In this document: positions 1-44,492 of the stretch, one piece after another
How the letters are laid out: every line of letters starts with the position of its first letter
How positions within the stretch are numbered: the stretch's first letter is position 1
Source: a virus
Virus record (IMG/VR): IMGVR_UViG_3300045988_109867
Coordinates: 1 to 44,492 of that record
DNA: 44,492 bases
Reading direction: 5' to 3' (one strand)
Translations under genes and position numbers: made by a program
The notes under the pieces: generated by a model
What the model was told of the DNA's origin: nothing
Databases searched by the model: none
What the model saw: the letters and a program-made list of their open reading frames with translations, nothing else

Positions 1-537
1 GCAACATACACAAGTGAAAATATGAAAAATATAGAGTATAAAACATGGATAGAAAATCTTGAAACAAAAGATTTTATACCATTCTTTACTATTGCTGATA
101 GTTTTAATATTAACCCTATAGTTTTAAATATTCTTACTACAACAGAAAAGGAAAAAATTTCTGAAAGTAGAAAAGATAAAAATGAGTTAAGCAGCACAGA
201 TGAAAAAGAAACTGTAAAAACACTTATTCTCCCTACGCTTAGAGAAAATTTCAAGGATGCTGCAGACGTTGAATTTAATGAAACTAATAGTACTATTGAT
301 CTATACCCTAAAGGCAAAGTAGCTAACGCTATTAGGCAATTAATGATTAATAAAGATGATAAAAAATTAGTAGAAGCATATAATGATATGAAAGAAAACT
401 TTAAAGAAATGTCTAAATCTACTGCTAAATTAAGTAAAAATTTAGTTATTAATTTAAAAAATCCAAATAATAATGATAGAACACTTCTTAGTATAATGGA
501 TGGAAATATTGTTTATGATTTTATGAATGATAAATAA
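1..537 (+). CDS. 3' part of the lipoprotein gene that starts at 44009 (wraps around the circular junction)
   Basis: Frame 1 is open from base 1 and is in frame with ATG 44009 once the 55-nt overlap is collapsed (966 nt, 321 aa in total). Stop TAA at 535-537, followed by a terminator. Confidence 0.6.
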   Translation, partial: ATYTSENMKNIEYKTWIENLETKDFIPFFTIADSFNINPIVLNILTTTEKEKISESRKDKNELSSTDEKETVKTLILPTLRENFKDAADVEFNETNSTIDLYPKGKVANAIRQLMINKDDKKLVEAYNDMKENFKEMSKSTAKLSKNLVINLKNPNNNDRTLLSIMDGNIVYDFMNDK

Positions 538-545
538 TTTTTGAA

Positions 546-571
546 AGGGAGCTTTATAGCTCTCTTTTTTA
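546..571 (+). terminator. rho-independent terminator after the lipoprotein gene
   Basis: Stem AGGGAGC / GCTCTCT (one G-U pair), loop TTTATA, then a T-run at 566-570. Confidence 0.5.
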
Positions 572-627
572 TATGATATAATAATATTATATATAAGTAG
601 ATTGTCGCATTTCTACTTTCCATAATT

Positions 628-659
628 AAGAGCTGCTTTTATTAGTGGCTCTTTTTTTA
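628..659 (+). terminator. possible second terminator hairpin
   Basis: AAGAGC ... GCTCTT with a 14-nt loop followed by T7. The loop is long, so this is weaker. Confidence 0.35.
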
Positions 660-697
660 TTTTTTATACAAATAATACTGTTTATTTTTTTCTTTGC

Positions 698-743
698 CTT
701 ATATAGTATCTTATATAGTATCTTATATAGTATCTTATAGATA
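698..743. repeat. 12-bp direct repeats (CTTATATAGTAT) x about 4 at the edge of the plasmid origin
   Basis: CTTATA starts at 698, 710, 722 and 734, read directly from the sequence. Confidence 0.8.
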
Positions 744-777
744 GCTGAAAAGCCTTGATACAACTAAGATATAGCAT

Positions 778-861
778 TTTAATGTGAAGTAATTTTTTCT
801 TAATGTGAGGTAATTTTTTCTTAATGTGAAGTAATTTTTTCTTAATGTGAAGTAATTTTTT
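778..861. repeat. four tandem 21-bp iterons (CTTAATGTGARGTAATTTTTT) of a theta-type plasmid origin
   Basis: The AATGTGA core starts at 781, 802, 823 and 844 (exact 21-bp phasing), about 320 bp upstream of the rep gene. Confidence 0.9.
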
Positions 862-896
862 CCATTTTAAAATTAGTTAAAGTTTTAAATGTTTAT

Positions 897-963
897 TTAT
901 ACACATTTAAAAAGTTAAAAACTATATAAGCATTGATATAACTGATACATAGCCTGTGTATAA
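897..963. promoter_or_regulatory. two inverted DnaA-box matches flanking an A/T-rich stretch (putative unwinding region of oriV)
   Basis: TTATACACA at 897-905 and its reverse complement TGTGTATAA at 955-963. Both fit the consensus TTATNCACA. They lie between the iteron array and the rep promoter. Confidence 0.5.
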
Positions 964-1010
964 ATATGTGCATAAAAAGTGGGCAAATTCACTAGGAAAA
1001 CGCAAAATTC

Positions 1011-1142
1011 TTTAATGTGAGGTTATTTTTTGTCTGAACACATTGAAATAACTAATCTATAGAAATAGGTGGGGTTAAAGAAAAAATTACTTCACATTAA
1101 GGTTTTATATGTGAGGTTGGGCCATTGACAACTTCACATTAG
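1011..1142. repeat. dispersed iteron copies (direct and inverted) overlapping the rep promoter
   Basis: 1011-1031 is a direct copy with 1 mismatch. 1081-1101 is a perfect reverse complement of the 21-mer. Partial cores lie at 1108-1119 and 1131-1142. Confidence 0.7.
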
Positions 1143-1154
1143 GGGGTGTACAAT
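1125..1154 (+). promoter_or_regulatory. putative rep promoter with an iteron core in the spacer (autoregulation architecture)
   Basis: TTGACA (1125-1130), 18-nt spacer, TACAAT (1149-1154). The spacer contains ACTTCACATTA, an inverted iteron core. Confidence 0.5.
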
Positions 1155-1179
1155 AAATATATACAAGGAGGTGCTAAAA

Positions 1180-2055
1180 ATGAAAAAAAAGTGTGATGCG
1201 ATACAACATAACAATATAGTAAAATACCATAACGATTTAAATTTAGTTCAATTTAAAGATTTTACTACAAGGGAGCTGAATTTGTTTTACTCTATATGCG
1301 CAGTAATGAGAGATCAAGACGAGAATACGATAACATTTACGTTTGATTATCTTAAATCTTTGGCACAAATAGAAGTGCAGAATAAAACAGAATTTGTTGA
1401 GTTAACAAAAAGAATGTACAATAAACTAATTAACTTAAAATTTGAGTATGAAGATGAACACAAATTTGTTAAGTTTGTCTTATTTACTGCTTTTACTGTA
1501 GAAAAGAATGAGGAAATAGTGTCTGTAAAGGTTAATCCTGACTTTAAGTACATTTTAAATAACATAACTTCTAATTTTACTAGATTTGAGCTGCAAGAAT
1601 ATAATAGTCTTAAAAGCAAATACTCTAAGGAGGCATACAGATACATTAAACGTTTTAGAACTACTGGAATGTGGAAGGTAGACCTTGAAAGTTTTAAAAG
1701 AATAATGGGATTACCTTCTGAATATGAAACTAGATTCATTAATAGAGATGTTATATCTGTTATAGAATCCGAATTATCTTCTATAATTAAAGGTTTGAAA
1801 ATTGAGAAATATAGAAAAGGCAGAAGCATAATAGGATATATATTTACATTTAAGAAGGAAGCCATTCCAAAGTCTGTTAAAAAAAATGAGCCACCAGTAA
1901 TAGTAACAAGATCTGCAGAAGAGATAGTAAGAGAAAGGCACGAAAAACAAAAGAAGGCAAACGTCTACAAGACTAAATTCCATAATTTTGATATAGATAA
2001 CTCGGACCAATACTCTGCTGAAAACCTTGAAAAGATAATGAAAAACAGTAAGTAA
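1180..2055 (+). CDS. plasmid replication initiator, Rep_3/RepB-like
   Basis: Start moved to ATG 1180 (SD AAGGAGG 8 nt upstream). The N-terminus (IVKYHNDLNLVQFKDFTTRELNLFYSIC) matches the usual Rep_3 winged-helix opening. The gene is preceded by iterons. Confidence 0.8.
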   Translation: MKKKCDAIQHNNIVKYHNDLNLVQFKDFTTRELNLFYSICAVMRDQDENTITFTFDYLKSLAQIEVQNKTEFVELTKRMYNKLINLKFEYEDEHKFVKFVLFTAFTVEKNEEIVSVKVNPDFKYILNNITSNFTRFELQEYNSLKSKYSKEAYRYIKRFRTTGMWKVDLESFKRIMGLPSEYETRFINRDVISVIESELSSIIKGLKIEKYRKGRSIIGYIFTFKKEAIPKSVKKNEPPVIVTRSAEEIVRERHEKQKKANVYKTKFHNFDIDNSDQYSAENLEKIMKNSK

Positions 2056-2109
2056 GAAATTACTAAATTATGAAAAATGATAAATAGTAAAATATGAAAA
2101 GGAGAAATT

Positions 2110-2919
2110 ATGAAAATGAGAAATGCGACAAAAAAAGGAATAACAATTACTGTAGGTAACCAAAAAGGTGGAGTAAGCAAGACTACAACCACTTGTATGT
2201 TGGCTTATAGTTTGGCAAATAAGGGTTATAAAACTTTAGTAGTAGATTTGGATCCACAGGGAAATGCAACTAAGTTACTTTGGCTAACATCTAAAGAAGA
2301 TAAGCCAATAAAGAACACACTTATGAGTGGGCTGTTAGAAAGAAATCTACAAGATCTAAGATATAACGTTATGGAAAATCTAGACATGCTTCCTTCTCAC
2401 GTTGATTTGGAACTACTTCCTGAATGGTTATTTGAAAATGTAGCAAAAAAGGATAGAGATTTATACCTTGCAAATTTGCTGCAACCTTTAAAGTTAGAAT
2501 ATGATTTTATTTTAATAGACACTCCTCCAATGGCACTTACATTTACAAAAAATGCAGTATGCAGTTCTGACTTTGTTTTAATTGTTTTACAGACACAAGA
2601 AAGAAGTTTAACAGGAGCAGAATATTATATACAGCAGATTGCAAAGTTAAAGGAAGCACACAATCTAGAAGTAGATATAATTGGATTGGTTAGGGTTTTG
2701 GTAAAGAACCAAGGGACAATAGATAACTATATCTCTAATAAGGCTCTGGAGAGCTACGGGGAGTTTGTTTTCAATACGGTAATACCAAACATGGAAAGGC
2801 TAAAAAGATATGATGTAACAGGCATACAGAGAGACGATCACCACGACGATAGAGTTATGGATAAATATAATGATTTAGCTGATGAATTGATAGAAAGGTT
2901 AAAAAAGGAGGAGAGATAA
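2110..2919 (+). CDS. parA: ParA/Soj-type partition ATPase
   Basis: Deviant Walker A GNQKGGVSKTTT, then VDLDPQGN and ILIDTPP motifs. SD AAAGGAG. Confidence 0.9.
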   Translation: MKMRNATKKGITITVGNQKGGVSKTTTTCMLAYSLANKGYKTLVVDLDPQGNATKLLWLTSKEDKPIKNTLMSGLLERNLQDLRYNVMENLDMLPSHVDLELLPEWLFENVAKKDRDLYLANLLQPLKLEYDFILIDTPPMALTFTKNAVCSSDFVLIVLQTQERSLTGAEYYIQQIAKLKEAHNLEVDIIGLVRVLVKNQGTIDNYISNKALESYGEFVFNTVIPNMERLKRYDVTGIQRDDHHDDRVMDKYNDLADELIERLKKEER

Positions 2920-3200
2920 TGGGACTTCTTGAAAATACAAAACGAAAGAAAGTTGAATTTGAAAATACGTTGGCAGATAGTGTGATAAAGACCGATAAAA
3001 AAGAAAAGTTAAATAAAGGAATTAAGATGCCTGTAAGGGTAAAAAATAAACTAGATGTAATTAAAATGCATAAAGGAAAGAAATTTGATTATGAAGTTTT
3101 AGATATGCTTGCAGATTTTTATATAGAAAGTCTACAAGGGAGTGAAAAAGAGAAAATAGAATTTTTATTAAATTACCAAAATGAGAAAATAGATAAATAA
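2919..3200 (+). CDS. small partition partner (putative centromere-binding protein, functional ParB/ParG analogue)
   Basis: 93 aa, translationally coupled to parA (ATAATG). Assigned by position only; the family was not recognised. Confidence 0.5.
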   Translation: MGLLENTKRKKVEFENTLADSVIKTDKKEKLNKGIKMPVRVKNKLDVIKMHKGKKFDYEVLDMLADFYIESLQGSEKEKIEFLLNYQNEKIDK

Positions 3201-3271
3201 GAAATTATGAAATTTAGTAATTTATACATTTATAAAAATATAAAATTAATAATTACGAAATTATGAAATTT
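3201..3271. repeat. exact 15-bp direct repeat GAAATTATGAAATTT (3201-3215, 3257-3271); candidate centromere (parS/parC-like) sites
   Basis: Related GAAATTA(T/C)GAAA copies occur at 2056, 2104, 3250 and 3297, bracketing the parA operon. The A/T-rich background makes chance similarity possible. Confidence 0.4.
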
Positions 3272-3416
3272 ATATTTTTAGAAAATATGTAAAAAATAAA
3301 TTACGAAAAGCATAAAAATGATAATTTATAAAATGCGAAAATACAATATACACAACTATTCCTATAATATATATTTAGGGAATAGTTGGCCACATCCATT
3401 GCAAACACTATATTCT

Positions 3417-3465
3417 AAAAAAAGAAGAGAGCCTACTTTATTTTTAAAAGTTAGCTCTCTTTTTG
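3417..3465. terminator. bidirectional terminator between the convergent par operon and accessory operon
   Basis: AGAGAGC (3426-3432) pairs with GCTCTCT (3454-3460), with an A-run on the left and a T-run on the right. The loop is long (21 nt). Confidence 0.45.
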
Positions 3466-3538
3466 TTTTATTAAGTGCTTTTGCCTTTTGGGAGTTTTCT
3501 GTTAAAGATACTTAAAGGTTATCTGTGTTTTTCTTAAA

Positions 3539-4207
3539 TTATTTATTTACTAACTCAAGGAACTCTTCTAATAATTCTACCCTCATTTTAAGCATTTGTT
3601 CCCAACTGTATTCAGGTTTTGCATATTCACTAATATCGTCTTCGTCAAAACCGTCTGTAAAGCCACATCTTATTTGCCACAACTGTTCTGCATCAAATTC
3701 TGGCTTTGCATATTCACTGATTTCATTTTTAAATCCACCTATAATACCTAATCTTATTTGATACATCTGACTACTATTTAATTCTGGCTTTGCATAAATT
3801 TTTACATCTATACCATCTTCTAAACCTAATCTTATTTGATACATCTGCATTTCATCATATATTGGATCTGCGTACCAGCTTATATCTAATCCTTCTCGTA
3901 AACCTAATCTTATTTGCAACATTTGATCTCCGTTATATTTTGTATTTGCATAAATATTTACATCAACCTTATTTAAAATCCCTGCCTTTATTTGTGTCAT
4001 TTGCCAATCATCAAATTCTGGCTTTGCATAAATACTTACATCTATGCCATCTTCTAAACCTTCTATAATTTGATACATTTGATAGTGATGGAATTCAGGC
4101 TTTGCGTATATTGATACATCTAATCCTTTTTCAAGCCCTTGTTCAATTTTTTCTAATTGAAGTTCATCAAATAAACCACTTTCTTTGTACTCTTCAAAAC
4201 TTTTCAT
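3539..4207 (-). CDS. acidic tandem-repeat protein (about 7 x 26 aa; motif G-L-E-x-G-[IL]-D-V-S-I-Y-A-K-P-E-F-x3-Q-M-x-Q-I-R), family not recognised
   Basis: The track ORF starts at a TTG inside the promoter. The real start is ATG 4207, with SD GGAGG 8 nt upstream. The repeats are read directly from the translation. Stop is TAA. Confidence 0.75.
   Translation of the reverse strand: MKSFEEYKESGLFDELQLEKIEQGLEKGLDVSIYAKPEFHHYQMYQIIEGLEDGIDVSIYAKPEFDDWQMTQIKAGILNKVDVNIYANTKYNGDQMLQIRLGLREGLDISWYADPIYDEMQMYQIRLGLEDGIDVKIYAKPELNSSQMYQIRLGIIGGFKNEISEYAKPEFDAEQLWQIRCGFTDGFDEDDISEYAKPEYSWEQMLKMRVELLEEFLELVNK
3592..4174 (-). repeat. about 78-bp tandem DNA repeats encoding the 26-aa units
   Basis: Recurring TCTGGCTTTGCATA(A/T)... 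and CTAATCTTATTTGATACATCTG blocks. Confidence 0.8.
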
Positions 4208-4248
4208 TTTGCTTACCTCCGTTTTTTTATTATTTATTTTATACTTTA

Positions 4249-4277
4249 ATTGTACCAACGTTACCGTTTGCTGTCAA
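4249..4277 (-). promoter_or_regulatory. sigma-A-type promoter P2 for the repeat-protein gene, with a shared operator in the spacer
   Basis: Minus strand reads TTGACA (4272-4277), 17 nt, TACAAT (4249-4254). The spacer GCAAACGGTAACGTTGG shares a 14-mer with promoter P1 at 8893-8921. Confidence 0.6.
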
Positions 4278-4295
4278 CCTTTTTTTTGGAAAAAA

Positions 4296-4472
4296 TTAAA
4301 CTCTTTTTTTATATTTGCTTTCCACCCATTCTTCATTAATTATCCAAGTTTTACCAATCTTTTTAATATGTTCTTTAGGAATATTATCTTTATTAATATG
4401 CCATCTTAAAGTATTTGCAGCAATATTGTATTCGTTTTCAATTTCTTTTAATGTTTTCCATTTTTCTATCAT
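4296..4472 (-). CDS. 58-aa helix-turn-helix protein (excisionase/MerR-like HTH_17 type); absent from the ORF track (<60 aa)
   Basis: Its ATG overlaps the TGA of the upstream gene (ATGA). Translation: MIEKWKTLKEIENEYNIAANTLRWHINKDNIPKEHIKKIGKTWIINEEWVESKYKKRV. The pattern tLkEi...i..nTl..hi....ip...kiGktw.i matches HTH_17. Stop is TAA at 4296-4298. Confidence 0.65.
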   Translation of the reverse strand: MIEKWKTLKEIENEYNIAANTLRWHINKDNIPKEHIKKIGKTWIINEEWVESKYKKRV

Positions 4473-5005
4473 TTTGTCTCCCTCACATCGTCTGGAATCC
4501 AGCTATTACTAAATTCTTCATCTCTAAATAGTGCTGCTAGTCCGCTTATTTGTTTTAACCTTAGTATTTCGTCAAAATCCATTCCTAAATTTTTACTTAT
4601 CCAAGCATCACTCATTCCACTTTCTGCTAATTCAGCAACTATATTTGTCATTAATTCAATTGAGTGGCTACCTCTAGCTCTGTTGTGTCTTATAGTAGAT
4701 GCCATCCTAGATTCTATTGGTTTATCTATTATAGATACTGGTAGGCACCCCCCCTCTCTATCGAATATATCTTTATGTTTTAACATAATGCTATATCTAT
4801 GGAACCCGTCTACAATTTCATACCTGTCTTTATCTTCTAGATAATAGCAAACTATAGGCATTGTATACCCATCTTCTTTTATGGATTGATATAATAACTT
4901 CATCTCAGGCGGTGCCACTGAATTTGGGTTATAAGCATTTGCTTGTATTTTTTCTAATGGAACTCGTTTTATATTATAAACTGGACTTACATATTCTTTT
5001 ATCAT
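4469..5005 (-). CDS. ParB-like nuclease domain protein, IbrB-like
   Basis: Motifs PLEKIQANAYNPN, IVDGFHRY and TIRHNRARGSH. SD AAGGAGG. Stop is TGA followed directly by TAG. Confidence 0.8.
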   Translation of the reverse strand: MIKEYVSPVYNIKRVPLEKIQANAYNPNSVAPPEMKLLYQSIKEDGYTMPIVCYYLEDKDRYEIVDGFHRYSIMLKHKDIFDREGGCLPVSIIDKPIESRMASTIRHNRARGSHSIELMTNIVAELAESGMSDAWISKNLGMDFDEILRLKQISGLAALFRDEEFSNSWIPDDVRETK

Positions 5006-5018
5006 TTTTGTATCCTCC

Positions 5019-6335
5019 TTATTTTCCTACTACTATATTTTTATACTTTTCTATAGTTTTTTTTCTCTGTTCTTTCTCTTTTTTCGTCTGTGAAAAACCC
5101 ATATATTTACACAAGTGATCATTTTTCATTATGCAAATACACATCCTTTTGTATGATGGGACTGCTTTAAAATCAGTAACATCCGCATCATCTGGATATT
5201 CTTTAAATCTAACAGGTTTTTTATCTGTTTTGTAATTTGTCTTTCCTCCTACTTCTATTTCCAAGCCACAATCTTTTAGTTCTCGTATTGTTGTTTCGTC
5301 AAGTACACCTCCTCGTTCCTTCCAAAACTTAATTGATGTTTCGAATTTTTCTATATAATTTTTTCTTGTTTGTTCTGGCAATGTATTTAGTAGAAATTTT
5401 AAATATGTCTGCCAAGTATGTCCTTTGGGTAATTTTATGTTTTTCCACCCCATTGCAGTTGTCCCTCCATATATTCCTGCGAAGTTAACACCATTAACTC
5501 TTCCAACAAGTTTTGCCCAAGTAGTAGGTTCAACAACCTTGTATACCTTTAGGGTGTCTATGGCACTATCATTAAAAGGACTTGCAACTCTCATTTCATT
5601 TAATTTTAATCCAGCGTAGTAATATAGATCATACAAAGTATTGTAATTATAACTTTTTTTTGCATTTGCTATCCATATGTCTTCAACTCTCCAATCATAT
5701 ATAATGTAGCATTTGCAAACATTTTTATCACTAGGTTCAATGTTTATCCAATGTTGTCTTTTATATTTATTAATATTTTTTTTACTTGAAATTGCTCTGT
5801 ATCTGTTTAATGATTCATCTGTTCTTAACCCTATTATTACCGCCGTCTTGCCTTTCTTTTTTGCTATTTCTTTAGAAAACAAATCTTGAAAATCATAATC
5901 CCATTGTCCTTTTTTAAATTCAAACCAAATGTTATCTTCATTTATAATAAATTCATTGTCTGGCATTTCTCTTGCCCAAATATCTCTTTCATCTTTATCC
6001 CAAGGGATCCAACTATCTTGACTCATATTAACTGCACACTGTGCAGAAATAGGCAAACATATCCAATATTTTTTTATTTCTTTAAAATTATTAAGAAATG
6101 TGTCAGTTACATAGTCTGTAGTAGCTTGATACTGCGCTTCATAATCCAAATGATACATTGATAGTTTGTTTAACATATTATGTTCTTTAGCATAATCATA
6201 TGCAAGATTAAGGCATACTCCACTATCCTTTCCTCCAGAAAATGCAACCATTATGTTGTCAAATTCTTCAAATAGAAATTTTAGCCTTTTTTGTGTTGCA
6301 TCATAAACATTAATATCACAATACTTTTTACCCAT
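5019..6335 (-). CDS. PAPS-reductase/ATP-pyrophosphatase family protein with a long C-terminal extension, IbrA-like (DUF3440-type)
   Basis: PP-loop VAFSGGKDSGV. 438 aa with a Cys-rich C-terminus (CICIMKNDHLCK). Overlaps the SNF2 gene by 8 nt. SD AAAGGAGG. Confidence 0.85.
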   Translation of the reverse strand: MGKKYCDINVYDATQKRLKFLFEEFDNIMVAFSGGKDSGVCLNLAYDYAKEHNMLNKLSMYHLDYEAQYQATTDYVTDTFLNNFKEIKKYWICLPISAQCAVNMSQDSWIPWDKDERDIWAREMPDNEFIINEDNIWFEFKKGQWDYDFQDLFSKEIAKKKGKTAVIIGLRTDESLNRYRAISSKKNINKYKRQHWINIEPSDKNVCKCYIIYDWRVEDIWIANAKKSYNYNTLYDLYYYAGLKLNEMRVASPFNDSAIDTLKVYKVVEPTTWAKLVGRVNGVNFAGIYGGTTAMGWKNIKLPKGHTWQTYLKFLLNTLPEQTRKNYIEKFETSIKFWKERGGVLDETTIRELKDCGLEIEVGGKTNYKTDKKPVRFKEYPDDADVTDFKAVPSYKRMCICIMKNDHLCKYMGFSQTKKEKEQRKKTIEKYKNIVVGK

Positions 6336-7713
6336 TTATAATACCTCCTTTTGCAATATCTATAATATTTTCTTTGTTTAGGCCGTCTAATGTTTTTCTA
6401 AACCACTTAACAAGATACATTTTTCGTCGTAAACAATCATGTATTTGATTTTCTAAAGTGTCTCTTGCTATTATATCTACATAAGTAGTTTCTTTCTCTT
6501 GCCCTATTCTGTGTATCCTATCTTCACTTTGTACTCTTGTAGCATAGTCCCAATCATTATTATAATAAATAATGGTATCACAAAACTGTAAATTTAAACT
6601 ATAACCTGCACAGTCCTTGTTAGCTACAAAGAATTTAGCCTCTTTATAAAACTTGTCTATAGCTTTATTCCTTTTTTTAATTGATATACTACCATCAAAT
6701 CTGCACACATTTTCTTCCCCATATAATTCGCTTAAAACTATAATTATATCATTGATTTCTTCTTTAAATTCGCAAAATATAATTATTTTTTTAGCATCAT
6801 ATTTTTTTATACAATATAACAATTCCTTTATTCTGGGGTTGTCTGAAGGGTTTTTATACCTTTTTTGTTTAAATGTCTGATCACCTTTAAAAGTGTATTC
6901 ATATCCACTTGTTATATTTAGTAAATGTGAAAACATTCTATATATAGTTTCAGGTATATCTTCATCAATTTTATCTATAAAATAATTTGCTACAGAAAGA
7001 TAGTGATCATAGTGTTCTCCCTCTAAATCAAAGTATTCAGAAAAATAATGTTTTTTAGGAAGTTTTATGACATCTTCTTTCTTAACTTGAAATGTATATG
7101 GTTCGATTCTTTCCATAAGAACATCTGTATTAATTAATTTTTCTATAATCCCTTTGCTTGTATCTATAGATAACACATGTTTGTCATAAAACGTATATTT
7201 TGACCTATATCCTAATATTCTCCAATCTAAGAAATACCATTGCCCAAATAGATCTAATTCATCTCTAGATATTGGAGAACCATTTAATATATATCTATAT
7301 TCACAATATTTCCCTAGTCTTATTATATTTTTTGTTCTAATAGCATTAAAATTTTTTATCTTTATGCTTTCATCAACAACTATTAAACATTTGTGTTTTT
7401 GTACGTAATCAAGCAAAAATGAGTTCAAGGCTACGCTTGATGAAAGACTTTCTATTCCTGCTATAACAAAATGATCTAGTCCTTTTTCTATATGTTTTTT
7501 AAATTCTTTATTTATATTATTTTTAGTTGAGCAAGGACATAACCATATTACCTTTTCTATCTTTTTTTTACAAAGTTTTTTATTAATAATTTCTAACATC
7601 GTCCTTGTTTTGCCTGTCCCCATTTCCATATACAATGCTCCAACTTTATATTTATTTAGCTTTTCAACGCACTCCTTTTGGTGTTTAAGCAATTTTGTTT
7701 TGAATTTTAACAT
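6328..7713 (-). CDS. SNF2-family helicase/translocase ATPase
   Basis: Motif I MGTGKT, motif II VVDESIKIKN, motif III LNGSPI, motif VI QSEDRIHRIGQ. The start overlaps the upstream stop (TAATG). Confidence 0.9.
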   Translation of the reverse strand: MLKFKTKLLKHQKECVEKLNKYKVGALYMEMGTGKTRTMLEIINKKLCKKKIEKVIWLCPCSTKNNINKEFKKHIEKGLDHFVIAGIESLSSSVALNSFLLDYVQKHKCLIVVDESIKIKNFNAIRTKNIIRLGKYCEYRYILNGSPISRDELDLFGQWYFLDWRILGYRSKYTFYDKHVLSIDTSKGIIEKLINTDVLMERIEPYTFQVKKEDVIKLPKKHYFSEYFDLEGEHYDHYLSVANYFIDKIDEDIPETIYRMFSHLLNITSGYEYTFKGDQTFKQKRYKNPSDNPRIKELLYCIKKYDAKKIIIFCEFKEEINDIIIVLSELYGEENVCRFDGSISIKKRNKAIDKFYKEAKFFVANKDCAGYSLNLQFCDTIIYYNNDWDYATRVQSEDRIHRIGQEKETTYVDIIARDTLENQIHDCLRRKMYLVKWFRKTLDGLNKENIIDIAKGGIING

Positions 7714-8861
7714 TAGTTATCCTCCAAATCTGGTATTACTATTACTCCCTCTTTTACTAATTTGTCAATTTCTTTAGGTTTTTTAATATCAGTAGTTGTC
7801 TCAACTTCTTCACTTATGCTTAGTATTTTTTCGGCTTGCTTGGTCACTCTAAAATCATTTAATTCTACAAAATCAAGGATTTCATTTTTAAAATTTGGTG
7901 ATACAACAATGCCAGCGCCACTAACCCACCTAGCAGACGGAATTTTCTTTGCTTTATTATATATGCAATTATCAACCCCTTCCCAACTAATAACTAGTAA
8001 TCCATTTTTATAATAGTCTAATAATCTTGGATTTTCTGGTTCAAAATCAGCATTAGTAGCTTTTTCTAAAACTTCTTTTTTATCACATTTTATTATGAAC
8101 CCATTAAGAAGTAGCTTATTCCCAATTTCTGAAGCTCTATCTATTATATCCCCACTTATTTTTTTAATAGTTTTGATCCATGCATTTCTAAAGCTGTTCC
8201 ATTTGAATCCACTGTCTTTTAAAATTTTTATTAATTCTTCATTTTTTGTAGATAATATTTCTATTTCTTGTTTATTTAAAACTATATCTACTACATGATT
8301 ATTATTATTTTCTGGTTTAACTATATTATTGTCATTCCCAATTCCTTTATTTTCTTCTAAAATCTTAAACATAAAATTTTCCATCGCTATAGCTAAAAGT
8401 CTATTAAAATCGTTTCTATTATCTATGTATATAGTGCTTCTAAATTCTTCTGTTATAAACTTGTTCTTAGCATCTAACATTAAATCGTATATTTTTTTTC
8501 TATTTTCTTCGCTTATACGTTTATATGGTTTTATGTCAAAAGTTTTAATTAAATATTCTTTTGTCACATTATCAAATATATTTGCAAAAACGTTATCTAA
8601 AGATATTTCACTTTCGTCAAATTTAAGTCTTATGCTTTCTGCCCATTGAATTTGTTTTGGTGACCCCTGAAGTTTTATATACCCTAGTTCTTCAGATATT
8701 TTTTCTTGTTTTTTGAATTCTTCTTCTCTTTTTTTAGCCTTGCAACTACTGCATAGGTCATTCTCATATTGTTCAAGCTTATATTCTCTATAACTCCACT
8801 TTCCTGTTAAATTAACTGTTTGTACATGTCCACATTTACAAGTTACTGTATACTTAGCCAT
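7713..8861 (-). CDS. 382-aa protein with an N-terminal Zn-ribbon (CKC...CSSC); function unknown
   Basis: Strong SD AAGGAGG. First gene after promoter P1. Contains a GSPKQIQWAESIR motif and two short GF-W-type segments. No catalytic domain recognised. Confidence 0.7.
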   Translation of the reverse strand: MAKYTVTCKCGHVQTVNLTGKWSYREYKLEQYENDLCSSCKAKKREEEFKKQEKISEELGYIKLQGSPKQIQWAESIRLKFDESEISLDNVFANIFDNVTKEYLIKTFDIKPYKRISEENRKKIYDLMLDAKNKFITEEFRSTIYIDNRNDFNRLLAIAMENFMFKILEENKGIGNDNNIVKPENNNNHVVDIVLNKQEIEILSTKNEELIKILKDSGFKWNSFRNAWIKTIKKISGDIIDRASEIGNKLLLNGFIIKCDKKEVLEKATNADFEPENPRLLDYYKNGLLVISWEGVDNCIYNKAKKIPSARWVSGAGIVVSPNFKNEILDFVELNDFRVTKQAEKILSISEEVETTTDIKKPKEIDKLVKEGVIVIPDLEDN

Positions 8862-8892
8862 TTTGCTACCTCCTTATTTATATTGTACTTAC

Positions 8893-8921
8893 ATTATAAC
8901 AAACGTTACCGTTTGCGTCAA
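8893..8921 (-). promoter_or_regulatory. sigma-A-type promoter P1 of the accessory operon, with a palindromic operator filling the spacer
   Basis: Minus strand reads TTGACG (8916-8921), 17 nt, TATAAT (8893-8898). The spacer contains the perfect dyad CAAACG-GTAA-CGTTTG (8900-8915). Confidence 0.65.
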
Positions 8922-8939
8922 GCGAAAAAAAATAAATAA

Positions 8940-8969
8940 ATAAAAAAATGGAGGGGCACCCCCCTCCAT
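8940..8969 (-). terminator. rho-independent terminator after the endolysin gene
   Basis: 9-bp GC-rich stem ATGGAGGGG / CCCCTCCAT with a 4-nt loop, followed on the minus strand by a T-run. Confidence 0.7.
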
Positions 8970-8979
8970 TACTTAATCT

Positions 8980-9783
8980 TTATTTTATTCCCTTGCAAAA
9001 TCTTGCGGCAACATATCCAAACTTACCCTTATGGTACTCTATTTTGTACCAAGTAGAGTCTGTTGTATGCACAACTTCATGCACATATATTTTACTTCCA
9101 TGTCTGTAGCTACTAACTATTCTAGAACTTGCACTTGGCTTTTCTCTAACGTTTAATACATCTCCTGGAGTGCTAGTTAATACATAATAACCTTTAAATG
9201 GTTTGGCTGGCTTAGATTGGCTTGTAGGAACTTGTGCATTACCTACCATTTTACAATCGGATGTTTTGCTAGTGTCTATAATCATTCTTCTGTTTTTCTT
9301 TATTTCTTCTAAGAACCAATCCCATTTAGAACTATTACCACCCCAACCACCTGGACAGTCTTTTCTTGTTGCATCCCAATGTCTACATACTCTAGCGTTA
9401 GGATATTGTCTTAAAAGTTCTTTAACTAATTCCACGGTATTAAATAACATTTGGTTGTTATAGCCTTTATTTACACACATTTCTATACTTATAGAATTGT
9501 AGTTTGTGCAGCCATTTAAAGCTACACCATAACCTTGATTGCCCCCTACTGCATAGGCTACTGTGGTATCCCCTACTATCTGTATTATTTTACTATGGTC
9601 TACAAAATAATGAGCCGACGCCCCTACACTATGGTTTTGAAAATAAAAGTAATGGTTTAATGCAGTTGCGGTTTCTTCTTCGTTTGCAGTCCAGTGTATA
9701 GCTATATATTGGACTGCACTTTTAGGTCTCCTTCCTCCAAAATTATTCCCATTAGTTATAGGTTTCCATATAAACTTAGTCAT
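8980..9783 (-). CDS. endolysin: N-acetylmuramoyl-L-alanine amidase (Amidase_2/PGRP) with a C-terminal SH3b domain
   Basis: Motifs IAIHWTAN, SAHYFVD, SISIEMC and CRHWDATRKDCPG. The C-terminal segment GDVLNVREKPS...WYKIEY...GYV is SH3b-like. Confidence 0.9.
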   Translation of the reverse strand: MTKFIWKPITNGNNFGGRRPKSAVQYIAIHWTANEEETATALNHYFYFQNHSVGASAHYFVDHSKIIQIVGDTTVAYAVGGNQGYGVALNGCTNYNSISIEMCVNKGYNNQMLFNTVELVKELLRQYPNARVCRHWDATRKDCPGGWGGNSSKWDWFLEEIKKNRRMIIDTSKTSDCKMVGNAQVPTSQSKPAKPFKGYYVLTSTPGDVLNVREKPSASSRIVSSYRHGSKIYVHEVVHTTDSTWYKIEYHKGKFGYVAARFCKGIK

Positions 9784-9784
9784 T

Positions 9785-10012
9785 TTATCTTACCACCTTT
9801 CTGTCCTTTGCTCCTCTAGTAGTTGGATCTACTACTACTCCTATTACAGCCATAACGGTAGTAGTTAAAAGATATGGATTCTGTATTGTATCTATAATTA
9901 ATTGCAATACCTTATCCCAGCTTGTTAGAGTACTAGCTTCCACTTGTAAAGCAGTTAAAATTACACCTACAAGTCCTATCCAAAAATACGGATTCTTTAT
10001 TCTGTCTTTCAT
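9785..10012 (-). CDS. holin (Phage_holin_1 / phiLC3-like)
   Basis: Start moved to ATG 10012 (SD GGAGA). Has two TM segments and the C-terminal VVDPTTRGAKD motif. Lies immediately upstream of the endolysin. Confidence 0.75.
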   Translation of the reverse strand: MKDRIKNPYFWIGLVGVILTALQVEASTLTSWDKVLQLIIDTIQNPYLLTTTVMAVIGVVVDPTTRGAKDRKVVR

Positions 10013-10038
10013 TAAACCATCTCCATTTCTAAAAAATT

Positions 10039-10380
10039 TTAATAATATATTTCTACTGGTAATTCCATGCATTCTTCGTACAACTTTTTTGCAACTCCAT
10101 TGCCACCTAGATTAGAATAAGATTTAAAAAGGTATTCTAAATCTCTAATTTCTTCTCTTTTTATTTTCCCTCTGTTTTTTATATCTGTAGCTTCTTTGCA
10201 AATGTTGTAATAAAGCATGGTTTTAATTCCCATTTTTATTGCTTCTTGTTCTTTTTTATTTTCTTGGTCTCTTTTTTTATTTTCTTTAACAATATTTTTT
10301 ACTGCTACGGTTAAACCAGTAAGGATAATCCCAAATACTGCTTGTATCCACCACTCTATAATAAAATCTTTAATTACCAT
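10039..10380 (-). CDS. membrane-anchored protein, first gene of the lysis cassette (function unknown)
   Basis: One N-terminal TM helix, then a charged region. Family not recognised. Confidence 0.6.
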   Translation of the reverse strand: MVIKDFIIEWWIQAVFGIILTGLTVAVKNIVKENKKRDQENKKEQEAIKMGIKTMLYYNICKEATDIKNRGKIKREEIRDLEYLFKSYSNLGGNGVAKKLYEECMELPVEIYY

Positions 10381-10415
10381 ATATCGCCTCTATTCTTTTG
10401 TGTGTATGTAAACTG

Positions 10416-10439
10416 AAAACGTTGGAATTTCAACGTTTT
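10416..10439. repeat. perfect 9-bp inverted repeat AAAACGTTG-N6-CAACGTTTT upstream of the lysis cassette
   Basis: Read directly from the sequence. Lies 36 nt upstream of start 10380. Shares the AAACGTT core with the P1/P2 operator. Confidence 0.6.
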
Positions 10440-10542
10440 ATCGATAACTTTGTAAGAACGATTATAAGGAACTTTAATTTAGTTATTGATAGTTAGTACC
10501 TATAAAAAGCTTAAAATCGATTCTACAAGGTCGTGTTTTTGC

Positions 10543-10576
10543 AAAAAAAAGAGAAGGGCGTAGAGTTTCCCTTCTC
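10543..10576 (-). terminator. rho-independent terminator between the tail-fibre genes and the lysis cassette
   Basis: Stem GAGAAGGG / CCCTTCTC (8 bp) with a 10-nt loop. T8 follows on the minus strand. Confidence 0.65.
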
Positions 10577-10641
10577 GATTGCAATTATTAACTTTTTTTA
10601 ATTAGATTATAGAGATTCCACTCCCTTCTTGGTTTTAGCTA

Positions 10642-10773
10642 TTACTCTTCATCAATCAAATGTTCTAATTCCATAGAAATTAGTAATGCTCTAACCTTTT
10701 CTTTCATTGGCTTTGGAGTCTGGCTAAACTTTCTAACTCCCGCCTGTATGCAAGTTACATAACATAGTGCCAT
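10642..10773 (-). CDS. 43-aa protein in the XkdX position
   Basis: Start moved to ATG 10773 (SD AAAGGAGGTG). Last gene of the tail operon. Family assignment is tentative. Confidence 0.5.
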   Translation of the reverse strand: MALCYVTCIQAGVRKFSQTPKPMKEKVRALLISMELEHLIDEE

Positions 10774-10831
10774 ATCAAAATCACCTCCTTTCAATACGAA
10801 TTTTATTATTTTAATTTTGAATAATAATCTT

Positions 10832-11269
10832 TTAAACATTTTTTGTACTGCCCGTCATAACCATATCTGCAAGTTCTGTTATTGCAGTACTTAACTCTAG
10901 TTTTGTTTGGTCCAACTCTTTTTTTGTATCTGCAAGTTCTTCTTTTAAAAGTTCTGTTTCTGTTTTTGGCGGTTCTCCAGGCTCTTGCGTTTCTGGGTCT
11001 ATCCACTTAAATATTAATTTGTGCGGTTCTTTAGAAACATCTACTGTATAATAATTTGATTTATTTTCTTTAAGCAATTTATCTAATTCCCCATATTTAA
11101 GTTGTATTACCTCAATCTGTTCTTTATTGTATTTGCTTAGTTCGGCATAATTTAAAAAATCTTCTTCTACTGTTGTTTCTTTTACATATCCTTTACAATC
11201 TCCAGTTTCTAAGATTATATTACCATTAGATTTTAAATAGTATATTCTTGTTCCTAACTCTATTAACAT
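10832..11269 (-). CDS. hypothetical virion-module protein with a C-terminal coiled coil
   Basis: 145-aa ORF in operon register after the fibre genes. Contains ELLKEELADTKKELDQTKLEL. Confidence 0.65.
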   Translation of the reverse strand: MLIELGTRIYYLKSNGNIILETGDCKGYVKETTVEEDFLNYAELSKYNKEQIEVIQLKYGELDKLLKENKSNYYTVDVSKEPHKLIFKWIDPETQEPGEPPKTETELLKEELADTKKELDQTKLELSTAITELADMVMTGSTKNV

Positions 11270-11284
11270 CTATTTGTTCCTCCT

Positions 11285-11908
11285 TTACTCAAACGCAATC
11301 CAGTTCCTTATTTTTATATTGCTTTCAAAGTTGCTTGTACCAGCCTTAAAATATACAGGATAGAAGTTTTTTTCAACTAAAAAGTCTTTAGTAACTCTAT
11401 TCCCATTGTTAAAAACCTCTTCTATTGGAGTCCCTTCTTCATATTTTGTAGGTGCTTTATTCCCAAATAGCCATTTATAGCTAAAAAACGGCTCATAAAA
11501 CAAATTGAATGTATAGATAGCACGCCCGTTTGCCTGGTATGTTAAATAGCAATAATTTTGTTTAACGTCTTGAATTGATATATATTGGCCACTAAATGTA
11601 GTCCCCTCTAGTTCTGTAATAATAATTCTAGGTTTAAAACTTAAATTTGACAGGTCTATACAAACAACTGTTGCCCCATATCCACTAGATGCACCAGTAA
11701 TGCTTACTCCCACGCTACTTGTGTACCCACCTTCTGCCCATTTTTTTCTGCTGTTAATCAAATTTCGTATTTCTCTAGGGACTTCGCTTAATTTCGAAAT
11801 ACTGCTTCCACCGCTTCTTTTTATTTCACTTGCTATACTATCTACTTTATTACTTAAATTTATTTGCAATCGTTCTGTTCGCTCTGTCTGTTCTTTTATT
11901 GTAGCCAT
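11285..11908 (-). CDS. hypothetical tail-fibre-associated protein
   Basis: 207-aa ORF packed tightly between the fibre and downstream genes. No family recognised. Confidence 0.65.
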   Translation of the reverse strand: MATIKEQTERTERLQINLSNKVDSIASEIKRSGGSSISKLSEVPREIRNLINSRKKWAEGGYTSSVGVSITGASSGYGATVVCIDLSNLSFKPRIIITELEGTTFSGQYISIQDVKQNYCYLTYQANGRAIYTFNLFYEPFFSYKWLFGNKAPTKYEEGTPIEEVFNNGNRVTKDFLVEKNFYPVYFKAGTSNFESNIKIRNWIAFE

Positions 11909-11920
11909 TTACTCACCCCC

Positions 11921-12517
11921 TTATAATCTTGCTTCTATCCCATTGTTAGCAGTTTTTAGCCTTGTAGCATATCCACCTATATCTTGTTTTACACTAGAAA
12001 TATCTTGTTTTATTCCGTCTATTGCACTTTGTAATTCTACATCTTTTTGCTCTAGTAGTTTATCTTTAGCTTTTAGGGATTCTATTTCTTTGTTATTGCT
12101 TGTTTGCAAGGACTCTAAGTCTGTTTTCTTTGCGTATGTTCTACTAAGTGTTATAATGCTATAGTCCGTTGTTCCTCTTTCTGTCACGTAACTAAAGTTT
12201 ATATCCCCTGTAGAATTTAATGTTGTCTTTATAGCAGTAACAATTCCGCGATACGGTGTGGCTACACTTGGATGTTCACTATATCCCTTTATATCCTGTG
12301 GCAGTATCTCACCCTTTCTAGCCACCGTTGGTAATACTTCACTTAGCTTTTTATCTTCTGCTACTACGTCTATATTTTCATCTGTTAATTTTAAACTAGA
12401 TAAGCCGTTCTCTACATTTGTTATTCCAAGCTTTAATTTATTAAAGTTTCCCATAACATCCGACGAATTAAATACGGTACTATCGGTAATTTCTATTAAT
12501 TGTATATCTGTTGCCAT
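11921..12517 (-). CDS. tail fibre-like protein with a coiled-coil segment
   Basis: Lies after the baseplate genes (XkdV position). Heptad-rich C-terminal half. Confidence 0.65.
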   Translation of the reverse strand: MATDIQLIEITDSTVFNSSDVMGNFNKLKLGITNVENGLSSLKLTDENIDVVAEDKKLSEVLPTVARKGEILPQDIKGYSEHPSVATPYRGIVTAIKTTLNSTGDINFSYVTERGTTDYSIITLSRTYAKKTDLESLQTSNNKEIESLKAKDKLLEQKDVELQSAIDGIKQDISSVKQDIGGYATRLKTANNGIEARL

Positions 12518-12534
12518 TTTGCCAACACCTCCTT

Positions 12535-13095
12535 TTATAACTCTGTTCTAGTTCTCATATCTTCCCATGTGTAGCCTTTATTAGTAAAGTAACCCCATGT
12601 TTTATTCATATTTTCTAAATCTCCCCACGTTCTATACTTAAATACCATAGTGTAATTTAGGTGTGCTGGTAAAACTTCTCTTAATTTCTTTTTTATTTGT
12701 TCTATGTTTGGTGGTATCCCTATTTTACTTGTAAAGGTAACTGTTATTATATATTTATTAAACTGTTCCTCTATTGTGCATTCTGCATTCGCATTAGTTT
12801 CTACTAACCTTTTTACAGCTTCTTTTGTAACCTGTGTCTGTGTTTTCATGGACATAAGTATTTCTTTTTGTGCGTTTTCATTGCTCAGGCCGTCTATGTT
12901 GCAACCTACCATATTTGCCCATTCTTGCAAGCTATATGTAGCAGTCTTGGGATTTCTCTGTAAGTCCGCAATATTTAGGTCTTTAAAATATTGTTCTAAT
13001 ATTATATTTGCAACTCTGCATATTTCTAATAACCCTTCTTTTTTGTAAATGTTAGGAATAAATTGTTCCACCTTTTTATTTAGCAAAACTTCCAT
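12535..13095 (-). CDS. baseplate/tail protein, XkdU-like (DUF2313-type)
   Basis: Size and position after the Baseplate_J gene fit. N-terminus FIPNIYKKEGLL...LQEWANMVG is typical. Confidence 0.75.
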   Translation of the reverse strand: MEVLLNKKVEQFIPNIYKKEGLLEICRVANIILEQYFKDLNIADLQRNPKTATYSLQEWANMVGCNIDGLSNENAQKEILMSMKTQTQVTKEAVKRLVETNANAECTIEEQFNKYIITVTFTSKIGIPPNIEQIKKKLREVLPAHLNYTMVFKYRTWGDLENMNKTWGYFTNKGYTWEDMRTRTEL

Positions 13096-13098
13096 ACT

Positions 13099-14145
13099 TT
13101 ACTTCCTTTCCGTTAAGTTATTCTTAATGCTATAAACTTTATTTTTATCTAGTTTAATAGGGTCAGAACCATCTAATGTAACGTTTAAACTTCTTTTTAC
13201 ATTTAAATCTTGTTCTATTAATGCAGTTACTTTACTTTTGTATAAGTCCAACATTTCTAAATCTAATTGGGAATTAATTCTTTCTTCTATTAAATTTGTT
13301 ATTCTACTTTTAGTTTCTTCAAACTGCTTTATATCATACAACTCTATTTCTCCCGTAATAGTAACAGTAGTAATGCTTGTAGATTTTACTAAAGCATTTG
13401 CTCCTATAGGTTTCTGCTCATCTATATGCTTTTGGCACTCCTTTATAACCTCTTGGCTACAAGGTTGGTTATCTTTCCCGCTTATAATTATGTCTACAGT
13501 TCCTTCTCCTCTTGCAAGCTCTATTGCCACTGCTTTGTATACTCCATCTATTGTTAAAGCCCATTCTTCATAATTCTTTTTGTTCCCTGCATTACCTCTA
13601 GTTCTTTGTATGTATAAAAATCTTCTAAAGAATTCATCATCACTTTCTTTATTTGTTCCGCCTATACAAGGTTCTATAAGTGTTATACTGTCGTATTCGA
13701 AGCTTGTTGTAGAGAAAAGTTCTCCTGCATGGTGGTTATATTGGATTCCTACTTCTGTTGCTATGCACTTAGTTATAAGTTCTCCTTCTCCATTTGCAGT
13801 TCCCCCCTCTATCATGTATTCCCTGTTATCCTCATCATAGATATAAATTTCTGCCGCATTCCCGCCTATAACTTTATCTGGAGCTGTAATAATCTTAACT
13901 TGCCCTTGGCTGTATGTTCCTTGTAATCTGTATATTCCAAACCAGCTACATTGCTCATCTAGGACTTCCCCCTTTGCATCGGACAACAAAAAGGCTTTGT
14001 CTTGCTCTTCTCTTAGGAAGTATTCTCTTTCTAATGCACTTGCTATTGCGGAATAAATTGTATAAATAGGATCTCCTTCTATAACAACTCCCTGATGTGC
14101 GTTTAGTAGGTTTTTAAGAATTGTTTCCTTACTATTTACTAACAA
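13099..14145 (-). CDS. baseplate J-like protein (XkdT-like)
   Basis: 348 aa, in conserved order XkdR-S-T-U. Confidence 0.85.
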   Translation of the reverse strand: MLVNSKETILKNLLNAHQGVVIEGDPIYTIYSAIASALEREYFLREEQDKAFLLSDAKGEVLDEQCSWFGIYRLQGTYSQGQVKIITAPDKVIGGNAAEIYIYDEDNREYMIEGGTANGEGELITKCIATEVGIQYNHHAGELFSTTSFEYDSITLIEPCIGGTNKESDDEFFRRFLYIQRTRGNAGNKKNYEEWALTIDGVYKAVAIELARGEGTVDIIISGKDNQPCSQEVIKECQKHIDEQKPIGANALVKSTSITTVTITGEIELYDIKQFEETKSRITNLIEERINSQLDLEMLDLYKSKVTALIEQDLNVKRSLNVTLDGSDPIKLDKNKVYSIKNNLTERK

Positions 14146-14164
14146 AATTCCACCTCCTTTTTAA

Positions 14165-14524
14165 TTAAGCATTAAATTCTATTTCTGTTTTTGTGTATAT
14201 TGTTTCTACTTCTATTTTTATATTCACTTTATCTTGTTGCATAAAAAAACTAAGAAACTTTACATTTAGTATGTATTCATTTCTTAGTAGCCTGTTTTCT
14301 ATTTCTTTTTTAAGTTCTGCTTGTTTTTCTGCCACAGATATATTTCTAGTTAATATATCTCTTATTTTGTTCCCAAAGTTTTCCGTAAACAATGGACACT
14401 CCCCCGCTTCTATTTCTAATGCATATTTGCACCAAAGCATTATACTATCTTGGGAGTTTTCCCACGTGGAATTTGTTTTACTTTCTAAAGAACACGTATT
14501 ATATTGTTTTAATTCTGTGTTCAT
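14165..14524 (-). CDS. baseplate protein, XkdS-like
   Basis: 119 aa, assigned by position and size. Confidence 0.7.
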   Translation of the reverse strand: MNTELKQYNTCSLESKTNSTWENSQDSIMLWCKYALEIEAGECPLFTENFGNKIRDILTRNISVAEKQAELKKEIENRLLRNEYILNVKFLSFFMQQDKVNIKIEVETIYTKTEIEFNA

Positions 14525-14566
14525 CTCCCCGAATAAATCTATGTTTTTGCTAACTATTTAAACCAC

Positions 14567-14854
14567 CTACTTTATTCTTACAAATTTATCTATTAAAAAA
14601 GTTTCTATAGAATTATATACCAACAGCAAAACACTATCTCCAGTTTTTAAAGATGTATCTACTTTTTGTCCTCTTGTTTTTTCTCTTTCCGCTACTGCAT
14701 AGCTTATTCTTTTTATATCTATAACTCCATTAGAATCTCTTACTTGCAATGGATTTACTCCTGTTACAGTTCCTATAACTAAATAGGTAGACTCTGGGAT
14801 GTTGCCATACTTAGTATTTAAGGCTTCTTTTAATTCTTCAAATCCGTTTACCAT
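14567..14854 (-). CDS. baseplate spike-region protein, XkdR-like
   Basis: 95 aa. SD GGAGGG. Assigned by position. Confidence 0.7.
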   Translation of the reverse strand: MVNGFEELKEALNTKYGNIPESTYLVIGTVTGVNPLQVRDSNGVIDIKRISYAVAEREKTRGQKVDTSLKTGDSVLLLVYNSIETFLIDKFVRIK

Positions 14855-14870
14855 AATATAGTTTTCCCTC

Positions 14871-15449
14871 CTACCAATATCTTTTTATTACTGCATTACC
14901 GCCCCAATAAGGCTTTTGGAATCTTGCTCTTACTCCATTAGGACCACCATTATTCCAACATTTATTATTTCCCATTAATAAAAATGTGTGCCTACCACTA
15001 CCACTATAGGCAGAATTGCATACTACAACATCTCCAGCTTGTGCTTGGCTTGGATGTATTGTCTTCCCATGTGCAGCAAGTCCACTTGTTGTTGCTCCTC
15101 TTATTGCATTTCTTTCTGCAACTCCAGCTTCCCAAAGAACTCTACTTACAAAGCCACTGCAATCTGTATAATATCTAGAACCTGTACCTCTTCCACCCCA
15201 TTGGTATATGGTTTTAGGTCCTATTTCATTTGCGATTTGGCAAATCCTTTTTTGTGTGTTATTGGAATACTTCCCGTTTCCACCAGTTATTACACATGGA
15301 GAAGATACTGCACCACCTAATGTTAGGTTTTGTTTTGCTTGGGTATCGGAAACTCCTCCCGGACCCCAATATACTGTATCTAAATCTTTCCCACATACTG
15401 TAATTCCTGCTCTTCTAACTCCAGCTGCCCAGCCAGAACAACCAGACTG
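14871..15449 (-). CDS. NlpC/P60 endopeptidase domain (192 codons) with no start codon of its own; in frame after TGA 15450-15452 of the upstream gene
   Basis: Hand translation of the minus strand: QSGCSGWAAGVRRAG...YTDCSGFVSRVLWEAG...SGRHTFLLMG...KRYW*. It has a catalytic Cys (DCSGF) and His (GRHTF). There is no in-frame ATG, GTG or TTG until 28 codons before the stop. Stop is TAG at 14871-14873. Confidence 0.7.
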   Translation of the reverse strand, partial: QSGCSGWAAGVRRAGITVCGKDLDTVYWGPGGVSDTQAKQNLTLGGAVSSPCVITGGNGKYSNNTQKRICQIANEIGPKTIYQWGGRGTGSRYYTDCSGFVSRVLWEAGVAERNAIRGATTSGLAAHGKTIHPSQAQAGDVVVCNSAYSGSGRHTFLLMGNNKCWNNGGPNGVRARFQKPYWGGNAVIKRYW

Positions 15450-16826
15450 TCAGTAGACTCCTACAAATTGGCTTAACTTTTTAAATCCTCTACCGCCTAC
15501 ATACCTTCTAGATAGTAGACTTGCACCTTGTCTTATCCCTTCTTCTACACTGGAATTCCAATAACCTACAATCCCAAGAAATTGGTTTCTGCCATCTGTA
15601 GCCATTGCGGAAGTTCCACCGCCAGATTCTTGGTAGCAAATCCCCGCCCATAAAGCTGGATGTATTTTATAAGCATTACACCATTTTAAAACTAGATGCC
15701 CTTTGCCTTTTAATATACCTCTTAGAACTCTATTTATATTTTCGGCGGTAACTCCATGGTTAAAACTTGCTCCAGCACTTACTGTTCCACAATTTACATT
15801 TAAAGCATCCGTTCCTGTTTCTTCTACTTTGTTAGGGTCATCTTCTTGTCCTGCTCTTTCTTCATGTGCCTGGTTTAAAAAATTTAATTGCATTGTTGTA
15901 TCATGTAGCCCACCATAAAAATGGTGTGTTACTTTATCTATATAGAAATCTGCAATTGGTGCATTTAAAGATTCGGATAAGTGCACTTTAGCGCCGCATT
16001 GGCAGTCCCAATTACCTATACCTGTAATTTCTATTTCTCTTTCCATACTTTCTACTAGCTTAGGTTTATTTTCTTCATCCCCGCTATCTCTTGCTAATCT
16101 ATTGTAGTATTCTATTAAACCTTTATTATCTTTAATAGACATTAGGTTTCCGTTTTTATCATAAACTGCTATAGAGTTTACTATATTTTCGGATTTGTAG
16201 CTTTGTTTTAATCCAGACATATTTTTACAGTTATATTCTACTTTTAAAGCATACCCTCTATTTTGTACAGAAACTTTATTAAGTCTAGATTCTAGCTCAA
16301 ATTTTTGTTTTGTTTTATCTTCCGCAAGTGTTAAAAGTGTCTGTATTACCTTTAAGACATCTGTATCTCTAAAATATCTAGTAACCTTAACACCTTTAAG
16401 CTTTTCACTTACATATCCATATTCCAACCTATGTTCCTTTACTAAAGATTTAATAGTAGAATATACATCTACATCTATCATATTTCTAGAAATCTTACAT
16501 TTACTTAAATTAAATAAGGAGTCTTTAACAATAACATCAGAAACTCCACTTTCATTCGAACTTAAAGAAACAACGCTACCTCTGTATATTTCTTTAAAAT
16601 CTTCTTCTCCCATGTATTTTATATATACACAAAATGTACTACCTTGTCCTAATCTAAATGTATTATTTGCTTTAGACATTCTTTCTGTAAAAATTTGTGT
16701 AGTTAATGTTTTGGATGGAGAATCCGTAGAAGATGTTATTTTTATTCCACCTATTGCATTTGTAATGTTGTAATGGTCCTGTGTACCAGCATTTCTTACA
16801 TTTACTTTAACTTCGCACGTTCTCAT
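15450..16826 (-). CDS. XkdQ/late-control-D-like baseplate protein with a C-terminal glucosaminidase (GH73)-like domain; ends at a TGA in UGA-C context
   Basis: 458 aa. The C-terminus ICYQESGGGTSAMATDGRNQFLGIVG resembles the glucosaminidase ESGWG...N.FGI motif. The stop context is TAC TGA CAG. Confidence 0.8.
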   Translation of the reverse strand: MRTCEVKVNVRNAGTQDHYNITNAIGGIKITSSTDSPSKTLTTQIFTERMSKANNTFRLGQGSTFCVYIKYMGEEDFKEIYRGSVVSLSSNESGVSDVIVKDSLFNLSKCKISRNMIDVDVYSTIKSLVKEHRLEYGYVSEKLKGVKVTRYFRDTDVLKVIQTLLTLAEDKTKQKFELESRLNKVSVQNRGYALKVEYNCKNMSGLKQSYKSENIVNSIAVYDKNGNLMSIKDNKGLIEYYNRLARDSGDEENKPKLVESMEREIEITGIGNWDCQCGAKVHLSESLNAPIADFYIDKVTHHFYGGLHDTTMQLNFLNQAHEERAGQEDDPNKVEETGTDALNVNCGTVSAGASFNHGVTAENINRVLRGILKGKGHLVLKWCNAYKIHPALWAGICYQESGGGTSAMATDGRNQFLGIVGYWNSSVEEGIRQGASLLSRRYVGGRGFKKLSQFVGVY

Positions 16827-16843
16827 TTTTTATTTACCACCTC

Positions 16844-17929
16844 CTACGGAATTAATAATTTCCAACCAACATATATTACATTACTATTTTTTAACTTTGG
16901 ATAATTAGCTATATTTTCAGGATGGTTTTTTATTTTAGGGTATTCACTACCTTTTTTATAATATTTTTCGGCTATATCATATAAATTGTCATTTTTTTTG
17001 ACTGTATGATACCTTTTCTTACTATCTGTACCAGTTTCTTTTTTTCCAAAGTTCCTTATTACTCTAACGTGGTGTCCACTTACAAACCCCGTTACTTTGT
17101 CTATCTTTACTTTAAACCAACCGTTCTGTTCTTCTGCAAACTCTACAATAGTCCCTTTTGGTAAATCTTTTAAAGTTTTACTTAGTATATCTGGTTTTTC
17201 TTTAAGTTTGGTATTTTCTTGTACTTCCATTGTTTTTATATTAAAGTTTTTTATAAACTCTAAGCCAGCACTAGTACAGTATCCAGTAATATCTTTATAC
17301 TTAACTTTTATCCACCCGTCTTTTTCGGAAATGTATTCTACTCTAGTTCCTTTGTTAAGTTCTATTAGCTTCTTACTTAATACACTTGCTTCTTCTCTTA
17401 TTGGGATCCTATCTGTAACAACATTCATTTCCGTATCTTTGCCAGCACTGGTTAATACTTTATTGGAATTTACATTATTCTTTTCGGGGTTCCAACTTAA
17501 AAATTTAGGGTCATTCCTTTCTATTAGCTCAAAATCTATTATTAAATCAAACGTTTTGTCCTCCACCTTTGGATGCATTTTTTCTACATAACAGTCTATA
17601 CTTAAGCTTGGATTGGTTAATGTTAGTGTAAGTTTATGTTGTTTCTTTATATATTCATCTATTTTTTTGTAGAAAACCATTCCGTCAACTGCATCCGAAT
17701 AACTTCTGTCTGTTGTTGGAAATTCTATAGAAAATCCAAACCCTTCTAGGTCATACCCCGCATAGGAACTAAATTGTTTACCATTTACAGAATCATACGT
17801 TTTTATATTGTAGCTTTTCCCAAAATGGAAAGGTGGGACATATGGGAAGTATAATGTATCTACTACACTACCTGTCTTTATATCTGTAACAGTAAAATAC
17901 ATTTTTCTATCTGTTTCTACATTTGCCAT
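16844..17929 (-). CDS. LysM-domain tail protein (XkdP-like) with two SH3-like repeats
   Basis: C-terminal LysM YHTVKKNDNLYDIAEKYY...VGWKLLIP. Two GW(I/F)KVK...TG(Y/F) repeats. Confidence 0.8.
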   Translation of the reverse strand: MANVETDRKMYFTVTDIKTGSVVDTLYFPYVPPFHFGKSYNIKTYDSVNGKQFSSYAGYDLEGFGFSIEFPTTDRSYSDAVDGMVFYKKIDEYIKKQHKLTLTLTNPSLSIDCYVEKMHPKVEDKTFDLIIDFELIERNDPKFLSWNPEKNNVNSNKVLTSAGKDTEMNVVTDRIPIREEASVLSKKLIELNKGTRVEYISEKDGWIKVKYKDITGYCTSAGLEFIKNFNIKTMEVQENTKLKEKPDILSKTLKDLPKGTIVEFAEEQNGWFKVKIDKVTGFVSGHHVRVIRNFGKKETGTDSKKRYHTVKKNDNLYDIAEKYYKKGSEYPKIKNHPENIANYPKLKNSNVIYVGWKLLIP

Positions 17930-17943
17930 TTGTCCACCTCCTT

Positions 17944-20493
17944 TTATGCAAATTTAAGATGTCTAGCTATGGTTCTTGCTACATCTTCTACATCTAAACT
18001 ATTGTCCATTTTTGCGTTTATGTTTATGTGGTTTACTACATTAGTAGAATTTCCGCCTAATCTTCCATATCTTAATTTGTCTGCTTGTCTTTTTGTAAGT
18101 ACCATTTCGTCTTTGTGGAGATTTGCCACAAAGTTATCCCTTGGAACCCTTGGCAATCCTGTATCGAAGGACCCGTCCAAAGCTCCACCTATAACATTTT
18201 TTGTAATGCTTATTACTCCAGATATTCCAGAGCTTAACTTATTTTTTAACCTATCCCATGTTTTACTTATGCTTTCTGCTGCGTTTTTAAAGGAATCCCA
18301 AATCATACCCACTTTACCATTTATCTTTGTTCTTAGCCTAGTTGTAACGTCTTGCCATTTATTTCTAACAGAATGGTAGCCTTGTTCAAAGGCGGTTTTT
18401 AACATATCTACTTTACCTCTTACAGTTTGTCCTAAGGTAGACTTTATATTCCCCCACTTTTCTGCAACCCAACCTTGTGCATTAGACATTGTTTGGTTTA
18501 TTAGGTCCCCCAGGTGGAATATAGGGTAATCTGGTATTTCTGCGTTTAATTGTGCATCTAAATTGTTAAATACTTCTGTTATTTTATTTCCAACATCTCC
18601 AAGATTAAAATCTCTTATTTTCTCATCTAGGTGGAATATAGGGTAATCTGGTATTATATCTCTTAAAGTTTTGTCAAATTCCAAAACCTTATCTCTATTT
18701 TGGTCCATATATGTTGCAAACATTGTTACTGCACCTAGTCCAGCTATAAACTTTGTAGAGTCTTTTAGTAGTTCTGTCCCCCCTATATCCCTAGCTTTTG
18801 GTGTTTTTGTTCCTCTAGAAGTTTTTTGTGTTTTTGTTCCTTTTTCTTTTGTTGTAAAATTTTTCTCGCCCCAAGGGTTTATTTTTTCTATCCCACTGGA
18901 AATATTTCTTCCTATGGATTCTCCTATCCCTTTTCCTAGTGTTTTTAATTTACCTAGGCTTTTCTTAAACTTGCCAGCTTTAACTTCTCCTAATTCTATT
19001 TCTGGCAAATCTTCTTTATCTATCTTTCCTTTTTTGCCAAGCTTAAATGCCTTTTTAAGCATCTTCTGTTGCTTTTGGCTTAGCTTGTCCCAATCTATTC
19101 CATCTTCTCCTATTTCCTTTGTTAGCTTCTTTAGGTCTTTTACTGTTTTATATAAGCCGTCTGCTCTATATCTTTGGAATTTGGATATTGTTTCGAATAA
19201 ACTTCCTAGACTTTTTGCTCCCTTGCCTACAACTTTCATGCCCGCAAAGGCTGCAACAAGCTTTGGAAGTAGCTTAACCACTTCTGCTAAAACTGCCTTA
19301 CCTTTTTCCGAATTTGCAAATGCTTTTACTTTATCTCCTAACTTTTCTAAAGAGTTTGCCCACCCTTCTACAGTCTTTATAACCTCTGGATTTTTAGCTA
19401 AGGCATCTCCTATGTCTAAAACCATGTTAGATAAACTTGCTTTCATTCTGTCAAAAATTTTAGTTAACGGTGCTATTGTTTCTGCAAAGTTTTTAAAAGC
19501 ATTTCCAGAATCTTGTATTTTCTTTTTGTTTTCATCAAGTTTTCCTTCTTCCGCAGAATCTAGCAAGGCCTTGAATCTAGAAGAATGTTCTACACCTGCA
19601 ACTTCTTTAGCAAAATTCAACTTTTCATTGTTGCTTAGCTTTTTGTAGGCGTCTGAATTTGCAACTTCGTTTACAATATCGTAAAAGTCCTTGGCTTCCC
19701 CCTTGGAGTTTTTAAGGGATACTCCTAGTCCTTCTATAGCTTTTGCTCCTTTACCGCTATTATCCATTACCTTAGATATTGTAGAGTTTAGCATTGTACC
19801 TGCTTCTGCTCCGTTAAGTCCCTTTTGTGCTAAGGAAGCAATTATTGCTTGGTATTTATTTGCATCTGGGACTGCTGCTTTAAATATTGCTCCGGACTTC
19901 TGTATTGTTTGGAAGTTATCTGCAAGTGTCTGGTTGGAAATATTGGCAGATACAGTAGCTTTATCTAAAAATTTATCTACATCTTTGTATGCTACTCCTA
20001 CAGAGTTAAGTGTATTTACTATTTCTCCACCTACCGCTGCATAGTCTCTTTCTCCTAAAATACGTCCTACATTAACACTTGCTCCGGCTATCTTGTCTAA
20101 TTCTTTTACACCTACACCAGCCTGTCCTAACTGTCTATACAAATTAGCCATATCTACTCTGGCAATACCAGTTTGTTTCCCAGTTCTTTCTATAGAGTCT
20201 TTTAGTTTATCTATACCATTTTTAGAAAGATTAGACATTACTGCTAGTTTGTTTATTTCTGTATTATAGTTACTTGCCATTTTGGAAGCATATAGGAGTC
20301 CACCAGCTAATGCAGTTGTTCCTGTTAAACCTTTAGTTCCCATGCTATCTAAGACACCGCCGAATTTATTCATTTTGTCGGCTCGCTTCCCCCAAACATG
20401 GCTAGATCTATACAGTTCATTATCTATTTTTTTTAGTTTTTCAGAGACCTTGTCCACCAGTTCCAAGGTCATTTTAGATTTTTTTTCTGCCAT
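17944..20493 (-). CDS. tail tape measure protein
   Basis: 849 aa, helical and Ala/Lys-rich. Lies after the chaperone gene. Contains an internal IPDYPIFHL duplication. Confidence 0.9.
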   Translation of the reverse strand: MAEKKSKMTLELVDKVSEKLKKIDNELYRSSHVWGKRADKMNKFGGVLDSMGTKGLTGTTALAGGLLYASKMASNYNTEINKLAVMSNLSKNGIDKLKDSIERTGKQTGIARVDMANLYRQLGQAGVGVKELDKIAGASVNVGRILGERDYAAVGGEIVNTLNSVGVAYKDVDKFLDKATVSANISNQTLADNFQTIQKSGAIFKAAVPDANKYQAIIASLAQKGLNGAEAGTMLNSTISKVMDNSGKGAKAIEGLGVSLKNSKGEAKDFYDIVNEVANSDAYKKLSNNEKLNFAKEVAGVEHSSRFKALLDSAEEGKLDENKKKIQDSGNAFKNFAETIAPLTKIFDRMKASLSNMVLDIGDALAKNPEVIKTVEGWANSLEKLGDKVKAFANSEKGKAVLAEVVKLLPKLVAAFAGMKVVGKGAKSLGSLFETISKFQRYRADGLYKTVKDLKKLTKEIGEDGIDWDKLSQKQQKMLKKAFKLGKKGKIDKEDLPEIELGEVKAGKFKKSLGKLKTLGKGIGESIGRNISSGIEKINPWGEKNFTTKEKGTKTQKTSRGTKTPKARDIGGTELLKDSTKFIAGLGAVTMFATYMDQNRDKVLEFDKTLRDIIPDYPIFHLDEKIRDFNLGDVGNKITEVFNNLDAQLNAEIPDYPIFHLGDLINQTMSNAQGWVAEKWGNIKSTLGQTVRGKVDMLKTAFEQGYHSVRNKWQDVTTRLRTKINGKVGMIWDSFKNAAESISKTWDRLKNKLSSGISGVISITKNVIGGALDGSFDTGLPRVPRDNFVANLHKDEMVLTKRQADKLRYGRLGGNSTNVVNHININAKMDNSLDVEDVARTIARHLKFA

Positions 20494-20505
20494 GGTTTCT
20501 CCTTT

Positions 20506-20673
20506 CTAATTTTCTTTAGCTTCTTCTACATCTTCTATATTTTGTAAAATAAAGGCATCCGTTAAAATTGCTTCTTGGTAGTTTAATTTTAAAGACTCCG
20601 AAGGTAGAATGTTTTTATCTCTAAACAAAATATATGCTCTTGTAATTGTAGGTGCACTCCAAATTATTTTTTT
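20506..20673 (-). CDS. -1 frame extension of the tail assembly chaperone (gpG/gpGT-type programmed frameshift product)
   Basis: Slippery A AAA AAA run (20667-20673) lies immediately before stop TAA 20664-20666. The -1 frame stays open for 53 codons (IIWSAPTITRAY...EDVEEAKEN*) and ends at TAG 20506, just before the tape-measure SD. Confidence 0.6.
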   Translation of the reverse strand, partial: KKIIWSAPTITRAYILFRDKNILPSESLKLNYQEAILTDAFILQNIEDVEEAKEN

Positions 20674-21080
20674 GAGAAACCCACTTCTTCTTTTCTGTTT
20701 GCGATTTCGTCTACTCCCCTTTTAGATAAGTCATATATGAAATTGCTTAGTTCTGTTATTTCATCTTCTGTTAAAATTTTTGGTACCAACTCCTGTGGTT
20801 CTGCACATCCAAACTTTTTAAGTAGCTGTGCATTTGCAAATATTGTAGGGCAACCTCTGTATATTAATTTTACATTGGCCATAAATTCATTGGTTCTTAT
20901 TTCCTTGTCTGGAGTTAGGATTACTGCTTCTTCTTTTAACAGTGCCAATGTTTCCGTTTCTAACTCTGTGCAAGGGAACTCCAATTCTTCTCCAAGCTTC
21001 TTACAAAGCATTTTCTTAGTTCCTGTCTTTTTCTGTAAAACTGTTGCATCTAAATTTAATAATTTCTCTAATGTATTCAT
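20664..21080 (-). CDS. tail assembly chaperone (XkdN-like)
   Basis: 138 aa, between the tube and tape-measure genes. Confidence 0.75.
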   Translation of the reverse strand: MNTLEKLLNLDATVLQKKTGTKKMLCKKLGEELEFPCTELETETLALLKEEAVILTPDKEIRTNEFMANVKLIYRGCPTIFANAQLLKKFGCAEPQELVPKILTEDEITELSNFIYDLSKRGVDEIANRKEEVGFSKK

Positions 21081-21155
21081 ATTTTTTCTCCTTTTAAATT
21101 AGTATCAAAGGGACAGTTTAAATAACTATCCCTTTCTTATATTTTTATTTGTTTT

Positions 21156-21590
21156 TTATTCTATATGTGATAAAACATCATATTTTGTAAAAGTGAACGG
21201 TACCTTTTCTTCCAGTACTTCTTTAGTCATCCATGCAGCTAAAGTTGCTTGCTTTAGAACTGCGTCATATACAACCACTCGTTCCTCTCCTAATGCAGAT
21301 GGGTCATTCAGGGCTCCTACAATCTTTACTACTGTAGCTTTCCCTTCCTTTAAATTATCTACAACCATCTTCATCAGTTTAGATGTTCTCTTGTTTAAAG
21401 TTATTTCTCCCGTTCCTTCATATCCTGTTAACTTTTCATGCTTCGCAAAACTGTTTAGGATATTTACATCTGAAAACTGTGGTGTAAGCTCTATTGTAAG
21501 CCCTTTGGCTTCTACATATTCTACGTCATTTATCCATACTCGGGCGTGTGTGCCGACTATGACTTCTTGTGCGTTAAACGTATTATTCAT
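21156..21590 (-). CDS. tail tube protein (XkdM-like)
   Basis: 144 aa, directly after the sheath gene. Confidence 0.8.
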   Translation of the reverse strand: MNNTFNAQEVIVGTHARVWINDVEYVEAKGLTIELTPQFSDVNILNSFAKHEKLTGYEGTGEITLNKRTSKLMKMVVDNLKEGKATVVKIVGALNDPSALGEERVVVYDAVLKQATLAAWMTKEVLEEKVPFTFTKYDVLSHIE

Positions 21591-21605
21591 CTTCTACCGC
21601 CTTTC

Positions 21606-22709
21606 CTAATAGTTAATTTCTATAAATACATCTTCCATTGCATCTGCAAATCTTAAATTAGCTTCCAGGAATACAAATGTAGATGTGTTAGCACTTCTTA
21701 TTTCCTTTTCTGTCATAGAATCTACATCCACTCCATGTTCGTTTAAGAATTTTTTCTGTGCTGCAAGGTCTATGTCTATACTAGATTCATTTGCATGTAA
21801 TATTCCTATTCTTTCTAGCTCCAAGAAATATTCATTAATGCTTGTAATAAGCAGCATTTTCCCATCTATTGTGTTTGGAACCTTGCCTATATATCTTTCA
21901 TTTACTATTTCTTTTATTTGTTTCTTTATTATGTTCATTTTGGCAACAGTCGATATTTTTTTAAGTTCTTCTGATTTTTCCTTAATATTCGTAAGGGAAT
22001 TGACTGCTCTTCCAAATCTTACTTTCTCCCAATCTGTAAATAGTACAAGCTTTCCTGCTTCTATATCTGCGTCCAATTCCGACTTAGATCTTGCTGGTAT
22101 GCTCTCTACGTCCGATAGAACATAGTTAGTTATACTTTGTGTAAGTGGAGTTCCGGCTAAAAAAGAAGCTACCCTTGCTGTAAACAAGTCTTTGGATAAC
22201 TTCACATTTTTTTCTCCTGCAATTTCTGTAACTACAATGTTATCTGTTGCAAAATTTATAAAATATTCTAGGTCTGCTGTAGTAGTTCCAACTACTTGTG
22301 CTTCCCCTTTTTTGTTGTATTCTTCTATAAAAGTCTTTAGATTAGTTCCCTTTGCAGTAGCATGCTCTGGTGCACATAAGAATTCGAACTGCACCGTATT
22401 AAATAAATCTAATACTGTTTCAAAATCCGTATCATCATTTTTTGTCACACCGACTATAACCTCATATGGACTGCTTATATTTCCTCTAAATGCCAGGTCT
22501 AGGCACTTTTTAGAATCTTCTGTTAGTGTTATTGTCTTTTCTTTAAGCACTCTCTCTGCTTCTTCTTTATTTTTAAACTTAAATAATTCTGCAACTGGAG
22601 TTTCACTTTCCTGTTGCTTTAGGATTATTGCTACTGTTCCTCTAGCTAATAGGTTTTTAGTCTTTTCTGCACGCTTTTTAAACGTTATTTTTACTTCTTG
22701 TAATCCCAT
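21606..22709 (-). CDS. contractile tail sheath protein (XkdK-like)
   Basis: 367 aa. Position before the tube gene. SD GGAGG. Confidence 0.8.
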   Translation of the reverse strand: MGLQEVKITFKKRAEKTKNLLARGTVAIILKQQESETPVAELFKFKNKEEAERVLKEKTITLTEDSKKCLDLAFRGNISSPYEVIVGVTKNDDTDFETVLDLFNTVQFEFLCAPEHATAKGTNLKTFIEEYNKKGEAQVVGTTTADLEYFINFATDNIVVTEIAGEKNVKLSKDLFTARVASFLAGTPLTQSITNYVLSDVESIPARSKSELDADIEAGKLVLFTDWEKVRFGRAVNSLTNIKEKSEELKKISTVAKMNIIKKQIKEIVNERYIGKVPNTIDGKMLLITSINEYFLELERIGILHANESSIDIDLAAQKKFLNEHGVDVDSMTEKEIRSANTSTFVFLEANLRFADAMEDVFIEINY

Positions 22710-23125
22710 TCTTTACCTCCATTTCTAATGGTAACTTCTTGTATACTTTCTGCAGTTTCTTTTGTATACGTTATGTATCTAAGTGTTAACTCGCATAGGC
22801 TGTAACAACTATCTGTATCTATTTCATGTTCCTTGTTAAAAATACAGATGTATCCCAGTTCCGTTTTTAAAGTATTTTTAAATAAATGTAATAATTCTTC
22901 TGTCTTTTCAAATAAAAATATTTCATCTCTGTTGGGTGTATGTAGTAGAATCCTTACAGATATCCAGTGTTCGCAACGTCTTTCGCTTGTATACTCCGAC
23001 CTTACTATGTTGTAATCTGTAAAAACGCAAGGTTTCCCATGTGGTTTGTCTACATACCTTCCCATAAGTTCCATATCTAGGGTTAACAGTGCATTGTTTA
23101 TTGCTTTTTTTATTTCTTTTAACAC
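22691..23125 (-). CDS. tail completion/terminator-like protein
   Basis: 144 aa, between the head-tail joining genes and the sheath. Assigned by position only. Confidence 0.6.
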   Translation of the reverse strand: MLKEIKKAINNALLTLDMELMGRYVDKPHGKPCVFTDYNIVRSEYTSERRCEHWISVRILLHTPNRDEIFLFEKTEELLHLFKNTLKTELGYICIFNKEHEIDTDSCYSLCELTLRYITYTKETAESIQEVTIRNGGKEWDYKK

Positions 23126-23140
23126 CTGTTATCCCCTCCC

Positions 23141-23629
23141 TTACAATCCATACATTCCAAGCAACTTAGATATAAACTCATCTGCGTTTTTTGTATAACT
23201 TTCCGACACAACCTCCGACACAACCTCGAACGGCTTGTATCCTCTTACAAATCCAACTATATGTCCGCTTTTTGTTCTGGTAACACCATTTTTATCTACA
23301 AATCTTTTCTTTTTTGGTGGTTTAGGTCCGCCTAAGACAAGTAGATGTCCATCTTCTAGTAGGTGTAAAACTGGGTTATAAGCATAAATTTCTGTAATTA
23401 ATTTCCCACTTCTAACCCTTGTCTTTCCACGTCTCCAAGATTTATAGGTTTTTCCAGATGCGTTATGGTTTTCTTTAAAGTATTCTCTAAATTCTTTTCT
23501 TCCTTTTTTACCTTCTTCTGTTAGAAATTGTTTTGTTTCCTTGCTATACTCCGTTGCCAGCTTGTTTATAGCTTCTGTCCATTCTTCCCATTTGGGATCT
23601 ATCTTAAATTTAATTTGCAATCTAACCAC
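23141..23629 (-). CDS. HK97 gp10-like head-tail joining protein
   Basis: 162 aa, size and position typical. Confidence 0.7.
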   Translation of the reverse strand: MVRLQIKFKIDPKWEEWTEAINKLATEYSKETKQFLTEEGKKGRKEFREYFKENHNASGKTYKSWRRGKTRVRSGKLITEIYAYNPVLHLLEDGHLLVLGGPKPPKKKRFVDKNGVTRTKSGHIVGFVRGYKPFEVVSEVVSESYTKNADEFISKLLGMYGL

Positions 23630-23987
23630 CTACCTTAGATAGGTCTAAATCTGTTGTTTGGCATACATACTTTACAGTGTCATTTGCTTGGTATAGGTCC
23701 ATTTCTAGTACCTTGTAACACTGCCCGTCTATAACTATGTACTGTACTTCTGTGCAGAATTTATACTTACGCATTGTAACTGTAAACACGAATACATCCT
23801 CTGAGGCTCTTTCAAACCCATTTTCCAATTTGCTTTTATCTGTTCTTGTCTTTTTAAAGCCATTGCTTTTAATGTTGCACCAATAGGTGCCTATTTTCTG
23901 GTATCCCTCACATAGCTCATGGAACTCATTTTTAAACGTTGTATGTTTAATTAAAGTTGCACGATGTTTTAAAAAACCACAGTCCAC
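23622..23987 (-). CDS. head closure / head-tail adaptor protein
   Basis: 121 aa. GTG start with SD GGAGGTG. Position typical. Confidence 0.7.
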   Translation of the reverse strand: MDCGFLKHRATLIKHTTFKNEFHELCEGYQKIGTYWCNIKSNGFKKTRTDKSKLENGFERASEDVFVFTVTMRKYKFCTEVQYIVIDGQCYKVLEMDLYQANDTVKYVCQTTDLDLSKVGG

Positions 23988-24005
23988 AATCTCACCTCCT
24001 GCACT

Positions 24006-24030
24006 AAAAAAGGTGGTATTAAAACCACCC
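24006..24030 (-). terminator. intra-operon terminator/attenuator after the capsid and connector genes
   Basis: On the minus strand, GGGUGGU-UUUAAU-ACCACCU is followed by U6. Lies between 24032 (stop) and 23987 (next start). Confidence 0.5.
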
Positions 24031-24031
24031 T

Positions 24032-24325
24032 TTAAACTATTACATCTTCTAATTGGATCTGTTGTATCATTGCTGTTACAACATGCGATACTTCATTATA
24101 TTTTTCATATCTCGAATATTGCCTACTATCATACCAGTCGGCTATCAAAAATAGCATAATATGTTCGGCTTTATTCTCAAATAGCTTATCTTTGCACTTT
24201 TCTTCAAAGTTGTCGATGGCTCCTTTTACATAAGAGTAAGCAGATTCCATAAGCATTTTTATTAACTCATCATCCTCGTCTACATCTACTCTTATGTAAT
24301 TTTTAACTCTGCTTAACTCTAACAT
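24032..24325 (-). CDS. gp6-like head-tail connector protein
   Basis: The N-terminus LELSRVKNYIRVDVDEDDELIKMLMESAYSYV is typical of this family. Confidence 0.75.
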   Translation of the reverse strand: MLELSRVKNYIRVDVDEDDELIKMLMESAYSYVKGAIDNFEEKCKDKLFENKAEHIMLFLIADWYDSRQYSRYEKYNEVSHVVTAMIQQIQLEDVIV

Positions 24326-24335
24326 TTATATCCCC

Positions 24336-25484
24336 CTATTCTACGGGCGTAGGTGCCATTTCTGCATGGACTATTGCCTTATCATCTACAACACCAACAT
24401 CAAATCTCTGGACAACTCTTAACCATGTAGCATACTGCTTAAATCCAGCTTCATCAGACTTGGCTATTTCTGTACCTAGCTTGTCATAGAATGTTATAAA
24501 CTCTTCGAAATCTCCTATGTAGAATACTAGATTCTTGCTTGTCTTTGGCTGTATTTCCTCATCTGAGAAAACTTCTATTATCTTACCCTTAAGCATCTTC
24601 TTAGTTGGTTCTGTTAAGCATGGCTGTAATAATGGAAGTCCGTTACCATCCTTCTGCTTATCTAACCAGTCAAAACTTGTTTGGTTTGTTACTATTCTTG
24701 CGTTTTCTGCTATTGCTGGGTCTAGGTCTACATTAAGAATTGTTCCTATATCGTCTATTCCCTTTATTGTTTTAACAGATACTGCCTTTAACTTTTCTAT
24801 TATTAACTTATTTTCCGTTCTTACAGATGCCTTTGCAAATTCCGAACCTATAAAAGACATTATGTTTACATCTGTATCCTGTAGCAACTGCTTAGCAACT
24901 GGAAGCAATAAACCATAATCTTTTACAGCCCAATTCTTCTGTGCAAACTTTAAATCTTTTTCCTGTAAAGTGTCTAGTTCTTCGAAGTTTAGTAGTTCTA
25001 GCTTGTTATCTCCTTCTACGTTGTACTTTCCTGTTCTAGAATTTACCTTCTTAACTCTACATAAATCCTTTAAGCTTCTTCTTCTTCTCTTCCATTCCTT
25101 TATTTCTCTTTCCTGTTCTTCTGTTAAAAGGAATCCTCCTCTTTCGTTTACAGCTCCTAACTGTCCTGTTTCTGGACTAGCATTGGATATTAAATGCTTA
25201 TTAGCATATTCTTGTTCTGCTTCCGTTAGCTTCAAGCCGTTTAGGCACTTATTTAAAACTCTATTAGGCTTTACCTTTTCATCTTTTTCCACTGCATTTC
25301 CATTTTTTGCAGCATTATTTATATCCAAAGCTTCTTCTGCCTCTGCTATCTTTAATTCTTTTGTTAAATTTGTTATTTCATCTGCTATTTTCATAGCATC
25401 ATCAAGCTTTCCTTCATTTTTTAAGTTCATCATGCTTAATGTCTTGTCATTTATTTTCTTTCTTAATTCTGTGGATAGTTTCAT
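24336..25484 (-). CDS. major capsid protein, HK97 fold, with an N-terminal coiled delta-like region
   Basis: 382 aa, immediately after the ClpP-type protease. Confidence 0.9.
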   Translation of the reverse strand: MKLSTELRKKINDKTLSMMNLKNEGKLDDAMKIADEITNLTKELKIAEAEEALDINNAAKNGNAVEKDEKVKPNRVLNKCLNGLKLTEAEQEYANKHLISNASPETGQLGAVNERGGFLLTEEQEREIKEWKRRRRSLKDLCRVKKVNSRTGKYNVEGDNKLELLNFEELDTLQEKDLKFAQKNWAVKDYGLLLPVAKQLLQDTDVNIMSFIGSEFAKASVRTENKLIIEKLKAVSVKTIKGIDDIGTILNVDLDPAIAENARIVTNQTSFDWLDKQKDGNGLPLLQPCLTEPTKKMLKGKIIEVFSDEEIQPKTSKNLVFYIGDFEEFITFYDKLGTEIAKSDEAGFKQYATWLRVVQRFDVGVVDDKAIVHAEMAPTPVE

Positions 25485-26299
25485 TATTCTTCATCTCCTT
25501 TTAAATTTTTTGCATTAAAAAACACACTCTCGATTAACATTTCTTTTTGCTTGTCTGTAAGTGTGTTTTCTTTCTTTTCTATTTTGTTTTTACTTGCCAT
25601 ACTGTCTACTTTTGCTTGTAAATCTTTAACTATTCTCTCTATTTCCAACTGGCTTATAGTGTTTTCTTCCTTTGGTTCTATTTCTATATTGTATTTTACT
25701 TCTTCTGGAATATTAGAATATTGTAAATTACTTGCACAATTTTTAACGGTTATTTCATCTGTTATTTCTACATTAAAATATTCTTTTGCCTGACTTCCTT
25801 TTAGCCATGTTTCTGCATCTATCATTTTGGATATTTCAGAATCCTCTACTTTAGCCTTACTCTTGTATGTATCTAATATTGCGGTTTGGATATTGTCTAG
25901 CACATCTGCCTGTTTTCTAAGGTCGTCTGCAGTTCCACTAGCATAGCAAGAAGGCTTGTGTATCATTAAATATGCATTGGTTGGCATTTTTATTTCATCG
26001 CATCCGAATGCTATAATACTGGCACTGGATGCTGCAATCCCATCTACTATGGCAGTTGTTTTTGCGTTATGGCTCTTTAATATATTAGATATTGCAATGC
26101 CCGCAAACACATCTCCACCTAAACTGTTTATTCTTACATTTACATCTTTATTCTCTAAGCCTTTTAGCATATCTCTTATGCTAGATGGATATGTATTGTA
26201 GTCATTTAAACCGTCCCAGTCCCATCGCCATGAGTCGTCTAAAATATCTCCAGATATTATTATTTCTGCATTATCTGCATTATTCTTTATTTGTATCAT
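25484..26299 (-). CDS. ClpP-like prohead protease (S14)
   Basis: Start moved to ATG 26299 (SD GGGAGGTG). Contains INSLGGDVFAGIAI...VDGIAASSASII...MIHKP. Confidence 0.9.
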   Translation of the reverse strand: MIQIKNNADNAEIIISGDILDDSWRWDWDGLNDYNTYPSSIRDMLKGLENKDVNVRINSLGGDVFAGIAISNILKSHNAKTTAIVDGIAASSASIIAFGCDEIKMPTNAYLMIHKPSCYASGTADDLRKQADVLDNIQTAILDTYKSKAKVEDSEISKMIDAETWLKGSQAKEYFNVEITDEITVKNCASNLQYSNIPEEVKYNIEIEPKEENTISQLEIERIVKDLQAKVDSMASKNKIEKKENTLTDKQKEMLIESVFFNAKNLKGDEE

Positions 26300-27536
26300 T
26301 TTTTTCTTCACCTCCCTTCGCATTGTTATACCTGTCATATGCCTTTCCTATTTCTTCTAATCTTACATAGGAACCATTAACCATAACAGTGTCCCCTTTA
26401 TCTATCTTCGGCATTCCTAAATAGTTTCTAGCTTCGTTAACCTGGTATACAGATGCCTGTACTAATCTTGCTAAGGAATCTGCCTGTGTCTTTAAATCTC
26501 CACGCAAAATAGAAGCTACGTTTATTTCAAAATTGTAGCCCTTGTTTCTTTCTTCTTCTGTTAGCATCTTGTAGTTAAATTCTTCTTCATATAGCGTTAT
26601 TATGTATAAAAGTGTATCTACATAGAATGTCAGATTCTGCATTTCACTGTTTGCATAACTAGATTTTTCATAATCGTTCAAATGGTTTGGTTTTATCCCA
26701 AATGCTGCTGCTATCTGCAATGCACTATATTTCTTCAATTCATAGAACTGGCTATCTGTAAGTTTTAAATCTAACGGTGTTATATCCATTCCAAAAGGTA
26801 ACGGTATAAATCTTTCACTGCCACTTGTAGAAAAAGTGCTTAGTTCTTCTACTAACTTCTTCTTTTTTGCTCTATCTAGATCCCCTGTATATTTAATAAT
26901 TGCATTTGCAGTTAATCCATTATCGTACAACTCATTCAAAAATTGAGAAGATTTTTTAGCACCATTAAAGGCTGTGTAAAGTGTCTCTCTTACAGACTTC
27001 CCAACTATTCCATCTTCGGATAGTCCACCTTTTAGATGCAATATCTCCTTGTCCGAGAATAGTATTGTCTTAGAACTATTGGGGATTTGGTACTCATAAA
27101 TAAAGGTATCTGCATTCATTATGTTGTCGTTGTCGATAATTATTTTCATTTGTGTTGGCTTTAATGGGTAGATACCTACAAGCTTTCCCTTGTTATCAAA
27201 TTTTAGCCATGCATAAGCATTTCCATAGTGGTTCCTATTGTATTCCATTAATGTTTTAAAAGTAGATGGAGACATATAAGGATTAGGTCTTGTTCTTAGA
27301 CATTTTAAAGAACTGTTGTTATAAACTTTGTTCCCGTCCCCGTCTTTTAGGTTTATAGAAAGCTTTCCCATGTTCTCTGCAAGGACTTTTAAGCAAGTGT
27401 AGTAGGTTATCTCCTGTATATCGTCAATGTCGCTCAGGGACTTTCCTGTAAGTTCAAAATAGGCATTTACATCTGACAATTTTCTTTCTTGTGGCACTTC
27501 TTCTCCAATATTAAATATTTTCTTTATTATTCCCAC
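26280..27536 (-). CDS. portal protein (HK97 family)
   Basis: 418 aa. GTG start with SD GGAGGTGG. Lies between the terminase and protease genes. Confidence 0.9.
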   Translation of the reverse strand: MGIIKKIFNIGEEVPQERKLSDVNAYFELTGKSLSDIDDIQEITYYTCLKVLAENMGKLSINLKDGDGNKVYNNSSLKCLRTRPNPYMSPSTFKTLMEYNRNHYGNAYAWLKFDNKGKLVGIYPLKPTQMKIIIDNDNIMNADTFIYEYQIPNSSKTILFSDKEILHLKGGLSEDGIVGKSVRETLYTAFNGAKKSSQFLNELYDNGLTANAIIKYTGDLDRAKKKKLVEELSTFSTSGSERFIPLPFGMDITPLDLKLTDSQFYELKKYSALQIAAAFGIKPNHLNDYEKSSYANSEMQNLTFYVDTLLYIITLYEEEFNYKMLTEEERNKGYNFEINVASILRGDLKTQADSLARLVQASVYQVNEARNYLGMPKIDKGDTVMVNGSYVRLEEIGKAYDRYNNAKGGEEKNDTNKE

Positions 27537-27610
27537 TTTTCCACCTCCTCTCTTTTTTGCATTAAAAAAAGACAGTTTAAAGACTTGCCTTTGGTCTAGT
27601 TTTTCTTGTT

Positions 27611-27862
27611 TTATATACCTATTGCTCTATTTTCTTCTTTAACATATATATCAAAGTATGTTTCCTGCTTGTCTCCATTCCTTGTAAACTCACAGTATCT
27701 ACCGTCGGAAATAGTTGTGCTCATTAAAATCTTGTTGTTTTGCAAGGTCTTGCAAGACCATACTACGTAAATATCTTCTAAACTTAAAGAAATATTAAAT
27801 TTTTCTTTATAATATCCTATTAAAAATTCTTTACATTTTTTTTGAAATTTATAACTATCCAT
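27611..27862 (-). CDS. hypothetical small protein between terminase and portal
   Basis: 83-aa ORF on the coding strand. Confidence 0.6.
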   Translation of the reverse strand: MDSYKFQKKCKEFLIGYYKEKFNISLSLEDIYVVWSCKTLQNNKILMSTTISDGRYCEFTRNGDKQETYFDIYVKEENRAIGI

Positions 27863-27949
27863 TATCTATTTTCTCCCTTCATTCTGTACACTTTTAATTC
27901 TTCTGTTTCTAGTGTTAGCTTTATTTTAAATTCTTTTTCCATTGTTTGC

Positions 27950-28114
27950 CTACTTCCCTACACAAATCTCTACCTTTGCAATAAGCTCTCCGTCTGTTCC
28001 TATATGAAACTCACAATCTCTAACATCTTTTATTTCTGTTCCATTTATTTTAAATTTTATTATTTCATTGCGTTCTTTATTGCATTCCCACTCTAGATTA
28101 TTTATATTTTCCAT
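27950..28114 (-). CDS. possible 54-aa ORF (below the track threshold)
   Basis: ATG 28114 to TAG 27950 fills the gap after terL. The SD is weak. Confidence 0.3.
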   Translation of the reverse strand: MENINNLEWECNKERNEIIKFKINGTEIKDVRDCEFHIGTDGELIAKVEICVGK

Positions 28115-28122
28115 TGTTTTAC

Positions 28123-29859
28123 CTACTTTCTTAAATTACTAATCATATCAAACCAGTCGTCTACATCCTCGTTTGCGTTGTATTTGTAGTTATCTTTGTT
28201 TAGGAAATATAATTTCCAAGCATCTATTACTGCATCTACAAGGTCTATTCTTCCGTTTTTCTTTTTATCTACCTTTATTTCTCCAAAACTATTAACATCT
28301 GTAGTTGCATTGCTACAAGACCATAAGAATAAAGCATCATTTCTGTTAAATTCTATTTGTTCTCCTTTTACAGAAAGCTTAAAGTCTACTGTTGCATCAT
28401 TTAGGCTTTTTGCGGACTGCACAATCTCTGTAAGGTCGCATCCCAAGAAATCCAAATCCGAAATAAAAGCTCCTGCATTATGTGGGTCATAGCCACAATC
28501 TATAAACTTCAAATTATATTTTTCTTTAATTTCTTTTAAGTATTGCACTATAAACTTATAATCTGTCTTTATTTCACTTGCCCCGTATGTTAAAGTTAAC
28601 AATCCTTTTTCTACCCACAACCTATAAGGGACTTTATCTGTTCTCTCATGCTCCAGTAATCTCTGGTTGGGCATAAATGAATGGCAATGTATAAATGCTT
28701 TATCTTCTGCAAGTGGGAATAATAAGGCTATACTTGTTAAATCACCGCCGCTAGATAAATCTATTCCTAAGTAACATTCTCTGCCTTCCATATCTTCTAG
28801 GGTCTTGTCAGACTTGCATTTTAATAGCTTGTCATGGTCTAGCAATAAGTTACCTGCATTTGTAACCCACATATTAAGGTCTTTAGTCATAAAGTTTACT
28901 AAATCTTCGCCCTGTTTTTCCTGTGCTGAATTATATTTTTCTCGCATTTTGTCTATCATTTCTTCGTTGTAGGTATCATCCGGATTCCATAAAACAAGTG
29001 GATTTGCCTTTGCCCATACTCTGTAGTCGGACAAGTCATCCTCTTCGTCTGGCTCGCAAATAAAAACGAATTGCGTTTCTTTTTTAAAATTCCCAAGCAC
29101 AACATTCTTGCACATTTGGTAATGTTGGTGGCAAGGTCCATCTATTGTAAATCCAGCAGTTGTTATAGAAAGAGTTAATGCACTAGGCACATTTTTCTGT
29201 CCATCGAACAGCAAAGAATACATTTGATTTGTTTGATGAGCATGATACTCATCTACAACAGATAACACTGTACGGAAACCATCTAAAGACTTTGTATCTC
29301 TACCAACAGATTTAATCTCTGTCCCAGTTACAAGGCTCTTAATAGTTTTGATGTGATCCGTTATTTTATACAATTCAAAAATGTTTTTATCTGCTCTTAT
29401 AAACTTTGCTATTTCATTCCAAACAATGTTAGCCTGGTCTTGTTTAGTTGCTCCTAGAAGGATTCTACCTTCCTTGTACTTCGTAAATGTGGACCAGTTT
29501 ATACCTTCTATTCCACTTAAAAAAGACTTACCATTCTGTCTACCAATCTGAATGTAAGCCTCTTTAAATCTGTTTGTATTATTATTTTTTTTAAACCAAC
29601 CATGTAGGTTACCAATTATAAAGTCTTGGAATCCCCTAGTCTTTAAAGGTTTAGATTCTTCCCCTTCCATTATGGTTAGTGTGTTTGCTATGTCTATAAA
29701 CTTTTCTGCTTCTTCTACATCAAAGTAATATTCAAAGTCATCTTTCTCTTGCCGTTCCAAGTCCTCTATAAACCTTTTACAACAAGCTATTTCGGTTTTC
29801 CCTTTTAATATTTTCCCATTTACTACCTTTTTGGCATATTCTAAAGCTCTGTTTTGCAT
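28123..29859 (-). CDS. terL: terminase large subunit
   Basis: 578 aa. Walker B-like VVDEYHAH. The C-terminal nuclease half is typical of Terminase_1. Confidence 0.95.
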   Translation of the reverse strand: MQNRALEYAKKVVNGKILKGKTEIACCKRFIEDLERQEKDDFEYYFDVEEAEKFIDIANTLTIMEGEESKPLKTRGFQDFIIGNLHGWFKKNNNTNRFKEAYIQIGRQNGKSFLSGIEGINWSTFTKYKEGRILLGATKQDQANIVWNEIAKFIRADKNIFELYKITDHIKTIKSLVTGTEIKSVGRDTKSLDGFRTVLSVVDEYHAHQTNQMYSLLFDGQKNVPSALTLSITTAGFTIDGPCHQHYQMCKNVVLGNFKKETQFVFICEPDEEDDLSDYRVWAKANPLVLWNPDDTYNEEMIDKMREKYNSAQEKQGEDLVNFMTKDLNMWVTNAGNLLLDHDKLLKCKSDKTLEDMEGRECYLGIDLSSGGDLTSIALLFPLAEDKAFIHCHSFMPNQRLLEHERTDKVPYRLWVEKGLLTLTYGASEIKTDYKFIVQYLKEIKEKYNLKFIDCGYDPHNAGAFISDLDFLGCDLTEIVQSAKSLNDATVDFKLSVKGEQIEFNRNDALFLWSCSNATTDVNSFGEIKVDKKKNGRIDLVDAVIDAWKLYFLNKDNYKYNANEDVDDWFDMISNLRK

Positions 29860-30305
29860 TATATGTATTTCAAGAATGGATTATCTTCCTTCTTGTCTCC
29901 CTTTGGAACTACAAGTCTAAGTCTATCCGAGATGGCTAGTCCTAACTTCCCACTACACTGCATTATAGTTTCTACTTGCATTTTCTGTAATCTATAATAC
30001 TTTGGCTTTAGTTCCATGTCCATTTCTCTTAAGTCTTTTGTTATTTCTATATACTGTGAATATGCCTGTGTGTATACAGCTAAGACAGATAAGTCTAAGT
30101 TATCTAGGAGGTTTAGTTCTGTATCTTGTAGCTCCTTAACAACTCTCTTAAACTCTTTTTTTGCGTCTTTATCTAACCAAGTAGGTGGTTTTAAATCGCA
30201 CTTGGTTTTTAACTTTTTTTCAAGCTCTTTTTTTTCTTTTATTTTTTCTTTTCCAATCTTTCCTGTACTAACAACAGATAATTTGGGTGGTCTCCCTCGT
30301 GCCAT
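29859..30305 (-). CDS. terS: terminase small subunit (P27 family-like)
   Basis: MARGRPPK N-terminus, 148 aa. Its stop overlaps the terL start. Confidence 0.8.
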   Translation of the reverse strand: MARGRPPKLSVVSTGKIGKEKIKEKKELEKKLKTKCDLKPPTWLDKDAKKEFKRVVKELQDTELNLLDNLDLSVLAVYTQAYSQYIEITKDLREMDMELKPKYYRLQKMQVETIMQCSGKLGLAISDRLRLVVPKGDKKEDNPFLKYI

Positions 30306-30617
30306 TTTATCAACTCCTTTCTTAGTCTAATTGTAAAATTCAGGAGGCATCTTTTTTTGTCTTTATATTTAAAGGTGTAATAATATGTTTTTTATTTTTA
30401 AGGAGGTATATTTTTTTAAATCAGAAATGCATTTTTTTGATGCCCCTCAATTTTACAATTATTCTTTTTTCTGTTTTCCCAAAGTTTCTTGTTTTTTGCC
30501 AATCTGTTTTTTGCTAATTTCTGGCATTCTCGAGAGAAACCTCCAGATGTGGTCTATAAGGAGTTAGGTTTAAACAATTTTTCCCTCCCCCTTCCCCTAC
30601 TGTAAGGGTATAGCCCC

Positions 30618-31016
30618 TTACACGCTAGAGAAGTGTGTAATTATTTTTTGTAACAGACTTTGCAGCTCAGCCTTGGCTGTCCCTCCCAGGCTATATATTG
30701 TTTCTATTTCTTTATGGCTACTGTTAGACAAAGGAATTAGATTGTCCTCCACATAAGCAAGGTCTGGTCTTTCTCTGTACGGAATAATATGGTGTACCAT
30801 ATCCGCCTTTACCATCTCCCCCTTAGTGTAATATATATATAAATCTATTGGATGTTTTTTCCTTACTGCTTGGCTAAGCTTGGTCCACCTAGCCCCTCCA
30901 TAGAAATCTCTATGCTCTTTAGTTCTTTGTGGTGGTGTGTATGCTTCCTCACACTCCTTACATCTTATTTGGTTAACTGGTATCTTTTTACCGCATCTAC
31001 ATAATTTAGTTAGCAT
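30618..31016 (-). CDS. HNH endonuclease (packaging-associated)
   Basis: N-terminal CxxC...CxxC, then HHIIPYRE...NLIPLSNSSH. Position just upstream of terS. Confidence 0.85.
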   Translation of the reverse strand: MLTKLCRCGKKIPVNQIRCKECEEAYTPPQRTKEHRDFYGGARWTKLSQAVRKKHPIDLYIYYTKGEMVKADMVHHIIPYRERPDLAYVEDNLIPLSNSSHKEIETIYSLGGTAKAELQSLLQKIITHFSSV

Positions 31017-31131
31017 ATCTATCCCCCTTTTATTTGCCTACCCTTATAGATTATACAAGGAGTACCCTCCCGTTTATTAATCGGTACCCCCTATATATAA
31101 TCCGCTATAATAGTAGTCTAACACACAAAGT

Positions 31132-31227
31132 GTATCCATTTTGTATCCATTTTGTATCCATTTTGTATCCATTTTGTATCCAAAGTGTATCCAAAGTGTG
31201 TAACCTGTATCCACAGATTTATCCACA
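31132..31227. repeat. phased GTATCCA array (6 copies at exact 11-bp spacing plus 3 irregular) ending in a perfect DnaA box
   Basis: GTATCCA starts at 31132, 31143, 31154, 31165, 31176 and 31187. A degenerate copy lies at 31198. GTATCCACA is at 31207-31215 and TTATCCACA at 31219-31227. Confidence 0.85.
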
Positions 31228-31247
31228 ACTAAGCTACACCCCTTGAT

Positions 31248-31643
31248 TTAACTGGCTTCATAATTTTCTAATACATTTCTAAAGATATCTACCAGTTTAT
31301 CTTTGTCTGTGTAGTACTTCTTTCTGCTTATGCATAACCTCCTTGCTATATTAGACTTACTATCCCTACAGTTAGTAACATACTGTGCATTAAATAATCT
31401 CTTTAGGTCTGCGTCTAACTGGCTAAGAGTCATGTCTATAAGTTTTTTCTGTAGTTCTTGCATTCTTAACCTGTAGTTTAATTTAGCTAACTTCTTCTCT
31501 TTGTTTATAACTGCATCTGCCGTTGGATCTCCTGTATGATTAGGTGCCCCTGGCATTCCACTATAATCTATTGCTTTTATATTCCCTATGTTATCTTCTG
31601 TATCTTTTATCTCTATCTTTATTCTCTCTATCTCTATTGGCAT
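31248..31643 (-). CDS. ArpU/RinA-like late-gene transcriptional regulator (start codon uncertain)
   Basis: About 130 aa, last gene before the packaging module, with a C-terminal HTH-like segment (IARRLCISRKKYYTDK). ATG 31643 lacks an SD. A GGAGGG sits at 31698-31703 with an open frame downstream. Confidence 0.6.
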   Translation of the reverse strand: MPIEIERIKIEIKDTEDNIGNIKAIDYSGMPGAPNHTGDPTADAVINKEKKLAKLNYRLRMQELQKKLIDMTLSQLDADLKRLFNAQYVTNCRDSKSNIARRLCISRKKYYTDKDKLVDIFRNVLENYEAS

Positions 31644-31747
31644 TCTACAGTATCTATATAGAATAGCCTCTGTTTGTGCATATGTTAAAATAACAATCCC
31701 TCCTCATAGTAGTATCCTTTTTCTAAAAAGGTACTACCTATTGGTAT

Positions 31748-31905
31748 TCTTTACTTTACTTTACTTTACTTTACTTTACTTTGTTCATTATTGTATGCAG
31801 AAACCCTAGTTGAACGGAGTTATTGCATACATAAACCCCACCTGAGTCGAGTTATTGTATACAGAAACTCCATTCAATCGAGTTATTGTATGCATTAATT
31901 AACTT
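31748..31905. repeat. intergenic copy of the phage ori-like array: (TTTAC)n tract plus four TTGTATGCAGAAAC-like iterons at 31-32 bp spacing
   Basis: Iteron starts at 31791, 31823, 31855 and 31886. About 150 bp is closely similar to 38097-38270 in the same orientation. Confidence 0.8.
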
Positions 31906-32041
31906 AATCCAGTAGCTCTTCTTCTCCTACAAAGCTATAGAATCCCCACAATCTATACTTATTATCCTTAATCTCTAGCACTCTTCTCTCTGTTTGTGGT
32001 GTCTTTATATGTCTTACTATGTCCCCTATCTTGTACTTCAT
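31904..32041 (-). CDS. possible 45-aa ORF (MKYKIGDIVRH...), below the track threshold
   Basis: The ATG lies 1 nt after the upstream TAG and the ORF is open to TAA 31904. The KIGD-type small beta motif is common in phage early genes. Confidence 0.4.
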   Translation of the reverse strand: MKYKIGDIVRHIKTPQTERRVLEIKDNKYRLWGFYSFVGEEELLD

Positions 32042-32042
32042 T

Positions 32043-32270
32043 CTATCTATTACCTACCTTTCTTCCGCCCCAGTTTCTTATTATCTGCCAGTCTACTATT
32101 ACTCCATTTGTTCTAATAAATCCAGCTTCCTTTGTTTCTTTTATTTCTAGATCTAGATTTGTTACTTCTCTTTTTATTGTTCCACCGTCTAATCTTTGGA
32201 ATGCATAGATCTTATACTTATGTTTCTTTGCAAGTTCTAATGCGTCCATGTATAGTTTTAATAAATTCAT
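32043..32270 (-). CDS. hypothetical early protein
   Basis: 75-aa ORF in operon register. Confidence 0.55.
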   Translation of the reverse strand: MNLLKLYMDALELAKKHKYKIYAFQRLDGGTIKREVTNLDLEIKETKEAGFIRTNGVIVDWQIIRNWGGRKVGNR

Positions 32271-32285
32271 TTTTCTAATCCTCCT

Positions 32286-32585
32286 TTACTTGCTCCACAT
32301 ATAATAAATTTCTTCGTCTTCTTCAATGTCTAAGTCAGGAATCCATTCGCTAACTATTTCATCTTTGTTAGAGAATGGAATATCATCTAATTCATTAATT
32401 TGTATTTCTTGTAAATAGATAAAACTGTCAATCGGAAGTCCATCTTCATTTACATATAGTTCTTCAACTTCGCCTTTCATATTTTCTAAATCTTTGAGGG
32501 CTTCTTCTCTTGTTGTGAAAAAATTTCCCTCTATATTTTCATCATAAGATACATAACAAAGTCTGTATAGTTTGTCTATTTTCAT
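32286..32585 (-). CDS. hypothetical early protein (acidic)
   Basis: 99-aa ORF with an SD. Confidence 0.6.
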   Translation of the reverse strand: MKIDKLYRLCYVSYDENIEGNFFTTREEALKDLENMKGEVEELYVNEDGLPIDSFIYLQEIQINELDDIPFSNKDEIVSEWIPDLDIEEDEEIYYMWSK

Positions 32586-32604
32586 CGTTAATCCCTCCTA
32601 TACT

Positions 32605-32925
32605 TTAAATCTTAATCCACATATAGTAGGCATCCTCGGAATCCCATGTCATTTTTTCATTCTTATTTTTTAAATTTTTCGCATCAAGTTCTGCCAGTTC
32701 AAATCTCATTTCAAGATATTTTTCAGATTCGTATAATGTAGTATTTACGACGTAATAAAAATGAATGACCGCTTGAGAAATCAAGCTTCCCGACCAATCA
32801 TATGTTTTTCTTGATAATTCCACAATCACCTTTCCTGCTTGAAATTCTATTTTAAAGTCACGTACATTATTAAAATCTAAATTTTTTAATATCGTTTCTT
32901 TTAGTGTTATTTCTCTTTCATTCAT
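32605..32925 (-). CDS. hypothetical early protein
   Basis: Start moved to ATG 32925 (SD GGAGG). Confidence 0.6.
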   Translation of the reverse strand: MNEREITLKETILKNLDFNNVRDFKIEFQAGKVIVELSRKTYDWSGSLISQAVIHFYYVVNTTLYESEKYLEMRFELAELDAKNLKNKNEKMTWDSEDAYYMWIKI

Positions 32926-32927
32926 AA

Positions 32928-33206
32928 TCAATCCTCCAAACATATTTCTTTAAAATATGGTAACTCTTCTATCCAGTCACAAACATCGTGCCACTCGTAT
33001 AACTTATGATTCTTTCGTGCGTGATAGATATTCAACAACACTTCGTAATTCATTGTGACTGTTCGTTTTTGGTTGTAACTTGACGGTAACAATTCTATCA
33101 TCGCTCTCCAGTATTGTTTGTCTTTTGTTTCGTTGAATTTATTTCTTAAAACATTTAATCTGCTTTTTACTTCTTCTATTTCCTTTTCTATTTCTTTAAT
33201 GCCCAT
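32928..33206 (-). CDS. hypothetical early protein
   Basis: 92 aa. One of only three genes ending in TGA. Confidence 0.6.
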   Translation of the reverse strand: MGIKEIEKEIEEVKSRLNVLRNKFNETKDKQYWRAMIELLPSSYNQKRTVTMNYEVLLNIYHARKNHKLYEWHDVCDWIEELPYFKEICLED

Positions 33207-33441
33207 AATTATTATCCTCCTGTAATATTAACCAACCTATATACTTTCTTGCTTTCTCTAGATCCTCTACTCCGTTTTTCTTGTATGCTCTAAGGATATA
33301 TTTTATTGCATTGCCGTATAAGAATCCTTTGTACTGTTCTTTTCCCATAACTTCTTGCATTATATCTTTAACTTCTAGGTCTACCCCCTTAATGTTTAAC
33401 TTATAATGGTTTGGCTTTATATTATTTGTTTCTTCTTTCAT
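33196..33441 (-). CDS. DUF3310-like small phage protein
   Basis: NHYK...DI...F..GNAIKYILRA.KK....DLEKA..YI pattern. Confidence 0.75.
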   Translation of the reverse strand: MKEETNNIKPNHYKLNIKGVDLEVKDIMQEVMGKEQYKGFLYGNAIKYILRAYKKNGVEDLEKARKYIGWLILQEDNNYGH

Positions 33442-33454
33442 CTATTATTCCTCC

Positions 33455-33844
33455 TTAAAATGGTACGTCATCATCTTCTACCGCTGAAAACCCAACTGGT
33501 GTAGCCCCTACATCTGCATTCTTTGCACTTTCTAAACCTTGTACATTTCTTGCCTGCACCTTAGTAAATGTCTTTTTTTCTCCGTCCTTCTCATATCTTT
33601 CTACTCTAACGGATCCGACCACTCCTACAAGTCTGCCCTTTGTAATATAGTTACTTACATACTCTGCACTCTTTCCCATTACTTCTACTGGTATAAAGTC
33701 TGTTGGATAATTTCCCTCTTTATCTTTGTAATCTCTGTTTACTGCTATTGTAAACTTAGCTACTGCTGTTCCTGACCCTTGTATATATGTAAGTTCTGGA
33801 TCTCTTACTAATCTTCCTACTAAAGTTACGTTGTTTATGCTCAT
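33455..33844 (-). CDS. ssb: single-stranded DNA-binding protein
   Basis: OB-fold N-terminus MSINNVTLVGRLVRDPEL and acidic tail DDDVPF. Confidence 0.9.
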   Translation of the reverse strand: MSINNVTLVGRLVRDPELTYIQGSGTAVAKFTIAVNRDYKDKEGNYPTDFIPVEVMGKSAEYVSNYITKGRLVGVVGSVRVERYEKDGEKKTFTKVQARNVQGLESAKNADVGATPVGFSAVEDDDVPF

Positions 33845-33856
33845 TTCTACTCCTCC

Positions 33857-34105
33857 TTAATCTAAATAAATGCTTTTTATCTCAAACAAGGTGTTTATTT
33901 TCAACCCTGTCGTACCCTCCATCCATTTTGATAATGCATCTTTAAGCCTTCTTGCAGTTAACATATTTTTACTTTTCCCTACCACTATCCATAAACCATC
34001 AACACGAACTCTAACTTCAAACTCGAGTTTTTCATTCCTTAAATAAGACATCTCTATTATTACTGGATTTATTATTAATTTCTCTTCACATTTAATTAAA
34101 TACAT
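33857..34105 (-). CDS. hypothetical early protein
   Basis: Start moved to ATG 34105 (SD GGAGGG), which removes the overlap with the upstream gene. Confidence 0.55.
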   Translation of the reverse strand: MYLIKCEEKLIINPVIIEMSYLRNEKLEFEVRVRVDGLWIVVGKSKNMLTARRLKDALSKWMEGTTGLKINTLFEIKSIYLD

Positions 34106-34109
34106 TGTT

Positions 34110-34610
34110 CTATCCCTCCACTCCAAGTAAATATTTCTTAATTCTTTCTTTTCCAATTTCTTTTATTGCTTTTTCTGCCATATTTACACTTTCAAAGTAG
34201 TATGCTCCCATCTCTATTTCGTTACAGTCGTAAGATTCTAAATATGGTATAAAATCATCTTCTGCATATGAGTAGAAAATGCAAACATTGTTTTCATTCG
34301 GGTTGTAAGCTTTAGAGTATTTTTTAAGCTCTGTAATAACCTTTCTTCTTTCTAATTCAGATTCGGCCTCTTCCCTTGTCTTAAACGCGTTGCCGATTCT
34401 AAATGCATTTAAATCTATTTCGTGTCCTTTATATTCCCAGTGCCTTATATCCCCAAAGGCACTTATTGTATAAAATTCATCTCCTATTTTAAGCTCCCAT
34501 TCCTTAGGTTCTTCTTTGTATATTCCTATACTTTCCTTAAGGCTCTTAAGTTCTTTTTCAATTTTGTTTAAATATTCTTCTAAATCGTCTAAGGTATAAA
34601 AATCTTTCAT
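34110..34610 (-). CDS. hypothetical protein carrying a GNAFKTREEAE motif
   Basis: 166-aa ORF. The motif is shared with the C-terminus of 39723-40469. Confidence 0.6.
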   Translation of the reverse strand: MKDFYTLDDLEEYLNKIEKELKSLKESIGIYKEEPKEWELKIGDEFYTISAFGDIRHWEYKGHEIDLNAFRIGNAFKTREEAESELERRKVITELKKYSKAYNPNENNVCIFYSYAEDDFIPYLESYDCNEIEMGAYYFESVNMAEKAIKEIGKERIKKYLLGVEG

Positions 34611-34635
34611 TTTTCTATTCTCCTTTTTCTAAAAT

Positions 34636-35040
34636 TTATATTGTTACTTCTAGATTTCCATCCACTAATTTATATTTGTATCCTTCTTCTGCCAATTCTT
34701 CTAAGCACATTTGCAGTGGATTTAAAAGCTTATCCTTATAAGTTATCTCTTTAAAAACAACACAAACTACCTTCCCAGAAAGTTCTGTTAATTCCTCACA
34801 TTCTATGTACTCAATCCTGTGTCCTCCAACGATTTCCTTTACCATTCTGACTTTAATTTTTTCTAAATAATTTATTTTTACTTCTAGTTCTTGCAATCTT
34901 GATAAAAGCCCCCAATCCTCAAAAAAATTTCTCTCTCCAATTTCTATTCTATCTTTAATTTTTTTATTTATTTTAAATAAAAAAAACAAAGTTAAAATAT
35001 TCATGCATAATGCTATAGTTGTTATTATAAGGTTTCTCAT
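34636..35040 (-). CDS. membrane-anchored hypothetical protein
   Basis: N-terminal TM helix (LIITTIALCMNILTLFFLF). Confidence 0.6.
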   Translation of the reverse strand: MRNLIITTIALCMNILTLFFLFKINKKIKDRIEIGERNFFEDWGLLSRLQELEVKINYLEKIKVRMVKEIVGGHRIEYIECEELTELSGKVVCVVFKEITYKDKLLNPLQMCLEELAEEGYKYKLVDGNLEVTI

Positions 35041-35056
35041 TTTCTACTCTCCCTTT

Positions 35057-36061
35057 CTAGTTATAAAATTCTATATTTTTAATCGTTATATCAAATGTTC
35101 CATCTTGATTTTGTCTTAACGAATATTTCATAGGATCCTCAAAATCTTCTAATAGTCCTTTAATATCAAATCCTGTATTAGTTTTAATTGTTCTTCTCTT
35201 AAGTTTTTTCTCCACCCAGTTTTTATCTATTTCAAAATCTTTATTTACACTAGCATCTTCCAGAACCTCTTTGTATATCTGCTTTCTATAATCATCTTCG
35301 ATTATTTCTTCTGCAAATTTTTCTGTGTTTATTGAGTTATCTTCTGTAAGTGTGTAGTTTAAAAGGCTTTCTATTTCTTCTATTTTCTTTAAATCATCTG
35401 GGTAGGCATTTTGGCTCCAGGCTTTTGTCTTTTCTGCAAACTTTTTAGTGCAGTAAGAGTTATCTATTATTTTCTTAACATCTAAAAACTCTGTCACAAA
35501 GCCAGAATCCGTATCATTTTTTTCGGCTGCCTTATCTAGAACTCTTAGATGCCATTCATCATTTACCCCACTTACTCCTATTATTGCAGCATGTACAATC
35601 TTCTGTGATTCTTGTATTGCATTTTCATTGGCAACCATTTTAACCAACACTTTTTCAGTGTCTTTATTGTATGCTATTTCATGTGTATACAACTTTTTAT
35701 AATCAAGTTTAATAATAGCTACATATTTTTGGTCTTTATGTGTAAATAGCACTACTGCTAAATCGCAAGAATCTAGTTCTGCATTTATCCCTATGTTTTT
35801 ATAAAGCTTACTTGCTACCCCTTGTGTACTTAAAGCAAAGGAGTTTTTATCGTAAATTATATGGTCGGCACATACCCTTACTTCATTTTCATTGTAATTA
35901 TTAAAAGTAGCCTTTCTTAGATCCGTATCTCTTAAAATTCTTTTAATAATTTTTTGGTAAAATGTATCTAATTCAGGGGAAATAACATCTTCAACATCAT
36001 TTAAAACTGGCACTTCTGCGTCTTTATCCAGTACATGTACTATTGCCTTGTTAATTATCAC
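35057..36061 (-). CDS. nucleoid-associated protein, NdpA/YejK-like
   Basis: N-terminus MIINKAIVHVLDK, central DLAVVLF...YVAIIKLDY, and later LRVLDK...FVTEFL. The pattern fits the 37-kDa NAP family. Confidence 0.65.
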   Translation of the reverse strand: MIINKAIVHVLDKDAEVPVLNDVEDVISPELDTFYQKIIKRILRDTDLRKATFNNYNENEVRVCADHIIYDKNSFALSTQGVASKLYKNIGINAELDSCDLAVVLFTHKDQKYVAIIKLDYKKLYTHEIAYNKDTEKVLVKMVANENAIQESQKIVHAAIIGVSGVNDEWHLRVLDKAAEKNDTDSGFVTEFLDVKKIIDNSYCTKKFAEKTKAWSQNAYPDDLKKIEEIESLLNYTLTEDNSINTEKFAEEIIEDDYRKQIYKEVLEDASVNKDFEIDKNWVEKKLKRRTIKTNTGFDIKGLLEDFEDPMKYSLRQNQDGTFDITIKNIEFYN

Positions 36062-36079
36062 TATTTATCTCCTCCTCTC

Positions 36080-36295
36080 TTAAAAAGTAACCTTCCACTT
36101 TCTTTTTCTATTAATCTTGTTAAAAACCATTTTCTTTTCTTCGTAGAAATCTGTATTTTCTTTGTATTTTCCCGTATTTTCTTTATTCTTTTGTTCAAAA
36201 AAATCCATATATTCTGTGCAATGTGAATGGCATCCAACAGTTCTGTCTTTACAGTTATAGCAAGGCACTCTTTTATCCATATTGTTAAATATCAT
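36080..36295 (-). CDS. small Cys-rich (Zn-binding?) protein
   Basis: CYNC...C.S.C motif, 71 aa. Confidence 0.55.
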   Translation of the reverse strand: MIFNNMDKRVPCYNCKDRTVGCHSHCTEYMDFFEQKNKENTGKYKENTDFYEEKKMVFNKINRKRKWKVTF

Positions 36296-36590
36296 TGGCT
36301 TTATTCCCTCCCATGTTTGCTTTAAAGTAAGTTAATATTTGTCTTATCTTTTCTTCTGTGGCTTTTTTGCAGTAGTCTTTTTCTAGATCTATATCTATAA
36401 TCTTGTACAGTTTATCTCTTCTTTCTAGATCCTTTGTGTATCCATTTATAAGATTGTTTTTTATAATATTTAAGCTATCTTTAGATATAGGCAATGGAAA
36501 TGTTATATCTCCTCTCTGTGCCGTTAAGACTATACTTTTTCTTTCTGCTATTGCTTTATCTATAAAATCTATTGCTTCTTTTTTCTCCAT
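36285..36590 (-). CDS. hypothetical early protein
   Basis: 101-aa ORF abutting the rusA stop. Confidence 0.55.
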   Translation of the reverse strand: MEKKEAIDFIDKAIAERKSIVLTAQRGDITFPLPISKDSLNIIKNNLINGYTKDLERRDKLYKIIDIDLEKDYCKKATEEKIRQILTYFKANMGGNKANDI

Positions 36591-36959
36591 CTACTCCACT
36601 CTTTCTATAAAAATTTCCGCTCTTGGATTTTCCTTATCATATTTCACTCTAGAACCATCGTGAGAAACGATTATTCGGCTGTTGTCGTCCTTTAGAACAC
36701 CACAGTCGACTAATATATCATTTGTGGCATTTAAAAGGTTTGTGAGGTCTACACGGTGTCTTGTAGGCATATAATAAATTGCCTTTAGATTTACCGGATA
36801 ATCTATGCCTTTTCTATAATTACCTGTAATCTGTTTCCTACAGTCCTTTTCATATCTTACAAACTGTTTGCTTGGAAGTAAGTAAGGTCTGCTTCCATTG
36901 GTAACAATCCTCCCATTATTTTTTTTGGTTATTGGTTTTCCGTACAATACAATTTTCAT
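36591..36959 (-). CDS. rusA: RusA-like Holliday junction resolvase
   Basis: 122 aa. Contains DLTNLLNATNDILVDCGVLKDDN. Confidence 0.8.
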   Translation of the reverse strand: MKIVLYGKPITKKNNGRIVTNGSRPYLLPSKQFVRYEKDCRKQITGNYRKGIDYPVNLKAIYYMPTRHRVDLTNLLNATNDILVDCGVLKDDNSRIIVSHDGSRVKYDKENPRAEIFIERVE

Positions 36960-36976
36960 TTTTCTTTTTCTCCTTA

Positions 36977-37759
36977 TTATTTTTTTAGCCTGTAGTTTAT
37001 TCCAGGCATATTTATTACGTAACCGTTAGCCATCTCTACTATCCTACTTGCTATGGCTTCATCTATCTTTTTAAGGTTTTCTACACTTAGTTCCGAAGTT
37101 ACTATTAGCTTCCCGCCAGATAGGTATCTATGGTTTACAAGTTCAAACATTGCATTTATATCTGCGTCTGTTACTTTGCCTTTAAATAGATCATCTATAA
37201 ACAAAATTTCCGCATTCTTTACTTCGTTTATTAGTTTTTGGTATTCTTCTTTATCCGTAATTGATTGCTTTAACTTGCTTATAAATGTTCTGTAATCTAT
37301 GTATATTACTTCTTTTCCTTGCTTTAACAAGTTATTGGTAAGTGCCATTGCTAAGTGTGTTTTCCCACTTCCTACTTGTCCTGTAAACAATATGCTATGT
37401 TCTTGTATCTTCTTTTCCGTAAAGAAATCCATAACACATTTTTTAAGCATGCTGTGCTTTTCTGTAATCTCTTTAAAGTTTCCAAATCCTTTATCTCTAA
37501 AAGTCTTTGCTATGTGGGAGTTTGCTATTCTTCTTTCATGCTGTCTTATCTTTCTGCACTCGCAGTCCTTTGCCCATTCTTTTCCGTCCTGATCTATTAC
37601 AAATATAAATTCTCTATCTTTGCATTTTGGGCATCTATACTGTTTTTCTTCCTCCAGATTAAGAGAAGTCGAGGATTGGGATTGTTGTTGTTTCTTCTTG
37701 GCTTCCACTATCCTTTGTATTCTCTGTTCCATTGCTTGTATATCCACCGTTGTTTGCAC
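36977..37759 (-). CDS. DnaC/IstB-like helicase loader ATPase (start uncertain: GTG 37747 or ATG 37732 are more likely than 37759)
   Basis: Walker A GQVGSGKTHLA and Walker B LFIDDL. N-terminal CPKC...CEC zinc motif. GTG 37759 lies inside the SD GGAGGTG. Confidence 0.8.
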   Translation of the reverse strand: MQTTVDIQAMEQRIQRIVEAKKKQQQSQSSTSLNLEEEKQYRCPKCKDREFIFVIDQDGKEWAKDCECRKIRQHERRIANSHIAKTFRDKGFGNFKEITEKHSMLKKCVMDFFTEKKIQEHSILFTGQVGSGKTHLAMALTNNLLKQGKEVIYIDYRTFISKLKQSITDKEEYQKLINEVKNAEILFIDDLFKGKVTDADINAMFELVNHRYLSGGKLIVTSELSVENLKKIDEAIASRIVEMANGYVINMPGINYRLKK

Positions 37760-38666
37760 CTCCAGATTCTCTATACTTACCTTCTAGCACCTTTACAAAG
37801 TTATCAGGCTTAAGTATCCAGTCAAACTCTGCCTTCCAGCCGTTCTTTGCTTTATAGCCTTTTAAGAAGTCCGACTTTCCTACTTCTTCTATACATTCCA
37901 ATACCTTTTCTATTCCATATTGATTTATTCTTGCTCTTAGCATCTTGTACCTATTAGTACCTGGATTTATTACTAATAGTCTTGTAAGATTATCTATTGC
38001 ATTCCATTTTTCTTTTATAGAATTAATATCTTTTTCTGTAATGCCCCTCTTCGTACTATCTTCCGTAGTACAATTGTTAGTACCAATAGGTACTCTTTTA
38101 CTTTCCTTTACTTTACTTTCCTTTACTTTACTTTCCTTTACTTTACTTTGTTCATTACTGTATGCAGAAACCCCCTCTGAATCGAGTTTCTGTATACATA
38201 AACTCTGTTCAATTGAGTTATTGTCTACATTAATTCGCTTTAGGTAGGGTTTCTGTCTACAATAATTCTCTAACTTTTCGTCCGTGCTTATGTCTATATC
38301 CTCTCTTATTGCATTCTCTTTTCTCCGTTCTGTTGCAGTTAGAAATCTTCTCTGTATTCCAGTAGAAGTGAGGATTCTTTCTTCTTGGAAGACTTCCTTA
38401 CAAAAGAATCCAACCTCTAAAGCTTTTTCTACAACTGCACTTACATCTTCTTCTTCCATGTCTAAAGAGTCGGAAATTAAGAAATTCATATCGTCATTCC
38501 ACTCCAGGTAGTAGCCTTCGTCCCGGTATATAAGGCTTAGTAGATCTATTATTACTACTACGGACTTAACCCCACAACTTCTGACTATTCTTCTTGTCTT
38601 TATATCTTCCAGGAAGTTTACATCTAACGGAAAGTAATCTAATCCATTTTTAGTTGGTCTAGCCAT
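37659..38666 (-). CDS. phage replication initiator (DUF4373 / DnaD-like N-terminal domain) with ori iterons in its linker
   Basis: The N-terminus MARPTKNGLDYFPLDVNFLEDIKTRRI is typical. The (KVKES)3 linker coincides with the iteron array. Confidence 0.75.
   Translation of the reverse strand: MARPTKNGLDYFPLDVNFLEDIKTRRIVRSCGVKSVVVIIDLLSLIYRDEGYYLEWNDDMNFLISDSLDMEEEDVSAVVEKALEVGFFCKEVFQEERILTSTGIQRRFLTATERRKENAIREDIDISTDEKLENYCRQKPYLKRINVDNNSIEQSLCIQKLDSEGVSAYSNEQSKVKESKVKESKVKESKRVPIGTNNCTTEDSTKRGITEKDINSIKEKWNAIDNLTRLLVINPGTNRYKMLRARINQYGIEKVLECIEEVGKSDFLKGYKAKNGWKAEFDWILKPDNFVKVLEGKYRESGGANNGGYTSNGTENTKDSGSQEETTTIPILDFS
38097..38270. repeat. phage ori-like array inside the initiator gene: (TTTAC/TTTCC)n tract plus four CTGTATGCAGAAAC-like iterons at 31-32 bp spacing
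   Basis: Iteron starts at 38158, 38190, 38221 and 38253. Paralogous to 31748-31905. Confidence 0.8.
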
Positions 38667-38834
38667 TTTAAAATTTCCTTTCTAATATTTGTAATGCAGT
38701 TTAAAAATTTGTTCTGTGGTCCTAAGCAGGTCCTCTTCTGTATATCTTTCTATAAACTTATTTTTCTTCTGCCATTCTAGTTTATTTATTGCTAGCATTA
38801 CCGCTTTTTTATATGTAATCATATTTTTTTTACC

Positions 38835-39722
38835 TTATATATCTAGCTTTTCTTGCCCGTTTATTTCTTCTAAAACTTCTCCTGTTTCTGGATCTATTTT
38901 CTTCCCTGTTTCCTTATCTTCTACGGGCTCAAACTCATCAACTTCAACAAAATCAACGTTTATGCTTTCATCTTCTACTTCTGTCATGTCCTCTTTTATT
39001 TCATTTTTCACTGTTTCGTCGGAATTTAATGCATTGCCCACTTCTATGGAAATTGGTGCATACTTTAATAGCTTTTTAAGGACTGTTTTCTTTGCCATTT
39101 CGTCAAAATCTGTCTGCCATGGACCATTACTAAATGTCTTAGACTTGTTCTTTGCATGGCTTAAAACTTCTTCCTTAGTCATGTATACAAAGCTGTATCC
39201 GCCTTCTCTTAGGTGGTATACTGCATAATATCCAACTGCCTCTCCTCTATCTCCCTTTAGTAAAGGTGTATGGCTTAACTTCTGCTCTAGTCCATACTCT
39301 ATGTTAAAATCATCATTTTCATGGACTGTGTGTGCGTATAGCATCTTTATTTTTCCACTTCTTTGTGCTAACTCTAGTAAACCTTTATAACCAACTTGGA
39401 ACTGTACCTTGTTCCCATAAGGAATAAGATAGGCTTGTCCTAAAGGAGTATTAGGCTCTAGTCCTAACTGTGCGCTCTGCATCATTGCTGCTAAAAAACT
39501 TGTAGGCTCACACCTTTGCAGCTTTGGATTTCCATTAAATGCTGTAAGTACAACTCTTTGGAAACGTTCCGAAGATACCATGCTTGGAAGCGCCTTTGCT
39601 ATCTGCTCGCTCATCTGGTTAAGTAGTTTGCTCATTCCACAACTTTCTTTTTCTTTAGACTGGATAGATCCAGTTGCCTTACTCTGTAATTTATTCTTTA
39701 AATTTGTATTATTTGCTGCCAT
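38835..39722 (-). CDS. recT: RecT single-strand annealing recombinase
   Basis: Contains SFLAAMMQSAQLGLEPNTPLGQAYLIPYGNKVQFQVGYKGLLELAQRSG. Confidence 0.9.
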   Translation of the reverse strand: MAANNTNLKNKLQSKATGSIQSKEKESCGMSKLLNQMSEQIAKALPSMVSSERFQRVVLTAFNGNPKLQRCEPTSFLAAMMQSAQLGLEPNTPLGQAYLIPYGNKVQFQVGYKGLLELAQRSGKIKMLYAHTVHENDDFNIEYGLEQKLSHTPLLKGDRGEAVGYYAVYHLREGGYSFVYMTKEEVLSHAKNKSKTFSNGPWQTDFDEMAKKTVLKKLLKYAPISIEVGNALNSDETVKNEIKEDMTEVEDESINVDFVEVDEFEPVEDKETGKKIDPETGEVLEEINGQEKLDI

Positions 39723-40469
39723 TTATCTTCCCTCCTGTAATATTCTCATTATCTGCTCTGCTTTTGCCTTTGCTTCTTCTTTTGTTTTAAAGCAGTTGCC
39801 CAACTTGTATAACTGTTCGTGAACATTCCAGGCTCCATAATATACGTCCGATGAAATGTTGCCTGTGGGATTTATGAAAAAGAATTTTTGTCTATCTTTT
39901 GGAACCCATTTTACTTTTGTGTTTTTAACAATCCTTCTTACATCTCCGAAGCTATATCCTTCTTTTTTTAGCAATAACATCATTACCGCTTTTTCTAGAT
40001 CTTCTTTATCATCTCTATGCCTTGTAACCTCTATATCATCCCCAGATAATACAGTCCCGTCATACGTAGGTTTTATATTGCTAGTGTCTTTTTTGGGAAT
40101 GTTTTTATTCAGCATAGCTGTCTTTCCCCAATCTATCATCTCAGGTGTAAATTCATAATAAAAACCACCATCAAAGCTTATTAAATCAACACCATGATAA
40201 TTAGTAGTTTCTCTAACTGTATTTACCGCTTTTCTCATGCCAGGGACAAATTTGTCGTTGTCGTAAATTTCACCATGTATCAAATCATCTTTAATGTATA
40301 CCTTGTCTCCGCTTTTCAAATCTCTTATTGGGTTCATTTTTTCATTATCATTATTTATGTTACTAGTGTCTTTTCTTGCAAGCTTTTCACTTATTTCTAT
40401 AGCTTTCTCCCAGTCAATCATTTCTGATATATAAACCTTATCCCCCACTTTTAAATCTTCAATTCTCAT
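39723..40469 (-). CDS. hypothetical protein with an internal duplication (GDKVYI / KDTSNI twice) and a C-terminal GNCFKTKEEAK motif
   Basis: 248-aa ORF inserted between the exonuclease gene and recT. Confidence 0.6.
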   Translation of the reverse strand: MRIEDLKVGDKVYISEMIDWEKAIEISEKLARKDTSNINNDNEKMNPIRDLKSGDKVYIKDDLIHGEIYDNDKFVPGMRKAVNTVRETTNYHGVDLISFDGGFYYEFTPEMIDWGKTAMLNKNIPKKDTSNIKPTYDGTVLSGDDIEVTRHRDDKEDLEKAVMMLLLKKEGYSFGDVRRIVKNTKVKWVPKDRQKFFFINPTGNISSDVYYGAWNVHEQLYKLGNCFKTKEEAKAKAEQIMRILQEGR

Positions 40470-40480
40470 TTTTACTCCTC

Positions 40481-41428
40481 CTACTTTACTGTAAATCTTC
40501 TGTAACTACTTGTATTTGTGTACTTTGCGTATATTTCTGGATGCTCTAGCTTTATAGCCTTGGAATCTAAACTTGTTCTAGTGGATGTTTTCCAAGTTAT
40601 TTTATGTTCTCCTAAGCTTGCTTGCTCATTTCCTTGCATTTCTACTTGCAGGGTTTGTTCTATCTGTTTAATCTCTTTTTCTATTTCTTTCTTGTTATTT
40701 TTAAGTTCTAAATATTTATCTATTAGATCTTGTCCTCCTGGAAGATAATCTAGGCTTATCTTTTCTCCATTGGAGTTGGAGTACTTATCCTTTAAGTAAT
40801 CCGAATACTGGCTACTTCCGTCTGGCTCTGGCACCTTATCCCCCTTTACATACTCTTCCCAAAACTCTTTTTCTATTGCCATTAGGTAGTTTATAGTTTC
40901 TTGGTCTCTTTCTAAAATATGTATCTTAAAATCTTGGTTACCTATTAATGCTGCAATATAGCACCTATCCGCTCCAGTAACTGCCATATAGTGCATACAC
41001 TGTATTTCATAGTGTGGTGGAACTCCCTCCGCCCACTCCTTTGTAGCAAAGCTATTAGTTGTCTTGCACTCTAGTATTGCATTTTCTCCAACTACTTGTC
41101 TGTCTATATTAGCAAATGCAAATGGGTAATTATCATTCCTTAAAATTCCGTTTAGGTTGCGTACCTTCTTGCCTGTTTCTTCTGTAAACAAATCTGCAAC
41201 TAACTGTTCTAGTCTGTTTCCTAGCTCCATTCTAAAGCTTGTAGAATTGTCTATTGCATTGCTTGTCTTGTCCAAATACACATTTAAAGGGCTTTTCCAT
41301 GGATTTATTCCAGCTACTGCACTTGCATCACTCCCGCCTATGCCAGACTTTCTACATTTAAGCCAGTCCTCTCTCTCCATATCTTTTGTGTCTATATCTA
41401 CATAACTGTCTATATACTTTCTTTTCAT
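40481..41428 (-). CDS. YqaJ-like (lambda Exo-type) recombination exonuclease
   Basis: WLKCRKSGIGGSDASAVAGINPWKSPLNVY motif. 315 aa. Partner of RecT. Confidence 0.85.
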   Translation of the reverse strand: MKRKYIDSYVDIDTKDMEREDWLKCRKSGIGGSDASAVAGINPWKSPLNVYLDKTSNAIDNSTSFRMELGNRLEQLVADLFTEETGKKVRNLNGILRNDNYPFAFANIDRQVVGENAILECKTTNSFATKEWAEGVPPHYEIQCMHYMAVTGADRCYIAALIGNQDFKIHILERDQETINYLMAIEKEFWEEYVKGDKVPEPDGSSQYSDYLKDKYSNSNGEKISLDYLPGGQDLIDKYLELKNNKKEIEKEIKQIEQTLQVEMQGNEQASLGEHKITWKTSTRTSLDSKAIKLEHPEIYAKYTNTSSYRRFTVK

Positions 41429-41437
41429 TTTTACCTC

Positions 41438-41704
41438 CTATAAAAACGTTTCTCTTAACTCTTTACTTTTTATAAGGTTAAGCAAGTTGTCTCCTTCTGG
41501 TGTATCCAGTTTTTCTATCCTTTTAACTTTCTTATCCTTAGGATCTAGCCAAACCATTCTTTTAGTAGAATCTCCTATGCTATCTTCGTATTTGTTAAAA
41601 GCCTCTACAGTTGCTCTAAAGTTTTCTGCTATCTCTCCACTTCTTATATATGTATCATATAAGATTGCCTTTTTTCGCATTTCTTCAAACTCTTGGTATT
41701 GCAC
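41438..41704 (-). CDS. hypothetical early protein
   Basis: GTG start with SD AAGGAGAG. 88 aa. Confidence 0.55.
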   Translation of the reverse strand: MQYQEFEEMRKKAILYDTYIRSGEIAENFRATVEAFNKYEDSIGDSTKRMVWLDPKDKKVKRIEKLDTPEGDNLLNLIKSKELRETFL

Positions 41705-41706
41705 GG

Positions 41707-41976
41707 TTACACTCTCCTTAGTCCTATTATATTAACGTGGTTTTGGAAGCACTCTCTTACCCCTTGTTTGCTTATAAAAGTTAAATAATACCTATTAACC
41801 CCTATAAGCTTTAATCTTTTTCTAGATTCTAGGTTTTCTCTCTTGTCTACAAATAGGTCCACTACTATATATTCTTCTTCCATTTCTAAGTCCTTAAAAT
41901 TATAATCTTCTCTGCTTCCATACTTTAAGGGGGTTCTTCTATATCCATGCTCGATTCTTTTTTTCTTTTTTGCCAC
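41707..41976 (-). CDS. hypothetical early protein (basic N-terminus)
   Basis: GTG start with SD AAGGAGG. 89 aa. Confidence 0.55.
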   Translation of the reverse strand: MAKKKKRIEHGYRRTPLKYGSREDYNFKDLEMEEEYIVVDLFVDKRENLESRKRLKLIGVNRYYLTFISKQGVRECFQNHVNIIGLRRV

Positions 41977-41988
41977 CTTTCTACCTCC

Positions 41989-42093
41989 TTACTTATTAGT
42001 CCATCTAAGGTACATACATATGTACTCTAGTATTATTAAGAACCCGTATTTTATTGCCCCTAGTGCATTTACTGCTATTCTTTCTATGCTCAT
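41989..42093 (-). CDS. possible 34-aa hydrophobic peptide (below the track threshold)
   Basis: ATG 42093 with a strong SD GGAGGTG 7 nt upstream. Translation: MSIERIAVNALGAIKYGFLIILEYICMYLRWTNK. Confidence 0.35.
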   Translation of the reverse strand: MSIERIAVNALGAIKYGFLIILEYICMYLRWTNK

Positions 42094-42106
42094 TTCTGTG
42101 CACCTC

Positions 42107-42844
42107 CTAAAAACCTGTTATCTGCCTGTTATACATATAAACTTCTTCCATTAAAGCCTTTGGCAATGTATGGTTTTCTATTATTCCTATTGCTTCTTCT
42201 AGGTTCTTTCTCTTTATTGCCTTATAACTGTCTAGGTCATATTCTCTTTTAACCTGTGTATGTATATCTCTAAACACCCTACTTCTTAAAGACTTATTAT
42301 TATACGCTGGAGATTTATAGCCGCCTAAGTGCTGCACTGCCTTCTTTCTTACCGCTTTTGTTATTTCCTCGCACTCGATATTAAATAATGGTGCATTGTC
42401 TTTAAACTCTTTAAATTCCTTTGCGTTTTGTTCTACCTTTTCCTGCGTTTGTGTTACCCTTCTATCCATTGTTAATATTGCTCTTATTTCTGGGCTTGCA
42501 TTTGTTAATGTAAGGCTGTTTTCTTTAAGCTTTTCTTCCAATGTTTCTATATACTTTATTACTGCCTTTCTTACTGCTCTGCTTTCTCTTACAAGTACCT
42601 GCTTTGCTTGGCTTAGTGTAAGGTTAAACATTGGCTGTTTCTTATTTTGAGAATTTATGTAATAGGACTCGGAAATTTTTCCGTCTCCTATTTCTTCTTG
42701 AAATTCGTTTCTTACTATTTTTAGTAAGTCATAATGCTTTAATTCTTTTTTGCCTTCTATCTCATTTCTGAAATAGTTTATCTGTTCTACTAACTCTAAA
42801 GATGTTATTGTTTCCTTTGTTCCTACGTTTAATAAATCGTTCAT
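42107..42844 (-). CDS. Rha-family phage regulatory protein / antirepressor-like
   Basis: Start moved to ATG 42844 (SD AGGAGG). The N-terminus ITSLELVEQINYFRNEIEGKKELKHYDLLKIVRNE fits Phage_pRha. Confidence 0.75.
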   Translation of the reverse strand: MNDLLNVGTKETITSLELVEQINYFRNEIEGKKELKHYDLLKIVRNEFQEEIGDGKISESYYINSQNKKQPMFNLTLSQAKQVLVRESRAVRKAVIKYIETLEEKLKENSLTLTNASPEIRAILTMDRRVTQTQEKVEQNAKEFKEFKDNAPLFNIECEEITKAVRKKAVQHLGGYKSPAYNNKSLRSRVFRDIHTQVKREYDLDSYKAIKRKNLEEAIGIIENHTLPKALMEEVYMYNRQITGF

Positions 42845-42874
42845 AACTGTACCTCCTATCCTTCCCACTTGCAT

Positions 42875-43090
42875 TTACGCAAGATTTTCATTAAAAAAAA
42901 TGTTCATTACTTCTGCATCGTTTAAATCCAGCTCTTTTCTTATAATTTGGATTTCATTTCTTGTAAAATCACTGGCGCCATTTATTTTCCTATACAACGA
43001 AGATTCGCTTATTCCAAGCAACTTAGCTAGTTTATTGTTGTTTATTTCCTTTTTCGCCATATGATATCTTAATAAATTTTTGTCTGTCAA
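42875..43090 (-). CDS. Cro-like HTH regulator (XRE family)
   Basis: TTG start with SD GGTGGTG 7 nt upstream. Contains NNKLAKLLGISESSLYRKING. Divergent from the repressor gene. Confidence 0.75.
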   Translation of the reverse strand: MTDKNLLRYHMAKKEINNNKLAKLLGISESSLYRKINGASDFTRNEIQIIRKELDLNDAEVMNIFFNENLA

Positions 43091-43114
43091 ATCTTTTCAC
43101 CACCTTTTACTTTT

Positions 43115-43226
43115 CTTGCGTTACTGCAAGTTCTTTAATTACATGATAACACCGTTTTTTTATATTGTCAATGCGTTTATGCAAGTTTTTTTTTATTATT
43201 TGCTTTTTTTCTTGCGTTTATGCAGT
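43115..43226. promoter_or_regulatory. three 16-bp dyad operators (consensus CTTGCGTTTATGCAAG) of the immunity switch
   Basis: O1 is 43115-43130 CTTGCGTTACTGCAAG. O2 is 43170-43185 AATGCGTTTATGCAAG. O3 is 43211-43226 CTTGCGTTTATGCAGT. Confidence 0.55.
43143..43171 (-). promoter_or_regulatory. early lytic promoter (PR-like) for the cro-like operon
   Basis: Minus strand reads TTGACA (43166-43171), 17 nt, TATCAT (43143-43148). Flanked by O1 and O2. Confidence 0.55.
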
Positions 43227-43240
43227 TTTTCTGCTATAAT
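43212..43240 (+). promoter_or_regulatory. repressor promoter (PRM-like)
   Basis: TTGCGT (43212-43217), 17 nt, TATAAT (43235-43240). The -35 element lies inside O3. Confidence 0.55.
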
Positions 43241-43266
43241 TAGAAGTGTAGAAAGGAGGTGAAAAA

Positions 43267-43908
43267 ATGAGCATAATAAAAGAAAACAGATTGAAATTAG
43301 GATTGACAATGGCTGAACTCGCTAAAAAAGTAGGTGTTAGTGAAGGTACAATTTCTAGATGGGAATCAGGAGATATAGCCAATATGAAGCAAAATAATAT
43401 TATTTCCGTTTCAAAGGCACTTGATATTTCCCCTTTAGATCTATTAGAATTTGATACTGTTGAGCAAACCAAGAAGAATGGTTTTGCTTATAAACTATTT
43501 CCTTGTTCTATTTCTGCTGGAGCCCTAGAGTTAATAGAGGGCGTTACAGATTATAAGTTAATAACTATTGCAGATACTATAATGGGCAAGTATGCTGGAA
43601 AGAAGGATATAATACTTTTAAAGGTTAACGGAGATAGCATGGATAAGGTTATTCCTAATGGTTCTTTAATAATGGTTGATACATCTAAGAAAAAACTTGA
43701 TGATATACACAACGGCGATATAGTGGTATTCAGCAATAACGGTGAATACTCTGTTAAAAGATTCTTTGATGACAGAGATAATAAACGTTTACTGTTTAAG
43801 CCTGACAGCCACAACGAACTATTTACAACCATAGAAATCAGATATGAATTAGCCTTAGACGTAAGGCTAATAGGAAAAGTTGTAAAATATATAGTTAATC
43901 TAGATTAA
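43267..43908 (+). CDS. CI/LexA-like repressor (XRE HTH plus S24 peptidase)
   Basis: LTMAELAKKVGVSEGTISRWESG HTH. VNGDSMDKVIPNGS contains the Ser and VKRF the Lys of the S24 dyad. SD AAAGGAGGTG. Confidence 0.9.
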   Translation: MSIIKENRLKLGLTMAELAKKVGVSEGTISRWESGDIANMKQNNIISVSKALDISPLDLLEFDTVEQTKKNGFAYKLFPCSISAGALELIEGVTDYKLITIADTIMGKYAGKKDIILLKVNGDSMDKVIPNGSLIMVDTSKKKLDDIHNGDIVVFSNNGEYSVKRFFDDRDNKRLLFKPDSHNELFTTIEIRYELALDVRLIGKVVKYIVNLD

Positions 43909-43923
43909 TTACATATTAAAGGA

Positions 43924-43950
43924 GGGAGTTCTAAGAACTCCCTTTTTTAT
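43924..43950 (+). terminator. rho-independent terminator after the repressor gene
   Basis: GGGAGTTC-TAA-GAACTCCC followed by T6. Confidence 0.8.
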
Positions 43951-44008
43951 TGCACTTTTATATTGTATAATAAAGCTATAAAATAAATTTCAAAACGGAG
44001 GTTTTATA

Positions 44009-44492
44009 ATGCGTAATAATGGTGGATGTGGTTGCGGCTCTTTTATAGGGCTTGTAGTTCTAATCTTTTTAGGATCTATGTTTTTTAGTTCTTGTGGTAA
44101 AAGCGACGAAGAAAAAGCAAGAGAAAAATTGGCAGATTGGAAAACGATAAACTTAGAAAGTGTGAACCCAGAAGATGCTAAGTTTAAAGAAGAATTGCAA
44201 AAACTTACAACAGTTCCTATAGAAATAGACTATACAAAGGAAACTAAGTTTATGCGTATAGATTTTAACACTGGGAAGGAAGATGTTTCTAGAGATGATT
44301 TGGAAAACTTTGCAGTTGATTCTGCAAAAATGATGGCAACTTTTTATAAAAATAAAAATATAGACAAAGTAGATTTTTCTATGAAAATTAAACTTGAAGA
44401 TGAGCGAGGACATAAAAATGATATAGTTGGTTCTTACGCAACATACACAAGTGAAAATATGAAAAATATAGAGTATAAAACATGGATAGAAA
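44009..44492 (+). CDS. 5' part of the lipoprotein gene (continues at 1-537 across the junction)
   Basis: SD GGAGG. The N-terminus MRNNGGCGCGSFIGLVVLIFLGSMFFSSCGK is a signal peptide with a lipobox-like FSSC. There is no stop before the window end. Confidence 0.65.
   Translation, partial: MRNNGGCGCGSFIGLVVLIFLGSMFFSSCGKSDEEKAREKLADWKTINLESVNPEDAKFKEELQKLTTVPIEIDYTKETKFMRIDFNTGKEDVSRDDLENFAVDSAKMMATFYKNKNIDKVDFSMKIKLEDERGHKNDIVGSYATYTSENMKNIEYKTWIE
44438..44492. repeat. exact 55-nt duplicate of window bases 1-55 (circularisation overlap)
   Basis: Base-by-base comparison of the two ends. Confidence 0.95.

What the first reader, a model, noticed from the sequence alone, without database searches (positions are those of the whole stretch)
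3539..8921. Self-promoted accessory operon: Zn-ribbon protein / SNF2 ATPase / IbrA-like PAPS reductase / IbrB-like ParB nuclease / mini-HTH (+ acidic repeat protein) - candidate undescribed DNA-modification or conflict system
Seen: this block lies between the lysis cassette and the plasmid partition genes and belongs to neither the virion nor the replication programme. Five minus-strand genes are translationally coupled (TAATG at 7713, an 8-nt overlap at 6328-6335, ATGA at 4469-4472) and all have strong SD sites. They follow the endolysin terminator and have their own near-consensus promoter (TTGACG-17-TATAAT), so they can be expressed independently of late transcription, for example in the plasmid-prophage state. 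By eye the block also looks more A/T-rich than the structural genes (not quantified). The products are: (1) a 382-aa CxC...CxxC ribbon protein; (2) a 461-aa SNF2 ATPase with all helicase motifs; (3) a 438-aa PP-loop (SGGKDS) PAPS-reductase-fold protein with an IbrA-type C-terminal extension; (4) a 178-aa ParB-nuclease-like protein (DGFHR, RHNRARG); (5) a 58-aa HTH. Established: IbrA/IbrB pairs are known only genetically, as activators of prophage eib genes in E. coli. The PAPS-reductase fold is the catalytic fold of DndC/SspD in DNA phosphorothioation, and DndB is a ParB-like (DGQHR) protein. SNF2-type motors occur in DISARM- and Dpd-type modification/defence systems. Inference: a fixed IbrAB-like pair joined to an SNF2 translocase and a Zn-ribbon protein on a phage-plasmid looks like an uncharacterised ATP-dependent DNA-marking (self-protection/anti-restriction) or defence module. 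No methyltransferase, cysteine desulfurase or known effector nuclease is present, so the chemistry cannot be read from the sequence.
Basis: partly seen in the sequence, partly recalled or inferred. Interest (0 to 1): 0.85.

Follow-up and report, generated by a model that had tools for sequence, protein, structure and literature searches.

The report
Phage SNF2–IbrA–IbrB counter-defence-type operon
This phage-plasmid carries its own self-regulated operon built around a very widespread but still unexplained phage gene trio (a DNA motor, an ATP-using "PAPS-reductase-like" enzyme and a ParB-like DNA-binding protein), and its layout suggests it helps the phage evade bacterial immunity, probably by acting on DNA.

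Summary
Six tightly packed minus-strand genes (3539-8861) follow the endolysin terminator. They have a near-consensus promoter and strong ribosome-binding sites, and GC is 0.289 against about 0.335 for the rest of the phage.

Pfam confirms SNF2, PAPS_reduct+DUF3440 (IbrA-like) and ParB_N (IbrB-like).

The block is a member of a very large family.
- In 163 related loci, IbrA-IbrB are adjacent in 146 of 159.
- An SNF2 gene lies directly upstream in 100 of them (63/83 viral).
- The trio occurs in virulent phages, once with the gene order swapped.
- The Zn-ribbon protein is a lineage-specific accessory (about 10 loci).
- IbrAB alone is a core E. coli pair (ybdNM). It also sits on 710 plasmids and in Bacteroidales chromosomes.

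New here:
- The same 16-bp palindrome sits in the spacer of both promoters, upstream of the operon and of the repeat protein.
- The Zn-ribbon protein has an AcrIF23-like region.
- In phage D4276 the validated AcrIIA5 is coupled to the same trio.

The layout is therefore that of an acr-aca operon. Most likely this is a counter-defence, DNA-directed adenylation/modification machine. Sulfur chemistry is disfavoured because no cysteine is invariant. The function remains unproven.

The parts
8947..8970 (-). Intrinsic terminator closing the lysis/late operon, just upstream of the module
   Evidence: 10-bp G+C-rich stem, 4-nt loop and a T-run. Sequence read.
8893..8921 (-). Promoter P1: TTGACG-17-TATAAT with a TG extended -10
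   Evidence: 11/12 match, the best site in 3200-9100. Sequence.
8900..8915 (.). Operator O1: the palindrome CAAACG-GTAA-CGTTTG inside the P1 spacer
   Evidence: One of only two sites in the 44.5-kb window with up to 3 mismatches. Expected by chance: 0.15. Analogous spacer palindromes occur in L076, L002 and phage D4276.
7713..8861 (-). 382-aa accessory protein. It has an N-terminal Zn ribbon, an AcrIF23-like region (about residues 56-156; motifs GSPKQIQWAESIR and YIDNRN) and C-terminal alpha/beta domains of unknown fold.
   Evidence: No Pfam family. phrog_16123 matches only the N-terminus. The family profile hits AcrIF23 (7fia) at E 3.6e-5. Foldseek gives 7fia prob 0.97, TM 0.41, but E 0.45. 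AF2 pLDDT is 77. The protein is found in only about 10 of 163 loci.
6328..7713 (-). 461-aa minimal SWI2/SNF2 ATPase (dsDNA translocase core) with no extra domains
   Evidence: Pfam SNF2-rel_dom plus Helicase_C. Full-length match to the Sulfolobus Rad54-like core 1z63. phrog_62 at 8e-85. Homologs lie directly upstream of IbrA in 100 of 159 loci.
5019..6335 (-). 438-aa IbrA-like PP-loop enzyme (PAPS_reduct fold plus DUF3440)
   Evidence: DUF3440 at 3.3e-92 and PAPS_reduct at 2.5e-9. The FSGGKDSG PP-loop is invariant. In the AF2 model the N-domain matches PAPS reductase, CysD and FMN adenylyltransferase folds at E about 1e-6; the C-domain has no match. It is 30% identical to E. coli YbdN.
4469..5005 (-). 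178-aa IbrB-like protein: ParB/Srx N-domain (DGFHR, RHNRARG) plus a C-terminal HTH
   Evidence: ParB_N at 2.1e-6. phrog_2159 at 4e-81. It is 51% identical to E. coli YbdM, annotated 'IbrB-like'. Typical phage homologs are 75-88% identical. It is adjacent to IbrA in 146 of 159 loci.
4296..4472 (-). 58-aa basic HTH protein (pI 9.5) at the end of the operon; candidate Aca-like autorepressor
   Evidence: Weak HTH_17 hit at 0.008. phrog_2655 at 1.5e-6. ATGA coupling to IbrB. Homologs at 62% identity in L002 and L076, whose modules also have spacer palindromes. The regulator role is inferred.
4249..4277 (-). Promoter P2: TTGACA-17-TACAAT (TG extended -10), upstream of the repeat protein
   Evidence: 11/12 match. 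Sequence.
4255..4270 (.). Operator O2: CAAACGGTAACGTTGG in the P2 spacer, one mismatch from O1
   Evidence: family D8.
3539..4207 (-). 222-aa acidic repeat protein with seven repeats of about 26 aa (DVSIYAKPEFxxxQMxQIRLGLExG). It belongs to the same regulon through O2. Function unknown.
   Evidence: pI 4.36, with 45 D+E against 22 K+R. 78-nt DNA periodicity. No Pfam, PHROG or PADLOC family. Called as 222 aa by an independent gene caller.
3412..3470 (-). Probable terminator ending the module, convergent with the parA operon
   Evidence: RNA hairpin of -18 kcal/mol, z = -4.2 against shuffles, followed by a U-run.

Best explanation
This is an autoregulated accessory operon of the acr-aca type. 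Its core is the widespread phage trio SNF2-IbrA-IbrB, and it most likely serves the phage-plasmid as a counter-defence device that acts on DNA.

**Proposed working**
1. On entry, or in the plasmid state, host sigma-70 RNA polymerase fires P1 and P2 independently of late transcription.
2. The terminal 58-aa HTH protein accumulates, binds the shared 16-bp palindrome in both promoter spacers and throttles expression.
3. IbrB, a ParB/Srx NTP-binding domain plus HTH, binds DNA and partners IbrA.
4. The minimal SNF2 motor translocates on dsDNA and spreads or gives access to the complex.
5. IbrA uses its canonical PP-loop to adenylate a moiety of the nucleic acid. That moiety is then resolved by a nucleophile, leaving a mark or processing event that blunts host nucleases.
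6. The 382-aa protein docks on the SNF2 motor or blocks a host helicase-nuclease through its AcrIF23-like region.
7. The acidic repeat protein is a co-regulated helper.

**Shown:** gene content, coupling, the promoters and shared operator, conservation of the trio, and the links to Acr genes.

**Inferred:** every biochemical step, the target, the regulator role of the HTH protein, and the benefit to the phage.
For: **Functional linkage of the trio**
- IbrA-IbrB are adjacent in 146 of 159 loci, and SNF2 lies directly upstream in 100.
- The trio is kept with permuted order (SNF2-IbrB-IbrA) in the Flavobacterium phage FCL-2.

**Benefit to the phage rather than host defence**
- The trio is present in FCL-2, for which lysogeny was not detected, and in S. 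thermophilus phage D4276.
- PADLOC finds no defence system and no effector nuclease.

**Anti-defence context**
- In D4276 the validated AcrIIA5 overlaps by 1 nt the start of the small-protein-SNF2-IbrA-IbrB-HTH string.
- Here the first gene has an AcrIF23-like region (profile E 3.6e-5; Foldseek prob 0.97).
- PMC13551039 reports distant acrIF23 homologs heading Aca-regulated operons with helicases, PAPS reductases in such operons, and one Aca controlling its own and a neighbouring operon.
- A vibriophage PAPS-domain::Dam fusion, transferred together with a second gene of unknown function, confers anti-Dnd activity.

**Regulatory layout**
- The same palindrome lies in the spacers of P1 and P2. 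There are only two sites in 44.5 kb, against 0.15 expected by chance.
- The pattern of terminator, consensus promoter with palindrome, module and terminal small HTH recurs in L076, L002 and D4276.

**Position in the genome**
- The module sits right after the lysis cassette in four cultured Bacillota phages.
- It is inverted at the same locus in L001.
- Its GC is lower than that of the rest of the genome.

**DNA as the target**
- The SNF2 is a dsDNA-translocase core.
- IbrB combines ParB_N with an HTH.
- ParB-like partners of DNA-modifying enzymes are known: DndB and DpdB, and ParB-methyltransferase fusions (phrog_498).
- The phosphorothioation core is likewise a PAPS-reductase-like enzyme plus an ATPase plus a DNA-recognition protein.

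**Adenylation chemistry**
- The SGGKDS PP-loop is invariant.
- The fold matches adenylyl-transfer enzymes.
Against: - No DNA modification, nuclease resistance or anti-defence phenotype has been shown for any IbrA/IbrB protein in the literature I could search.
- The only genetics for IbrAB, known to me from memory and echoed by the SEED label, is activation of prophage eib genes. That points to transcription.
- IbrAB without SNF2 is a near-universal chromosomal pair in E. coli (ybdNM). In Bacteroidales it sits between gdh and mdh. A pure phage counter-defence role would not predict either.
- No cysteine is invariant in IbrA. The best-known precedent chemistry, sulfur insertion, is therefore unlikely, and the chemistry remains open.
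- The AcrIF23 similarity is modest and covers only about 100 residues. The Foldseek E-value is 0.45.
- The HTH call is below the Pfam threshold, and binding to the palindrome is untested.
- The three cultured Bacillota phages have a non-homologous small gene after IbrB.
Confidence: 0.45

Rival explanations
1. Transcriptional co-activation or anti-silencing. IbrB would act as a ParB-like NTP-switched DNA clamp, helped by IbrA and the SNF2 remodeller. It would displace nucleoid proteins or repressors and switch on phage or host genes, as the original ibrAB genetics suggests.
For: [quoted passage not shown]
- IbrB has a ParB N-domain plus an HTH.
- SNF2 enzymes remodel protein-DNA complexes (established knowledge).
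- ybdNM sits next to the LysR regulator gene citR/ybdO in E. coli.
- Chromosomal copies in E. coli and Bacteroidales fit a regulatory role.
Against: - It gives no role for a strictly conserved PP-loop ATP-pyrophosphatase active site.
- The window already encodes a separate late regulator (phrog_36).
- The module sits in Acr-type operons rather than next to regulated genes.
- IbrB is about 80% identical across phages of different hosts, which is unusual for a sequence-specific regulator.
Confidence: 0.2
2. Defence or inter-element competition. The module would mark the element's own DNA, or scan DNA, and exclude superinfecting phages or plasmids. The ParB-like domain would act as a nuclease, as in Dnd, Ssp, Dpd, DISARM or Zorya-type systems.
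For: - The SNF2 core resembles ZorD, DpdE, DrmD and BrxH helicase modules.
- ParB/Srx domains can be DNases or NTPases.
- The module is carried by a temperate phage-plasmid, with a promoter independent of the late operon.
Against: - No PADLOC system is present, and none of the partner genes are found (ZorAB, DrmABC, DpdA, PglZ, DndD/E, SspB/C).
- The trio is present in virulent phages.
- It is coupled to a validated anti-CRISPR.
- No dedicated effector recurs in 163 neighbourhoods.
Confidence: 0.12
3. Replication, recombination or repair helper. An SNF2 annealing-helicase-like motor, with the 382-aa protein as a HARP-like adaptor, plus a ParB-like nickase would process phage replication or recombination intermediates.
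For: - BFVD matches of the 382-aa model include a phage 'HepA-related protein' (E 2e-4) and helicase N-terminal regions.
- phrog_62 is filed under DNA metabolism.
Against: - The module is separate from the replication module (DnaD/DnaC-like, RecE/RecT, SSB, RusA at 33-41 kb).
- Phages CR28 and Pika have their own replicative helicase as well.
- There is no Pfam HARP hit, and the internal duplication is not significant.
- It does not explain IbrA.
Confidence: 0.1
4. RNA (for example tRNA) or nucleotide modification. IbrA would act like TilS, TtuA or QueC-type PP-loop enzymes on tRNA or on a nucleotide pool, to evade anticodon nucleases or nucleotide-based immunity.
For: - Foldseek also lists tRNA thiolases, TilS, GMP synthetase and LarE, at E about 3e-4.
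- ParB/Srx proteins include kinases and NTPases.
- Sequence conservation across phyla is extreme, which fits a universal small substrate.
Against: The obligate partners are a dsDNA translocase and a DNA-binding ParB-HTH protein. No tRNA-binding domain was detected.
Confidence: 0.08
5. Auxiliary metabolic gene: a genuine PAPS reductase that boosts host sulfur assimilation. This is the usual annotation of phage 'PAPS reductases'.
For: Pfam PAPS_reduct and the CysH fold match. This reading is common in virome papers.
Against: - The protein carries a canonical ATP-pyrophosphatase PP-loop, SGGKDS.
- It has no CysH-type C-terminal ECGLH motif and no invariant cysteine.
- It has a 200-aa DUF3440 extension.
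- It is always paired with a ParB-like protein and usually with an SNF2.
- No other sulfur-pathway genes recur nearby.
Confidence: 0.03

Closest known systems
IbrA/IbrB of E. coli ECOR-9 and the core E. coli pair YbdN/YbdM
   Same: - Same two-protein architecture: PAPS_reduct+DUF3440 followed by a ParB_N 'IbrB-like' protein, adjacent and co-oriented.
- IbrB is 51% identical to YbdM and IbrA is 30% identical to YbdN, with the PP-loop and most invariant residues kept.
   Different: - The E. coli pairs have no SNF2, no AcrIF23-like protein and no terminal HTH.
- They lie in a chromosome next to a LysR regulator gene, or on IS-flanked plasmid segments.
- Their mechanism is also unknown, so membership gives a name but no function.
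DNA phosphorothioation modules: DndBCDE, SspBCD and BREX type 4 BrxP
   Same: Same logic of parts: a PAPS-reductase-fold PP-loop enzyme, an ATPase and a DNA-recognising protein. In Dnd there is also a ParB-superfamily protein, DndB.
   Different: - IbrA is not a DndC: 24 bits against a cut-off of 290, and only a partial 85-residue PADLOC match.
- The ATPase is an SNF2, not an ABC or ORC-like protein.
- No DndE or SspB is present, and no cysteine desulfurase in cis.
- No cysteine is invariant in IbrA, whereas DndC has a characteristic cysteine dyad.
Vibriophage PAPS-domain::Dam fusion conferring anti-Dnd activity (Piel et al., bioRxiv 10.1101/2021.05.05.442762)
   Same: A phage-encoded PAPS-reductase-fold protein in a variable, anti-defence region, with experimental evidence of countering a host defence.
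   Different: That protein is a fusion to a DNA adenine methyltransferase. It lacks DUF3440, an IbrB partner and an SNF2. The effect was shown for two genes transferred together.
acr-aca operons, including those headed by distant AcrIF23 homologs (PMC13551039)
   Same: - A strong promoter with an inverted-repeat operator.
- An Acr(-like) gene first and a small HTH gene last.
- The same operator on a neighbouring operon.
- Helicases and PAPS reductases as cargo.
   Different: - No anti-CRISPR activity has been shown for the 382-aa protein.
- The AcrIF23-like part is only about 100 of its 382 residues.
- The HTH matches no known Aca.
- The cargo is a conserved three-enzyme machine rather than small inhibitor proteins.
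Dpd 7-deazaguanine DNA modification system (DpdA/DpdB with SNF2-like DpdE)
   Same: A ParB-like NTPase assists a DNA-modifying enzyme. The SNF2 here aligns over its full length with a DpdE model, E 1.7e-20.
   Different: No DpdA-type transglycosylase and no preQ0 synthesis genes are present. IbrB does not match any PADLOC model. In Dpd the SNF2 belongs to the restriction half.

Membership tests
IbrA/IbrB (YbdN/YbdM) gene pair | Protein with PAPS_reduct (PF01507) followed by DUF3440 (PF11922) | tested here: met
   DUF3440 E 3.3e-92 and PAPS_reduct E 2.5e-9. YbdN has the same architecture.
IbrA/IbrB (YbdN/YbdM) gene pair | Adjacent, co-oriented ParB_N 'IbrB-like' protein | tested here: met
   ParB_N E 2.1e-6. 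51% identical to YbdM, annotated 'IbrB-like'. A 13-nt gap follows IbrA.
IbrA/IbrB (YbdN/YbdM) gene pair | Genetic activity: activation of prophage eib genes | not testable with these tools
   Needs an experiment. The original paper was not in the library.
Phage SNF2-IbrA-IbrB trio | Minimal SNF2 ATPase of the phrog_62 type directly upstream of IbrA on the same strand | tested here: met
   8-nt overlap. Homologous SNF2 in 100 of 159 loci. phrog_62 at 8e-85.
Phage SNF2-IbrA-IbrB trio | Small partner protein of about 107 aa (phrog_5809/27058 family) upstream of SNF2 | tested here: not met
   The profile finds nothing in the six-frame translation of the window. The 382-aa protein takes that position and is not homologous.
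Dnd phosphorothioation (DndBCDE) | DndC equivalog (TIGR03183, cut-off 290 bits) | tested here: not met
   24.3 bits. The PADLOC DndC model matches only residues 153-238.
Dnd phosphorothioation (DndBCDE) | DndD ABC/SMC-like ATPase and DndE | tested here: not met
   No PADLOC or NCBIfam hit for any protein of the block except generic SNF2 matches.
Dnd phosphorothioation (DndBCDE) | Conserved cysteines in the PP-loop enzyme for sulfur relay or an Fe-S cluster | tested here: not met
   No invariant Cys among six divergent IbrA homologs. The C-terminal dyad is replaced by A/M in phage phiCs5676-1.
Ssp / BREX type 4 phosphorothioation | SspB/SspC/SspD, or BrxP with PglZ/BrxC | tested here: not met
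   No PADLOC hits to these models.
acr-aca operon | Strong promoter carrying an inverted-repeat operator | tested here: met
   P1 11/12 with CAAACG-GTAA-CGTTTG in the spacer, and the same site in P2.
acr-aca operon | Small HTH regulator gene at the 3' end of the operon | tested here: inconclusive
   The 58-aa basic protein hits HTH_17 at 0.008, below cut-off, and phrog_2655 at 1.5e-6. No similarity to solved Aca structures. Binding is untested.
acr-aca operon | A known anti-CRISPR or a homolog in the operon | tested here: inconclusive
   The profile of the 382-aa family against AcrIF23 (7fia) gives E 3.6e-5 over two collinear motifs. Foldseek gives prob 0.97 but E 0.45. Activity is untested.
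Assimilatory PAPS reductase (CysH) | C-terminal catalytic cysteine motif (ECGLH) | tested here: not met
   The motif is absent and no Cys is invariant. The fold similarity covers the N-domain only.
Plasmid partition ParB | Encoded with ParA and acting on a centromere | tested here: not met
   ParA (2110-2919) is followed by its own 93-aa partner and repeats at 3201-3300. IbrB homologs occur in non-plasmid phages and chromosomes.
SMARCAL1-type annealing helicase (HARP + SNF2) | HARP domain | tested here: inconclusive
   No Pfam HARP hit. The only support is a BFVD match to a phage protein named 'HepA-related'. Internal repeat E 0.4.

The most novel reading that the evidence does not exclude
SNF2-IbrA-IbrB is a new class of phage counter-defence machine. 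In this reading a ParB-like NTP switch and an Snf2 motor carry a PP-loop enzyme along the phage's own DNA. The enzyme installs a so far undetected, non-sulfur covalent mark by adenylation chemistry. The two-gene core has been domesticated as ybdNM in nearly every E. coli. Here the machine is wired into an Acr-style self-limiting operon together with an AcrIF23-like protein and an acidic repeat protein.
Probability: 0.25. Interest if true: 0.9.

Novelty: new variant of a known kind. Interest (0 to 1): 0.66.

Why it matters
IbrA/IbrB-type pairs are among the most conserved accessory genes of phages.
- IbrB is about 80% identical across many phages and 51% identical to an E. coli core protein.
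- IbrA is about 50% identical across bacterial phyla.

Even so, they are still named after a 20-year-old genetic phenotype, or mislabelled as sulfur-metabolism genes. This analysis adds three points.
- In phages the pair is usually joined to an SNF2 motor.
- The trio sits in anti-CRISPR-style, self-repressing operons, once directly coupled to a validated Acr.
- Sulfur chemistry is unlikely.

Together these turn an annotation puzzle into a set of direct experiments. If the trio marks DNA, that would add a new modification pathway and a new anti-restriction strategy. It would also give a function to the E. coli y-genes ybdN and ybdM, and correct a widespread AMG annotation in virome studies.

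Tried and rejected
- **Close DNA relatives.** Megablast of the block against the phage collection and of 1-12000 against the plasmid collection found nothing.
- **Known defence systems.** PADLOC gave only generic SNF2 matches and a partial DndC match.
- **Solved structures by sequence.** Nothing for IbrA, IbrB or the HTH protein.
- **Fold of DUF3440.** The Foldseek PDB search of the IbrA model matched only the N-terminal PAPS-reductase-like domain.
- **Domain fusions of IbrA.** Eight unusually long representatives of the 50%-identity clusters carried only PAPS_reduct+DUF3440 and no informative fusion. One had an ABC_tran fragment that is probably chimeric.
- **A conserved gene after IbrB.** The downstream small genes are often HTH, XRE or AbrB-like but are not homologous to one another.
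- **Homology between the 382-aa protein and the ~107-aa SNF2 partner family.** Not supported. There is only a weak C-terminal tail alignment, E 0.003, prob 10%.
- **Internal HARP-like duplication in the 382-aa protein.** Not significant.
- **Family assignment** for the repeat protein, the small partner proteins, p135 and p68. No Pfam family for any of them. PHROGs gives only two unnamed families (phrog_5809, phrog_27058), for the small partner proteins.
- **Literature.** No functional study of phage IbrA/IbrB or of the SNF2 linkage was found. Maindola 2014 and Iyer 2013 are not held. The cap on papers stopped me reading the ybdO/ybdNM paper.
- **Rejected: IbrB as the plasmid's ParB.** ParA has its own small partner and repeats.
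- **Rejected: the sulfur-AMG reading.** The protein has a PP-loop, no CysH motif, and obligate DNA-binding partners.

Full report
**1. What is in the sequence**

On the minus strand, one search lists five ORFs:
- 382 aa (7713-8861)
- 461 aa (6328-7713)
- 438 aa (5019-6335)
- 178 aa (4469-5005)
- 58 aa (4296-4472)

The junctions are TAATG, an 8-nt overlap (ATGGGTAA), a 13-nt gap and ATGA. Every gene has a GGAGG-type ribosome-binding site.

The block starts after a strong terminator (8970-8947) that closes the holin/endolysin cassette. Its own promoter is TTGACG-17-TATAAT, preceded by TG (8921-8893), and is the best sigma-70-like site in the region.

GC is 0.289 for the block, against 0.336 for late genes and 0.334 for early genes. 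Third-position GC is 0.17-0.24 against 0.25-0.32.

Two corrections are needed.
- The 'acidic repeat protein' starts at ATG 4207, not TTG 4258. It is 222 aa, has pI 4.36 and contains seven repeats of about 26 aa.
- It has its own promoter, TTGACA-17-TACAAT, at 4277-4249. An independent gene call on an identical metagenome contig agrees.

A hairpin of -18 kcal/mol followed by a U-run at 3470-3412 probably ends the unit.

**2. The element**

The window is a complete phage-plasmid of about 44.5 kb, assembled independently at least four times.

It encodes:
- a Rep3 initiator, ParA with a 93-aa partner, and a LexA-like repressor on the plus strand;
- an antirepressor, RecE/RecT, DnaD- and DnaC-like loaders, RusA, SSB, an ArpU-like regulator, HNH, TerS/TerL, structural genes and lysis genes on the minus strand.

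The block under study belongs to none of these modules.

**3. Protein identities**

*Family and fold assignments.*
- Pfam confirms SNF2-rel_dom + Helicase_C, PAPS_reduct + DUF3440 (E 3e-92) and ParB_N.
- The SNF2 is a bare motor core that aligns end to end with the Sulfolobus Rad54-like enzyme 1z63.
- IbrA keeps a canonical PP-loop, FSGGKDSG.
- An AlphaFold model of IbrA (pLDDT 82) matches PAPS reductase, CysD and FMN adenylyltransferase folds over its N-terminal 240 residues. The DUF3440 half has no match.
- IbrB has the ParB/Srx motifs YEIVDGFHRY and TIRHNRARG, plus a C-terminal HTH.
- The HTH assignment of the 58-aa protein is weak: HTH_17 at E 0.008 and phrog_2655 at 1.5e-6.

*What the block is not.*
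- PADLOC finds no known defence system. It gives only generic SNF2 similarity to ZorD, DpdE, DrmD and BrxH, and an 85-residue match to DndC.
- On NCBI's DndC model IbrA scores 24 bits against a cut-off of 290.

**4. Does the gene set recur?**

I fetched 83 viral or phage loci and 80 loci from one-genome-per-species bacteria by similarity to IbrA, then clustered all neighbouring ORFs.

| Feature | Count |
|---|---|
| IbrB directly follows IbrA | 146 of 159 loci |
| Homologous SNF2 directly precedes IbrA | 100 loci (63 of 83 viral, 37 of 80 genomic) |
| Zn-ribbon protein family present | about 10 loci |
| Small protein family of about 107 aa before the SNF2 | 69 loci |

- The Zn-ribbon protein always accompanies the longer SNF2 subtype.
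- The small family comprises three clusters, two of them matching phrog_5809 and phrog_27058, joined by hhalign at 96-97% probability. It is usually translationally coupled to the SNF2. It is absent from the window and is not homologous to the 382-aa protein.
- The gene after IbrB is often a small HTH, XRE or AbrB-like protein, but from different families.

In the lytic Flavobacterium phage FCL-2 the unannotated gp07 is an SNF2 of the same family (27% identity, E 8e-29). It precedes IbrB and then IbrA, between the terminase and the portal. The trio therefore survives a change of gene order and of phylum, which is good evidence of functional linkage.

The fixed unit is thus SNF2-IbrA-IbrB. The Zn-ribbon protein, the HTH and the repeat protein are lineage-specific additions.

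**5. The pair alone is far more widespread**

- IbrA is 48-60% identical across Bacillota, Bacteroidota, Verrucomicrobiota, Pseudomonadota and Lentisphaerota.
- IbrB is typically about 80% identical among thousands of clusters.
- E. coli ybdN and ybdM are such a pair. Both have the same domains. YbdM is 51% identical to IbrB and YbdN is 30% identical to IbrA. They are present in 5421 of 5426 complete genomes, next to citR/ybdO and without an SNF2.
- Bacteroidales carry p135-IbrA-IbrB between gdh and mdh.
- 710 plasmids carry the pair, often flanked by IS elements.

The system is therefore not 'undescribed' as a gene family. I did, however, find no paper that explains it. [quoted passage not shown]

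**6. New evidence on context**

(a) *A shared operator.* A 16-bp palindrome, CAAACG-GTAA-CGTTTG, lies in the -35/-10 spacer of P1. With one mismatch it also lies in the spacer of P2. These are the only two sites in the window, against 0.15 expected by chance. The five-gene operon and the repeat-protein gene therefore form one regulon, distinct from the immunity region.

(b) *The layout recurs.* Relatives that carry homologs of the 58-aa protein have a consensus promoter with a different palindrome in the spacer, immediately before the first gene of their module (L076, L002).

(c) *Link to a validated anti-CRISPR.* In S. thermophilus phage D4276 a terminator is followed by a TTGACA-17-TATAAT promoter overlapped by GTTGAC-ATAC-GTCAAC. 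The genes that follow are a small ORF, the validated anti-CRISPR AcrIIA5, the small partner protein, SNF2, IbrA, IbrB and a 72-aa gene whose product reads as an XRE-type HTH. AcrIIA5 overlaps the next gene by 1 nt.

(d) *An AcrIF23-like region.* A profile of the 382-aa family hits the anti-CRISPR AcrIF23 (PDB 7fia) at E 3.6e-5, through two collinear motifs: LxG[ST]xKQxxWAExIR and FWIxNRN. AcrIE7 gives a weak hit. Foldseek independently ranks 7fia with probability 0.97 and TM 0.41, although its E-value is 0.45.

(e) *Position in the genome.* In four cultured Bacillota phages the module sits immediately after the lysin, before the early genes. In L001 it lies at the same parA-endolysin locus but inverted.

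(f) *Literature.*
- PMC13551039 reports distant acrIF23 homologs at the head of Aca-regulated operons associated with helicases. It also reports PAPS reductases within such operons, and single Aca proteins controlling their own and a neighbouring operon.
- A vibriophage PAPS-domain::Dam fusion, transferred with one more gene, confers resistance to Dnd.

**7. Chemistry**

The known phosphorothioation cores combine a PAPS-reductase-fold enzyme, an ATPase and a DNA-recognition protein. ParB-like proteins accompany DNA-modifying enzymes in Dnd and Dpd and are fused to methyltransferases in phages (phrog_498). The trio has the same logic of parts.

An alignment of six divergent IbrA homologs nevertheless shows no invariant cysteine.
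- C93 varies.
- The C-terminal C399/C409 dyad is replaced by Ala/Met in C. scindens phage phiCs5676-1, which has the full module. It is missing in FCL-2.

As far as I know, every sulfur-inserting PP-loop enzyme depends on cysteines, either as persulfide carriers or as Fe-S ligands. I therefore regard phosphorothioation or thiolation by IbrA as unlikely.

The invariant residues are the PP-loop, DxEA, RxxESxxR, DW, DxW and several Arg, Asn and Lys residues. They point to substrate adenylation with an unknown acceptor and nucleophile.

**8. Verdict**

The most likely reading (0.45) is an Acr-style, self-limiting operon that delivers a DNA-directed SNF2/ParB-like/PP-loop machine for the benefit of the phage-plasmid, with an AcrIF23-like accessory protein and a co-regulated acidic repeat protein.

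| Rival | Confidence |
|---|---|
| Transcriptional co-activation or anti-silencing, the only published genetics | 0.2 |
| Defence or exclusion | 0.12 |
| Replication or recombination helper | 0.1 |
| RNA or nucleotide modification | 0.08 |
| Sulfur AMG | 0.03 |

None of the biochemical steps is shown.

The finding is real and of above-average interest. It is a variant of a very common, already named but unexplained module, not a one-off new system. Its value lies in making the IbrAB/YbdNM question experimentally tractable.

Noticed in passing
window 3201-3300: Four overlapping direct repeats (GAAATTATGAAATTTA...) lie in the A/T-rich gap just downstream of parA and its 93-aa partner. They are probably the partition centromere or Rep3 iterons of the plasmid-prophage.
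   Followed up: no
L165 5003-6825 (E. coli chromosome): The uncharacterised E. coli genes ybdN and ybdM are an IbrA/IbrB-type pair. They are present in 5421 of 5426 complete genomes, next to citR/ybdO. YbdM is 51% identical to the phage-plasmid IbrB.
   Followed up: partly
L082 5981-9977 (S. thermophilus phage D4276): The validated anti-CRISPR AcrIIA5 is translationally coupled to a small protein, an unannotated SNF2 ('hypothetical protein' D4276_030), IbrA, IbrB and a small gene whose product reads as an HTH. The string lies behind a consensus promoter overlapped by the palindrome GTTGAC-ATAC-GTCAAC.
   Followed up: partly
L170 4145-7009 (Flavobacterium phage FCL-2): gp07, annotated as hypothetical, is an SNF2 ATPase of the same family as the window's. 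Here the order is SNF2-IbrB-IbrA, inserted between the terminase and the portal of a phage with no sign of lysogeny.
   Followed up: yes
L013 5794-6117, L002 4771-5106, L048 6546-6827 and 66 other loci: One family of proteins of about 95-125 aa, with no Pfam family, sits directly upstream of the SNF2 and is usually coupled to it. Two of its three clusters match phrog_5809 and phrog_27058. It is probably an SNF2 partner subunit. It is absent from the window.
   Followed up: partly
L116 9600-12000 and eight other Bacteroides/Phocaeicola loci: Chromosomal p135-IbrA-IbrB lies between glutamate dehydrogenase and malate dehydrogenase genes, without an SNF2. The 135-aa protein has no family. In a few loci it sits between SNF2 and IbrA.
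   Followed up: partly
L001 2925-10114: A related phage-plasmid has the Zn-ribbon/SNF2/IbrA/IbrB cassette at the same parA-endolysin locus but in the opposite orientation. This suggests the cassette moves or inverts as a unit.
   Followed up: no
window 7713-8861, C-terminus; homologs in A2: The 382-aa family ends in a conserved acidic tail (V-I/L-x-D-L-x-D-D/E). The unrelated small SNF2-partner proteins end in a similar (D/E)-x-L-K/R-R tail. hhalign aligns only these tails (E 0.003). The tail may be a shared docking peptide for the SNF2.
   Followed up: no
window 3539-4207: The 222-aa protein made of seven repeats DVSIYAKPEFxxxQMxQIRLGLExG is strongly acidic (pI 4.36) and matches no family in Pfam, PHROGs or PADLOC. 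tblastn found no homolog in the first 83 related loci. Whether it is a DNA mimic is unknown.
   Followed up: partly
L166 6971-8820; L167 6001-7835: IbrA-IbrB pairs lie on an E. coli IncF conjugative plasmid and on a C. perfringens plasmid, each with an IS3-family transposase gene a few kb away. This suggests the pair moves as a small unit.
   Followed up: no

What the first reader, a model, noticed from the sequence alone, without database searches (positions are those of the whole stretch)
14871..15452. In-frame TGA splits a baseplate muralytic gene; 192 start-less codons downstream encode an NlpC/P60 domain (readthrough, recoding or fresh pseudogene)
Seen: the XkdQ-like/GH73-like ORF ends ...FVGVY-TGA at 15450-15452. 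The same frame then runs for 192 codons with no ATG, GTG or TTG until near its end. That stretch encodes a complete NlpC/P60-type domain (YTDCSGFVSRVLWEAG ... SGRHTFLLMG) and stops at TAG 14871, 17 nt before the next gene's start. This explains the apparent 600-bp hole in the ORF track. Of the stop codons I checked, TGA ends only three genes here. The other two are followed by T and backed up by a nearby in-frame stop (TGA TAG; TGA TTA TGA), whereas this one is TGA-C. Established: UGA is the leakiest stop, and UGA-C is the weakest termination context reported in E. coli. Tail-associated lysins commonly combine a glycosidase with an NlpC/P60 or CHAP peptidase. Inference: this is either programmed readthrough giving a short (458 aa) and a long (651 aa) isoform, or a very recent nonsense mutation or sequencing error.
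Basis: partly seen in the sequence, partly recalled or inferred. Interest (0 to 1): 0.65.

Follow-up and report, generated by a model that had tools for sequence, protein, structure and literature searches.

The report
Conserved translated UGA in phage tail lysin
A phage baseplate-hub gene that carries two cell-wall-cutting enzyme domains is interrupted by a UGA stop codon that has been kept for a very long time and is clearly translated through, so this is programmed recoding in a tailed DNA phage, not a broken gene.

Summary
The minus-strand ORF 16826-15450 ends FVGVY-TGA. The same frame stays open for 192 codons with only one start codon (ATG, codon 618). It encodes a complete NlpC/P60 peptidase.

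"Fresh mutation or sequencing error" is refuted:
- The same TGA is present in 12 population variants from different samples.
- It is also present in three further deep lineages (47-81% protein identity). A Cys (TGT) lineage is nested among them.
- The downstream frame is under strong purifying selection (32 synonymous vs 1 non-synonymous polymorphism; dN/dS 0.09-0.28).

The TGA is not at a domain boundary. It lies inside the glucosaminidase domain, right after the conserved Tyr.

One sister lineage carries three in-frame TGAs. All three are kept across 12% nucleotide divergence, and dN/dS is 0.03-0.12 behind each, so decoding there cannot be rare.

No other gene has an internal TGA. The complete 44.4-kb phage-plasmid has no tRNA.

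Long hairpins with G-containing loops follow several of the UGAs and are absent from the Cys orthologue. No Rfam SECIS matches, and two of the extra UGAs sit at Gly/Ala columns.

Verdict: conserved programmed UGA redefinition. The decoding agent is unresolved: tRNA readthrough about 0.5, selenocysteine-type about 0.27.

The parts
14871..16826 (-). The whole recoded gene: 651 sense or recoded codons plus TAG. It encodes baseplate hub, glucosaminidase and NlpC/P60 endopeptidase.
   Evidence: Translation. Pfam. AF2 model and Foldseek match the diffocin hub 8v3w_H, the phiCD508 needle 9g8s_q, Mu gp44 and T4 gp27. Fused orthologues without a stop exist in L005/P0074 and in phiMMP01.
15450..15452 (-). 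In-frame TGA, codon 459, in the context TAC TGA CAG.
   Evidence: The same codon is TGA in L007, L017-L026, L008, L001/L009, L002/L003 and L012-L016. It is TGT (Cys) in L005.
15837..16826 (-). Central baseplate hub domain (aa 1-330, YQBQ/XkdQ, gp27/gp44-like).
   Evidence: Pfam PF24032, E 2.3e-15. Foldseek E 6e-26 to 1e-11 to hub proteins. High pLDDT.
15387..15761 (-). Glucosaminidase (GH73-like) domain, aa ~356-480. It is interrupted by the TGA right after the conserved Tyr458. The catalytic-motif Glu lies in QESGGG (15632-15615).
   Evidence: phmmer hit to PDB 8yxk (Ecd09610 glucosaminidase domain), E 7.5e-16, aligned across the stop over query positions 9-147. Foldseek to 8yxk_A gives TM 0.83 and rmsd 2.3 Å. 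Model helix 464-478 lies after the stop. Distant homologues have Y-A-P or Y-C-P at the site.
15419..15446 (-). Candidate recoding hairpin, nt 7-34 after the U of UGA. It can form either an 11-bp stem with loop UGGCU, or 8 bp (UUCUGGCU/AGCUGGAG) with loop GGGC.
   Evidence: Folding. The stem is longer than in synonymous shuffles (p 0.02-0.06) in four TGA lineages and absent in the Cys lineage. Pair counts are 85% paired against 27-65% for slid controls, and L008 shows a C-G to U-A double change. There is only 1 segregating site in the 91 nt after the TGA. The support is modest.
14874..15266 (-). NlpC/P60 endopeptidase domain (aa ~521-651). The catalytic Cys556 is at 15161-15159 and His613 at 14990-14988.
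   Evidence: Pfam PF00877, E 3e-9. Motifs DCSGF and GRHTF are conserved in all lineages. Population polymorphism is 32 synonymous to 1 non-synonymous.
14871..14873 (-). True terminator TAG of the long product.
   Evidence: The stop is at the same position in all variants.
16844..17929 (-). Upstream neighbour: XkdP-like SH3/LysM protein. It shows that this is the tail-tip module.
   Evidence: Pfam SH3_3 and LysM.
12535..14854 (-). Downstream neighbours: DUF2577-like protein, sheath initiator (gp25-like), baseplate J and Mu gp48-like protein.
   Evidence: Pfam.

Best explanation
**What it is.** The gene is a single baseplate-hub / tail-lysin gene: hub, then glucosaminidase, then NlpC/P60 endopeptidase. 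Codon 459 was once a Cys codon and has been a UGA since before this phage clade diversified.

**How it most likely works.**
- Ribosomes of the unknown, Clostridium-like host terminate at the UGA part of the time. This gives a 458-aa hub that has no working enzyme.
- The rest of the time they decode the UGA with a host tRNA and go on to make the 651-aa hub-plus-lysin.
- I take the decoding to be SECIS-independent readthrough, by tRNA-Trp or another UGA-reading host tRNA. Local context (UAC UGA A/C) and a 3' hairpin may help it.
- The UGA then works as a built-in attenuator. It sets how many of the three hub subunits per virion carry the muralytic domains.

**Shown.** The UGA is conserved. The downstream frame is translated and under selection. 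The stop lies inside the glucosaminidase domain. The phage has no tRNA of its own. Only this gene has an internal TGA.

**Inferred.** Which tRNA reads the UGA, the efficiency of decoding, and the isoform-ratio function.
For: 1. **Conservation of the TGA.** It is present in window, L007, L017-L026, L008, L001/L009 and L002/L012. In the NJ tree the only sense lineage (TGT) is nested among the TGA lineages, so TGA is ancestral.
2. **Translation of the downstream frame.** dN/dS is 0.09-0.28 with pS 0.58-0.73 between lineages. Within the window's population there are 32 synonymous and 1 non-synonymous segregating sites and no frameshift.
3. **No other route to the downstream product.** There is no conserved start codon. 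The residues immediately after the stop (T/Q-S-G-C-x-x-W) are conserved. They belong to the same fold as the upstream part.
4. **The three-TGA lineage.** Two of its UGAs are at Gly/Ala columns. One of them has no structure beyond background and 16 of 51 nt changed. Selection is strong behind every UGA (dN/dS 0.10, 0.12, 0.03). This points to general UGA decoding, not site-specific decoding.
5. **Context.** The context of three lineages (UAC UGA ACU/ACA) is the same as at the classic leaky coat-protein stop in the Qbeta record NC_001890 (TAC TGA ACT).
6. **No SECIS match** in Rfam even at E<=10.
7. **No code reassignment.** TGA occurs internally in no other gene (TGG 138 vs TGA 0 in the other genes), so this is not code 4 or 25. 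The complete genome has no tRNA.
Against: - Three successive UGAs under strong selection need a high per-codon efficiency. Ordinary near-cognate readthrough in bacteria is a few percent (own knowledge).
- Long hairpins with G-containing apical loops lie 17-36 nt after the UGAs at site 1 (main clade) and site 3 (sister clade). They are better than synonymous shuffles (p 0.002-0.06). They show a compensatory change. They are absent from the Cys orthologue and from most non-TGA equivalent sites. This is the geometry of a bacterial SECIS.
- The only sense replacement seen is Cys, not Trp.
- Trp would land next to the active-site Tyr, and in the sister lineage on a near-invariant Gly.
- The truncated product carries a broken glucosaminidase domain. 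That is an odd design for a 'short isoform'.
Confidence: 0.5

Rival explanations
1. Selenocysteine, or SelB-type Cys, insertion. The UGA is read by the host's tRNA-Sec/SelB, directed by a SECIS hairpin just downstream. The product would then be a phage-encoded selenoprotein with a U-x-x-x-C motif next to the glucosaminidase active-site Tyr.
For: - There is a UGA/Cys orthologue pair: TGA in four lineages and TGT in L005/P0074/P0089.
- A second Cys four residues on is conserved only in this clade.
- Hairpins follow the UGAs. At site 1 the stems are 9-11 bp with loops GGGU/GGGC/UGGCU starting at nt 18-23. At site 3 of the L002 clade there are 11 bp with loop GUAAUA (p 0.002-0.011) and a G-C to U-A compensatory change.
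- The Cys orthologue lacks the hairpin.
- Synonymous variation is reduced right after the site-1 UGA in two lineages.
- The phage needs no tRNA of its own.
- The 11-nt spacer and GG(U) loop resemble E. coli fdhF (own knowledge).
Against: - No Rfam SECIS hit.
- There is no structure shared between the two deep clades. RNAalifold gives -4.9 kcal/mol.
- z-scores against dinucleotide shuffles are not significant.
- The extra UGAs of the sister clade sit at a near-invariant Gly and at an Ala column. The site-2 UGA has no hairpin beyond what non-TGA orthologues show.
- A peptidoglycan hydrolase has no obvious use for Sec.
- My literature searches turned up no phage selenoprotein.
- The host's Sec machinery is unknown.
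Confidence: 0.27
2. The host, or the infected cell, reads UGA as an ordinary sense codon. This would be a dedicated tRNA(UCA) inserting Gly or Trp as in code 25 or code 4, or a loss or inhibition of RF2. The phage would use the codon sparingly as a gate on its lysin.
For: - Three UGAs are tolerated under strong selection.
- The three UGA columns align with C/A, a near-invariant Gly, and Ala.
- Only 3 of 55 long minus-strand ORFs end in TGA (2 of the 54 others). Both of the other TGA stops are followed by TAA/TAG within 7 codons.
- Metagenome gene callers picked code 4 for short contigs that carry this gene.
Against: - A host with a reassigned UGA should leave many TGA codons in all phage genes. 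Here there are 0 in about 12,000 other codons, against 138 TGG and 676 GGN.
- The back-up-stop pattern is not significant. 42% of TAA/TAG genes also have a second stop within 6 codons.
- The relatives of this phage are Clostridium/Clostridioides phages and phage-plasmids, whose hosts use the standard code.
- No phage suppressor tRNA or release-factor gene was found.
Confidence: 0.13
3. There is no recoding. The TGA is a real end. The downstream 192 codons are either a decaying remnant (pseudogene, sequencing error) or a separate protein made by unusual initiation or reinitiation.
For: Gene callers on long contigs annotate a 458-aa protein and nothing, or only fragments, downstream. In L009 a lineage-specific GTG seven codons after the stop lets callers predict a 185-aa protein.
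Against: - Polymorphism is 32 synonymous to 1 non-synonymous, and dN/dS is 0.03-0.28.
- No frameshift or TAA/TAG occurs in any of more than 20 sequences spanning saturated synonymous divergence.
- No conserved start codon or ribosome-binding site exists.
- The codons directly after the stop are conserved. They complete the glucosaminidase fold begun upstream.
- The identical TGA appears in assemblies from many samples.
Confidence: 0.05

Closest known systems
Qbeta A1 (read-through) protein: leaky UGA at the end of the coat gene of Qubevirus
   Same: An in-frame UGA is followed by a long start-less ORF, giving a major short and a minor long virion protein. The local context TAC TGA ACT in record NC_001890 equals that of L008 and nearly equals that of L001/L002. 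Decoding uses a host tRNA and no phage factor.
   Different: - Qbeta is an RNA phage of E. coli and the protein is a capsid protein.
- There the stop sits at a true domain end. Here it is inside a catalytic domain of a dsDNA myophage hub.
- One lineage here has three UGAs.
- Selected 3' hairpins accompany some of the UGAs here.
- The sense alternative seen here is Cys, not Trp.
Ecd09610 (CD630_09610) / phiMMP01 gp24-type hub-lysins of Clostridioides difficile prophages, and the diffocin hub
   Same: The architecture is the same three parts: hub-like N-terminus, glucosaminidase and NlpC/P60 endopeptidase. Both catalytic domains are lytic in vitro (PMC9405191). The glucosaminidase domain of 8yxk matches at E 7.5e-16 and TM 0.83. 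The gene sits in the same place between XkdP-like and baseplate genes.
   Different: Those genes are uninterrupted ORFs with Ala at the position of the UGA. Protein identity to them is only about 20-32%.
Bacterial selenoprotein genes (UGA + SECIS in the coding region, e.g. fdhF, grdA/B)
   Same: There is a conserved in-frame UGA with a Cys-containing orthologue. A hairpin with a G-containing apical loop lies 17-36 nt downstream. A nearby Cys is conserved.
   Different: The protein is not an oxidoreductase. There is no match to a curated SECIS model. The extra UGAs are at Gly/Ala columns. The host machinery is unknown. No phage example is known to me.
Genome-wide stop-codon recoding in gut phages (code 4 / code 15; cited in PMC11210395)
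   Same: A stop codon is used as sense in a late, lytic-function gene of a phage whose host probably uses the standard code. A gating role for lytic functions has been proposed for those phages.
   Different: Those phages carry tens to hundreds of recoded stops, and often a suppressor tRNA. Here there are 1-3 codons in one gene and no tRNA.
Two forms of the tail-associated lysin Tal in lactococcal phages Tuc2009/TP901-1 (own knowledge)
   Same: Virions carry a tail-tip protein with or without its C-terminal peptidoglycan hydrolase, which gives two infection specialisations.
   Different: There the short form arises by self-cleavage of the protein, not by translational recoding.

Membership tests
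Programmed stop-codon readthrough (Qbeta A1 type) | An in-frame stop is followed by a long ORF with no start codon of its own. | tested here: met
   192 codons follow the stop. The only in-frame ATG/GTG/TTG is at codon 618.
Programmed stop-codon readthrough (Qbeta A1 type) | The stop codon and the downstream ORF are conserved in relatives, and the extension is under purifying selection. | tested here: met
   TGA is present in 4 of 5 deep lineages and in 12 of 12 population variants. dN/dS is 0.03-0.28, and polymorphism is 32 synonymous to 1 non-synonymous.
Programmed stop-codon readthrough (Qbeta A1 type) | A leaky nucleotide context is shared by the sites. | tested here: inconclusive
   UAC UGA A/C is found at site 1 in all lineages, except one variant with UAU. 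The extra UGAs of the L002 clade have UUG UGA G and AGG UGA G.
Programmed stop-codon readthrough (Qbeta A1 type) | Both the short and the long protein are made, with a standard amino acid at the stop. | not testable with these tools
   This needs proteomics or western blots.
Bacterial selenoprotein gene | An in-frame UGA aligned with Cys in orthologues. | tested here: met
   L005/P0074/P0089/P0090 have TGT/Cys. The distant homologues P0013 and P0016 have Cys and the others Ala.
Bacterial selenoprotein gene | A SECIS stem-loop lies immediately 3' of each UGA. | tested here: inconclusive
   Qualifying hairpins occur at 7 of 9 UGA site-lineages against a 15.5% background, and stems of 9 bp or more at 4 (p 0.01-0.06). 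None is found at site 1 of the L002 clade by the strict rule, and site 2 is no better than its non-TGA orthologues. There is no Rfam hit, and no structure is shared between the clades.
Bacterial selenoprotein gene | The host has selA, selB, selC and selD. | not testable with these tools
   The host is unknown. Both genome-contig scans found no relative.
Phage with reassigned stop codon (code 4/15/25) | The recoded stop is used as sense in many genes. | tested here: not met
   Internal TGA occurs only in this gene, in the window and in L001, L002, L005 and L009.
Phage with reassigned stop codon (code 4/15/25) | A phage-encoded suppressor tRNA or release-factor change. | tested here: not met
   ARAGORN and Rfam (gathering threshold and E<=1) find no tRNA in the complete genome.
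XkdQ/Ecd09610-type baseplate hub with glucosaminidase + NlpC/P60 | A gp27/gp44-like hub fold at the N-terminus. | tested here: met
   Pfam YQBQ at 2.3e-15. Foldseek hits 8v3w_H at 6e-26, 9g8s_q, 1wru and 1k28_D.
XkdQ/Ecd09610-type baseplate hub with glucosaminidase + NlpC/P60 | A glucosaminidase domain with the catalytic Glu and the Y-small-residue motif, followed by NlpC/P60 with catalytic Cys and His. | tested here: met
   8yxk matches at E 7.5e-16 and TM 0.83. The motifs QESGGG, VY|x, DCSGF and GRHTF are present. Completing the glucosaminidase domain requires decoding of the UGA.
Pseudogene / assembly error | Relaxed constraint, frame disruptions, and a stop that is absent from relatives. 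| tested here: not met

The most novel reading that the evidence does not exclude
The UGA or UGAs are read as selenocysteine, or by a SelB-like SECIS-dependent system, directed by the hairpins that follow them. This would be the first phage-encoded selenoprotein and a virion cell-wall hydrolase. One lineage would carry three such codons. Assembly of lysin-armed virions would then depend on the host's selenium status and Sec machinery.
Probability: 0.25. Interest if true: 0.92.

Novelty: new variant of a known kind. Interest (0 to 1): 0.76.

Why it matters
**For recoding biology.** Programmed stop-codon redefinition is textbook for RNA phage Qbeta and for eukaryotic viruses. I know of no conserved case, and my literature searches found none, in a structural gene of a tailed dsDNA phage. 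If this one is confirmed, three things follow:
1. A single UGA, maintained for a long evolutionary time, can be used to dose a muralytic tail-tip enzyme, or to make it depend on a host decoding activity.
2. There is a natural system in Clostridia-like hosts for studying efficient UGA decoding, with up to three UGAs in one ORF. It might involve selenocysteine.
3. Routine annotation splits such genes or silently switches to code 4. Databases already hold both 458-aa and 'W'-containing 651-aa versions of the same gene.

**For lysin engineering.** The full-length enzyme can only be obtained by replacing the UGA. The natural Cys variant shows which residue works.

Tried and rejected
- **DNA search against phage records.** No match.
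- **Genome-contig scans.** Both scans, with the C-terminal alignment and with TerL, found no relative. The host could not be named.
- **Rfam.** Nothing was found at the gathering threshold or at E<=1 over the whole genome. At E<=10 around the site there was only a spurious lncRNA hit, and no SECIS and no tRNA.
- **RNAalifold over the five TGA lineages.** The consensus was weak at -4.9 kcal/mol. The 80-nt folds were not better than dinucleotide shuffles, with z from -0.5 to -1.4.
- **Synonymous-site conservation across the five deep lineages.** No dip around the stop.
- **Code 4/25 reassignment.** Rejected because no other gene has an internal TGA.
- **Back-up-stop argument.** Not significant.
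- **RF2-like +1 frameshift.** Not needed, because the frame is the same. The AGGAG upstream of the stop is not conserved.
- **Stop-hopping.** No matching landing codon (direct reading).
- **Internal initiation.** No conserved start codon.
- **phiCD119 / phiMMP04 split hub genes.** They are split at a different place and look like old annotation or sequence problems. Not pursued.
- **Literature searches** for phage selenoproteins or readthrough in tail genes. Nothing relevant was found.
Full report
**1. Observation**

On the minus strand an ORF runs from ATG 16826 to TGA 15452-15450 and encodes 458 aa ending ...KKLSQFVGVY. The same frame continues for 192 sense codons to TAG 14873-14871. The only in-frame ATG/GTG/TTG in that stretch is ATG at codon 618.

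Pfam finds three things:
- YQBQ/XkdQ at aa 40-314.
- NlpC/P60 at aa 540-642 (E 3e-9).
- A sub-threshold Glucosaminidase match at aa 381-453. It stops at profile position 95 of 123, just five residues before the TGA.

TGA ends only 3 of 55 long minus-strand ORFs. The other two read TGA-TAG and TGA-TTA-TGA-...-TAA.

**2. What the gene is**

An AlphaFold model (built on an alignment of 16 homologues, mean pLDDT 75) shows three folded parts:
- aa 1-330.
- aa ~356-480, helical.
- aa ~521-651.

Foldseek matches the first part to central baseplate hubs: diffocin 8v3w_H at E 6e-26, the phiCD508 needle 9g8s_q, Mu gp44 1wru and T4 gp27 1k28_D. It matches the middle part to 8yxk_A, the glucosaminidase domain of C. 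difficile Ecd09610 (TM 0.83, rmsd 2.3 Å).

By sequence, 8yxk aligns to the window protein across the stop codon (query positions 9-147, E 7.5e-16). Tyr-Ala-Pro lies where the window has Tyr-UGA-Gln.

Ecd09610 has the same three-part architecture, and both of its catalytic domains lyse C. difficile cells (PMC9405191). phiMMP01 gp24 is another uninterrupted 656-aa version. The neighbouring genes are the tape measure, an XkdP-like SH3/LysM protein, a DUF2577-like protein, the sheath initiator, baseplate J and a Mu gp48-like protein.

So this is the tail-tip hub / tail-associated lysin of a myophage. The TGA does not lie between domains. It cuts the glucosaminidase domain directly after its conserved Tyr and before its last helix (model helix 464-478).

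**3. The TGA is old, fixed and read through**

*Population level.* The 458-aa protein of the window type is recorded on dozens of contigs from many samples. I read twelve variants that differ by 1-3% in nucleotides. All have TGA at codon 459 and an intact frame to the same TAG.

In the 192 downstream codons there are 32 synonymous and 1 non-synonymous segregating sites. These codons were not constrained by the way the sequences were retrieved.

*Deep level.* The same codon is TGA in these lineages:

| Lineage | Identity of the full-length product to the window |
|---|---|
| L008 | 81% |
| L001 / L009 | 78% |
| L002 / L003 | 47% |

Only the L005/P0074/P0089 lineage has a sense codon there: TAT TGT, Cys.

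In an outgroup-rooted NJ tree the Cys lineage is sister to the window and nested inside the TGA lineages. TGA is therefore the ancestral state of the clade.

Pairwise dN/dS downstream of the stop is 0.09-0.28, while synonymous sites are near saturation at pS 0.58-0.73.

Residues directly after the stop ([Q/T]-S-G-C-x-x-W) are conserved. No start codon is conserved.

These results exclude a sequencing error, a fresh nonsense mutation, a decaying remnant and a separately initiated gene.

*A database artefact.* The 651-aa and 658-aa database proteins with 'W' at the site (P0004, P0078, P0084, P0087, P0095) are code-4 gene calls on short contigs. The two whose DNA I read (P0004 on L007, P0095 on L012/L013) have TGA there.

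**4. A lineage with three UGAs**

In the L002 clade the downstream frame carries two more in-frame TGAs and no TAA or TAG. Two sublineages are available, L002/L003 and L012-L016. They differ at 241 of 1977 nt, and both keep all three TGAs.

dN/dS between the two sublineages, by segment:

| Segment | dN/dS |
|---|---|
| Upstream of the first TGA | 0.05 |
| After the first TGA | 0.10 |
| After the second TGA | 0.12 |
| After the third TGA | 0.03 |

The peptide behind three successive UGAs is therefore made in amounts that matter. That is hard to reconcile with a leak of a few percent per codon.

The second UGA aligns with the near-invariant Gly of the NlpC/P60 'G-x-P-Y-x-W-G-G' motif. The third aligns with Ala. 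The first aligns with Cys or Ala in the wider family.

**5. Not a change of genetic code, and no phage tRNA**

The window is a complete circular element: its first 55 nt recur at the end. It carries plasmid-type Rep and ParA genes. ARAGORN and Rfam find no tRNA.

Outside this gene there is no internal TGA in about 12,000 codons, against 138 TGG and 676 GGN. The same holds for L001, L002, L005 and L009. Decoding therefore depends on the host and is confined to this gene.

The nearest characterised relatives are phages and phage-plasmids of Clostridioides difficile, C. tetani, C. perfringens and C. botulinum, plus one Fusobacterium phage for TerL. The host itself could not be identified.

**6. 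Cis elements**

*Context.* At site 1 the context is UAC UGA A/C in every lineage. TAC makes up 35% of Tyr codons genome-wide. One population variant has UAU, and the Cys lineage has TAT TGT. The leaky coat-protein stop in the Qbeta record NC_001890 reads TAC TGA ACT. That is identical to L008 and differs by one base from L001/L002.

*Structure: negative results.* Rfam gives no SECIS match. RNAalifold over all TGA lineages gives a weak consensus. The 80-nt folds are not better than dinucleotide shuffles.

*Structure: targeted tests.* I fixed one rule before looking at the sites. It asks for at least 5 consecutive pairs, a 4-8-nt loop starting at nt 17-33 after the U of UGA, and a G in the first or second loop position. 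The rule is met at 15.5% of random in-frame positions. The results:

| Site and lineage | Stem found | p vs synonymous shuffles |
|---|---|---|
| Site 1, window | 11 bp | 0.021 |
| Site 1, L008 | 9 bp | 0.043 |
| Site 1, L001 | 10 bp | 0.05 |
| Site 1, L009 | 10 bp | 0.057 |
| Site 1, Cys lineage L005 | none | - |
| Site 1, L002 and L012 | none by this rule | - |
| Site 2, L002 | 5 bp | 0.30 |
| Site 2, L012 | 6 bp | 0.047 |
| Site 3, L002 | 11 bp | 0.011 |
| Site 3, L012 | 5 bp | 0.14 |

- *Site 1, main clade.* The Cys lineage has none.
- *Site 1, L002 clade.* There is only an interrupted hairpin.
- *Site 2.* The hairpins are no better than those at the orthologous non-TGA positions.
- *Site 3.* The hairpin (loop GUAAUA) is also much more stable than synonymous shuffles by folding energy, p 0.002 in L002 and 0.0055 in L012. 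It keeps its pairing through a G-C to U-A double change made by two synonymous substitutions.
- *Main-clade helix.* It is 85% paired against 27-65% for slid controls and has two pairs with changes on both sides (one is the L008 C-G to U-A change). Shuffles reach the observed value in about 45 of 500 trials.

*Nucleotide variation after the site-1 UGA.* In the L002 clade there are 2 differences in 51 nt where about 6 are expected. In the window's population there is 1 segregating site in the 91 nt after the UGA, against 12 in the 103 nt before it.

Taken together, there is moderate evidence for selected RNA hairpins after some, but not all, of the UGAs.

**7. Mechanism**

*Firmly supported.* This is a single gene whose full-length product needs in-frame decoding of UGA by the host's translation apparatus. 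The arrangement is maintained by selection.

*My preferred reading (about 0.5).* SECIS-independent readthrough by a host tRNA, helped by context and perhaps by the hairpin. It would yield mostly a hub without a working enzyme and a fraction of lysin-armed hub. The UGA would act as an attenuator of lysin dosage per trimeric hub. This would reach the outcome of the two Tal forms of lactococcal phages (own knowledge) by the means used for Qbeta A1.

In favour of this reading:
- The Qbeta-like context.
- UGAs at Gly and Ala columns.
- A UGA without a special structure.
- The absence of a SECIS match.

Against it:
- The efficiency implied by three UGAs.
- The selected hairpins.
- The sense replacement being Cys, not Trp.
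- The stop being placed inside a catalytic domain.

*Selenocysteine-type insertion (about 0.27).* It explains the UGA/Cys pair, the clade-specific second Cys (U-x-x-x-C), the hairpins, their loss in the Cys lineage, and the lack of a phage tRNA. It explains the extra UGAs poorly, and it has no precedent in phages or in peptidoglycan hydrolases.

*A host that reads UGA as an ordinary sense codon (about 0.13).* It fits the three-UGA lineage. It does not fit the complete absence of TGA from all other genes.

*'No recoding' (about 0.05).* It is contradicted by the selection data.

**8. Novelty**

Stop-codon readthrough, Sec insertion and genome-wide stop recoding in phages are all known. I could not find a conserved recoding of one to three codons in a single tail-tip lysin gene of a tailed dsDNA phage, decoded by the host. 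I rate it a new variant of a known kind, with a substantial chance of something rarer, a phage selenoprotein. Proteomics of the junction peptide would settle it.

Noticed in passing
window 1-55 and 44438-44492; 1171-2055(+), 2110-2919(+): The first 55 nt are repeated at the end, so the window is a complete circular element of about 44.4 kb. It carries a RepB-like initiator and a ParA, so it is a phage-plasmid. TerL is 45-50% identical to that of C. botulinum and C. perfringens phage-plasmids, and 57% identical to that of Fusobacterium phage phiHugo.
   Followed up: partly
window 3539-4258 (-): A 239-aa protein made almost entirely of about seven tandem ~30-aa repeats (D-V/I-S-I/W-Y-A-K-P-E-F ... 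Q-M-x-Q-I-R-x-G-L). Its function is unknown.
   Followed up: no
window 4469-7713 (-): A cluster of a ParB-like nuclease-domain protein (one of the two other TGA-terminated genes, TGA-TAG), a 438-aa PAPS-reductase-like protein and an SNF2-type helicase. It may be a DNA-modification or anti-defence module.
   Followed up: no
L014 4376-5998 vs L002 7831-9453: In one sublineage of the three-UGA clade the baseplate J and Mu-gp48-like genes are fused in frame. The TAG of L002 is TAT in L014, so two baseplate genes are joined by loss of a stop.
   Followed up: partly
L002 6977-7030: The three-UGA lineage has a clear intrinsic-terminator-like hairpin plus T-run directly after the hub-lysin gene, and a ~90-nt spacer before the next gene. 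The window lineage has only 16 nt there.
   Followed up: no
Database proteins P0004, P0078, P0083, P0084, P0087, P0095 (loci L007, L012, L013): Gene callers on short metagenome contigs switched to translation table 4 for this gene. They deposited full-length proteins with Trp at each TGA, while long contigs carry the 458/476-aa truncation. Public protein sets therefore hold two incompatible versions of the same gene.
   Followed up: yes
L027 (phiCD119) 1723-3076; phiMMP04 (H12/H13): The homologous hub genes of two C. difficile phages are annotated as two CDSs (tail protein + C40 peptidase), split at a different place from the one studied here. In phiCD119 the neighbouring genes are fragmented too, so this looks like a problem of sequence or annotation quality.
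   Followed up: partly
window 8980-10380 (-): A separate lysis cassette is present: an Amidase_2 + SH3_3 endolysin (8980-9783) with two small putative membrane proteins (possible holins, not checked) upstream. The recoded hub-lysin is therefore a virion-associated enzyme, not the lysis endolysin.
   Followed up: partly
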